A stretch of 40,000 nt of DNA from Pseudidiomarina mangrovi (lineage in GTDB: Bacteria > Pseudomonadota > Gammaproteobacteria > Enterobacterales > Alteromonadaceae). The stretch's first letter is position 1; each line of letters begins with the position of its first letter. The notes below the pieces were generated by a model. That model had not been told where the DNA came from. It searched no databases and was given only the letters and a program-made list of their open reading frames with translations. Both the position numbers and the translations under genes were made by a program. Positions 1 to 40,000 of this stretch are shown here, one piece after another. The stretch spans positions 267,193-307,192 of the forward strand of contig NZ_RJLC01000014.1 of assembly GCF_003999375.1 (NCBI RefSeq). Direction: 5' to 3'.

Positions 1-1850
1 GCGGTCATGCCGGAACCGAAGCCGCTCTTGCTGCAGCACGCATGGGTAGTAATACCTTATTGCTGACGCATAACATTGAAACGCTTGGACAAATGTCATG
101 TAACCCAGCGATTGGTGGTATTGGTAAAGGTCATCTGGTCAAAGAAATTGATGCCTTAGGTGGCATCATGGCTCACGCCGCTGATCACGCTGGTATCCAA
201 TTTAGAACCTTAAACTCTTCCAAAGGCCCAGCTGTAAGAGCCACTCGCGCACAAGCAGATCGTTTGCTCTATAAAGCTTACGTACGCCAGTATTTAGAAA
301 ATCAGCCGAATTTGACGCTATTTCAACAAGCCTGTGAAGATTTGATCGTGCATAACGATCGGGTGATCGGAGTGTTAACCCAAATGGGCTTAAAATTCTC
401 TGCCACCACAGTGGTGTTAACGGTAGGTACTTTTTTGGGTGGCGTGATTCACATAGGTTTAGAAAACCATCAAGGTGGGCGTGCTGGCGATCCTCCAGCC
501 AATGCACTAGCCAAACGCTTACGTGAATTACCGCTGCGCGTTGATCGGTTAAAAACCGGTACACCACCGCGTATTGATGCGCGCAGCCTCGACTTTTCGG
601 TGATGCAAGAGCAACCTGGAGATAGCCCAACCCCTATTTTTTCGTTTATGGGTAAAGCCAGCGATCATCCGCAACAAATATCGTGCTACATCACCCATAC
701 CAACGAGCAAACCCACGATGTTATTCGTGGTGGTCTTGACCGGTCACCCATGTATTCCGGTGTTATTGAGGGCATTGGCCCGCGTTATTGCCCATCCATT
801 GAAGACAAAGTCATGCGCTTTGCCGATAAGCAATCGCATCAAATCTTCGTAGAGCCTGAGGGTTTAACCACCCACGAAGTGTATCCAAACGGCATTTCCA
901 CCAGCTTACCGTTCGATGTGCAAGTCAACTTGGTGCGTTCTATCAAAGGCTTTGAAAATGCTCATATAACGCGCCCAGGTTATGCCATTGAGTATGACTT
1001 TTTTGATCCCCGCGATCTCAAGCAAACACTAGAAACCAAGTACATTCACGGCTTGTTCTTTGCCGGTCAAATCAATGGTACCACCGGTTATGAAGAAGCC
1101 GGTGCACAAGGCCTAATTGCGGGTATGAACGCGGCCTTGCAAGCCCAAGGCCATGATGGCTGGGCACCACGCCGTGACCAAGCGTACATGGGTGTGCTGA
1201 TTGATGATCTATCCACCTTAGGCACCAAAGAACCCTATCGTATGTTCACCTCACGGGCGGAATATCGCTTGTTGTTGCGTGAAGACAACGCCGATGCGCG
1301 GTTGACCGAACAAGGTCGTAAGCTGGGCCTTGTGGATGATCAACGCTGGGCGCGGTTTAACCAAAAAATGGAAGCCATTGAGCAAGAGCATCAGCGTCTG
1401 CGTGGTACCTGGGTGCATGTCAATCATGCTGCCACCCTGCAGCTAAATACGATGTTGAAAAACCCGATTAGCCGCGAAGTGAATGCCGAAGAGCTGTTAC
1501 GCCGCCCTGAAGTGAACTATGCGGATTTAATGAAAATTACTGGATTAGGGCCGGGTTTAGCGGATCAAGAAGCAGCAGAACAGGTTGAAATTAAAACCAA
1601 ATATGCCGGTTATATAGACCGCCAGCAAGATGAAATAGCCAAACAATTGCGCCATGAAAATACCTTGTTACCAGCCAGCTTTGATTACAAAACTATCAAG
1701 GGTTTGTCCAACGAGGTGGTGGCGAAATTGAACCAACATCAGCCAGAAACCATCGGCAAAGCAGCACGTATATCAGGTATCACGCCAGCGGCTATCTCCA
1801 TGCTGTTGGTGCACTTAAAAAAACAAGGCTTATTGCGCAAAAGCGCTTAA
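1..1850 (+). CDS. mnmG: tRNA uridine 5-carboxymethylaminomethyl modification enzyme MnmG (GidA), 5' end outside window
   Basis: Frame 3 is open from base 3 ([15 protein letters not shown]...), upstream of the first ATG at 42. Contains [25 protein letters not shown] and a full-length-type C-terminus; stop at 1848-1850. Confidence 0.97.
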
Positions 1851-1870
1851 TCAATAGGGTTTAACGCGCT

Positions 1871-2491
1871 ATGCAACACCGTTTACAACAGCTGCTTGAG
1901 CAAGCTGGCATTGAACTCACGCCCACCCAACTAGGCCAACAAGTGGCCTTGGTTGAGCAACTGCATAAATGGAATAAGGCTTACAATTTAACCTCGGTGC
2001 GTGACCCGCAACAGATGCTGAGCCGGCACATTGTTGATAGTTTAGTGGTGTTACCGCATTTGCATGGTCAGCGCTTTATTGATGTTGGTACTGGCCCTGG
2101 CTTGCCGGGTTTGCCATTAGCTATTGCGCGGCCTGATTGGCAGTTCGTACTGCTTGATAGTTTGGGCAAGCGCATTCGCTTTATTCGCCAAGTCTGTCAC
2201 CTGTTAAACATTAAAAATGTCACCGCAGTGCAGAGCCGTGTTGAGGATTACCAGCCCGAGCAACAATTTGATGGGGTGATAAGTAGAGCCTTTGCCTCGT
2301 TAAATGATATGCTCAGTTGGTGTCAGCACTTACCAAACGCAAATGGACAGTTTTATGCGTTAAAGGGGCAATACCCAAGTAGTGAATTAGCCAGCTTGGA
2401 TAACGCTTACCAAGTGCAAGAAATAACCAAATTGCAGGTACCTGAAGCCGATGGCGAGCGCCATTTGGTGATTATAAAAACAAGAGGTTAA
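1871..2491 (+). CDS. rsmG: 16S rRNA (guanine527-N7)-methyltransferase RsmG (GidB)
   Basis: 206 aa with SAM-binding motif [16 protein letters not shown]; directly follows mnmG as in the gidAB operon. Confidence 0.95.
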
Positions 2492-2497
2492 GGCCGC

Positions 2498-3313
2498 ATG
2501 GGACGGATCATTGCAATTGCGAATCAAAAAGGTGGTGTGGGTAAAACCACCACTGCAGTGAATTTAGCTGCCTCGATGGCGGCAACACGACGTAAAGTGT
2601 TGCTTATCGACCTTGATCCGCAGGGCAATGCCACCATGGGCAGTGGTGTCGATAAATACGAGGTGGAAAATACAGCCTATGAGCTGTTAGTTGAAAAAAA
2701 GCCCATCACCGACGTCATCATCACTGAAACCACCGGTAAATATCATCTGATTGCCGCCAATGGCGATACCACCGCCGCCGATATCAAGCTGATGGAAGAA
2801 TTCGCCCGCGAGCAACGCTTAGCGCAGGCTTTGCAGTCGGTGGTGAACAACTACGATTACATCTTCATTGATTGCCCACCGTCACTCAGCATGCTCACGG
2901 TCAACGCTATGGCTGCTGCCGATTCAGTGTTAGTACCTATGCAGTGCGAGTACTTCGCGCTTGAAGGCTTAACCGCATTAATGGATACCATTGAGCGTTT
3001 AGCCGAAGCGGTCAACCCGCGGCTAACCATAGAAGGTATTTTACGCACCATGTATGACCCGCGTAATCGCCTGGCCAATGATGTGTCTGAACAACTAAAA
3101 GCGCACTTTGGTGACAAAGTGTATCGCACCGTGATCCCACGTAATGTGCGCCTTGCTGAAGCGCCAAGCTTTGGTACCCCAGCCATGTATTACGATAAGG
3201 CATCGTCAGGTGCTAAAGCCTATCTAGCGCTGGCCGGTGAATTGATTCGCCGGGCTGAACAACTAAAAAAAGCCGAAGCAGCGGCTAAAGCAGAAGGACA
3301 AGCATCGTCATGA
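2498..3313 (+). CDS. parA: chromosome partitioning ATPase ParA/Soj
   Basis: Deviant Walker A ANQKGGVGKTTT; 4-bp ATGA overlap with the downstream parB. Confidence 0.95.
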   Translation: MGRIIAIANQKGGVGKTTTAVNLAASMAATRRKVLLIDLDPQGNATMGSGVDKYEVENTAYELLVEKKPITDVIITETTGKYHLIAANGDTTAADIKLMEEFAREQRLAQALQSVVNNYDYIFIDCPPSLSMLTVNAMAAADSVLVPMQCEYFALEGLTALMDTIERLAEAVNPRLTIEGILRTMYDPRNRLANDVSEQLKAHFGDKVYRTVIPRNVRLAEAPSFGTPAMYYDKASSGAKAYLALAGELIRRAEQLKKAEAAAKAEGQASS

Positions 3314-4206
3314 CAGCCAAAAAACGCGGATTAGGGCGCGGCTTAGAGGCCTTGCTCACCAACAGCCATAAGCAACGTGAGCACGATAGCCAAGTGCCTG
3401 ATATTGAGCTAGCCACCAGTGAACTACAGCAACTACCCATAGAGTGGTTACAGCCTGGACGCTATCAACCACGCAAAGATATGGCGCCAGAAGCGCTCGA
3501 AGATTTAGCTGCATCCATTAAAGCGCAAGGCATTATCCAGCCGATTGTGGTGCGTGCTGTGGCGGAACAGCGCTACGAAATCATCGCTGGCGAACGGCGC
3601 TGGCGTGCAGCGCAACTGGCGCGCTTAGCCGAGGTACCCTGCTTAGTCAAAACCGTGGCCGATGATGCAGCCATTGCCATGGCCTTGATTGAGAATATTC
3701 AGCGTGAAGATCTCAATGCCATGGAAGAAGCCGTAGCTCTGCAGCGGTTATTAACCGAGTTTAAATTGACCCACCAAGAAGTCGCTGATGCGGTGGGTAA
3801 ATCGCGCGCCACAGTAACTAACTTGTTGCGCCTGAATAACCTCATGGCAGAAACCAAAACGCTATTAGAGCGCGGTGACATTGAGTTAGGCCATGCCAAA
3901 TTGTTGCTGGCCCTTGAAGGCGAGCAGCAAGCTGAGGTGGCACGAGTGATCGCCGCCAAGGCGTTGACCGTAAGAGAAGCCGACAAGTTGGTGCGATTGG
4001 CTTTAGAGCCACCGAAGCAGGCACCAGCAAAAGCCAGTCCTGATGCTGATATCAAACGTTTAGAACAGCGTTTGACAGAACGTTTTAGTGCCGCTGTGGC
4101 GATTAACCACAACCGTAAAGGCAAAGGTAAACTGGTGATAAATTACAGTAGCTTAGATGAGCTCGATGGTATTTTGGCGCATTTAGGCATAGCTGACGAC
4201 GGCTAA
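3310..4206 (+). CDS. parB: chromosome partitioning protein ParB/Spo0J
   Basis: ParB box IAGERRWRAA, HTH region (GKSRATVTNLLRL); translationally coupled to parA. Confidence 0.95.
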   Translation: MTAKKRGLGRGLEALLTNSHKQREHDSQVPDIELATSELQQLPIEWLQPGRYQPRKDMAPEALEDLAASIKAQGIIQPIVVRAVAEQRYEIIAGERRWRAAQLARLAEVPCLVKTVADDAAIAMALIENIQREDLNAMEEAVALQRLLTEFKLTHQEVADAVGKSRATVTNLLRLNNLMAETKTLLERGDIELGHAKLLLALEGEQQAEVARVIAAKALTVREADKLVRLALEPPKQAPAKASPDADIKRLEQRLTERFSAAVAINHNRKGKGKLVINYSSLDELDGILAHLGIADDG

Positions 4207-4219
4207 TGTTACCGATTTG

Positions 4220-4248
4220 TTTGCATTTAAAGCGCAAATCTTTATACT
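4220..4248 (+). promoter_or_regulatory. candidate sigma70 promoter of the atp operon
   Basis: TTTGCA (4220-4225), 17-bp spacer, TATACT (4243-4248), in the parB-atpI gap. Sequence match only. Confidence 0.3.
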
Positions 4249-4270
4249 ATCGCGGGCTTTTTGACGAGGT

Positions 4271-5585
<1,315 letters not shown>

Positions 5586-5611
5586 TTTTTTGTTTTACTT
5601 TTAACCTTTGA

Positions 5612-5866
<255 letters not shown>

Positions 5867-5910
5867 GGTCCTTTGTCACCACTCGAACAACTGAACTAAG
5901 GGGGTAGGTC

Positions 5911-6381
5911 GTGAGTTTAAACATGACCCTGTTCGGCGAATTGATTGCCTTTATCGTCTTCGTACTATTCTGTATGAAGTTCGTATGGCCACCGCTGAAC
6001 AACGCAATTGAAGCCCGTCAGCAGAAAATCTCTGATGGTCTTGCTGCCGGTGAACGCGCAGAAAAAGACCTGCAACTCGCGCAAGCGAAGATTGCTGACG
6101 AGTTAAAAGAAGCGAAAGCGCAAGCTGCTGAAATCATTGCCCAAGCGAAGAAACGCGCTGAGGACAGTGTTGAAGAAGGCAAAAAGCGTGGCGAGCAAGA
6201 GCGTGAGAACATCATTGCTGCTGGCCAAGCTGAAGTGCAAGCTGAGCGCAATCGTTTACGTGAAGAACTGCGCAAGCAAGTGGCCATGTTAGCCATTGCT
6301 GGTGCAGAAAAAATTATCGAGCGTGAAATTGATAAAAACGCTCACAGTGACATCGTTGAAAAACTGGTCGCTGAACTCTAA
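5911..6381 (+). CDS. atpF: F0F1 ATP synthase subunit b
   Basis: N-terminus [27 protein letters not shown] aligns with E. coli b subunit; long charged helix; GTG start. Confidence 0.93.
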
Positions 6382-6399
6382 CCAAAGGGGTCTGTGCAA

Positions 6400-6933
6400 A
6401 TGTCAGAATTGACTACGGTTGCTCGCCCCTATGCAAAAGCAGCTTTTGATTTTGCAGTAGAGCATGGCGCTATCGAAAAATGGCACGAAATGTTGGTGTT
6501 TGCAGCTGCGGTTGCAACCGATGCCACCATGTCGACCTTTTTGAGCAGCGCCGAAACGCTAGAAAAGAAGACTCATGTGTTTGTTCAAGTCTGCGGTGAG
6601 CAGCTCGACAACCATGGCCAAAACTTTGTCAAAGTCATGGCTGAAAATGGTCGCTTGAAAGCGTTACCTGCAGTTGCAACTCTGTATAGCGAGTTGCGTG
6701 CTGAACACGAAAAAGAAATCGCCGTAGACGTAACCTCGGCGGTTAAATTGACGAAGAAGCAGCAGGATGATCTGGCAAAAGCGTTAGAGCAACGTTTTTC
6801 ACGCAAAGTTAAGCTGAATTGCACCGTTGATAGCGCCATTACCGGCGGCTTGTTCATCAAAGCTGGTGACACAGTGATTGACGGTACGGTGCGCGGCAAG
6901 CTAACTCGCTTAGCCCACGCATTGCAATCCTAA
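6400..6933 (+). CDS. atpH: F0F1 ATP synthase subunit delta
   Basis: [23 protein letters not shown] matches the canonical delta N-terminus. ATG 6400 preferred over GTG 6394. Confidence 0.93.
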
Positions 6934-6947
6934 TTGGGGACTTGAGC

Positions 6948-8489
6948 ATGCAACTGAATTCAAATGAAATCGCAGAACTGATCAAGAAACGTATTGATCA
7001 GTTTGAAGTGGTCAGTGAAGCGCGTAACGAAGGTACTATCGTCTCGGTAACCGACGGTATTATTCGCGTTCACGGCCTTGCCGACTGTATGCAGGGCGAG
7101 ATGATCGAACTGCCAGGCAACCGTTATGCTATCGCCTTGAACCTTGAGCGCGACTCGGTAGGTGCGGTTGTTATGGGTCCGTACGCGGACTTGCAAGAAG
7201 GCGTAAAAGTAAAATCGACTGGCCGTATCTTAGAAGTGCCAGTAGGTCGCGCCTTGTTAGGCCGCGTGGTCAACACCTTGGGCTTACCGATTGACGGTAA
7301 AGGCCCAATCGAAGCCGATGGTTTCGAGCCGGTTGAGAAAATCGCGCCAGGTGTTATTGAGCGTCAATCGGTTGATCAGCCAGTACAAACTGGTTACAAA
7401 TCAATCGACTCGATGATTCCAGTTGGCCGTGGCCAGCGTGAATTGATCATCGGTGACCGCCAAACTGGTAAAACTGCTTTAGCTATCGACGCCATCATCA
7501 ATCAGAAAAACTCTGGTATTAAGTGTGTGTACGTAGCTATCGGTCAGAAAGCCTCGACCATTGCCAACGTAGTACGCAAGCTCGAAGAGCACGGCGCTTT
7601 AGCCAACACTATTGTGGTTGCGGCATCGGCTTCTGAATCTGCGGCACTGCAATACTTGGCGGCCTATTCTGGCTGTACCATGGGTGAATACTTCCGTGAT
7701 CGTGGTGAAGATGCACTGATCGTATACGATGACCTGTCTAAGCAAGCTGTTGCTTACCGTCAGATCTCATTGTTGCTGCGTCGTCCGCCAGGTCGTGAAG
7801 CTTACCCAGGTGACGTATTCTATTTGCACTCCCGCTTACTAGAGCGTGCAGCGCGAGTAAACGCTGACTATGTTGAGAAATACACCAATGGTGAAGTGAA
7901 AGGCCAAACCGGTTCATTGACCGCACTGCCAATCATTGAAACCCAAGCTGGTGACGTATCAGCATTCGTACCAACCAACGTGATTTCAATCACCGATGGT
8001 CAGATCTTCTTAGAAACTGACTTGTTTAACGCCGGTATTCGCCCTGCGGTAAACGCTGGTATCTCGGTATCGCGGGTTGGTGGTGCAGCGCAAACCAAAA
8101 TCATCAAGAAATTGGGTGGTGGTATCCGTTTGGCCTTGGCTCAGTACCGTGAATTGGCGGCATTCGCCCAGTTCGCTTCTGACCTAGATGAAGCCACACG
8201 TTCACAGTTAGAGCACGGTCAACGTGTTACCGAACTGATGAAGCAGAACCAGTACCAGCCAATGAGCGTTGGCGAAATGGCCGTATCTATTTTCGCCGCT
8301 GAAAAAGGCTATCTGAAAGACGTTGAACTGAACAAAGTTTTAGACTTTGAAGCAGCGTTGATTGCCTACATGCGTAGCACGCATGGCGACTTGATGGCTG
8401 ACATTGATGCGACTGGCAACTATAACGATGCGATTGAAGCCAAACTGCACGAAGGCCTCAAAACCTTCAAGAAAACGCAGTCTTGGTAA
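6948..8489 (+). CDS. atpA: F0F1 ATP synthase subunit alpha
   Basis: [16 protein letters not shown]... N-terminus; Walker A GDRQTGKT. Confidence 0.98.
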
Positions 8490-8545
8490 GCGCCACGTGG
8501 CCACTCATGCAGTGGCCACAGGTCGTTAAGTAACAGGAGATTATC

Positions 8546-9412
8546 ATGGCCGTCGGTAAAGAAATAAAGACCAAGATCGGGAGTATTAACAATACTCAGA
8601 AGATCACCAGTGCTATGGAAATGGTGGCTGCGTCGAAAATGCGTAAGGCGCAGGAACGGATGGCCTCAAGCCGCCCGTATGCCGATAGTATCTACAAAGT
8701 GATCGGCCATGTTGCCCACGCTAACTTAGAGTTCCGCCACCCGTATTTGGTAGAGCGCGAAGTAAAACGTGTTGGTTACATTGTCATTTCAACCGACCGT
8801 GGTTTATGTGGCGGTTTGAACACCAACGAATTTAAAGCGGTGGTCAAGCACGCAAAAACACAGAAAGACGCCGGAATTGAAGTGGACTTTGCTGCCATTG
8901 GTAACAAGGCAACAGGTTTCTTTAAACGTTTTGGTGGCCGTTTACTGGCACAAACCTCAGGCCTTGGCGATAAGCCAAGCGTGAACGATGTGCTCGGGAC
9001 TGTACAAGTACTGTTAGATGCCTTTGATGAAGGCAAACTAGACCGTCTGTACCTGGTGTATAACAAGTTTGTGAACACCATGAAGCAAGAACCAACGATA
9101 GCCCAATTGCTACCGTTGCCAAAAGCTGAGTCTCGCGATGAAGTTCAATCAGGTAGCTGGGACTACTTGTATGAGCCTGACGCCCAACCCATTTTGGAAA
9201 CGCTGATCCGTCGCTTCGTAGAAGTGACTGTGTATCAAGGGGTTGTGGATAACATCGCCAGTGAACAGGCAGCGCGGATGGTGGCTATGAAGGCCGCTAC
9301 CGACAACGCCGAAGACCTGATTGATCAATTGCGCTTGGTGTATAACAAAGCTCGCCAAGCAGCGATTACGCAGGAAATTTCGGAAATTGTATCGGGCGCC
9401 GGAGCGGTATAA
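8546..9412 (+). CDS. atpG: F0F1 ATP synthase subunit gamma
   Basis: 288 aa; [19 protein letters not shown]-terminus and [13 protein letters not shown]-terminus. Confidence 0.96.
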
Positions 9413-10837
<1,425 letters not shown>

Positions 10838-10850
10838 CCGGGAGGTTTAA

Positions 10851-11267
10851 ATGGCAGCTAAAACTGTACAGCTTGACGTGGTCAGCGCCGAAGAGAAGAT
10901 TTTCTCGGGTGCGGTGCAGACCGTGCAAGTGACCGGTAGCGAAGGTGAGCTGGGTGTGTACCCAGGCCACGCGCCACTGTTAACCCTGATCAAACCAGGT
11001 ATGGTGCGGTTGGTGTTAGAAGACGGTGCTGAGCAAATCATCTATGTTGCCGGCGGCGTGCTAGAAGTGCAGCCACACAACGTCACGGTACTTGCTGATA
11101 CAGCCGTACGCGGCGACGAGCTTGACGAACAACAAGCTCTTGCCGCAAAACAACGGGCTGAAGCAGCAATTGCAGATTCAAGCTCAGACCTCAGCTACGC
11201 CGAAGCAGCTGCGGAATTAGCCCGGGCGTTGGCACAGTTACAGATTATTCGCAAAATCAAAAAATAA
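10851..11267 (+). CDS. atpC: F0F1 ATP synthase subunit epsilon
   Basis: 138 aa, last gene of the atp operon; [12 protein letters not shown]-terminal motif. Confidence 0.95.
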
Positions 11268-11303
11268 TCCGTAGCAGCGCGACCAGAGCGAAAAGAAAGT
11301 GAA

Positions 11304-11338
11304 AAGACCCGACGGTTATGCCGATCGGGTCTTTTTTT
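11304..11338 (+). terminator. rho-independent terminator of the atp operon
   Basis: 9-bp perfect stem AAGACCCGA (11304-11312) / TCGGGTCTT (11325-11333), followed by a T-run to 11338. Confidence 0.8.
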
Positions 11339-11410
11339 GCGCTGTTAATTTTCTGTGAACCAAGTAAAATAACCCCTATTATTTGTAACATCGCAAGATT
11401 GGACGGATTC

Positions 11411-12778
11411 ATGGCGTTAAGTGTTGTAGTCCTTGCCGCTGGCAAAGGCACCCGGATGCGCTCCGCGCTCCCTAAAGTTCTTCACCCTGTTGCCCATAAA
11501 CCTATGGTGCAGCACGTGATTGACACCGCACAGCAATTGCACCCAAGCACGGTACACGTGATCTACGGTCACGGTGGCGACGCATTGAAAACAGCCCTTA
11601 AGGGGCAGGCAGTTAATTTTGTTGAGCAAGCAGAACAGCTCGGCACCGGCCATGCCGTGCAGCAAGTTGTGCCACACTTGGGTAGCGACGAAAAAGTATT
11701 GATTCTATATGGCGATGTGCCATTAACCCGTTTGGCTACCTTGAAAACCTTACTGGCCGCCGCAGAGAAAACCGACCTGGCGTTGCTGACCGTCACCCTG
11801 CCCGACCCCAACGGCTATGGCCGTATTGTGCGCAGCAAGCAAGGCGCGGTAAGCGGCATCGTGGAGCAAAAAGATGCCAACATTGCGCAGCTGGCTATTA
11901 CCGAAGTAAACACTGGCATGATGGTGGTGCATAGTGCCTCGTTGAAGCGCTGGCTGGCCAACTTACAAAACAACAACGCCCAAGGCGAATTTTACCTAAC
12001 CGATATCGTTGCTATGGCAGCGGTCGAGGGCGTGAAAATTGCCACCAGCCAGCCTGACGAGATTAGCGAAGTAGAAGGTGCGAATAACCGCGTGCAATTG
12101 GCCGCGTTAGAGCGTGCTTACCAACTGCGTCAAGCCGAGCAGCTGATGATTAGCGGCGCCACCTTGATGGACCCAGCACGCGTGGATGTGCGCGGCCAGG
12201 TCACCGTTGGTAGCGATGTGGTGATTGATGCCAACGTTATTTTTGAAGGCCGTGTGGAACTTGCCGATGGCGTGGTGATCGAAAGCAATTGTGTGCTGCG
12301 CAACTGCAAAATTGGTGCCGATAGCCGGGTAAAATCTCACTCGGTGATTGAGGGTGCAGAACTAGCTGCCGGTTGTAGCGTCGGTCCGTTTGCCCGCTTG
12401 CGCCCAGGCGCTGTGTTGGAACAAGGCGCCGCCATTGGCAACTTTGTGGAAGTGAAAAACACCCGCATGGGGCCCGGCGCAAAAGCTAGCCATTTGACCT
12501 ATTTAGGCGATGCCGTGGTGGGCGCTGCAGCAAATATCGGCGCAGGTACCATCACTTGTAATTATGATGGCGCCAACAAGCATCTGACCGAAATTGGCGC
12601 CGGCGCATTTATTGGCTCCAACAGCTCGCTGGTCGCCCCAGTGCAAATTGGCGATAACGCCACCGTAGGCGCCGGTTCAACCATTACCAAAGCCGTTGCA
12701 GCAGGTGAGTTAGCTGTTGCGCGCGGTAAACAAATCACTATTTCAGGCTGGCAACGGCCGGTTAAAAAGGAACAATAA
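11411..12778 (+). CDS. glmU: bifunctional UDP-N-acetylglucosamine diphosphorylase / glucosamine-1-phosphate N-acetyltransferase
   Basis: [19 protein letters not shown]-terminus at ATG 11411. The track ORF start at 11318 lies inside the atp terminator, so I rejected it. Left-handed beta-helix hexapeptide repeats in the C-terminal half. Confidence 0.96.
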
Positions 12779-12780
12779 GC

Positions 12781-14613
12781 ATGTGTGGAATTGTTGGCGC
12801 GACATCGGAACGTCGTATTAGCGAGATCTTAGTTGAGGGCCTCAAACGGCTGGAATACCGCGGCTATGATTCCGCCGGCTTAGCGGTGTTAAGCGAGAGC
12901 GGTAGCATTGAGTGCGTGCGGCGCACCGGCAAAGTCCAGGCGCTGAAAGACGCCATTGGCGATACCCCGTTAGCCGGTACCACCGGTATTGCGCATACCC
13001 GTTGGGCAACCCACGGTGGCGTCACCGAAGCCAATGCCCACCCGCACATTTCGGAAAACTGCATTGCCGTGGTGCATAACGGTATCATCGAAAACCATGA
13101 AAAGCTGCGCGCGCAATTGCAGGCGCTTGGCTATGTGTTCAACTCAGATACCGACACCGAAGTAATTTGCCATTTGGTGCATCATCAGCGCAAAACAGAA
13201 AGCGACCTATTTAAAGCGGTACAAGCCGCAGTGCGTCAATTAGAAGGCGCTTACGGCACGGTGGTGATGGACTGTCGCGAACCTGGCCGTTTGGTGGTTG
13301 CGCGTTCTGGTAGCCCGCTAGTGATTGGTTTAGGCATTGGCGAAAACTTTATCGCCTCTGACCAACTGGCGTTGTTGCCAGTGACTCGTCAGTTTATGTA
13401 CCTCGAAGAAGGCGACATGGCCGACATCACCCGTACCAGCGTGAAAGTTTATGACCGCAGTGGTGCATTGGTGCAGCGCGACGTGCACGAATCAGACGGC
13501 CAATACGATGCTGGCGGTAAAGGCCAATACCGGCACTTTATGCTGAAAGAAATTCACGAGCAGCCAACTGCCGTGCGTAATGCTCTAGAGGGTCGTTTAG
13601 TGCATGGCCAAGTAGCTGATGATGCCTTTGGCCCCGGCTCTATGGATCTGTTGAAGGATATTGAGCACGTCCAAATTGTCGCCTGTGGCACCTCCTATCA
13701 CGCTGGTATGGTGGCGCGCTACTGGCTGGAATCCATGGCTGGCGTGTCGTGTAATGTGGAAATCGCATCAGAGTTCCGCTATCGCAAGTCACACGTGCAT
13801 CGCAACAGCTTGTTGGTCACCATTTCACAATCTGGCGAAACTGCCGATACCCTAGCAGCGCTGCGGCTGTCTAAAGAGCTCAGCTATCGTGGCAGCTTGA
13901 CCATTTGTAACGTGGCAACCTCATCCATGGTGCGCGAGTCTGATCTCAACTACATGACCCGCGCCGGCGCGGAAATTGGCGTAGCCTCCACCAAAGCCTT
14001 CACCACCCAGTTAGTGGGCTTATTGATGTTGGTACTGGCCATTGGCCAACACCGTGGCATCTCAGACAAGTGCCGCAACGCTATTGTCAGCGGCCTGCAA
14101 GCGCTGCCAGCTAAGCTTGAAGAAGCGCTGCTGTTGAGCGATGAGATTGAAGCTCTAGCGCCAGAATTTGCAGACAAATTCCATAGCTTGTTCTTAGGCC
14201 GTGGTACGCAATATCCGATTGCAATGGAAGGCGCGTTGAAGCTGAAAGAGATCTCCTACATTCACGCTGAAGCTTACGCCGCTGGCGAGCTCAAACACGG
14301 CCCATTGGCGTTGATTGACGCCGACATGCCGGTCATCGTGGTAGCACCTAACGATGAGCTGCTGGAGAAGCTGAAATCCAACGTGGAAGAAGTACGCGCC
14401 CGTGGCGGCATTATGTATGTGTTCGCCGATAAAGACGCCCACTTTAAGAGCGACACCAGCATGCGCGTGATCAACGTCAGCCATTGTGACGAGCTGATTG
14501 CGCCCATCGTTTACACCATTCCGTTACAGTTGCTGTCGTACTTCGTGGCCATCATCAAAGGCACCGACGTAGACCAGCCGCGCAACTTGGCAAAATCGGT
14601 AACGGTGGAGTAA
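12781..14613 (+). CDS. glmS: glutamine--fructose-6-phosphate aminotransferase
   Basis: MCGIVG N-terminal nucleophile, two SIS domains, canonical C-terminus NLAKSVTVE. Confidence 0.98.
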
Positions 14614-14625
14614 TTCCACCGTTTT
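14601..14625. terminator. hairpin spanning the glmS stop codon, between convergent glmS and intI (possible bidirectional terminator)
   Basis: Perfect 9-bp stem AACGGTGGA (14601-14609) / TCCACCGTT (14615-14623), 5-nt loop containing the glmS TAA, short T-run after. The intI stop starts at 14624. Confidence 0.5.
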
Positions 14626-15598
14626 ACTGGTTGCTGATTAGCCGATCAAGCGGGCTAGCTGTGCCCGCATAATGTTGACCAATGACGTGTGTATAAATTT
14701 GAGTTGTACTCACGTCGTTGTGCCCTAGCAGTTCTTGTACTGTTCTAATGTCGCATCCCGCTTGTAATAGATGGGTGGCAAAGGAATGTCGAAACGTATG
14801 ACAATTCACCTTTTTAAATATTTTCGCCGCCTTCACAGCAGGTTGTAGCGCCTTGCGCACCACGCTGTCATGCAAATGATGACGGCAAAGAACCCCAGAA
14901 TATGGGTGCTTACATAGGCTTGTTGCCGGAAAGACAAACATCCATCCAGGTTGTTTATAAGCATTTGGATATTTCCTATCGAGCGCATTAGGCATCGATG
15001 GCCCAAGTCCATTCTTGTTATCCTCTATCTGAACAGTCAAAGCTGTTTCGATGGCTTGTTGTAATGGTTCAATAAGCCTTTGGCTAAGAAGGGTTTGCCG
15101 ATCTTTCTTGCCCTTACCGTCACGAACGGTAAGGGCAGCATGACTAAAATTGATATCTTGCACCCGTAAACGAAGCGCCTCACTTACTCTTAAACCGCTA
15201 CCGTATAGGAGTTCAATAATCAGCTTATTTCGACCACTAAGCTGGTTTAAAATGCGCTGAACTTCCTCAGGTGAAAGCACTACAGGCAACTGACGCTGTT
15301 TAGTGGCAAGGCTAAAATTGAGTTCACCTAGTTCCTGATTCAGCGCTTTGTGATACAGATACACCAAAGCATTTAGAGCAACTTTTTGCGTATTTACAGC
15401 AACATGGCGCTCATTAGCCAACCAACTTAAAAAGGCCTTCACCTCTTCCGCGCCCATATCATTAGGGTGTTGTTTTTTATGAAAATAAATAAACTGCCGT
15501 ATCCAACCTAAATAAGATTTCTCAGTTTTTAAGCTATAGCCACGCAATCGCATATCAGCGCGAAGTTTTTCAATAAAAGGGCTCGGCATCATTAACAT
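14624..15598 (-). CDS. intI: integron integrase IntI (appears intact)
   Basis: PSPFIEKLRADMRLRGYSLKTEKSYLGWIRQFIYFH N-terminus. Catalytic set present: R in GSGLRVSEALRLRV, GKGKKDR, HTFRHSFATHLL, GH, IYTHV. Contains the integron-specific extra segment ALDRKYPNAYKQPGWMFVFP. Start ambiguous: ATG 15598/15592/15589, or GTG 15649 in the ORF track. Confidence 0.93.
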   Translation of the reverse strand: MLMMPSPFIEKLRADMRLRGYSLKTEKSYLGWIRQFIYFHKKQHPNDMGAEEVKAFLSWLANERHVAVNTQKVALNALVYLYHKALNQELGELNFSLATKQRQLPVVLSPEEVQRILNQLSGRNKLIIELLYGSGLRVSEALRLRVQDINFSHAALTVRDGKGKKDRQTLLSQRLIEPLQQAIETALTVQIEDNKNGLGPSMPNALDRKYPNAYKQPGWMFVFPATSLCKHPYSGVLCRHHLHDSVVRKALQPAVKAAKIFKKVNCHTFRHSFATHLLQAGCDIRTVQELLGHNDVSTTQIYTHVIGQHYAGTASPLDRLISNQ

Positions 15599-15660
15599 CC
15601 ATGATTTTTGATAATCGTGAGTTAATAAGCATAATCGATCAATCGGCACGCTTCACGGCT

Positions 15661-15750
15661 CAAAGTCGCACACTTAAAGCTTGCATGTAGGATAAATATG
15701 TCCTATTTTCAATTACATAATTTAAACAAAAATAGTGTTATCAGGCGTAG
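15661..15750 (+). other. attI region (primary recombination site region next to intI)
   Basis: Lies between the intI start and the first cassette gene. Contains GTTATCA at 15737-15743 as a candidate crossover core. A homologous copy is at 25557-25648. Confidence 0.6.
15681..15709 (+). promoter_or_regulatory. candidate cassette-directed promoter (Pc-like) inside attI
   Basis: TTGCAT (15681-15686), 17 bp, TATTTT (15704-15709), pointing into the array. The same architecture is conserved in the second attI copy (TTGCAT 25577-25582, 17 bp, TACTTT 25600-25605). Confidence 0.3.
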
Positions 15751-15906
15751 TCGAACAACAAAGTGTGCGTGCTTACTTTGCTGACAAGAAAAGGCGACAT
15801 TTTAGATGGTTTTTGTATTGTTTTTGGTGAGTTACTAGGTACACCGAACGATTACGACATGTGCCAGAACACTATACAAATGTTATGTGCTCGCAAGGAA
15901 CCAAGT

Positions 15907-16314
15907 ATGGCTTTAAATTTGAAAGAGGTTGATGGCGTTCCAATCCAAGCTAAACACAAAGCTACCTGCCATTGTGGTTCTGTTGAGTTTGAGCTTGATT
16001 TGCCGGATGGTTTGGTTGAATTACGTCGCTGTGATTGTTCGCTTTGCCGGCGGCGTGGAGCAATAGCGGCTTCAATTCCTCTGTCGGGTATAAAAATTAT
16101 AAAAGGTGAGAGCTTTTTAAAGCTTTATCAGTTTAATACAAAGACAGCCAAGCATTATTTTTGCAGTAACTGCGGTATTTATACCCACCATCAACGCAGG
16201 TCAAATCCAACGCAGTACGGTTTTAATGTTGCTTGCCTTGAGGGAATTAACCCATTGAAAATACCAAATGTACCAACCAACGATGGTGTAAACCACCCGG
16301 CCGATCGCAAATAA
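15907..16314 (+). CDS. GFA (glutathione-dependent formaldehyde-activating / CENP-V) family protein, cassette 1
   Basis: Cys-rich zinc motifs CHCGSVEF, RCDCSLCRRRG, FCSNCGIYTHHQ. AAGGAA Shine-Dalgarno before ATG 15907; the track start at 15763 is unsupported. Confidence 0.8.
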   Translation: MALNLKEVDGVPIQAKHKATCHCGSVEFELDLPDGLVELRRCDCSLCRRRGAIAASIPLSGIKIIKGESFLKLYQFNTKTAKHYFCSNCGIYTHHQRRSNPTQYGFNVACLEGINPLKIPNVPTNDGVNHPADRK

Positions 16315-16318
16315 TGGC

Positions 16319-16409
16319 ACATAACAAGCAAATTTTATCGCCAGCAAAAAGCGCTGGCTGCGACGTCAACCCGCTGCGCGGCTTTCCGCGCTAAATTTGG
16401 GCGTTATGT
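16319..16409 (+). repeat. attC site 1 (91 bp)
   Basis: ACATAAC (16319-16325) ... GTTATGT (16403-16409) are exact reverse complements. Internal dyads AACAAGCAAATTT / AAATTTGGGCGTT. Begins 5 bp after the stop codon. Confidence 0.85.
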
Positions 16410-16422
16410 GTAAGGATGCTTC

Positions 16423-16728
16423 GTGAAGACTATAGTTTTATACGGATTTGAAGGTGAGTTTGTTGGTGGTAATGAATACGATTACAACCATCCTGAATTG
16501 CATCATGTCCATAAATGCATATTATTTTTGGCTCAGGATAGTGAACATCCAGATTTTGAATTCGTGACTACGGAATGCTCAAAGTTTGGCTTTGCCAACT
16601 TGAAAAACCTCACTGGTAAGCCGCTAAAGGTTGATGTACTGAATACAGACAGTTTTCGCGGTTTTGCTGGTTTCTACGAAGAAGCATTAAACGAGGGTAG
16701 CTCAATTGTTTACTACCCAAACACATAA
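16423..16728 (+). CDS. hypothetical protein, cassette 2
   Basis: 101-aa ORF, GTG start 6 nt after an AAGGA Shine-Dalgarno; stop TAA embedded in the attC inverse core. No family recognised. Confidence 0.6.
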   Translation: MKTIVLYGFEGEFVGGNEYDYNHPELHHVHKCILFLAQDSEHPDFEFVTTECSKFGFANLKNLTGKPLKVDVLNTDSFRGFAGFYEEALNEGSSIVYYPNT

Positions 16729-16800
16729 CAAACCGCGTCATTCGGGGCCTCCGGCCCCTGCGACGCTCACAAGCTCGCGCGCATGCGCGGGGCGTTATAA
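16723..16800 (+). repeat. attC site 2 (78 bp)
   Basis: ACATAAC ... GTTATAA; internal CCGCG/CGCGG pairing. Same sequence family as attC 15. Confidence 0.85.
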
Positions 16801-16815
16801 CTCACGAGGAAAGAG

Positions 16816-17340
16816 ATGAGAAAGCGTCAATTCAGCTGGATTCTAATTTGCGTTCTCTTTTGGGGTGCTGCAAACGCAGAAACAACCCCAGGTCCAGTTG
16901 CTAAAGAAGCGGGTGACCTCGGGCTTGTAATTGTTGCATCCGGCACGCCTAAATACATCGAAGAATGGTTATCTACACCTTCGAGCCATGGAGTAACGAT
17001 AAAAAGATTAAAGGTGGCAAAGCCTGATCAACTGATCGTAACGGCATTCTTGGTTACAGGCATGTCAGCTAACGATGATGGCAATTATGAATTTAGCGTC
17101 TCATTTTATATTCTTGATCCGAACGAAAAGCCAATATTTGGGCAGCGTGATTATGCTAAAGGGAGAGGCGAGTTGCCTTCTAAACCAATGCTAACAATGG
17201 CCGACCCTGCATTGGACCTAATACTTGAGGATAGTGATCCAGAGGGAGTTTATACAATATTGGCTCAGGTTGTGGATTTAGTAAATGGAAAAAAAGCTAG
17301 TGATTCATATAGCATCAAGTTCATCAAAGGTGATTTATAA
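16816..17340 (+). CDS. secreted hypothetical protein, cassette 3
   Basis: 174 aa with N-terminal signal peptide (ILICVLFWGAANA/ET). No family recognised. Confidence 0.65.
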   Translation: MRKRQFSWILICVLFWGAANAETTPGPVAKEAGDLGLVIVASGTPKYIEEWLSTPSSHGVTIKRLKVAKPDQLIVTAFLVTGMSANDDGNYEFSVSFYILDPNEKPIFGQRDYAKGRGELPSKPMLTMADPALDLILEDSDPEGVYTILAQVVDLVNGKKASDSYSIKFIKGDL

Positions 17341-17404
17341 CAATGCGCTCCAGCCGATTCGTCGCCGCGATGCGGCGCCTTTCGGCTGAGCTTAGGCGTT
17401 ATGT
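17335..17404 (+). repeat. attC site 3 (70 bp)
   Basis: TTATAAC ... GTTATGT with CAGCCGA / TCGGCTG inner stem. Confidence 0.8.
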
Positions 17405-17410
17405 TTCTAG

Positions 17411-17812
17411 GTGAATATGTCTAAACTCTGCGCAAATACGTTCAAGCTTTCTGACGTCACATCTGGCGGTATGTTTGGAGTCGCAAGTTTAGGTGCACTA
17501 CTGTCATTTGTCGTACCTAAAATTGCGTTAGTAGTGGCTGCAATAGTTCATAGTTTATCTTTGGGTAGTGGAGGCTATTTGTATTTCATAGCTTTTATCG
17601 GGCTAAACTATCTTACGTTCAGACATAGACCAGTTGCATTATTAGGTCACATTCTCCTAATTTTACTTTTAGCTGTATTTGGTAGTGGTTTTTCATATTT
17701 ATATACCACTTTGTTTTTCATATATTTATTGCCTTACATCTTGGTGTACATAGAGGCAACGAAACATAACAAGTCAAGCAACCCGGAGGCGGCACGCCGC
17801 ACCGGTTCTTGA
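17411..17812 (+). CDS. hypothetical polytopic membrane protein, cassette 4
   Basis: About 4 predicted TM helices. Start is GTG 17411 or ATG 17417. The ORF reads through most of attC 4 before its stop. Confidence 0.6.
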   Translation: MNMSKLCANTFKLSDVTSGGMFGVASLGALLSFVVPKIALVVAAIVHSLSLGSGGYLYFIAFIGLNYLTFRHRPVALLGHILLILLLAVFGSGFSYLYTTLFFIYLLPYILVYIEATKHNKSSNPEAARRTGS

Positions 17813-17822
17813 AGCGTTATGT
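17764..17822 (+). repeat. attC site 4 (59 bp)
   Basis: ACATAAC ... GTTATGT; TCAAG..AACC / GGTT..CTTGA pairing. Confidence 0.85.
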
Positions 17823-17843
17823 GTATCAGGTTAGGTGAATAAA

Positions 17844-18116
17844 ATGAGCGCTGGAATACCTCTATTTGCGGTAAGTTGTTTAGCGGTTCTTATATTAGTG
17901 GCATGGTTGTGGGGCGGTTCCGGTACTTTACGAAGCAGAACGATGATTGCTAGCTTTACCTTGCTGCTTCTGTCTGTATCTTGGTTTGCGTTGCTGTTAT
18001 TCGGCGTATTTCACCCGGTTGGGTCTTGGGCTATGGGCGTAGGTTTTGTTGTATCAGTAGCGGCGCTCTTCATACCTACCATACATAATAGGTACCAGAA
18101 AAATGGAAACACATAA
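17844..18116 (+). CDS. hypothetical small membrane protein, cassette 5
   Basis: About 3 TM helices; AGGTGA Shine-Dalgarno 5 nt before ATG 17844; stop TAA inside the attC inverse core. Confidence 0.6.
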   Translation: MSAGIPLFAVSCLAVLILVAWLWGGSGTLRSRTMIASFTLLLLSVSWFALLLFGVFHPVGSWAMGVGFVVSVAALFIPTIHNRYQKNGNT

Positions 18117-18188
18117 CCAAGCCATTAAGTACGCGCACTTCGTGCGCCGGACCTCGTTTCACTCGGCCGCTTATGGCGGGCGTTAAAT
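18111..18188 (+). repeat. attC site 5 (78 bp)
   Basis: ACATAAC ... GTTAAAT. Same family as attC 13 and 14 (CCATTAA...GGCGGGCGTTA). Confidence 0.85.
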
Positions 18189-18202
18189 ACCAATCATAGC
18201 CT

Positions 18203-18592
18203 ATGAGAATCGGTGAGCTTGCAAAAAGTGCGGGAGTTTCGGTTGAGACGGTTCGTTACTATCAACGGCGGGGACTTCTGGATATTCCAGAGTGCCCATA
18301 CGGAGAGAACCGGCACTACTCGACTTCGCACCGTGATCGTCTGTCTTTTATCAGGCGCGCTCAAGCGCTTGGGTTCACGCTATCGGAAATTGGCACCCTG
18401 CTTGAACTTTCAGCATCCGATTGCTCGGGGGTCGAAAGCGTAGCTAAGCGTAAATTGTTGCTGGTGCGCAAAAAATTAATTGATCTTGCCAAGATTGAAG
18501 CTGTTTTGGAGCAAGCCGTTGCTAGCTGTAAAGATCGTAAGCCTTATGCGGGCTGCCCCATCATAGAGAGCTTGATCGACGAAGAACCTTGA
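18203..18592 (+). CDS. merR: MerR-family Hg(II)-type metalloregulator, cassette 6 gene 1
   Basis: N-terminal HTH MRIGELAKSAGVSVETVRYYQRRGLL. Cys74/Cys109/Cys118 have the 35- and 9-residue spacing of the MerR metal-binding cysteines (C82/C117/C126 in Tn21/Tn501), ending C-X8-C-P-I-I. Confidence 0.85.
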   Translation: MRIGELAKSAGVSVETVRYYQRRGLLDIPECPYGENRHYSTSHRDRLSFIRRAQALGFTLSEIGTLLELSASDCSGVESVAKRKLLLVRKKLIDLAKIEAVLEQAVASCKDRKPYAGCPIIESLIDEEP

Positions 18593-18620
18593 CACCGTAC
18601 CTAGGTACGGGATTTATACT
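18589..18620 (+). promoter_or_regulatory. mer-type operator/promoter with over-long spacer
   Basis: TTGACA (18589-18594), a 20-bp spacer (19 bp if -10 is TTATAC), TATACT (18615-18620). The spacer holds the perfect palindrome CCGTAC-CTAG-GTACGG (18595-18610), which resembles the Tn21/Tn501 mer operator dyad TCCGTAC-N4-GTACGGA. Confidence 0.75.
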
Positions 18621-18651
18621 GACAGTGTCTCAATAATCAAGGTCTCTTACA

Positions 18652-19035
18652 ATGAAAGAATCTCTCCTGAGCTTTGGTGGTATCGGAAGCGGTGTGGCAG
18701 CGGTAGCGGCTGCGACTCCATGCTGTTTTCCGGTGCTTGCTTCCGTTGCCAGCATCGTCGGTTTATCAGCTTTACTGCCTTACTCCGAGTACATTGCTTA
18801 CATCGTGCAAATATTCGGTTTGCTGGCAGTTGTTGGTGCTTATCTGTCATTTCGCAAACATGGCAAGCATGGGCCATTAGCCTTAACCGTATTGTGCTTT
18901 AGCGCATTGTTGGTTGTTTATAACATTTTTCTACTAGGATGGCTGCTTTACTCTGCGCTGGTTGGGCTGGTAGTAGCTGCCATTTGGAACACTTTGGAAG
19001 CCAAGAGGTGTAATCAATGCATAACACAAGCATAG
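18652..19035 (+). CDS. MerC-family membrane transporter-like protein, cassette 6 gene 2
   Basis: 4 TM helices. ATPCCFPVLASVASIVGLSAL parallels MerC GCAACFPALASFGAAIGLGFL (paired Cys in TM1). C-terminal CNQC. Confidence 0.7.
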   Translation: MKESLLSFGGIGSGVAAVAAATPCCFPVLASVASIVGLSALLPYSEYIAYIVQIFGLLAVVGAYLSFRKHGKHGPLALTVLCFSALLVVYNIFLLGWLLYSALVGLVVAAIWNTLEAKRCNQCITQA

Positions 19036-19232
19036 TGCTTCAATCGGAAATCACTTGCCCGCACTGTGGTTATCAAAAAACTGAAACCATGCCAACTGAC
19101 GCATGCCAATATTTCTATGACTGCGAGTTCTGCAAAAGGGTCCTAGAACCAAACGCCGGAGATTGCTGTGTTTTTTGTAGCTTTGGTTCGATTAAATGTC
19201 CTCCAATACAGGAAGGCAAGTGTTGCGAGTAA
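19017..19232 (+). CDS. GDCCVxC-motif small cysteine-rich protein, cassette 6 gene 3
   Basis: 71 aa with CPHC, CxxxxxCxxC and the GDCCVFC motif; ends KCCE. Overlaps the merC-like 3' end (alternative GTG start at 19035). Confidence 0.7.
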   Translation: MHNTSIVLQSEITCPHCGYQKTETMPTDACQYFYDCEFCKRVLEPNAGDCCVFCSFGSIKCPPIQEGKCCE

Positions 19233-19236
19233 TGGC

Positions 19237-19327
19237 ATTTAACAATCAAATTTTATCGCCAGCAAAAAGCGCTGGCTGCGACGTCAACCCGCTGCGCGGC
19301 TTTCCGCGCTAAATTTGGGCGTTAGCA
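19237..19327 (+). repeat. attC site 6 (91 bp)
   Basis: ATTTAAC ... GTTAGCA. The central ~77 bp looks identical to attC 1 (CAAATTTTATCGCCAGCAAAAAGCGCTGGCTGCGACGTCAACCCGCTGCGCGGCTTTCCGCGCTAAATTTGGGCGTTA). Confidence 0.85.
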
Positions 19328-19382
19328 GGCACTTCTTTCTAGCTATCTTGCCAAATGAGTAAAAAAGGAATAATTTATACTC

Positions 19383-19646
19383 ATGCACATTTTCGAGTTT
19401 GATAACGATAAGAGCCAAGCGAATCTAGAGAAGCATGGAATCAGTTTTCATGACGCGCAGGCCTTATGGGATGACCAGGATCTTCTTGAGGTTCAAGCAA
19501 AGACGGTCGATGAACCACGCTACCTCGTTATTGGTCTTATTGGTAGCAAACACTGGTCTGCTGTTATCACTTACCGAGGGGAGAAAATTCGTCTCATCTC
19601 GGTAAGGCGCTCGCGTAAGAGAGAGGTAGAGTTGTATGAAAGCTAA
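19383..19646 (+). CDS. brnT: BrnT-family (DUF497) type II toxin, cassette 7
   Basis: 87 aa; FEFDNDKSQANLEKHGISFHDAQ ... RLISVRRSRKREVELY is typical of BrnT. Overlaps the downstream brnA by 11 nt. Confidence 0.8.
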   Translation: MHIFEFDNDKSQANLEKHGISFHDAQALWDDQDLLEVQAKTVDEPRYLVIGLIGSKHWSAVITYRGEKIRLISVRRSRKREVELYES

Positions 19647-19905
19647 AGATTTTGACACGAAGTTTGATGAAGGTGCAGATGACATCATTGATGATCTGGA
19701 TGTCAAGAGCGCACGGCGGGTAAACCAGGAAGCGAAACGTATTAACGTAGACTTTCCTGCTTGGGTAGTTGAGTCACTTGATCGCGAAGCTGCTCGAATT
19801 GGCGTGACTCGGCAGTCGATTATTAAAGTTTGGCTTGTAGAGCGTTTACGGGCTGAAGCTGCTAACAAACCGCTGAAAGATGATGCCGCAAGCGGCGCAC
19901 GTTAG
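19636..19905 (+). CDS. brnA: BrnA-family antitoxin (CopG/RHH-like C-terminus), cassette 7
   Basis: 89 aa; INVDFPAWVVESLDREAARIGVTRQSIIKVWLVERL is a BrnA-type DNA-binding region. The tail is encoded within attC 7. Confidence 0.8.
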   Translation: MKAKDFDTKFDEGADDIIDDLDVKSARRVNQEAKRINVDFPAWVVESLDREAARIGVTRQSIIKVWLVERLRAEAANKPLKDDAASGAR

Positions 19906-19918
19906 CGGAGCGTTATGT
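19860..19918 (+). repeat. attC site 7 (59 bp)
   Basis: TGCTAAC ... GTTATGT, overlapping the brnA 3' end. Confidence 0.75.
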
Positions 19919-19927
19919 GGTGATGCA

Positions 19928-20212
19928 ATGAATCGTCGCTACGATGTATTTGATTTCGTTGTGATGGTCGGCTTCGTGCTGATCGTCGTGGCACTTGGAC
20001 TGTTTTTTGTATTGCAGGCAGCCGATACCTTTGAGGTTTTGGTTACCTTGGGGCTGTGGGTGATTTTCTCTTTTTTCATAACAGCACTCGTGCATGGCGT
20101 CGCTCGGGGGATCCCAAGGACCGAAGTGAAGGTGCCCAAAGGGTTTGCTTTGCTCGCTTTCAGTATCAGTGGAGCATTGTTTCTATCTGCCTGGGTCATT
20201 CGTGGCACATAA
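19928..20212 (+). CDS. hypothetical small membrane protein, cassette 8
   Basis: 3 TM helices. ATG 19928 is the first in-frame start inside the cassette; the track start at 19880 lies in the previous cassette. Confidence 0.6.
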   Translation: MNRRYDVFDFVVMVGFVLIVVALGLFFVLQAADTFEVLVTLGLWVIFSFFITALVHGVARGIPRTEVKVPKGFALLAFSISGALFLSAWVIRGT

Positions 20213-20305
20213 CCAGGCGCTCAAATGCGTTACGGCCACGAAAGGCGTGGCCTCCACCGGACAGCCACTGCTTCGCAGAGTCTGCCGTTTAGCATAGCGT
20301 TATGC
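20207..20305 (+). repeat. attC site 8 (99 bp)
   Basis: ACATAAC ... GTTATGC; the stop TAA of the upstream ORF lies in the inverse core. Confidence 0.7.
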
Positions 20306-20361
20306 CGGTTGAACAATTACCGTCAGCCTTAGAAACAACAACAGTTAAAAAGGAAAAGTAA

Positions 20362-20763
20362 ATGTCAGTATTTATTAATTTTCGACTGCTCATGATTGCT
20401 GGCTTAAGTTTCATTCTTTCGGCATGCGTTAATTTGCCCGGGCATCGCCAAACAATAGATGAAGATAATTTCTATTTACATATCACTGCCCCTTCTAAGG
20501 CTATAAAAGAAGAAATTCGTTTTAACGCAGAAGAAACAGAACTATTATTTTTACCCGAAAATGCTCAGATCGAGTTAGTTGTTGCAGATGATATCGGAAA
20601 ACATCAGCTCACGATAAAAGAACACCAAGGTTCTATTGTTTATCACTACAGGTTAAATGGACGTAAGACGACATTTGGAGACAAAGAAAAAGAGTGGTTC
20701 GCATCACAAGTCCCTTTAATCATTGAAAAATCTAAATATCGAGATGGTCCGAGTCAGGCATAA
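20362..20763 (+). CDS. hypothetical lipoprotein, cassette 9
   Basis: Signal peptide with lipobox ILSAC; AAAGGAAAAG Shine-Dalgarno. Confidence 0.65.
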   Translation: MSVFINFRLLMIAGLSFILSACVNLPGHRQTIDEDNFYLHITAPSKAIKEEIRFNAEETELLFLPENAQIELVVADDIGKHQLTIKEHQGSIVYHYRLNGRKTTFGDKEKEWFASQVPLIIEKSKYRDGPSQA

Positions 20764-20822
20764 CAAACGCCAGCACAACGCGCCTTTGGCGCTCGACTCG
20801 CAACAAGTTGCTCGCGTTATGC
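20758..20822 (+). repeat. attC site 9 (65 bp)
   Basis: GCATAAC ... GTTATGC (exact reverse complements). Confidence 0.85.
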
Positions 20823-20847
20823 ATGATGCTAACCACATGGAGTTTTT

Positions 20848-21507
20848 ATGAAATTATTGGTTTTTTTGGGCACCGTGCGTGAAAGCACTCCTCCGACACC
20901 AGCCCGACTGGGTGTTCGTGTAGCGAAAGCAGTTCTTGAATGCCTGAAAAGTCGATGTAAAGGCTATGAAATAGAGCTTATTGACGCTAAAGATTACCCA
21001 CTAGAGGCTGTATTCAAGCCGCACTTCGCGTATCCCAAAAGCAAGGCCCCTTCACAGCTCGTCGAGCTGGCTGAAAAGATTGAAAGTGCCGATGGATACA
21101 TTATGGTCAGCCCCGAATACAATCACTCAATGAGTCCGGCGCTTGCCAATCTTTTGAATCATTTTGGCAGCTCTTTATTTTCCTATAAGCCAAGTGCCAT
21201 CGTTACATACTCGGCAGGCCAATGGGGCGGGATGCGTGCAGCAATTGGAATGCGTACATTTCTTTCAGAGCTGGGCTGCCTGCCGGTCTCTTCGATGATA
21301 CATGTTCCCAAAGCGCAAGAAGTCTTTGCCGCCGATGGATCAATGCAGGCCGGGGAAGACAAGGACGCTTGGTTCGATTATTTCATACGAACATTCAACC
21401 AATTGATTTGGTGGGCCCAGGCGGCACATGGGTATCGAGTACAAGTTGACCCGCATAAGCTGGTAAAAGATTTCAAGAAGAATCCCTCTGAGCGAAACGC
21501 GCCTTAA
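20848..21507 (+). CDS. NAD(P)H-dependent FMN reductase-family flavoprotein, cassette 10
   Basis: Flavodoxin-like fold signature MKLLVFLGTVRE ... IMVSPEYNHSMSPALANLLNHF. Confidence 0.8.
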   Translation: MKLLVFLGTVRESTPPTPARLGVRVAKAVLECLKSRCKGYEIELIDAKDYPLEAVFKPHFAYPKSKAPSQLVELAEKIESADGYIMVSPEYNHSMSPALANLLNHFGSSLFSYKPSAIVTYSAGQWGGMRAAIGMRTFLSELGCLPVSSMIHVPKAQEVFAADGSMQAGEDKDAWFDYFIRTFNQLIWWAQAAHGYRVQVDPHKLVKDFKKNPSERNAP

Positions 21508-21518
21508 GAGAGGGAGTT

Positions 21519-21596
21519 GCATAACAATCGGCTGCACAGCGACCGACTTTCCGCCGCTTAGCGGCTCCAAACCGGCGCGTGAGCCGGGCGTTAGGT
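21519..21596 (+). repeat. attC site 10 (78 bp)
   Basis: GCATAAC ... GTTAGGT. Confidence 0.8.
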
Positions 21597-21602
21597 GATC
21601 TC

Positions 21603-22091
21603 GTGGCATTTCCCGAAACCAACATCGAATTACAACTACCATATAGAAATCATCTAAAGGTAGGTGATGTTTTTAGGCTCAAATATCCTGCCGAACGGTA
21701 CTTTCTCGGGCAAGTTTCGAGTTTAAATGCAAAGGCAGGAGGTTTCGATGATTGTATCCTGATTAATGTTTTCGCATTCGAACACTCCTCGCCAAGGGAT
21801 ATTAGTAGCCTGCCTTCTCTCGAATTACTAATTGCACCTCTTTATATAAATCGACTCGGCTTTTCTAGAGGATATATGCCTGTTATTGGTAATACTTCAG
21901 TCATGGAAACTTCATCGGAATATTGCTATTTTGATGTTTTATACAAGAAATATTTAGATTCAAAAGGGAACGAAATCTCAGATCCTAAAGGCTTGGTAGG
22001 TCCTTGGGGCTTAAGTAATTATTTGGTCATGGACGATCTAATCAGTGAAAAACTTGGTTTACCAATCAAAGGTGAGTCGTATGCCACCTAA
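21603..22091 (+). CDS. hypothetical protein, possibly Imm26/HocA-like immunity protein, cassette 11
   Basis: ORF open from 21579, but that start lies inside attC 10; GTG 21603 is the first in-cassette start. The pattern KVGDVFRLKYPAERYFLGQV...ILINVFAF recalls polymorphic-toxin immunity families from memory only. Confidence 0.5.
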   Translation: MAFPETNIELQLPYRNHLKVGDVFRLKYPAERYFLGQVSSLNAKAGGFDDCILINVFAFEHSSPRDISSLPSLELLIAPLYINRLGFSRGYMPVIGNTSVMETSSEYCYFDVLYKKYLDSKGNEISDPKGLVGPWGLSNYLVMDDLISEKLGLPIKGESYAT

Positions 22092-22157
22092 CAAGGCGCT
22101 GCTACGGAAATTTTACTCGCTAGCGCTCCTAAATTTCCGCACAGTGCAGCGTTAAGG
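22086..22157 (+). repeat. attC site 11 (72 bp)
   Basis: ACCTAAC ... GTTAAGG; GGAAATTT / AAATTTCC inner stem. Confidence 0.8.
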
Positions 22158-22172
22158 TTACAAGGAAAGCAA

Positions 22173-22487
22173 GTGAAAAAGTTTAGATACGTTTGTTTAT
22201 TATTTATTTTTAGCTTTGTCGGCTGTAGTGAAAAACCAGCTGATATCATTACTTGTGCTGGTGCAGTTTCTGAAGGAAGTGTTTGGGTTTCTATTTCAAG
22301 TGATAACCAAGTAACTATTGGTAGCTCACAATTTTCTGAGAGTTTGCTTCGTTCAAAACATCAAGTGGTTAAGCAGTCTTGTGATTCTGTCATAGTTATA
22401 ATTCAAGCTGATAAATATGCTAAAAATAAAGTAGTTTATGACACAATCCAAAAAATAAAATCATTGGGCTATCAAGTGTCGCAGTAA
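22173..22487 (+). CDS. hypothetical lipoprotein, cassette 12
   Basis: Lipobox FVGC. The C-terminal VIVIIQADKYAKNKVVYDTIQKIKSLGY resembles the ExbD/TolR periplasmic-domain pattern (weak). Confidence 0.6.
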   Translation: MKKFRYVCLLFIFSFVGCSEKPADIITCAGAVSEGSVWVSISSDNQVTIGSSQFSESLLRSKHQVVKQSCDSVIVIIQADKYAKNKVVYDTIQKIKSLGYQVSQ

Positions 22488-22587
22488 CCCTAACAAACCA
22501 AGTAAACGGGACAAATACGCGCAGGCTCCCGTCACTTCGTTCCGTATTATAGCCTGCGTGAAATTGCCCCTTCTTGGGGCGTTGGGT
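22488..22587 (+). repeat. attC site 12 (100 bp)
   Basis: CCCTAAC ... GTTGGGT; AAC..CCAAG / CTTGG..GTT pairing. Confidence 0.75.
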
Positions 22588-22596
22588 GGACACACC

Positions 22597-22902
22597 ATGG
22601 ATCGTGAAACTGTGAATAGTATTGAAGTACTCGATACCGGAGAGCTTTTTCTAGGCCTTGAAGGCAGGGGCAAACCGATGTATCAGCATGTCTACAGAGA
22701 AGCGGCTGGGGTCTATTGGGATGAAACCAGGAGCGGCTTTAAATCCACTCCTATGAAGGACTGGAGTTACTCGCAGTGGTACAAGCAAATTGTGGCGATT
22801 GTCCGCTATATAGGAGTGGAGCTAGCTCTTGCCGATGATGTCACTTGGTCTGGCGTATCAGAAGAAGAAAAAGCGGAAATTGAGCGTGTCAAAGCCATCT
22901 AA
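22597..22902 (+). CDS. hypothetical protein, cassette 13
   Basis: 101 aa from the first in-cassette ATG; stop TAA in the inverse core. No family recognised. Confidence 0.6.
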   Translation: MDRETVNSIEVLDTGELFLGLEGRGKPMYQHVYREAAGVYWDETRSGFKSTPMKDWSYSQWYKQIVAIVRYIGVELALADDVTWSGVSEEEKAEIERVKAI

Positions 22903-22974
22903 CCAAGCCATTAAGTTCACTCCCTACGGTCGCCCGACGCTCGCAAGCTTGCGCCTCTGCTGGCGGCGTTACAA
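22897..22974 (+). repeat. attC site 13 (78 bp)
   Basis: ATCTAAC ... GTTACAA; same family as attC 5 and 14. Confidence 0.8.
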
Positions 22975-22983
22975 GGCAAGCGA

Positions 22984-23463
22984 GTGATGAGTTACCTTCA
23001 CGTTACAATCAAAACGAAAAGCTCGGATGGCTGGCTTTGTATCTTCAAAGATTTGTCGGCATCTGACCTTAAACGAAGCCTGGTTAAGCCCTATCGGCTC
23101 GGAAAACCAATCTTTTACGATGGCAATATACTTTTTCCAAGTGAAATCACGCACGTGAAGATCACAGAAACAGAAAGCCCGCATGAAGAAGAATTAGAAG
23201 TCGTGCAAGAAGAAAGTTATAGAGATGTCCAAGAATTCAATCGCACAAGCTCAAGCGTCGTTTTGGTAAGTGCGGGCTATGGGTATAGTGACTATGAAAT
23301 CAATGAGTGTGGCAAAGACGTAACCAGCTCATACATAACCAGTGGGCCCGGAGTGGGCACCCCATTCACGGTGGTCGCTGAGTTTATTAGGCATCCCTGG
23401 GTGGTGCGCGTCGTTGGCGGCTTGGTGTTTGTAGCCGTGGCTGCATACTTGGGGCTTAAGTAA
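22984..23463 (+). CDS. hypothetical protein with soluble N-terminal domain and single C-terminal TM anchor, cassette 14
   Basis: 159 aa; acidic linker (EEELEVVQEE); C-terminal VVRVVGGLVFVAVAAYLGL helix. No family recognised. Confidence 0.6.
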   Translation: MMSYLHVTIKTKSSDGWLCIFKDLSASDLKRSLVKPYRLGKPIFYDGNILFPSEITHVKITETESPHEEELEVVQEESYRDVQEFNRTSSSVVLVSAGYGYSDYEINECGKDVTSSYITSGPGVGTPFTVVAEFIRHPWVVRVVGGLVFVAVAAYLGLK

Positions 23464-23469
23464 AATGCC

Positions 23470-23547
23470 TTGTAACAAGGCCATTAAATTCGCTCCCTAC
23501 GGTCGCCGGACGCTCGTTCCTCGCGCCGTTTATGGCGGGCGTTAGCT
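23470..23547 (+). repeat. attC site 14 (78 bp)
   Basis: TTGTAAC ... GTTAGCT. Confidence 0.8.
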
Positions 23548-23610
23548 GGGATTGCCTTACCCGTAAAGTGATACTATAGTGTCACTTGAAATTTAGAACA
23601 GGGTGAACCC

Positions 23611-23868
23611 ATGAAAGTTGAGCTAGTTACGAACCTCAAGCGCCAAGCTACAAAGATTCTGGCAGATCTGCACTTGTCGAAAGAGCCCGTATTGATTACG
23701 GAGCATGGCCAGCCATCTGCATACCTTGTTGATGTGCAAGATTATGAATTCATGCAGCGTCGGCTTGAGCTGCTTGAGGGGCTCTCTCGGGGAGAGCGTG
23801 CTGTACTTGAGGGAAGAACGTATAGCCAAAGTGGGGCCAGAGAGAAACTGAGTAAATGGCTGAAGTAG
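23611..23868 (+). CDS. Phd/YefM-family antitoxin, cassette 15
   Basis: 85 aa; NLKRQATKILADLHLSKEPVLITEHGQPSAYLVDVQDYE is a typical Phd/YefM N-domain. 13-nt overlap with the toxin gene. Imperfect palindrome GTGATACTATAGTGTCAC upstream. Confidence 0.85.
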   Translation: MKVELVTNLKRQATKILADLHLSKEPVLITEHGQPSAYLVDVQDYEFMQRRLELLEGLSRGERAVLEGRTYSQSGAREKLSKWLK

Positions 23869-24158
23869 TCTGGACAGAGTCAGCCCTCCAAGAACTTGAT
23901 GCTATTGCTGAGTATATTGCTTTGGACAATCCTGCTGCCGCAAGCGATCTCGTTAAGGAAGTTTTCGGTAAGACAGAGCGTTTGGAAAATTTCCCCAAAT
24001 CGGGGCGGATTCCTCCAGAGCTCCCGGATTCGGTATACAGGGAGGTAGTGGTTCCACCGTGTCGCATTTTTTATCGTGAGGATGAGCAGCGGGTTTTCGT
24101 CCTCTATGTCATGCGAGAGGAGCGGCAACTTCGTGCGTTCATGCTTGGAAACAGCTAA
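23856..24158 (+). CDS. RelE/ParE-superfamily toxin (ParE-like), cassette 15
   Basis: 100 aa; W-x3-A-x2-L-x2-I-x2-YI N-terminus and RIFYREDEQRVFVLYVMREER C-terminal pattern. Confidence 0.8.
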   Translation: MAEVVWTESALQELDAIAEYIALDNPAAASDLVKEVFGKTERLENFPKSGRIPPELPDSVYREVVVPPCRIFYREDEQRVFVLYVMREERQLRAFMLGNS

Positions 24159-24230
24159 CAATCCGCGTCATTCGGGGTCTTCGACCCTTGCGACGCTCAC
24201 AATTTCGCGCGCATGCGCGGGGCGTTATGT
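24153..24230 (+). repeat. attC site 15 (78 bp)
   Basis: AGCTAAC ... GTTATGT; near-copy of attC 2 (CCGCGTCATTCGGGG...CGCGCGCATGCGCGGGGCGTTAT). Confidence 0.85.
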
Positions 24231-24626
24231 TTCCGGTAGCGCCGAGATCAAACCAAGATGGTCAACGAACGGAATGAAGTCTCGATCAGTAAATAGTAGC
24301 GGCATTTGTCTTTCGATGCAGAAAGTCGCAATAATGACGTCAGTGGTTTTACGGATGGTGATTCCTTTTTTACGGAGTGCACGATAATTTTCAGCACATT
24401 TTTCAGGCATACCTTCGCCAAACAACTCGAGCCTGCCCAAGGTCATCAGTGTCTGCTTGGTCAGGCTATATTCGCTGTCGTTCCGGATGCCTTGAAGAAT
24501 TTCTAGGAAAATCAGATCACCCATGGCGACGGTACCCGCTACAATTCCTGCATCCAGGGCATCCGTATGCTGGCTCAGAACTCCGTTAAGGTAGTCGATC
24601 CAGACACTGGTATCGACCAGAATCAC
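24225..24626 (-). CDS. vapC: PIN-domain toxin VapC, cassette 16 (inverted relative to the array)
   Basis: MILVDTSVWIDYL PIN N-terminus with acidic residues. 4-bp overlap with vapB. Its stop codon is the TTA of the attC 15 core GTTATGT. Confidence 0.9.
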   Translation of the reverse strand: MILVDTSVWIDYLNGVLSQHTDALDAGIVAGTVAMGDLIFLEILQGIRNDSEYSLTKQTLMTLGRLELFGEGMPEKCAENYRALRKKGITIRKTTDVIIATFCIERQMPLLFTDRDFIPFVDHLGLISALPET

Positions 24627-24817
24627 TTGCCGCCTCGCATCTCTTCCAGGTCACCTTCCCATTTGACTCGGCCACGCAGCTTGCGAATTTCCTGTTGCTG
24701 GCTTCGTAAGACAAGCAGTTTAAGTCCTTGTTCTACAGCTTCTTTTTTAGTGCTGCACCCGGATGATTTGAGGGCCGCCTCCATCAGGTTGTCGTCTATT
24801 ACTATGTTGGTTCTCAT
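24623..24817 (-). CDS. vapB: VapB-family antitoxin, cassette 16
   Basis: 64 aa; MRTNIVIDDNLMEAALK is typical of VapB-type antitoxins and lies upstream of vapC. Confidence 0.85.
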   Translation of the reverse strand: MRTNIVIDDNLMEAALKSSGCSTKKEAVEQGLKLLVLRSQQQEIRKLRGRVKWEGDLEEMRGGK

Positions 24818-24877
24818 AAATCACCTAGCCATGTGTATGAATGGGATATATGTACACACTCTAGCATGGGTTAAAAA

Positions 24878-24967
24878 ACATAACAATCCGCAGCAATCGA
24901 TCCCTTTGGTCGCTCGGACAGCCAAAACGCTGCGCTTATTTGGCGGCCTTTGCGCGGGGCGTTAGCA
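24878..24967 (+). repeat. attC site 16 (90 bp)
   Basis: ACATAAC ... GTTAGCA. Confidence 0.8.
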
Positions 24968-25022
24968 GCCACTTCTTTCTAGCTATCTTGCCAAATGAGG
25001 AAAAAGGGAATAATTTATACTC

Positions 25023-25247
25023 ATGCACATTGTCGAGTTTGATAACGATAAGAGCCAAGCGAATCTAGAGAAGCATGGAATCAGTTTTCGTGACGCGCAG
25101 GCCTTATGGGATGAACCACGCTACCTCGTTATTGGTCTTATTGGTAGCAAACACTGGTCTACTGTTATCACTTACCGAGGGAAGAAAATTCGTCTCATCT
25201 CGGTACGACGCTCGCGTAAGAGAGAGGTAGAGTTGTATGAAAGCTAA
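25023..25247 (+). CDS. brnT: BrnT-family toxin paralogue with a 13-codon in-frame internal deletion, cassette 17
   Basis: 74 aa; about 97% nt identity to 19383-19646 except for loss of the 39 bp encoding DQDLLEVQAKTVD (junction 25114/25115). Confidence 0.75.
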   Translation: MHIVEFDNDKSQANLEKHGISFRDAQALWDEPRYLVIGLIGSKHWSTVITYRGKKIRLISVRRSRKREVELYES

Positions 25248-25506
25248 AGACTTTGACACGAAGTTTGATGAAGGCGCAGATGACATCATTGATGATCTGG
25301 ATGTTAAGAGCGCACGGCGGGTAAACCAGGAAGCGAAACGTATTAACGTAGACTTTCCTGCTTGGGTAGTTGAGTCACTTGATCGCGAAGCTGCTCGAAT
25401 TGGTGTTACTCGACAATCCATCATTAAAGTTTGGCTGGTGGAGCGTTTGCGAGCTGAAGCTGCCAACAAGCAGCTCAAAAGTGACACCGCAAGCGGCGCG
25501 CATTAG
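25237..25506 (+). CDS. brnA: BrnA-family antitoxin paralogue, cassette 17
   Basis: 89 aa; the first 78 residues are identical to the 19636-19905 product. Confidence 0.8.
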   Translation: MKAKDFDTKFDEGADDIIDDLDVKSARRVNQEAKRINVDFPAWVVESLDREAARIGVTRQSIIKVWLVERLRAEAANKQLKSDTASGAH

Positions 25507-25519
25507 CGGAGTGTTAGTG
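25461..25519 (+). repeat. attC site 17 (59 bp), last recognisable attC
   Basis: TGCCAAC ... GTTAGTG; diverged homologue of attC 7. Confidence 0.7.
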
Positions 25520-25556
25520 TTTAATAAACGACCACTCATCGTCACTCTTCGCCACT

Positions 25557-25648
25557 CAAAGCTGCACACCTAGTGCTTGCATGTCCGATAACTATGCCCT
25601 ACTTTCAAGTACATATTTTAAACAAGCGAAGTGTTATCAGGCGCAGTC
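25557..25648 (+). other. second, integrase-less attI-like region
   Basis: Hand alignment to 15661-15753 gives 75/93 ungapped matches. It includes the TTGCAT-17-TAYTTT element and GTGTTATCAGGCG (GTTATCA at 25633-25639). Confidence 0.7.
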
Positions 25649-25716
25649 TGGCAGCTAAAGGCAGCACATAAAGTCGAACACACGTAACCGACAATTTCAA
25701 CGATAGGGAGAGGGCT

Positions 25717-26502
25717 GTGAACAACGCATCGAAACCACTGAGTGAGTCGGTTTTACGCCGTCTTACTAATACCGCCGTCACCATGTTTCTCGGCCAAGCA
25801 GCGAACTACGAGGCAGCCGCTCGACCCGGTTTGCAGTTAGCCTTGTGCAACGAGGCGGTTGCTGACATGAATATGTTGATTGTTGGGGCTGGCGCTGACT
25901 CGGATAACTTGCAGAGCATGTTGAAGTCATGTCTGGATCGGCAGCTGCCGTTTCTGGCCATCATCTTCCCTGAGGCCGACCAGGCGCACGATGAAATTTT
26001 ATCGGATATGGGCTTAGTCTATGCGGTGGATTTCCCATTTATGGTGCGTGATGACATGCCGCTCGAGCCATCCGGCAATCCTGACGTTGATGTTGTTTGC
26101 GCGTCTGGCGCTGCCGATGCCGATGCCAGCGCAGATGTGATGGTTTCAGCCTATAGCATGCCCAAAGACAGCGTGCTTCGAGCGTTGCCTGCATCGTTGT
26201 TCGAAGCGACAGGAGTCGATGCTTTCGTCGCTCGTAGCAATGGCGACACCGTTGGAACCGTTACCTTAACCTATCACGGCGATACCTGCGGCATCTGGGC
26301 GATGGGCACAGATGCGTCGCGCCAGCGTGGGGGCATCGGTCTTAGACTGCTGTCGACAGCCATGGCGCAAGCTCGCCAGAACGGAGCGCGGCGTTTTTTC
26401 CTTGGTGCAACGCCCGCGGGTTACCGTCTTTACGAGAAACTTGGTTTCCAGACTGTTTGTACGGCCCGCGTCTGGGTATCCGGCGAAAGCCACCAGGTCT
26501 AG
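25717..26502 (+). CDS. GNAT-family N-acetyltransferase (C-terminal GNAT domain)
   Basis: RQRGGIGLRLLSTAMAQARQNGARRFFLGATPAGYRLYEKLGF matches the acetyl-CoA-binding Q/R-x-x-G-x-G/A motif. GTG start. Confidence 0.7.
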   Translation: MNNASKPLSESVLRRLTNTAVTMFLGQAANYEAAARPGLQLALCNEAVADMNMLIVGAGADSDNLQSMLKSCLDRQLPFLAIIFPEADQAHDEILSDMGLVYAVDFPFMVRDDMPLEPSGNPDVDVVCASGAADADASADVMVSAYSMPKDSVLRALPASLFEATGVDAFVARSNGDTVGTVTLTYHGDTCGIWAMGTDASRQRGGIGLRLLSTAMAQARQNGARRFFLGATPAGYRLYEKLGFQTVCTARVWVSGESHQV

Positions 26503-26548
26503 CTGAGCGTTCACAGGCCATTATGCTGCTTAAATCGAGGCCAGTGTA

Positions 26549-27241
26549 TTGATCGGGCTTATACTTATTGCTATTTCATGGATTCTTTTTCGACTACAGG
26601 GACGGTCGCTTTCGGCGTTGGGTTTCAACAAACCCTCGCAGCGTCTGGTTGAGTTTACCGCGGGGCTTATGCTTGCAGGCCTGTTTGCCGCTGCGCAGTT
26701 CATTTTAATTTCACATTTTTCCGAGTTTCATTGGGTGCTGAATCCAGATTTTAGTGCGGCTATGGCATTGGAGAGCCTGCGCTGGAACGTAAACTCGGTG
26801 CTTTACGAAGAACTGGTATTCCGCGGCTACCTGCTCTACAAGGCCATTGAGTTGCTCGGAGCGAGAAAAGCCTGCTTATTATCCGCCGCAGCATTCGGGG
26901 TTTATCACTGGTTTTCCTACGGTGTTTTCGGAACTTTGGTGCCGATGGTCTATGTGTTTCTTTTAACCGGTTCTTTTGGGCTGATGCTGGCTTATTCCTT
27001 TGCCATGTCAAAGTCAGTGGTGTTGCCAATAGCACTTCACCTAGGCTGGAACATTGTGACGATATTGATATTCTCCAATGGCCCCATAGGCGCACAGCTG
27101 CTTCTGCCCAGTACAACGGAACCCATGGCGATGAGCGCCTTCCAACAGATCGTTACCAGCCTGGCAGTGCCACTTGGCTTGGTTATCTTGGTGCTGTGGC
27201 TCGTGACACAAAAGGTGCGTCGGTATGGTCAATCAGCCTGA
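26549..27241 (+). CDS. CPBP-family intramembrane glutamic endopeptidase (CAAX protease/Abi-like)
   Basis: Polytopic; motif 1 LYEELVFRGYL, then GVYHW and LHLGWN histidine motifs. Confidence 0.8.
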   Translation: MIGLILIAISWILFRLQGRSLSALGFNKPSQRLVEFTAGLMLAGLFAAAQFILISHFSEFHWVLNPDFSAAMALESLRWNVNSVLYEELVFRGYLLYKAIELLGARKACLLSAAAFGVYHWFSYGVFGTLVPMVYVFLLTGSFGLMLAYSFAMSKSVVLPIALHLGWNIVTILIFSNGPIGAQLLLPSTTEPMAMSAFQQIVTSLAVPLGLVILVLWLVTQKVRRYGQSA

Positions 27242-27315
27242 AACCACTCTAGTGCCGTTGATGTTTTGACGCTATAACGCTATAGTGACATAACGTTAAA
27301 ATTGTGAGGCTTCCA

Positions 27316-27549
27316 ATGAACGAACTATCAAAACGCTCAACGGTCTATTTCGATCCACAACTCCATGCCGCCCTTCGTCTGAAAGCCGCGCATACCCAGC
27401 GTTCACTGTCTGACATTGTCAACGATGCTGTGCGCGCTGCGCTCGCCGAAGACCAACAAGACCTTGCCGCATTCAATGAACGAATCGCCGAACCGACTAT
27501 GAGTTATGAAGCGTTGCTTGATGATTTAAAAGCGCATGGCAAGCTATAG
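27316..27549 (+). CDS. ribbon-helix-helix (CopG/ParD-like) antitoxin
   Basis: STVYFDPQLHAALRLKAAHTQRSLSDIVNDAVRAAL is an RHH fold pattern. 14-nt overlap with the toxin gene. GAGG Shine-Dalgarno before ATG 27316. Confidence 0.75.
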   Translation: MNELSKRSTVYFDPQLHAALRLKAAHTQRSLSDIVNDAVRAALAEDQQDLAAFNERIAEPTMSYEALLDDLKAHGKL

Positions 27550-27799
27550 TCTGGTCGTTAAGAAGTCGGTTGCCAAAGACTTAGAAGGTATTCCCAAAAA
27601 GGACATTCTGCGTATTCTTGCTTGTTTGCAGGGGTTAGCCGATAACCCGCGCCCTGCCGGTTGTGAAAAGCTTTCAGGCCAAGAGCGCTACCGAATTAGA
27701 CAAGGCGTTTACCGAGTTATCTATGAGATTACTGATCGGCAACTGATTGTCACCGTGGTGAAAATAGTTCATCGTAGTCAGGTGTATCGCAAACCTTAA
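27536..27799 (+). CDS. RelE/ParE-family toxin
   Basis: 87 aa; YRIRQGVYRVIYEITDRQLIVTVVKIVHR C-terminal signature. Confidence 0.8.
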   Translation: MASYSLVVKKSVAKDLEGIPKKDILRILACLQGLADNPRPAGCEKLSGQERYRIRQGVYRVIYEITDRQLIVTVVKIVHRSQVYRKP

Positions 27800-27828
27800 T
27801 TGTTATTACCTCAACCGGAGTGTGTTCA

Positions 27829-28206
27829 ATGTTTAGTCATATCATGATCGGTGCTAACAGCATCGACGAATCGAAAAAGTTTTATGATGCCGTGTTAGGC
27901 GCGCTTGGCCATAAGCCGGGCGTGTTAGATGACAAGGGGCGTTGTTTTTATTTTACCGACACCGGCGTGTTTGCGCTGACCAAGCCTATTGATGGCAAGC
28001 CGGCTAGCTGTGGTAATGGTAGCACCGTGGGTTTCGCGGCAAAAAGTACCGAAGCCATTGATGCATGGCATGCTGCTGGTCTACAAGCGGGCGGCACCGA
28101 CTGCGAAGATCCGCCAGGCTGGCGCGAAGGCCCAACTATGAAGCTCTACTTGGCCTACTTACGCGACCCTGCCGGCAACAAGATCTGCGCCCTGCTGCGT
28201 GGCTAA
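27829..28206 (+). CDS. VOC (glyoxalase/bleomycin-resistance/dioxygenase) family protein
   Basis: MFSHIMIGANSIDESKKFYDAVLGALG N-terminus and YLAYLRDPAGNKI C-terminus are typical of VOC proteins. Confidence 0.8.
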   Translation: MFSHIMIGANSIDESKKFYDAVLGALGHKPGVLDDKGRCFYFTDTGVFALTKPIDGKPASCGNGSTVGFAAKSTEAIDAWHAAGLQAGGTDCEDPPGWREGPTMKLYLAYLRDPAGNKICALLRG

Positions 28207-28594
28207 CCGACAAGCGGCGCTGCAATGCGCCGCGCTATTCTTCGCGGTTGCGGCAACAGCGTCGTTGTCGGCGTGCACCACGGGGCGGTTGGAATACCTG
28301 ACGCCTGAGGGTGAACGTAAGTATGCGTGCGCTACGGAGTACACCTGGCAACCCAGTGTCGATAAGTATGCCGTGGAATATGTGCTTGCGCATTGTGCCA
28401 AACAGGCGCAAGCGCAGGGGAATACGGTGGTTGATACGCGCTTGCTGACGCTTGATTTGTCATTGCCTAGGCCTCCTGAAGGCCGGCAATGGACACACGA
28501 ACTGGCCAAGCAACAGCATCAGTCCGGCCAGCTAACAGATCAGCAATACGGCTATATCATCGCGTATTTAGACCTTGGTCTGGATAGTGACTAA
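28199..28594 (+). CDS. hypothetical lipoprotein
   Basis: Signal peptide with lipobox LSAC. GTG start overlaps the upstream stop by 8 nt. Confidence 0.55.
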   Translation: MANRQAALQCAALFFAVAATASLSACTTGRLEYLTPEGERKYACATEYTWQPSVDKYAVEYVLAHCAKQAQAQGNTVVDTRLLTLDLSLPRPPEGRQWTHELAKQQHQSGQLTDQQYGYIIAYLDLGLDSD

Positions 28595-29213
28595 AATACA
28601 GGAGTCTATTGGTTTGTATCGAATCGCTTTGTCTTTCCTGCTCATTCCGCTGCTCGCAGGTTGCGTTTCCAAGCAAGACTTAGGTGGTTTGGCAACGGTA
28701 TCGGCACTGATCGTCGCCGTGCCTTTGGTGCCGGTAGCCGAGGCTTACCATGTTATCAATGATACCGAGGGTAAGGCCGCAGAGCAGCAACAACAATGGC
28801 GAGCTAGCTTTGACCCTGTGTACCAACAGCGAATTACCATCATCGATAACCGTGATCCGCGTGCCGATGCCGAGCGCAAGTTTGCCGCCAATACCCTCGG
28901 CTTTTTTCCGATAGAACGCGACAGTAAGTTCTTAATTGGCATGAATTGGGGTAAGAATGAGGTTGATGGCGTAGCCAATCAGCAAATCATCGATAGTGAC
29001 GAGGAGTTGACGACTTTGCAGCAACTATTTGCCGATGACCCGACTCACCAACAAGTTGCTGGTCACCGCTACAATAGCCCTGTTTACGACTGCTTTGTCG
29101 CAAAAGCGTTCACCTATCGAAAGGTCTATAACCAGCGACTCTCTGAGCTGAGCGGCTTGTATTCGGTGAGCTTAAGCAACCAACAACGAGATAACCCATG
29201 TCAGACTCCATGA
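28575..29213 (+). CDS. hypothetical lipoprotein
   Basis: Lipobox LLAGC. Start uncertain (an internal TTG/ATT-region start is possible). Overlaps both neighbours. Confidence 0.55.
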   Translation: MVWIVTKIQESIGLYRIALSFLLIPLLAGCVSKQDLGGLATVSALIVAVPLVPVAEAYHVINDTEGKAAEQQQQWRASFDPVYQQRITIIDNRDPRADAERKFAANTLGFFPIERDSKFLIGMNWGKNEVDGVANQQIIDSDEELTTLQQLFADDPTHQQVAGHRYNSPVYDCFVAKAFTYRKVYNQRLSELSGLYSVSLSNQQRDNPCQTP

Positions 29214-29578
29214 TACTGAAGGGTATTGGACAAATTGCTATTACCGTCAGTGATATTGACCAAGCGTTGGCTTTTTATAGCGACTTACTGGGCTTGCCAC
29301 TGCTGTTCCGCGCTGGGCCTAACCTAGCATTTTTGCAGGCGGATAGCGTTCGCATTATGCTCACTACGCCACAAGGTGCTGGAGCTATTGGTGCTAACTC
29401 GGTACTGTACTTTAAAGTGACCGATATCAATGCAGCGCACAGCGAATTTGTGCGCCGAGGAGCGGTCAACGAGCGTTCACCGCAATTAGCAGCAAAGATG
29501 CCCGACCATGACCTCTGGCTTGGCTTTTTACGTGATCCGGATGGCAACCTAGTTGGCTTGATGGAAGAGCGGAGCTAA
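29198..29578 (+). CDS. VOC (glyoxalase) family protein
   Basis: IGQIAITVSDIDQALAFYSDLLGL ... FLRDPDGNLVGLME is a VOC fold signature. Confidence 0.8.
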   Translation: MSDSMILKGIGQIAITVSDIDQALAFYSDLLGLPLLFRAGPNLAFLQADSVRIMLTTPQGAGAIGANSVLYFKVTDINAAHSEFVRRGAVNERSPQLAAKMPDHDLWLGFLRDPDGNLVGLMEERS

Positions 29579-29639
29579 TTCGATGTAAGCGGGAACAAAA
29601 TACTATAGTGTCACTATTTGATGCCAGTAGGTGAGAGCC

Positions 29640-29789
29640 ATGAAAGTTGAACTTGTTACGAACCTTAAACGCCAAGCAACTAAAATCTTGGCCGAGTTGC
29701 ATGCCTCAAAAGAGCCGGTATTGATTACCGAACCCGGCCTCGCCGAACTTGACGCTGTCGCAGCATACATTGCGCGCATTAATGCTTAA
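29640..29789 (+). pseudogene. decayed phd'-'parE fusion remnant (homologue of cassette 15)
   Basis: The 49-codon ORF MKVELVTNLKRQATKILAELHASKEPVLITE|PGLAELDAVAAYIARINA joins the antitoxin N-terminus (compare 23611-) to the toxin segment LQELDAIAEYIA (compare 23880-). The upstream TACTATAGTGTCAC box is shared with 23573-23586. Confidence 0.7.
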
Positions 29790-29840
29790 TGAGGCGTCAC
29801 CTAACCACCTAGGTTGAGCCAACCATAAGGAATCTTTACC

Positions 29841-30185
29841 ATGAAAAAATTAGTGACTGCCCTATTTGCGATGCTGTTTGTCTCGCCTGTTTTGGCTCAA
29901 TCTGTATTTCAAGTTGCTAGCCATGTATTCCACCACGGTGAATTGGTCGCAAGCCCAGTGATGTTGATTGAAGCCAATAAAGAAGCGTCCATGAGCATTG
30001 GTGACGACTTCTATTATCAACTGACGGTATCACCGAATGACGATAATACCGTGAGTATTGTGACTCGAGTTACTGTCGCCGGTGAGACTTTTGAGCCATC
30101 ACTCATTGTTGCCTATGACCGCGAAGCGATTATTGAAATTGGTGCGCAGAAATTGAGCATGGTCATTTCTAAAGCTAGCCACTAA
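29841..30185 (+). CDS. secreted hypothetical protein
   Basis: 114 aa; signal peptide ALFAMLFVSPVLA/QS. Confidence 0.6.
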   Translation: MKKLVTALFAMLFVSPVLAQSVFQVASHVFHHGELVASPVMLIEANKEASMSIGDDFYYQLTVSPNDDNTVSIVTRVTVAGETFEPSLIVAYDREAIIEIGAQKLSMVISKASH

Positions 30186-30189
30186 CAGC

Positions 30190-30471
30190 ATGAAAGCTGT
30201 AAGACTGGCCGTTAAGATTATTCCGGGGGCCTCGCAAGAGAAAGTTGTGGGTATGCTCGGCGATGCGCTCAAGATCCGTGTGCGGGCGCAGCCTGAACGG
30301 GGAAAGGCCAATGCTGCCGTGATTGCGACATTGGCCAAATTTTTGCAATTGCCAGAAACGGCAGTGACTATTTGCGCGGGCCACACCTCTGCCAGTAAAG
30401 TGGTTGAGATACAAGGGCTTTCGCCCGTTGAGTTACAACATAAACTGACGACATTCGGGAAGTCATCGTAA
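30190..30471 (+). CDS. DUF167 (YggU-like) family protein
   Basis: VKIIPGASQEKVVG...LKIRVRAQPERGKANAAVIATLAKFL is the typical DUF167 pattern. Confidence 0.75.
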   Translation: MKAVRLAVKIIPGASQEKVVGMLGDALKIRVRAQPERGKANAAVIATLAKFLQLPETAVTICAGHTSASKVVEIQGLSPVELQHKLTTFGKSS

Positions 30472-30485
30472 TAAGAGGAAACCAC

Positions 30486-30692
30486 ATGCCATACGTCAAT
30501 GTGCAAATAACCAAAGGCGCAACCCGTCAACAAAAAGCTGAGTTGGTCAAAGATATAACCGACTCATTGGTTCGGGTGCTGGGCAAAAAGCCGGAGTATA
30601 CGCACGTAGTGATTCAAGAGATTGACGATGAAAATTGGGGCTTCTCGGGATTGCTTACCGATGAATGGAAGCGACAACAAAAAAATGGTTAG
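30486..30692 (+). CDS. 4-oxalocrotonate tautomerase-family protein
   Basis: MPYVNVQITKGATRQQKAELVKDITDSLVRVLGK has the catalytic Pro1 signature. Confidence 0.8.
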   Translation: MPYVNVQITKGATRQQKAELVKDITDSLVRVLGKKPEYTHVVIQEIDDENWGFSGLLTDEWKRQQKNG

Positions 30693-31110
30693 CTTTCAAC
30701 CGTGCTCTGATTTCGTTGCGGCGGCCGCGTTAACGTTAAGCAACATGCAAAGCTATTATCATCACTATGGCGTTGATTGGGATGCGCGGCAAATTGAAGC
30801 CATGACCCGTGACTTGGTGAACCTTGATATTCTGGCCGATGGCCAAGTTGTTGGCGTGATGCGCCTGTCATTCGATGAAACTAGCTGTATGGTGCGCGAT
30901 TTACAGGTAGACCCGCGCCAGCAAAATAAGGGCATCGGCGCACAGGCTCTTAGCGAAGCGAAACGTTTAGCACAGGCACAGAACCTGCAACGCCTGCAAC
31001 TGCGGGTATTCACCATCAGCCCAGCGGCGCGGCTGTATCAGCGTTTTGGCTTTACCCTTAGCCATCGCGATGAGCGCTTCGATTACATGGAGCTGTCACT
31101 GACCGTTTGA
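30685..31110 (+). CDS. GNAT-family N-acetyltransferase
   Basis: RQQNKGIGAQALSEAKRLAQ...ARLYQRFGF. ATG 30685 overlaps the tautomerase stop (ATGGTTAG). Confidence 0.75.
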   Translation: MVSFQPCSDFVAAAALTLSNMQSYYHHYGVDWDARQIEAMTRDLVNLDILADGQVVGVMRLSFDETSCMVRDLQVDPRQQNKGIGAQALSEAKRLAQAQNLQRLQLRVFTISPAARLYQRFGFTLSHRDERFDYMELSLTV

Positions 31111-31189
31111 CGTTGCCATTTTTTCGTCGCAATGAGGTGATGATTGCCTATAATTAGCGTTGCGCCACAACTCATGGAGTAGCAAGCTG

Positions 31190-31498
31190 ATGTCGGAATT
31201 TCAACATTTTACAGTATTAGCCGAAGGCATGGTGGCTGACCTTGATAGCGATTTTCAATGCCCCGATGGCCCGGCTTTTATGACTATGAAGGCCTGGGCG
31301 ACGGATGCCGACGAAGCGGCCGATATGCTGATACAGATAGGTAAGCATCTGGGTTTTCATGCCATTGGCGAGTTGCAGATTTTCATCACTGATTCGGAAC
31401 AACCACCCGAGCCCCAGCCGTACGGCTATGGAATTAACTTTACGCCCTTTGATGATGACGCCATGGATGACGATGAGGACAGTTCTGAGCTCCATTGA
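31190..31498 (+). CDS. hypothetical acidic protein
   Basis: 102 aa from ATG 31190; highly acidic C-terminus (FDDDAMDDDEDSSE). Confidence 0.5.
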   Translation: MSEFQHFTVLAEGMVADLDSDFQCPDGPAFMTMKAWATDADEAADMLIQIGKHLGFHAIGELQIFITDSEQPPEPQPYGYGINFTPFDDDAMDDDEDSSELH

Positions 31499-31540
31499 TC
31501 AGATAAACAGCGCTGGCAAAACATACATGGAGTTATATAA

Positions 31541-32074
31541 ATGAAGAAAATAGTACTGTTCGTTGTGCTGTTACTAACTGGCTGTGCCAATATTCCATTG
31601 GCCACCATGCTGGAAATGCGCTCGTTTGATCAAAATAGTTTTGTGCAGCTAAATCCAGAGGTGATTCGCACCAAGATCCAACTTGATGAGCCGGTCAAGA
31701 TCGATCTCGATAGCGCTGAATTATCGTTGGCCATCAACAGTTCTAAAGGGGTGCGGCTATTTCAATTTCCGTTGGAGCTAGTGAGTGAGCAGAACATTGC
31801 GCCAGAAGAGGGGTTTATCTTTACTACGCCGGGCAAGACTGAATACACGCTGAAGCTTTCTGCTGAGGCTATTCGTAGCTTTGAAGAAACCCAGCACGTG
31901 GTGGCGAGCGATGCCGGCAGCGAATTCGATATCACCGTACGTACTGGCTTTGACGATTTACCTGACCATATTGATGAAATTCGCCTCTCTATTTTTCTTT
32001 TGCTCAACGAACAGCGCGGCTACATCACCTTGTTTGAGGACGCTGAGCTCGCAATTAATCGCGATGGAGAGTAA
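31541..32074 (+). CDS. hypothetical lipoprotein
   Basis: Lipobox LLTGC. Confidence 0.65.
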   Translation: MKKIVLFVVLLLTGCANIPLATMLEMRSFDQNSFVQLNPEVIRTKIQLDEPVKIDLDSAELSLAINSSKGVRLFQFPLELVSEQNIAPEEGFIFTTPGKTEYTLKLSAEAIRSFEETQHVVASDAGSEFDITVRTGFDDLPDHIDEIRLSIFLLLNEQRGYITLFEDAELAINRDGE

Positions 32075-32180
32075 CACCGCATGACGGTGACCGAAGCGTT
32101 GGCAGTTACTGAAGCCGCCGGGCCCATTGCCTTCACCTCCGCTAAATAATCTGGCAAAAGCTGATTGTTTGACCTAATAT

Positions 32181-32206
32181 AAGACCATTATTTTGGTCTT
32201 TTTTTT
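32181..32206 (+). terminator. rho-independent terminator
   Basis: Stem AAGACCA (32181-32187) / TGGTCTT (32194-32200), 6-nt loop, followed by a T-run to 32206. Confidence 0.7.
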
Positions 32207-32235
32207 GGCTTATATTTAGGTGTGAAGAGGTGGTT

Positions 32236-32487
32236 ATGCAGCGTGTTTTAGCGAGCTTGTCAGTCAGCGTTTCAGAATTGAAGAAAAATCCTTCGGCACT
32301 CGTGGAGCAGTCCAACGGAGCGCCTATTGCAGTGCTAAATCATAACAAGCCAGCCGCTTATTTGATCCCGGCTGCTACTTATGAGGCGCTGATGGAGCGA
32401 CTTGAAGACTATGAACTCGGTCAGCTTGTTGAGCAGCGTCGTGATGAAAAATCACAGGCCATAGCGGTATCGGTCGATGAGTTATGA
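32236..32487 (+). CDS. Phd/YefM-StbD-family antitoxin
   Basis: SVSELKKNPSALVEQSNGAPIAVLNHNKPAAYLIPAATYEALMERLED. 11-nt overlap with the toxin gene. Confidence 0.85.
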   Translation: MQRVLASLSVSVSELKKNPSALVEQSNGAPIAVLNHNKPAAYLIPAATYEALMERLEDYELGQLVEQRRDEKSQAIAVSVDEL

Positions 32488-32722
32488 GCTGTATTTCCTG
32501 CCAAGCGCGCTGAAGGAATGGCAAAAACTATCGCCAACTATTCAGTATCAGTTTAAAAAGAAGCTCGTTGAACGGCTTGCTAATCCGCGAATCGCAGCGC
32601 ACAAGTTAAGCGGCTACGATTCTGTGTATAAAATTAAGTTGCGTGCTGTTGGCTATCGTCTGGTTTATGAAGTAATCGACGATAAACTCCTCGTTTATGT
32701 CATTGCAGTGGCTAAGCGTTAA
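32477..32722 (+). CDS. RelE/StbE-family toxin
   Basis: 81 aa; SALKEWQKL...YKIKLRAVGYRLVYEVIDDKLLVYVIAVAKR. Confidence 0.85.
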   Translation: MSYELYFLPSALKEWQKLSPTIQYQFKKKLVERLANPRIAAHKLSGYDSVYKIKLRAVGYRLVYEVIDDKLLVYVIAVAKR

Positions 32723-32896
32723 AATAATGCTATTTATAAGCGCGTTAACCAGCGATTATGACGCCAACGGATAGCTACCAATGACTTTACTCAACCAGAA
32801 ATGGGTGTTAACAGCGCTAGCTATGCTGGCTTTTGCCGGTAACTTCATTCTCGGTGGCGTTTACTTCGTTATCTGCCATAACTCCAGAGCGCCATT

Positions 32897-33409
32897 ATGA
32901 ATAACAACCTGCAGTTGACCACCGAGCGGCTGACCATTAGGCCGTTTACCCTAAGCGACGCCGCGTTTATTGTGAATTTGCTGAACCAACCCAGTTTCAT
33001 TATGAACATTGCAGACAAACAGGTTCGCAGCGTGGCCGATGCCGAAAACTATCTACTGAATGGCCCGCTTGCCAGTTACCAACAGCATGGTTTTGGCTTA
33101 TGCCGGGTGGCGCTGAAGCAGTCAGATACGCCGATTGGTATGTGCGGCTTGTTAAAGCGACCCGAACTGCCCCATGCCGATATCGGCTATGCTCTGTTGC
33201 CTGATTTTTGTGGCCACGGCTATGCTTTTGAAGCCGCGCAGGCGGTGTTAAAAAGCGCGCGCCAGTTGGCCACCATTTTAGCCATTACCAAACCCAACAA
33301 TGTCAGCTCAAATAAGCTGTTGGTGAAGCTTGGTTTTCAAGCCCAAGGCCAGCTAGAAATCTATGGCGAGCAAAATAATCTCTACCACTATCAAGCGCCC
33401 GCGCCTTAA
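32897..33409 (+). CDS. GNAT-family N-acetyltransferase (RimJ/RimL-like)
   Basis: TERLTIRPFTLSDAAFIVNLLN ... GHGYAFEAAQAVL. Confidence 0.8.
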   Translation: MNNNLQLTTERLTIRPFTLSDAAFIVNLLNQPSFIMNIADKQVRSVADAENYLLNGPLASYQQHGFGLCRVALKQSDTPIGMCGLLKRPELPHADIGYALLPDFCGHGYAFEAAQAVLKSARQLATILAITKPNNVSSNKLLVKLGFQAQGQLEIYGEQNNLYHYQAPAP

Positions 33410-33453
33410 TCTGCTATAACTAAGGTAGTCTTCGTTACCTAGAGAGAAAGCCG

Positions 33454-33702
33454 ATGAATAGCTTACACATTCAAGATTTCCTGCTGTATTGTTTGCTTGT
33501 TAATTACGCAGTTTTGTTGCTTTGGTGGGTACTTTTGATCGCTGGTGGCGAGCGAATTTATAGCTTACACCGACGCTGGTTTGCTCTCACCAATGAGCAG
33601 TTCGCAACCATTCACTACAGTGCGATGGCGGTTTACAAAATTCTAGTGATTGTCTTCAATGCGGTACCTTGGCTGGTGCTTTGGTTGATGTCGAATAACT
33701 AA
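33454..33702 (+). CDS. hypothetical small membrane protein
   Basis: 82 aa, 2-3 TM helices. Confidence 0.55.
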   Translation: MNSLHIQDFLLYCLLVNYAVLLLWWVLLIAGGERIYSLHRRWFALTNEQFATIHYSAMAVYKILVIVFNAVPWLVLWLMSNN

Positions 33703-33718
33703 CAAGTAATTAGAGAGT

Positions 33719-34771
33719 ATGAACAAACCAGAAAACACTGAGTTTGAGCTGACAAACTTCGGCCATAAGGACGAATATGGCCGCCAGGTTCGGATTGAAC
33801 ATCGCACCCGCTATACTCGAGTAAGTCGCACCAGTGCAGCAGCGCTGCGCGCACAAGTGCAAGCAGCAGGGGTTAATTTAACGGTTAATTCCAGTCACGG
33901 CGTGCGGTTATCGAAAGGCGTGTTGAAAGGTACGCAGGTAGCGCTACAAGATGGTCAATTTCGGCTACGTGGTCGTTATGGCAAAGGGCCAACCAAAATA
34001 AACCTAGCAAAAAGTGGGGTGACACTATCAACGCGTAATCAGTTGGGTAGTTTTAACTGGATCAAGCCTAACCGTTCATCGGCTAAATTATTTGGGGTGC
34101 AGGTACGCGGTAAGAAAGCCGCGCAACTACAACTGGTATATATGCTATTTTTGCTGCTGTATCAGGCTATTATCTTGCTTGCCAATACCGTGGTCATGCT
34201 CCTTAAGCTGGTGTGGTTGGTGGCTCAGCAGCTCTATCAGGGACTACTCGCGGCGATGCGTTGGCTTGCTGCCCGCCGAGCCGCTCTCATGCAATCGCGA
34301 CAACGCACGGCACTAACAAAAGCGCTGTTGGATGCCGACCTGCTCCCGACCAAAATAGTGCAAGCCATACAAGGTTGGACACCGCTTCAACAACAATCAG
34401 CCATACTATGGATTATTGCTGCGTGGGGTCAGGGTGACTCCGATCTCAGTCTAGTAACTCGCTGGCAAAGTGAGGCAGATAAGGCCGACTTCAAGACACC
34501 AGAGTTAACAGAGGCATTTGCTAGGCTCGCCGATATTGCACCGCAATTGAATGCGTTTACCGTGAGCTTTGACTCACGGCAGCTACGGCAAGACGAAATG
34601 CGTTTACTCACATGGTTGGCGCAACGCTTGCCTAAAACGCAGATCACGCTTGACTGGTTGCTTGATTTAGACGAGTGGCTAGTGCTAAACCAAGGCGGCC
34701 GATCAGCCCTGCAAGTGGCTATGTTTGATCGTTTAATGGCTTGTTTAAGTGTGGGTGTTGAGCCGCCATAG
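33719..34771 (+). CDS. hypothetical protein with DUF4236-like N-terminal repeats and central TM segment
   Basis: GVNLTVNSSHGVRLSKGV and TKINLAKSGVTLSTRN resemble DUF4236 beta-hairpin repeats. Hydrophobic stretch LQLVYMLFLLLYQAIILLANTVVMLLKLVWLVA. Confidence 0.55.
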   Translation: MNKPENTEFELTNFGHKDEYGRQVRIEHRTRYTRVSRTSAAALRAQVQAAGVNLTVNSSHGVRLSKGVLKGTQVALQDGQFRLRGRYGKGPTKINLAKSGVTLSTRNQLGSFNWIKPNRSSAKLFGVQVRGKKAAQLQLVYMLFLLLYQAIILLANTVVMLLKLVWLVAQQLYQGLLAAMRWLAARRAALMQSRQRTALTKALLDADLLPTKIVQAIQGWTPLQQQSAILWIIAAWGQGDSDLSLVTRWQSEADKADFKTPELTEAFARLADIAPQLNAFTVSFDSRQLRQDEMRLLTWLAQRLPKTQITLDWLLDLDEWLVLNQGGRSALQVAMFDRLMACLSVGVEPP

Positions 34772-34795
34772 CAATCCCAGCCATTTGGTCATAAT

Positions 34796-35851
34796 TTATC
34801 GCACCGCCGGCATCATTAGTGTCACGGTTGCAGCATCGGCATCTAGCTCTACCGGAAGGCCCATTGGCAAAATATGATTTTTACGAATATGACCAAATTG
34901 CGCACCGGTATAGGTCGGAACCCCGAGTGGCTTGAAGTAGTGTTCAAACACTTCATGTAAGGTAAAGCTGCCAAACCCGTTACCGGGGTCACAATCGGTG
35001 CAATGACCAAAAACTATTCCGGCTACACCGTCTAAATGACCGGCTAATTGTAGCTGCGATAAGAAGCGGTCAATGCGATAGATATCCTCCCCAACATCTT
35101 CGAGGGCCAGAATTTTACCGCGCAGATCGGGGAAAAACGGCGTGCCGACAAGGCTTGCGAATACCGTAAGATTACCACCCATCAAAATACCTTGCGCACG
35201 ACCTGAGTTGATGGTGGTGGTACGGTTGGTCATCATGGTGAGGGTTTTTTCTTGTTCTTTGTAATTCTGCATGGTGGTCATTTTGCCATCGATCAGCACA
35301 TCGCGTACCTGTTGCGCTTGAAAGTCTTCCCAATGCGAATAACCATTCGGGCCATGAAAAGAAACGAGACCAGTTTTTACATAGATGGCATTGATTAGCG
35401 CGGTAATATCGCTGTAGCCCATCAATACTTTATGGTTGCGACTAATCATTGAGTAATCAAGGAGATTGAGAATGCGATTGCAGCCCCAGCCACCGCGGAC
35501 CGCTACCACGGCATCAACGCTTGGGTCAGCAAAAGCTTGATTGACATCATCAGCGCGCTGTTGATCGGTGCCGGATAAATAACCAAAGCGGCCAAATACA
35601 TGCTGCCCCAGTTGTACCTTGAAACCCATGGCCTCAAACGATTCTTTGGCAATAAAGATGTAATGGCGATCGGGCAGCGCACTGGCAGGCGCGACTAAGC
35701 GAATGGTGTCACCAGCTTTTAACGCTTTTGGTAATAATAGCGGCTGTTCTGGCGCTGCCATTTGCAGGAGCGGTGTAGCCAGTATCTGCGTTGGCAAAGC
35801 GCTTGCTACAGCACCGGCCGTCAGTGCTTTGATAAATCCACGTCGATTCAT
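34796..35851 (-). CDS. ldcA: LD-carboxypeptidase (S66 family, LdcA-like) with Tat-type signal
   Basis: MNRRGFIKALTAGAVASAL twin-arginine leader; GYSDITAL nucleophile-elbow motif; FGHI near the C-terminus. Confidence 0.85.
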   Translation of the reverse strand: MNRRGFIKALTAGAVASALPTQILATPLLQMAAPEQPLLLPKALKAGDTIRLVAPASALPDRHYIFIAKESFEAMGFKVQLGQHVFGRFGYLSGTDQQRADDVNQAFADPSVDAVVAVRGGWGCNRILNLLDYSMISRNHKVLMGYSDITALINAIYVKTGLVSFHGPNGYSHWEDFQAQQVRDVLIDGKMTTMQNYKEQEKTLTMMTNRTTTINSGRAQGILMGGNLTVFASLVGTPFFPDLRGKILALEDVGEDIYRIDRFLSQLQLAGHLDGVAGIVFGHCTDCDPGNGFGSFTLHEVFEHYFKPLGVPTYTGAQFGHIRKNHILPMGLPVELDADAATVTLMMPAVR

Positions 35852-35958
35852 AGCGGTTTATTCTCCTATTGTTGACTTTCAACTAGCACACCCTTTAGTC
35901 TGCATCCTAGATGGTAATTCATGTAAATTAAAGTCTTCTTAATGGTTTGGGCGGATTC

Positions 35959-37371
35959 ATGATTAAGCGTTTGCTCACTTTTATAATGGTGCTCAGTATG
36001 ACGGTCATGACGAGTGCCCCACAGGCTCAACCTATGCATCAAAAACGCCTTGCTGCCGACCCAGCAGATCAATTTGTGGTTGCCGAATTAGCACAACGCC
36101 AGTTGCGCCTAGCTGATATTGAAGGGCCGCTCGATGCCTTGGCAGCCAGCAAATGGATCAGCCGGCAGGTTATTGGTCAGTCGTTTGAGGGCCGCCCGAT
36201 CTATCGTCTAACGGTCGGTCAGGGCGATACCGTGGTGCTGATGTGGTCGCAGATGCATGGCGATGAATCGACCGCTACGGCCGCGGTGCTGGATTTACTC
36301 CTGCGGGTTGCGCAGGATGACGACTGGCGATCCACTTGGATAGATAAGCTCACCCTACATATCATTCCGATGGTGAATCCGGACGGTGCCGAGCGTGCGC
36401 AACGGGAGAGTGCGCAAGGTATTGATATCAACCGAGATGCACAAGCGCTACAGACTCCAGAAGCGCGTTTGCTGCGCCAGCAAGCGGAACAACTTAAACC
36501 TGCCTTTGCTTTTAACTTACATGACCAGAATGATTATTATGCCGTTGGCGGCTCCGTGTATCCTGCAACCATTTCGGTGCTGGCGCCAGCGTTTGATGTG
36601 AGTAAATCGGTCAATGCTAGCCGCCAGCGCGCCATGCAGGTCATTGCCGGACTGATGACAGTAATGGACACTCACCTACCAGGACACACTGGGCGCTATA
36701 ACGATACCTATGAATGGCGCGCCTTTGGTGACTTATTCTCAGCATTTGGTATCAGTACCATTTTACTGGAGTCGGGCGCCTATTTTAATGACCCCGATCG
36801 GCAGGTGGCGCGAGCCTTGAATCGGGCGATGCTCAGCCAAGCACTGCTCGATATTGCCAATGAATCCAATCGTGATGCCGATGTTGAACGTTATTGGCAG
36901 ATCCCGCTGAATCGCACTAATGGCTTTCACGATCTGCTGATTGACGATCTAACAGTGTCAGCTGAACAGCAGTCTTATCAGGTGGATATCGCTATTCGCC
37001 GAACTAAAAACCGCAGTCACGGCCGGATTGAGAGTGTGGGTGACCATTCTACCGTCAATGCGTTCGAACGTTTCAATGGCCAAGGGCTGAGCTATCGTGT
37101 GGGGAATGGCTATGCTATTCCGGCCACTGGGTTATCACTCGAGCATAGCGACTATCAGCAGCTGCTGCAGCAGGGTTATAGCCATTTTATGGGTGACCAA
37201 GCGCTGCTGCAGGTCAAGACGCCATGGCCGGTGCTTGTTAATCCGGCTAGACCGCCCAGCGCCCAGCCCCAGCCCGATGAAAATGCGAGTTTTTTTCTTG
37301 CTCAAGGTGCTCGTATCACCCATGCCGTGCTGCAGGGGCAGTTATTCGAGTTAACGGATGCCGGGCAGTAA
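35959..37371 (+). CDS. M14-family zinc carboxypeptidase (MpaA-like murein-peptide amidase candidate)
   Basis: Signal peptide; zinc ligands HGDE (SQMHGDEST); NPDG and NRD motifs. Confidence 0.8.
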   Translation: MIKRLLTFIMVLSMTVMTSAPQAQPMHQKRLAADPADQFVVAELAQRQLRLADIEGPLDALAASKWISRQVIGQSFEGRPIYRLTVGQGDTVVLMWSQMHGDESTATAAVLDLLLRVAQDDDWRSTWIDKLTLHIIPMVNPDGAERAQRESAQGIDINRDAQALQTPEARLLRQQAEQLKPAFAFNLHDQNDYYAVGGSVYPATISVLAPAFDVSKSVNASRQRAMQVIAGLMTVMDTHLPGHTGRYNDTYEWRAFGDLFSAFGISTILLESGAYFNDPDRQVARALNRAMLSQALLDIANESNRDADVERYWQIPLNRTNGFHDLLIDDLTVSAEQQSYQVDIAIRRTKNRSHGRIESVGDHSTVNAFERFNGQGLSYRVGNGYAIPATGLSLEHSDYQQLLQQGYSHFMGDQALLQVKTPWPVLVNPARPPSAQPQPDENASFFLAQGARITHAVLQGQLFELTDAGQ

Positions 37372-37392
37372 CCTTCTTATGTATGGAGTAGC

Positions 37393-38979
37393 ATGACTAT
37401 GATAGACCGATCGCTTATGCATTTGCTGATCGCTGTCAGCTTACTGATATCGGTGGCTTCCAGCCACGCTAGTCAACCGAGTGCTGAGCAGCTAGCGCAG
37501 CGTATTGATCAAACCGTTGCCGAGGTCATGGCGAGCTATGCGGTACCTGGCGTTGCCATTGCCGTGGTGGAAGGGCAGCAGGTGGTATTTGCCAATACCT
37601 ATGGGGTGCAGGAACACGGACTCCCAGCGCCAGTCACAGCCAATACCTTATTTAAGATAGCCTCGGTCAGTAAAAACTTTACTAGTGCGGCGCTGGCGCT
37701 GCTGATCGATGAGGGCAAGTTGAGCTGGGATGATCGAGTTATCGATCATTTGCCAGAGTTTCGTACCTCCGATCCGTGGATCACTGCAGAGTTTCGCGTG
37801 CGCGATTTATTGATCCACAGTAGCGGGCTTAATTTGGGAGCCGGCGATTTAATGTTTTGGCCAACGCCCAATGACTTCACTCGCGAGGATATTCTCAAAG
37901 GGCTAAGATACTTACCCATGGATCGCGGTTTTCGCTCTCGCTATGCCTACGATAACATTCTGTACGTATTAGCCGGTGAGCTAACTGAGCGAGTCGCCGG
38001 TATGGCGTGGGAAGATTTTGTCGAGCAACGCTTGTTACAGCCGTTAGGTATGACCGCCTGTTTTGCCGGTATTGTACCTGAGGCGCAACGCTCATTGTTA
38101 GCGCAGCCCCATGGCGATATCGACGGGGTGCCGACAGTGGTGCGCCGTGATTTTGCTGATCAACGTATTCCCTCAGTGGCAGCGGGCGGCATGCGCTGCA
38201 GCCAAAGCGCGATGATCGAATGGATGAAAATGCAGTTAGCGCAGGGCCGTTATAGCGATGACGAAGGCAACCAACAGACCCTAATAAGCAGTAAAAATCA
38301 TGCGGAAATGTGGAAACCACAAACACTGACTCCAGTGGGCTCGCAGGCTAAGCAATGGAACAATACCTTATTTGGCGCGTATGGTTATGGCTGGCGAATT
38401 AACGATGTCGATGGTTTGTTGCTGATTCATCATACTGGCACCCTGCACGGCATGAATGCTTACCTTGCCTTTCTACCGCAGCGTAATGTTGGCTTCTTAG
38501 TGTTATTGAATAAATCCAATAGTGATGCCCGTACTGCCTTGATTCAAACCTTGATTAAAAGCTACACCAGCAGTGAGCAACAGGACTGGGTCGCACAAAC
38601 CAAAGCTTGGCGCGCACAACAGAATCAAAGACGGGCCGAACGCTTTACCGAGCCAACCACACAAGCGGTTGATCCAGCTTTGATAGCGCCGCTACTCGGA
38701 TATTATCGAGACCCTTGGTTTGGTGACATTAGTATTGAGCAGCACCAGCAATCATTGCGGTTACGCTCGCATCGCTCGGCTCGTATTGCTGGCGAGCTAT
38801 TTCACGTCAGCGGCACCACGTATGTAGTGCGGTGGGACGACCGAACCCATGAAGCCGATGCCTATGTGCGCTTCACCACCAGCATGAATGGCGCTATTGA
38901 AGGTATGCTGATCGAGAAGATTGACCCGGCGGCTGATTTTAGTTTTAACTTTGAAGATTTGCGCTTGCGGAAACTTTAA
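37393..38979 (+). CDS. serine hydrolase, class-C beta-lactamase/PBP-like (AmpH-type), with C-terminal extra domain
   Basis: Signal peptide and S-x-x-K active-site motif ASVSKNFTS; 528 aa. Confidence 0.8.
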   Translation: MTMIDRSLMHLLIAVSLLISVASSHASQPSAEQLAQRIDQTVAEVMASYAVPGVAIAVVEGQQVVFANTYGVQEHGLPAPVTANTLFKIASVSKNFTSAALALLIDEGKLSWDDRVIDHLPEFRTSDPWITAEFRVRDLLIHSSGLNLGAGDLMFWPTPNDFTREDILKGLRYLPMDRGFRSRYAYDNILYVLAGELTERVAGMAWEDFVEQRLLQPLGMTACFAGIVPEAQRSLLAQPHGDIDGVPTVVRRDFADQRIPSVAAGGMRCSQSAMIEWMKMQLAQGRYSDDEGNQQTLISSKNHAEMWKPQTLTPVGSQAKQWNNTLFGAYGYGWRINDVDGLLLIHHTGTLHGMNAYLAFLPQRNVGFLVLLNKSNSDARTALIQTLIKSYTSSEQQDWVAQTKAWRAQQNQRRAERFTEPTTQAVDPALIAPLLGYYRDPWFGDISIEQHQQSLRLRSHRSARIAGELFHVSGTTYVVRWDDRTHEADAYVRFTTSMNGAIEGMLIEKIDPAADFSFNFEDLRLRKL

Positions 38980-40000
38980 ATGGCCGACCATGCGCTTACT
39001 TATCGCCCTACTCGCGCAGAAATTGACCTTACCGCGCTGCGTCATAATGCTCAATTAGCACGTCAACTCGCCGCTGGGCAAGCCTTGTTAGCGGTGATTA
39101 AGGCCAATGCCTATGGGCATGGCAGTGCCGCGGTTGCGGCTGCGCTTGAGCCTTATGTGGATGCGCTGGCAGTGGCTTTTATCGATGAGGCGTTGCAGTT
39201 ACGGCAAGCTGGCTGCCGGCTGCCTATTGTGTTGTTAGAGGGCTGTTTTAGTGGCGCTGAGCTACCGTTGTGTGAAGCCTATAATTTGCAACCGGTACTG
39301 CATAATCAGCATCAGCTCGAGCAATTATTAGCAAGCCCGCTGCAAACGCCATTAAAGGTTTGGTTAAAAGTCGATTCAGGCATGCATCGACTGGGCTTTT
39401 CTAGTGTTGAAATCGCCGCAGTGAGCCAACGCTTGGCGGCGGCCAAGCAAGTGGCCGAAGTCACCTTAATGACCCATTTTGCCAATGCCGAACAGGCCGA
39501 ACACCCGCTGAATAACCGCCAGCTCGCCGAATTTGAGCCATTAACCAGGTCTGCTAATCATCTGAGTTTGGCCAATAGTGCGGCCTTATTACAGCCTTTT
39601 GGCAGCTTGCAGCAGCCGGACCAACGGCGCTGGTGTCGGGCCGGCATTATGTTGTATGGCATTGATCCGGGCTTGCCTGGAGGCACTGCCGCATTAAAGC
39701 CCGTGATGCGTCTGGTTGCCCCAGTCATTGGTTTGCGTCAGGTGAAACAGGGGGATGCGGTCGGTTACGGTTCGCGCTGGTGCGCTCCTCGTGATAGTGT
39801 CATTGCCACCGTGGCAATCGGTTATGCTGATGGGTATCCGCGACACGCGCCGAGCGGAACGCCAGTTTGGGTCGCCGAGCAACGGTTGCCATTAGTGGGC
39901 ACTGTGTCCATGGATATGATCACCATTGATGCGACAGCTTATCCTCAGTTAAAGCTGGGTGATGAGGTGGAATTATGGGGCGCTCGGCTCCCTGTTAATG
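38980..40000 (+). CDS. alr: alanine racemase, 3' end outside window
   Basis: ATG directly after the upstream TAA. PLP-lysine motif LAVIKANAYGHG; ...AIGYADGYPR. Open to the window end, so absent from the ORF track. Confidence 0.93.
   Translation, partial: MADHALTYRPTRAEIDLTALRHNAQLARQLAAGQALLAVIKANAYGHGSAAVAAALEPYVDALAVAFIDEALQLRQAGCRLPIVLLEGCFSGAELPLCEAYNLQPVLHNQHQLEQLLASPLQTPLKVWLKVDSGMHRLGFSSVEIAAVSQRLAAAKQVAEVTLMTHFANAEQAEHPLNNRQLAEFEPLTRSANHLSLANSAALLQPFGSLQQPDQRRWCRAGIMLYGIDPGLPGGTAALKPVMRLVAPVIGLRQVKQGDAVGYGSRWCAPRDSVIATVAIGYADGYPRHAPSGTPVWVAEQRLPLVGTVSMDMITIDATAYPQLKLGDEVELWGARLPVN

Follow-up and report, generated by a model that had tools for sequence, protein, structure and literature searches.

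The Tn21 and Tn501 mer operons consist of merR, merT, merP, (merC), merA, merD and merE. A small cysteine-bearing module of such systems, NmerA, takes Hg(II) from the cytoplasmic cysteines of the importer and passes it on, and import of Hg(II) without MerA is, by the classical expectation, harmful. A design that lacks MerA, and in which a Mer-type importer is instead paired with a small cysteine-rich protein of the GDCCVxC family, is nonetheless conserved, mobile and common.

One described locus of this design is that of Tn5563 and Tn5563a, which encodes an Hg-type MerR, an importer and a GDCCVxC protein and which contains no merA. Papers refer to its mer locus as 'defective' or as 'only part of this operon'; they list merRTP alone and leave the GDCCVxC ORF unannotated. 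When the whole of Tn5563a was carried by 15 hosts, the Hg MIC went up in 2 and went down at least 2-fold in 6 (PMC4447125). The small ORF, unannotated in that study, was probably present in its Tn5563a construct, as is suggested by the gene order merR, merT, merP, GDCCVxC that near relatives of Tn5563 show on Pseudomonas and Enterobacterales plasmids. Through Tn5563-type transposons the module also rides in carbapenemase plasmids of Klebsiella, Pseudomonas and Aeromonas. How MerA-free cells cope with cytoplasmic Hg(II) is a question that the mercury field asks explicitly (PMC8261052). A literature search found no paper containing the family name GDCCVxC and, for cysteine-rich mer genes and for mer genes in integron cassettes, nothing on a reductase-less importer plus GDCCVxC module.

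Here a three-gene integron cassette is analyzed that brings such a module together with its own regulator. It lies within the window (that is, the whole 40-kb stretch of DNA that was analyzed), where the relevant features are as follows:

14624..15649, - strand: integron integrase intI (TIGR02249, 412.4 bits; cut-off 265)
18105..18187, + strand: attC of the fifth (preceding) cassette, a member of attC repeat families D7, D8, D10 and D13
18183..19321, + strand: three-gene integron cassette, 1139 bp, with a G|TTRRRY site at each end
18203..18592, + strand: merR, Hg(II)-type MerR regulator, 129 aa (TIGR02051, 140.2 bits), co-directional with both effector genes
18589..18620, + strand: MerR-type promoter-operator (-35 TTGACA, dyad, 20-nt spacer, -10 TATACT)
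18652..19035, + strand: MerC-family inner-membrane importer, 127 aa, about 4 TM segments (Pfam PF03203, 33.2 bits)
19017..19232, + strand: GDCCVxC-domain protein, 71 aa, 11 Cys, soluble (NCBIfam NF041374, 103.1 bits)
19233..19327, + strand: the cassette's own attC, 95% identical to the attC at 16307-16406

The cassette shares with Tn21/Tn501 an Hg-type MerR with three ligand cysteines, CCGTAC/GTACGG half-sites within an over-long spacer between the -35 and -10 boxes, and a MerC-family inner-membrane importer with a cysteine pair. It differs from them in several respects: merA, merT, merP, merD and merE are all missing; merR lies upstream and is co-directional, and its 3' end, not a divergent promoter region, holds the operator; the spacer measures 20 nt, against 19 nt in Tn21; the importer has CC in TM1 where Tn21 MerC has CxxC; the GDCCVxC gene stands at the usual place of merA; and the module in its entirety takes the form of an integron cassette. 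With Tn5563-type loci it shares, besides the general plan of an Hg-type MerR, an importer and a GDCCVxC gene in the absence of merA, the 20-nt spacer and the CCGTAC-N4-GTACGG dyad. There, however, the importer is MerT plus MerP, merR is divergent and the carrier is a Tn3-family transposon, whereas in the window the importer is MerC-like, merR is co-directional and the carrier is an integron cassette.

The boundaries of the cassette are the recombination points G|TTAAAT (18182/18183) on its 5' side and G|TTAGCA (19321/19322) on its 3' side. Alignment of other copies places them identically: the upstream flanks of 12 cassette copies diverge exactly 5' of GTTA(A/G)A, and the downstream flanks of other copies diverge right after GCGTTA. 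The integrase gene anchors an array that extends rightwards on the + strand, and counting attC sites from intI makes this the sixth cassette, which therefore runs from attC 5 to attC 6, just as an earlier, sequence-only reading of this DNA had proposed. The bottom strand of its own attC folds with the R and L boxes paired (dG -21.6 kcal/mol, z = -2.2). A typical cassette consists of a single promoterless ORF; this one consists of three ORFs and an internal, regulated-type promoter. At least 10 arrays other than that of the window contain it in intact form (copies were found in arrays L001-L006 and L095-L102): in L001-L005 it takes the first position, adjoining intI; in L096 the second; in L098 there are two tandem copies that have diverged from each other; and in L097 and L099-L102 it is placed among unrelated cassettes. 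Because the same type of unit is found in different arrays, the cassette is demonstrably mobile.

The regulator scores 140.2 bits on the Hg(II)-MerR equivalog model TIGR02051, as compared with a cut-off of 150.85; this is about 60 bits more than it scores on the CadR, ZntR and CueR models (about 77-81 bits). Its cysteines are at positions 31, 74, 109 and 118, and the last three are separated by 35 and 9 residues, a spacing in which the Hg(II)-ligand pattern had previously been recognized. That assignment agrees with the BLASTP alignment to Tn21 (R100) MerR (47% identity), in which C74, C109 and C118 align with the Hg ligands C82, C117 and C126. The best plasmid matches are the MerRs of Tn5563-type loci (about 51% identity). 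The window MerR thus appears closest to Hg-type MerRs, which makes Hg(II) the presumed inducer. The start of its gene and the recombination point are 20 nt apart, and no ordinary sigma-70 promoter for merR was found in 17800-19500.

The promoter that follows merR has its -35 box (TTGACA) at 18589-18594 and its -10 box (TATACT) at 18615-18620, separated by a 20-nt spacer; between them, at 18595-18610, lies the dyad CCGTACCTAGGTACGG (CCGTAC-CTAG-GTACGG). The merR stop codon (TGA, 18590-18592) falls inside the -35 box. Thus both the architecture noted earlier (TTGACA-20 bp-TATACT around a perfect dyad close to the mer operator) and the overlap of a co-directional merR with the -35 box are borne out by the coordinates and, for the operator, by comparison with Tn21, the arms of which are identical. 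The consensus TTGACN-CCGTAC-N4-GTACGG, with up to 2 mismatches allowed, matches once in the window, as against about 0.01 matches expected from shuffled sequence, and the 20-nt promoter geometry is common to Tn5563-type and other GDCCVxC operons. Among 12 diverged cassette copies the flanks of the dyad vary but its arms do not, a pattern that indicates purifying selection on the operator. The palindrome itself has a weak score as a terminator-like hairpin as well; since such sites are not clearly enriched in the region 17800-19500 (5 found; 2.3 +/- 1.6 expected), no terminator is claimed for it.

The importer scores 33.2 bits on the Pfam MerC model (PF03203), above the gathering score of 27.6, and 38.8 bits on the NCBIfam merC equivalog NF033784, far below the cut-off of 140; NCBI names it 'MerC family mercury resistance protein'. 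Its cysteines, at positions 24, 25, 82, 120 and 123, are those of a CC type: TM1 contains TPCCFP, which fits the paired TM1 cysteines already noted for this MerC-like, 4-TM protein, and the C-terminus contains CNQC after a KR pair. TM1 can be aligned to that of Tn21 MerC, with only the second cysteine of the CC pair aligned, and the MerC-type CxxC (CAAC in Tn21) is absent from it. By its sequence, then, the importer is a member of a CC-type MerC subfamily. Hydropathy and topology analysis predicts that its C-terminus, and with it the C-terminal CxxC, is cytoplasmic. A word-index homology search with the importer yielded just 21 closely related clusters, with identities of 61% or more and lengths of about 127 aa throughout; hence its link to the fused Bacteroidota forms considered below rests on local HMM and tblastn searches.

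The first 19 nt of the third gene are shared with the end of the importer gene, and AAGAGG precedes its start. Its product scores 103.1 bits on NF041374 (cut-off 40) and contains the motif GDCCVFC at residues 48-54; the family match and the residue counts are those expected from the initial description of a 71-aa protein with GDCCVFC and 11 cysteines. The family is large, comprising at least 3107 clusters at 50% identity and at least 596 loci among species-representative genomes. Across 103 copies, nine cysteines are invariant (C14, 17, 30, 36, 39, 50, 51, 54 and 61); more generally, every cysteine is strictly conserved in the family, together with the MPTDAC and GDCCVxC motifs, and a conserved C-terminal CC pair is also present in the window protein. 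None of the 103 copies has an in-frame stop at any cysteine column, so that the selenocysteine variants implied by the family name were rejected. The protein has no hydrophobic segment, TM segment or signal peptide by hydropathy and topology analysis. An AlphaFold2 model (mean pLDDT 78, with the C-terminal CC tail less confident) predicts zinc-ribbon-like hairpins and short helices. A PDB sequence search with the family profile returned only insignificant zinc-ribbon and rubredoxin matches (E >= 0.03), and a Foldseek fold search returned no significant match (best E about 1). By profile searches the protein is no mer-gene fragment.

No tblastn match to Tn21 MerA, MerT, MerP, MerD or MerE was found in the 40-kb window at E <= 1e-4, in keeping with the earlier failure to see merA, merP or merT there. 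To what extent this arrangement is general can be judged from a survey of 80 species-level GDCCVxC loci, in which MerT/P, MerTP, MerF-like and MerC-like proteins were counted as Mer-type importers (MerT and MerP being pooled as 'MerT/P-type' because Bacteroidota fuse the two, as a result of which the iterated HMMs cross-contaminated each other). In 57 of the 80, GDCCVxC is directly downstream of, or fused to, a Mer-type importer on the same strand, and the order importer then GDCCVxC is kept across phyla. A bona fide MerA occurs within about 7 kb in none of the 80. The sequence-only reading had made its case depend on the membrane protein scoring as a MerC-family member and on relatives having no adjoining merA operon; both the Pfam gathering threshold and this count favor it. 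At three loci (L049, L068 and L071) a class-I disulfide oxidoreductase of 448-451 aa, with a CxxxxC active site, adjoins GDCCVxC. These enzymes were considered as MerA candidates and rejected: they lack NmerA and the C-terminal CC, score 297-299 bits on TIGR02053 (cut-off 454), and fall below every NCBIfam equivalog cut-off. An importer plus GDCCVxC with no merA nearby is, on this pattern of gene order, evidently a large family of reductase-less mer-like modules. The window cassette, in which the importer is directly upstream on the same strand and no merA is nearby, is evidently one member of it.

In 7 of the 80 loci the importer and GDCCVxC are fused. The fusions found are of three kinds: MerC-like::GDCCVxC, MerT/F-like::GDCCVxC and HMA::GDCCVxC. 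The first of these is represented by a cluster (P0162) of at least 12 members of 200 aa, each on up to 17 contigs, and also by isolate genomes, namely those of Adhaeribacter terrigena (L026) and Flavobacterium xylosi (L082). These Bacteroidota proteins of about 200 aa contain the same two modules as the window cassette in the same order; they have the vicinal-cysteine TM1 motif (S/T)PCCFP, the SPCCFP of the fused importers resembling the TPCCFP of the window, and a cysteine pair at the junction in 4 of 5 aligned fused proteins. They differ in being a single polypeptide, in contrast to two overlapping genes, in a MerC part that is 28-31% identical to the window importer, and in that no MerR was detected beside the fusion loci. 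Taken together, the 19-nt overlap, the 57/80 linkage, the fusions and the predicted cytoplasmic topology suggest that importer and GDCCVxC protein are functionally coupled. The role thereby proposed for the GDCCVxC protein is the same as that of the NmerA and MerP HMA domains, and an HMA::GDCCVxC fusion exists. In sequence and predicted fold, however, the two are unrelated, and GDCCVxC has 9-11 cysteines where an HMA domain has one GMTCxxC.

The reading that we consider rather probable is that Hg(II) switches on an importer encoded by the cassette and that this importer works together with a cysteine-rich acceptor in the cytoplasm, which hands the metal to a sink encoded elsewhere. We infer that Hg(II) is the inducer, and likewise which way the metal moves and what becomes of it. 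In outline, transcripts that run into the cassette (from Pc or from upstream cassettes) would yield a small amount of MerR, which would occupy the dyad lying between the -35 and -10 hexamers of the 20-nt-spaced promoter. Binding of Hg(II) by the Cys74/Cys109/Cys118 triad would activate this promoter, which would drive the two putatively translationally coupled genes for the importer and the GDCCVxC protein. The importer would move Hg(II) across the inner membrane by way of the TM1 vicinal cysteine pair to the C-terminal CxxC on the cytoplasmic side, where the soluble GDCCVxC protein would accept it with the invariant cysteines and with the flexible CC pair at its C-terminus. The acceptor would buffer the metal and most likely pass it to a sink such as host MerA, another disulfide reductase or a thiol system; by itself it probably does not detoxify Hg. 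The idea of a sequestration or hand-off module, put forward in the sequence-only reading, gains support from the gene order across phyla, the transporter::GDCCVxC fusions and the host-dependent phenotypes of Tn5563a (PMC4447125). The MIC pattern in the 15 hosts of that study points to a module that may need a partner.

Were the GDCCVxC protein instead a metallothionein-like sponge for Hg(II), Cd, Zn or Cu, the cassette would confer resistance by self-sufficient sequestration, with no need of a reductase. A content of 11 cysteines in 71 aa, 9 of them invariant, would suit such a sponge, as would its position in the operon, normally that of merA, and the lack of a bona fide MerA in the surrounding 7 kb or so at all 80 loci. 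But a stoichiometric binder behind an inducible importer cannot match an influx that continues; of 15 hosts given the Tn5563a module, 6 showed a lower Hg MIC and only 2 a higher one; and the strict conservation of the cysteines, MPTDAC and GDCCVxC looks like that of a defined fold with specific sites, not of a low-complexity metallothionein. A sponge is, in our view, unlikely. It is quite unlikely that the protein serves in trans as a detachable NmerA domain or C-terminal CC tail, delivering Hg(II) to a non-canonical disulfide oxidoreductase and so forming an alternative reductase system. The enzymes that lack both of these elements at L049, L068 and L071 are suggestive in this regard, as are the conserved CC pair that ends GDCCVxC, the HMA::GDCCVxC fusion and a Grx-Grx-TrxR fusion gene found immediately upstream in Emticicia; yet oxidoreductase linkage is seen in only 3/80 loci and not in the window.

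In structure and sequence GDCCVxC weakly resembles only zinc ribbons, rubredoxin knuckles and WhiB-type Fe-S proteins, which might alternatively point to a small zinc-ribbon regulator or Fe-S protein (i.e., a MerD-like co-regulator or a redox sensor) rather than to a metal acceptor. None of these matches is significant, the best Foldseek E being about 1, and recurrent fusion to the cytoplasmic end of importers fits a DNA-binding regulator poorly; such a role is accordingly very unlikely. Hardly credible, finally, is the notion that the cassette is a truncated or defective version of an ordinary mer operon from which merA was lost. The absence of merA from the window, and the description of the Tn5563 locus as defective in papers, would be explained by such a loss. 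Against this, the unit is bounded by attC sites and intact in at least 10 arrays, one of which (L098) has the two diverged tandem copies; its operator shows purifying selection; the importer-GDCCVxC order recurs without a reductase in 57/80 species across phyla, with fusion in 7/80; and GDCCVxC is no fragment of a mer gene. The absence of a bona fide MerA from the 80 loci likewise argues against truncation.

The picture of an importer that Hg(II) induces and that delivers to an acceptor in the cytoplasm allows a broader, tentative suggestion, one that is possible and no more than that in our estimation: GDCCVxC proteins might be the missing cytoplasmic part of a widespread MerA-independent Hg(II) route, docking as acceptors on MerT-, MerC- and MerF-type importers and then either feeding non-canonical disulfide reductases or immobilizing the metal. 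If so, hundreds of 'defective' merRTP loci, as well as the window cassette, would be complete functional systems. With its own sensor and promoter, this three-gene cassette of about 1.1 kb offers a compact and directly testable model for MerA-free Hg(II) handling, and it provides an example of an integron cassette with its own promoter that is predicted to be signal-gated. The pairing of an importer with a cysteine-rich acceptor could also serve mercury bioaccumulation or biosensing.

In the remaining 23 of the 80 surveyed loci the GDCCVxC gene has no adjoining Mer transporter. The neighbors of some of these are RND efflux genes, a multicopper oxidase, an ArsP-type permease or thioredoxin-reductase-like genes. 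Given these varied neighbors, the role of GDCCVxC may be broader than Hg.

The mer-like cassette resides within a chromosomal integron, the integrase gene of which adjoins glmU and glmS and is followed on its right by a plus-strand array of cassettes with attC repeats between them:

14624-15649, minus strand: integron integrase gene intI (TIGR02249, 412 bits)
18183-19321, plus strand: mer-like cassette, sixth in the array (boundaries G/TTAAAT and G/TTAGCA)
18203-18592, plus strand: merR, 129 aa
18652-19035, plus strand: importer (membrane protein), 127 aa
19017-19232, plus strand: GDCCVxC gene, 71 aa, with AAGAGG ahead of its start

The GDCCVxC protein matches a Pseudidiomarina mangrovi entry at 100% identity. 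Its gene starts inside the importer gene (a 19-nt overlap), and the R and L boxes of the cassette's attC pair in a bottom-strand fold. This attC (19225-19324) is 95% identical to that of the array's first cassette (16307-16406), while relatives of the P0003 type (a variant indexed in 104 collection blocks, with a GDCCVxC protein that shares 90% identity with that of the window) have a different one; hence two or more attC types accompany the same gene trio.

The unit recurs in other arrays. Five metagenome contigs (L001-L005) encode an identical importer protein, with the trio in first cassette position, adjacent to an integrase fragment and ahead of unrelated cassettes. In L096 the P0003-type variant holds the second cassette position beside intI; in L097 and L099-L102 it lies amid typical cassettes such as toxin-antitoxin, GNAT and DinB. 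Natronospira proteinivora (L098, 4047-6216) harbors the whole three-gene cassette twice in tandem, the copies having diverged. The flanks of the copies diverge exactly at GTTRRRY on both sides, and every cassette lineage has its own attC; the mer-like unit is a bona fide mobile cassette. In Zhongshania arctica (L103, 5180-6216), GTTAGA is kept upstream of the trio, no attC follows the GDCCVxC stop codon and the surroundings are not cassette-like; this trio may be a cassette that became fixed outside an integron.

On TIGR02051, the equivalog model for Hg-MerR, the regulator reaches 140.2 bits (cut-off 150.85), as against only about 77-81 bits on the CadR, ZntR and CueR models; it is 47% identical to the R100/Tn21 MerR, whose Hg ligands C82, C117 and C126 align with C74, C109 and C118 of the window protein. 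The promoter is as the sequence-only reading described it, namely TTGACA (18589-18594) and TATACT (18615-18620) separated by 20 nt, of which the first 16 form the palindrome CCGTACCTAGGTACGG; the -35 box contains TGA, the stop codon of merR. Within the window this composite promoter-operator pattern matches once, as against 0.01 matches expected from shuffles. The R100 operator (TTGACT-CCGTACATGAGTACGGAAG-TAAGGT) has the same half-sites but a 19-nt spacer, whereas the Tn5563-type operator (TTGATT-CCGTACTTTGGTACGGAGTT-TAGAAT) shares the 20-nt geometry, which is also common to several other GDCCVxC operons (L016, L033, L051 and L080). When twelve cassette copies from other genomes and metagenomes were aligned, neither arm (CCGTAC, GTACGG) nor the distance between them varied, while both the non-coding bases around the operator and the coding bases just upstream differed; in cassette relatives the merR stop is again embedded in the TTGA part of the -35 box. 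The operator is genuine and is maintained by selection. Each tandem Natronospira copy carries its own operator variant: one reads TTGATA-CCGTACGTAGGTACGG, the other TTGACG-CCGTACTTAGGTACGG. Because no ordinary sigma-70 promoter (16-18-nt spacer) was found between 17800 and 19500, and because only 20 nt separate the recombination point from the start of merR, we infer, in agreement with the earlier proposal, that merR expression depends upon transcription entering the cassette.

The cysteines ascribed to the three proteins from sequence alone were all recovered. The full sets are Cys31, 74, 109 and 118 in MerR; Cys24/25, Cys82 and a C-terminal Cys120/123 in the membrane protein; and eleven in the small protein, with the motif GDCCVFC. 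The membrane protein clears the gathering score of Pfam MerC (33.2 against 27.6) and stays far short of the cut-off of the NCBIfam MerC equivalog (38.8 against 140); its alignment to Tn21 MerC is restricted to TM1, where it has TPCCFP rather than the CAACFP of Tn21 MerC. Hydropathy and the distribution of positively charged residues predict that both the RKHGKHG loop and KRCNQC at the C-terminus are cytoplasmic. With 103 bits against a cut-off of 40, the 71-aa protein clearly belongs to NCBIfam NF041374 ('GDCCVxC domain-containing (seleno)protein'); no Pfam family matches it, and a literature search returned no paper with the family name GDCCVxC. Nine cysteines (C14, 17, 30, 36, 39, 50, 51, 54 and 61) are invariant among 103 copies, none of which is a selenocysteine variant, and the C-terminal CC is nearly invariant. 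An AlphaFold2 model (mean pLDDT 78) consists of an N-terminal beta-hairpin region and short helices, with a less confident C-terminal tail; sequence and fold searches yielded no significant match to a solved relative.

A search of GDCCVxC representatives uncovered three kinds of natural fusion:

P0162: MerC-like::GDCCVxC, 200 aa (Pfam MerC, 45 bits)
P0123 and P0225: MerT/F-like::GDCCVxC
P0134: HMA::GDCCVxC

At least 12 distinct proteins of 200 aa fall in the P0162 cluster, each found on as many as 17 contigs, and they stem from several sources, which rules out a sequencing artefact; the same kind of fusion occurs in two MAGs and in the isolates Adhaeribacter terrigena (L026) and Flavobacterium xylosi (L082). 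The importer halves carry SPCCFP, i.e., the CC-type TM1 motif of the window importer, and a Cys pair lies at the junction in four of five aligned fused proteins. Such fusions appear to tie importer and GDCCVxC into one functional unit and would place GDCCVxC at the importer's cytoplasmic end.

The GDCCVxC family is large: one database groups it into 4612 clusters at 90% identity, another has at least 3107 representatives for it at 50% identity, and species-representative genomes contain at least 596 loci, 80 of which were fetched and searched with the Tn21 Mer proteins, the window proteins and iterated HMMs. A Mer-type importer is directly upstream on the same strand, or fused, in 57 of the 80: in Bacteroidota, a MerT-MerP fusion of about 200 aa; in Proteobacteria, MerT plus MerP, MerC, or a small 2-TM CC protein. 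MerR lies within 2.5 kb in 20/80, mostly divergently oriented. The 23 loci lacking a Mer importer are mixed, their neighbors including RND and OEP efflux genes, a multicopper oxidase and an ArsP-type permease; on one plasmid (L007) a Grx-Grx-TrxR fusion gene is directly upstream of GDCCVxC. On the Thauera sp. K11 plasmid pTX1 (L009, 4546-4944), a trio of cadR-like, hypothetical and GDCCVxC genes sits beside a P-type ATPase, the middle gene encoding a Met-rich soluble protein (132 aa; MMAQMG..MMQKMMGQMG; no Pfam match) rather than a membrane importer. Only three loci, from unrelated genomes, have a MerA-like gene:

L049, 5412-6758: MerA-like oxidoreductase beside GDCCVxC
L071, 8267-9613: MerA-like oxidoreductase beside GDCCVxC
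L068, 6619-7974: MerA-like oxidoreductase beside GDCCVxC

These class-I pyridine-nucleotide disulfide oxidoreductases (448-451 aa; active site GGTCALRGCDPKK) fall below every NCBIfam equivalog cut-off. They were not counted as MerA, since the NmerA domain and the CC pair at the C-terminus are both missing and their 297-299 bits on TIGR02053 (cut-off 454) are no better than their scores on glutathione reductase models; consequently, a bona fide MerA occurs within about 7 kb in none of the 80 loci.

The best-supported reading of the cassette is one of Hg(II) import and hand-off: MerR would bind Hg(II) and activate the long-spacer promoter; the CC-type MerC importer would bring Hg(II) in and move it to its cytoplasmic CxxC; GDCCVxC would take up the metal; and the metal would then be buffered and, most likely, handed to a sink encoded elsewhere. 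That the cassette is instead a truncated mer operon is contradicted by the data of this analysis. Delivery of the metal to a non-canonical disulfide reductase is hinted at by the three loci, whose oxidoreductase is a candidate for the partner reductase. A role as regulator or Fe-S protein for GDCCVxC, whose weak matches are to zinc ribbons, rubredoxin knuckles and WhiB proteins, fits the fusions poorly and has no significant support.

Stand-alone sequestration by GDCCVxC is a further rival, on which the only experimental data relevant to the module bear. The best plasmid matches of the window MerR (about 51% identity) are in loci ordered merR, merT, merP, GDCCVxC, tnpA, on Tn3-family transposons of Pseudomonas, Klebsiella, Salmonella and Aeromonas plasmids. 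This is the Tn5563 arrangement, through which the module is linked to clinical plasmids. In the literature the Tn5563 mer locus is listed as merRTP only and termed 'defective' or 'only part of this operon' (PMC4785139, PMC4133298). Whole Tn5563a, placed in 15 hosts, raised the Hg(II) MIC in two Pseudomonas strains and lowered it at least 2-fold in six, which its authors explained by import without MerA and a possible chromosomal merA (PMC4447125). Because merP and tnpA flank the small ORF in the plasmid copies of Tn5563 type that were examined, this ORF was presumably part of the tested construct; if so, GDCCVxC alone would confer no Hg detoxification in most hosts.

Each of the three protein families (MerR, MerC and GDCCVxC) is already catalogued. 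The reductase-less module of sensor, importer and GDCCVxC has not been described in the literature, nor has its occurrence as an integron cassette of three genes that regulates itself and whose operator lies where a co-directional merR ends (3'). The module is relevant to how cells without MerA deal with cytoplasmic Hg(II), an open question in the field (PMC8261052).

Other features of the array were also observed. Two or three cassettes downstream is an NADPH-dependent FMN reductase family cassette (20848-21507; Pfam FMN_red, 101 bits), with no sign of a functional link to the mer-like cassette. Directly downstream of the mer-like cassette is a BrnT/BrnA toxin-antitoxin cassette (BrnT by Pfam, BrnA by NCBIfam), present in two copies (19317-19808 and 24957-25409; 97% identity). 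Deep in the array, a stretch of about 110 nt (25538-25648), beginning directly after an attC-like GTTAG, is 80% identical to the attI/intI-proximal region (15642-15752), including the AGTGTTATCAGGCG crossover area, and may represent either another attI-like site or what is left of a two-integron fusion.

Follow-up and report, generated by a model that had tools for sequence, protein, structure and literature searches.

In a 40,000-nucleotide stretch of the Pseudidiomarina mangrovi chromosome, hereafter the window, part of the segment between the integrase gene and the attI site of an integron occurs a second time past the last attC site of the cassette array. Based on sequence comparison, this second copy (copy 2) is a relic platform fragment, conserved most likely because it drives or regulates the expression of a fixed cluster of former cassettes, a reading to which we assign a probability of roughly 60%. 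An integron platform comprises the integrase IntI, an attI site and a Pc promoter facing the array (PMC8191803). Copy 2 would have kept the segment between intI and attI and lost the integrase gene as well as the attI core. It would retain a sigma-70-type equivalent of Pc (TTGCAT-17-TACTTT, 25577–25605) facing the cassettes, followed by some 45 bp of conserved sequence that is either the start of the transcript or regulatory. Located about 110 bp upstream of a GNAT acetyltransferase gene heading an 8-kb string of ex-cassettes, the putative promoter may act as a second Pc for this fixed cluster.

Integron Platform and Cassette Array

The window represents an origin-proximal part of the Pseudidiomarina chromosome, carrying mnmG-rsmG-parAB, the atp operon, glmU and glmS (42–14613, + strand). 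An intact integron integrase gene (intI, 14624–15598, − strand; TIGR02249) lies 11 bp past the glmS stop codon; its product scores 412.6 bits in a profile search with a cutoff of 265 and is 97% identical to the annotated integron integrase of P. donghaiensis. Copy 1 of the platform block lies in the intergenic region between intI and attI (15631–15753, + strand) and contains a putative Pc composed of a −35 hexamer (TTGCAT, 15681–15686), a 17-bp spacer and a −10 hexamer (TATTTT, 15704–15709; + strand). With an integrase gene adjoining it (TIGR02249, 412 bits), copy 1 is part of a complete platform. Just upstream of the intI start region, at 15608–15635 on the + strand, another promoter-like sequence (TTGATA-16-CATAAT) fits the consensus more closely, at 10 of 12 positions; it is situated outside the sequence common to the two copies.

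The attC-bearing array (15883–25513, + strand) comprises about 18 cassettes, the attC sites of which lie between 16319 and 25520, each with an R'' box of the ACATAACAA type at one end and a GCGTTAT/G R' box at the other. These sites were recovered with a tightened regex-plus-folding scan, looser versions of which were either empty or swamped by false positives in core genes. The first cassette opens with TTATGTG and has a ribosome-binding site (AGGAA) ahead of its ATG at 15907, while the final three (23541–25513) are toxin-antitoxin cassettes. The last attC (25455–25520, + strand; crossover G25513|T25514) is slightly degenerate and its predicted fold is not significant by itself; it is a paralogue of the attC at 19860–19919. 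Duplications were also seen within the array: a BrnT-type toxin-antitoxin cassette is present at 19317–19919 and, with 93–97% identity, at 24957–25520, where the second copy ends the array, and a 100-nt attC at 16307–16406 recurs at 19225–19324 (95% identity).

Downstream Gene Cluster

The first gene past copy 2 encodes a GNAT acetyltransferase of 261 amino acids (25717–26502, + strand) and opens a co-oriented, tightly packed cluster of 18 cassette-type genes (25717–33702, + strand), among which Pfam searches identified three GNATs, two glyoxalases, two ParE toxin-antitoxin pairs, a tautomerase, DUF167 and DUF6868. Regex-plus-folding scans detected no attC in 25521–33800, and none was found past the GNAT gene in the window or in the comparison loci L026 and L028. 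An 81% homologue of the GNAT gene in L031 is an ordinary cassette flanked by attC sites, at least four other cluster genes have cassette homologues in the attC arrays sampled (L011, L031, L034–36), and the cluster differs among the window, L026 and L028 by whole-gene insertions and deletions. We read the cluster as a fossil array in which the genes that survived are those whose attC sites had been lost.

Several minor features of the cluster were recorded. A truncated Phd/YefM-type antitoxin remnant at 29638–29790 is 78% identical to the start of an intact cassette gene at 23609–23710. Short motifs resembling isolated attC R'/R'' boxes (GCGTTAA or ACATAACGTTAAAAT) occur at 27285–27300, 27790–27812 and 32715–32730 of the window and at 11350–11375 and 12650–12675 of L026, at the ends of toxin-antitoxin genes. 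In L026, two copies of a 92-bp repeat ending in GCAAGCGTTAATTAC enclose an inserted GGDEF gene. Motifs and repeats alike may represent attC sites that have collapsed.

Second Copy of the Platform Block

Copy 2 (25514–25648, + strand) lacks the attI core as well as intI; its neighbours are the BrnT/antitoxin cassette on the left and the GNAT gene on the right, and no integrase gene adjoins it. An earlier, sequence-only reading of the window had described its start directly at the G|TT crossover of the last attC, its position at the distal end of the attC-bearing array and a gapless alignment at 75 of 93 positions. All of this we could confirm: copy 2 begins directly past G25513|T25514, 15661–15753 and 25557–25649 share 75 of 93 positions, and no attC is detectable by the scan past 25520. 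Likewise, the GTGTTATCAGGCG box (15735–15747 in copy 1, 25631–25643 in copy 2), located in the conserved stretch past the −10 hexamer, and the TTGCAT-17-TAYTTT element (15681–15709, 25577–25605) were found in both copies as described. In copy 2, the latter consists of a −35 hexamer (TTGCAT, 25577–25582), a 17-bp spacer and a −10 hexamer (TACTTT, 25600–25605; + strand).

The formal alignment proposed at the time yielded about 80% identity between 15631–15753 and 25523–25648 with one 3-bp gap (local alignment), and BLASTN, which detected two copies of the block in the window, gave 78.4% over 125 bp (E = 5e-24). In a repeat search, the pair appeared as a family (D4) of 111 nt with 80% identity. 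At an offset of 9896, 122 of 200 positions match, compared with 46–67 at neighbouring offsets. Between the block and the GNAT start lies a linker without GTT (25649–25716, + strand). Its last 14 bp or so (from 25703) show BLAST homology to the L031 sequence leading into the GNAT cassette gene; this end excepted, alignments of the linker to the attI core or to the GNAT-cassette leader were no better than shuffled controls. The orphan copy in L028 has longer platform homology, reaching the equivalent of 15803, which is still short of the attI core, and keeps an inverted repeat that is gone from the window copy by a deletion of about 29 bp.

Promoter-like Element and Conservation of the Block

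The duplicated segment corresponds to the intI-attI intergenic region with its promoter-like element, and the block is a constant feature of all the intI-linked platforms studied (P. donghaiensis, P. woesei, P. taiwanensis, L004, L005, L034/35 and L037). A −35 hexamer of the form TTGnnn, a spacing of exactly 17 bp and a −10 hexamer of the form TAnnnT, pointing towards the cassettes, are present in 9 of 9 copies, and the spacer between the hexamers varies, being almost wholly changed in L005, L034 and L037. Constant hexamers and spacing combined with a free spacer are the pattern expected of a real promoter. None of the four copy-2 sequences (window, L001, L026 and L028) has lost either hexamer or the 17-bp spacing. 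The hexamers are, however, weak in comparison with the consensus (TTGCAT 3/6, TACTTT 4/6), and because a consensus promoter scan called TTGCAT-17-TAYTTT in neither copy, the argument for a promoter is one of comparative conservation. The promoter-like element of copy 2 is very probably real, and the earlier suggestion of a second promoter there is plausible, with the qualification that the element is weak against the consensus.

Conservation is strongest from the −10 hexamer to about +45 (TTTCAA.TACATA.TTTAAACAA....AGTGTTATCAGGCG), and the roughly 45 bp past the −10 show still higher conservation within Pseudidiomarina. With the best-conserved stretch situated past the −10, selection could be acting on a regulator site or RNA leader instead of a promoter, and these 45 bp could represent such a site or leader. 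That selection acts not on a promoter but on a regulator binding site or a 5' leader RNA, duplicated when the platform was, is an explanation we consider unlikely; in that case, the fragment may also include a leftward Pint, now firing antisense into the last toxin-antitoxin cassette. Apart from the conservation profile, it draws on a neighbouring inverted repeat, CAAAGT..ACTTTG, that is conserved among platforms between the block and attI (15757–15782, + strand) and shows compensatory changes in copy-1 platforms. On the other hand, neither the window nor copy 2 matches an Rfam family, and the box is not conserved in the distant loci L034 and L037, while the hexamers are. By eye, no LexA (CTGT-N8-ACAG), CRP or IHF consensus site was found in the block, and the inverted repeat contains no recognised match to a LexA, CRP or IHF consensus either. 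A regulator or leader function is compatible with copy 2 being a relic promoter/regulatory region, and does not exclude the promoter reading.

The inverted repeat itself, which has the form CAAAGT..ACTTTG in Pseudidiomarina, could be an operator or leader hairpin. It was also observed in L004 (9794–9861, − strand), L005 (6589–6656, − strand), L034/L035 and L028 (2981–3048), in the variants AAAACGAGCATGCTCGTTTT (L004) and AAATGAGCATGCTC (L005 and L034), with compensatory changes on both arms; the arms in L004 read AAAACGAGC/GCTCGTTTT, compensatory relative to CAAAGT..ACTTTG.

Age of the Duplication and Selection on Copy 2

In a neighbour-joining tree of the block, the orphan copies of the window, L001, L026 and L028 form one clade, which is the sister group of the intI-linked Pseudidiomarina copies, with L004 and L005 outside. 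As the orphan copies constitute a clade of their own, the duplication is old and predates the split of the lineages carrying it, of which there are three or four only; judged from these sequences, it is inherited together with the GNAT gene. In two lineages diverged by about 18% (window and L028), copy 2 immediately precedes the same GNAT gene, the GNAT genes being 88% identical at the protein and 82% at the DNA level.

Between these two lineages, 80 of 93 positions of the orphan block are identical (86%, P <= 2e-7), and in its core, from the −10 hexamer to the end of the box, 48 of 50 (96%, P <= 1e-8). At fourfold-degenerate sites, by comparison, identity amounts to 61.5% in the GNAT gene and 50.5% in the Rce1-like gene. 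The difference between 86% and 50–62% indicates purifying selection on the orphan copy and speaks for a function where it now lies.

These values bear directly on the alternative that copy 2 is a neutral, decaying remnant of a rearrangement without present function. The loss of the attI core and, through the 29-bp deletion, of the inverted repeat would fit such decay, as would the fact that intI was inactivated repeatedly in these relatives (in L001, in L026 and in L015, the type strain of P. donghaiensis). Against it stand the excess of identity over fourfold-degenerate sites, which is even more pronounced in the 50-nt core, and the preservation of both hexamers and their spacing in each of the four copy-2 sequences; hence, neutral decay appears improbable to us.

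Position of the attI Site

Alignment of the regions upstream of intI in seven platforms (window, P. taiwanensis L011, L004, L005, L034, L035 and the Idiomarina locus L037), whose integrases are 75–100% identical to that of the window, reveals two conserved elements: the platform block and, some 125–145 bp farther from intI, the attI core. The latter, GC..GCACAnTATACAAATG|TTA, is kept in 7 of 7 platforms and in the window spans 15860–15889 (+ strand), with ACACTATACAAATG|TTATGTG at the crossover. Homology of the window to L001, L011, L015 and L026 ends exactly at 15885, after GTTA; L001, for instance, matches copy 1 up to CAAATG|TTA (15885) and then jumps to the cassette starting at 23541 in the window. 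In L034 and L035, which have an identical IntI and different first cassettes, divergence sets in immediately past the same GTTA. A conserved core at which arrays with different first cassettes split, at 15885, places the attI crossover at G15882|T15883.

The GTGTTATCAGGCG box lies about 145 bp upstream of this crossover. The sequence of the box is GATATC in both L005 and L034 and AATAAC in L037, three platforms with a conserved attI core, which argues against an IntI-binding site at the box. No cassette was inserted at the box in any array examined. As a conserved, GTT-containing sequence beside intI, the box invites misreading as the attI of this integron family, a misreading that is corrected here.

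Consequently, the interpretation of copy 2 as an orphan attI is not borne out, copy 2 being devoid of the conserved attI core. The core pattern has one match in the whole window (15868–15885), an alignment of 15804–15890 to 25640–25730 scored no better than shuffled sequence, and there is no GTT between 25640 and the GNAT start at 25717. The sequence past the box in copy 2 is homologous among the window, L026 and L028, and the stretch from block to GNAT gene is uninterrupted in the window, L001, L026 and L028. The arrays to its left consist of about 18 cassettes in the window, three in L001, a different set in L026 and others again in L028. Since the upstream arrays were turned over while the block-to-GNAT stretch stayed intact, copy 2 behaves as recombinationally inert and is probably inert for recombination, as far as can be told from these sequences.

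A functional second attI at copy 2, offering a second point of cassette insertion 10 kb into the array, is therefore very improbable. Its attraction lies in the descent of copy 2 from the platform region, in its contact with an attC crossover and in the GTT of the GTGTTATCAGG box, which resembles the R' ends of local attC sites (GCGTTAT). However, the conserved core and the observed crossover are located at 15868–15885 and not at the box, six arrays break there, the core is absent from copy 2, and the box is altered to GATATC or AATAAC in L005, L034 and L037 despite their conserved core. Moreover, none of the three lineages examined has an insertion at copy 2, even though the neighbouring arrays turned over. 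The proposal of a second IntI insertion point is consequently not supported, for want of a core, a GTT and insertions. Of the broader idea that copy 2 is a second platform deprived of its integrase, the diverged copy of the platform region, the missing adjoining intI and the start at an attC crossover hold, but its designation as an attI does not.

Occurrence in Other Genomes

The attC-copy 2-GNAT junction is present in four independent assemblies, namely L001 (Logan), L002 (ENA), L026 and L027 (ENA), and is, thus, not an assembly join; L002 is 100% identical to 24608–26558 of the window. In a scan of 185,579 species, each represented by one genome, with a degenerate pattern matching both copies, the block was found in P. 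taiwanensis, P. woesei and P. donghaiensis only, once each and adjoining intI. The other 17 of the 20 matches are the number expected by chance and do not align to the block beyond the pattern; among these non-Pseudidiomarina matches, short marginal BLAST matches to the block were confined to three archaeal contigs. A metagenome scan with a 21-base pattern returned two loci (L032 and L033), neither of them BLAST-similar to the window or the block, and a plasmid collection contained no match to the block. With the same junction in four independent assemblies and the block restricted to three Pseudidiomarina species, next to intI and with no relevant match in metagenomes or plasmids, there is next to no chance that copy 2 stems from misassembly or belongs to a repeat family scattered over the genome and unconnected with integrons, two of the outcomes that the sequence-only reading had named as refuting it; nothing was found in favour of either.

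Origin of the Second Copy

Copy 2 probably arose when IntI recombined an attC with a secondary site located just a few bases before intI begins, which would account for the exact G|TT at the left junction. In copy 1, the point corresponding to the left boundary of copy 2 is 8–25 bp ahead of the intI ATG, at a place where GTTAAGC occurs in relatives; together with the attC crossover at that boundary, this fits recombination between attC and a secondary site. In present copy 1, a GTT does not occur exactly at the aligned position, and the right boundary of copy 2, not being at a GTT either, looks like an ordinary deletion. At the left junction in L028, folding did not reveal a convincing attC (the fold was not significant), so the case for an IntI-mediated origin comes mainly from the window/L026 lineage.

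Such an event could have fused two platforms, the second intI being deleted between tandem integrons, or, alternatively, placed a module of promoter, attI and array ahead of an older platform. The inverted repeat and the attI core, along with most of the leader of the GNAT cassette, would then have disappeared in a later deletion. Over time, cassettes with a working attC would have been lost from the old array, leaving the immobilised ones behind.

As a tentative generalisation, which we regard as possible though doubtful, sedentary integrons might grow by platform stacking and keep stranded promoters for immobilised cassettes. IntI would insert or fuse a promoter-attI-array module at a secondary site just upstream of intI, and the older platform would be stranded downstream, with its promoter preserved by selection to serve cassettes immobilised through attC loss. 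If this were true, orphan platform fragments would mark a route of cassette domestication into fixed operons and would provide landmarks for fossil arrays unseen by attC-based tools.

Relation to Known Systems

Copy 1, with a TIGR02249 IntI, a putative intergenic promoter and an attI with a G|TT crossover, resembles the platform of sedentary chromosomal integrons such as the Vibrio cholerae superintegron, and the toxin-antitoxin-rich array of attC cassettes in the window is likewise of this kind. Copy 2 corresponds by homology to the promoter portion of a platform like this but, unlike a platform of the V. cholerae type, it lacks intI and the attI core, is located past the last attC and faces genes without attC. 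In a literature search, which was not exhaustive, we met no account of a platform fragment duplicated within a single array or at its end, and nothing relevant on tandem or second attI sites or on Idiomarina integrons.

Incomplete integrons have been categorised in the IntegronFinder work of Cury et al. in 2016, where CALIN reportedly denotes clusters of attC sites without an integrase and In0 an integrase without cassettes. Copy 2 is also an incomplete part of an integron; in contrast to these two categories, it is a promoter fragment of the platform and contains neither intI nor attC, and searches based on attC or intI would therefore miss it. Hence, copy 2 defines a type of integron relic that goes undetected by annotation relying on these features.

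Internal promoters of arrays are known from toxin-antitoxin cassettes and from P2 of class 1 integrons, and copy 2, being distal to Pc, could likewise express genes far from attI. Copy 2, however, is a homologue of the platform's own promoter region, not the private promoter of a cassette, and has no attC of its own as a boundary. Studies of class 1 integrons also report recombination by IntI at secondary sites (GWT/GTT). The left boundary of copy 2, exactly at an attC G|TT, is consistent with this activity; the right boundary is not a GTT.

Copy 2 also shows that selection can maintain a piece of an integron platform after both the integrase and attI are gone, in this case where a mobile array meets an attC-less block of former cassettes. 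If its role as a promoter is true, it offers an example of cassette genes becoming ordinary, stably expressed chromosomal genes. Copy 2 can be explained without a new recombination mechanism and opens no major new question.

Integrase Loss and Array Turnover in Related Lineages

Loss of the integrase is common in the Pseudidiomarina clade (L001, L026 and L015). The intI genes of L001 and L026 are truncated at the same point (window 15494–15496) and continue in similar filler sequence (CCTAAAACCGC; L001 7427–7442, L026 2830–2850), which suggests a single ancestral event that destroyed intI. In the P. donghaiensis type strain (L015), intI has an internal deletion, by which the equivalent of window 14853–15174 is gone. 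In L026, a TnsB-like transposase element (408–2850; rve and Mu-transposase C domains) is situated between glmS and a 32-amino-acid intI stub, at the attTn7 position, and has repeated end motifs (GTTACCAACTTTATT). In P. donghaiensis GCA_048267025 (L003 1–130), a sequence containing GTTACCAAC takes the place of the platform from about window 15776, where the contig ends.

L001, in which most of intI is gone, carries three cassettes only, corresponding to the last three of the window and joined straight to attI. From these cassettes onwards, window 23541–36502 is 99.87% identical to L001 7825–20786 over 13 kb, a stretch that runs through the final three toxin-antitoxin cassettes and copy 2 into the fossil array and the core genes flanking it. 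On the glmS side, identity between the two is 93.9%, and in copy 1 it is 92.6%; this difference points to a boundary of recent recombination or transfer within the array.
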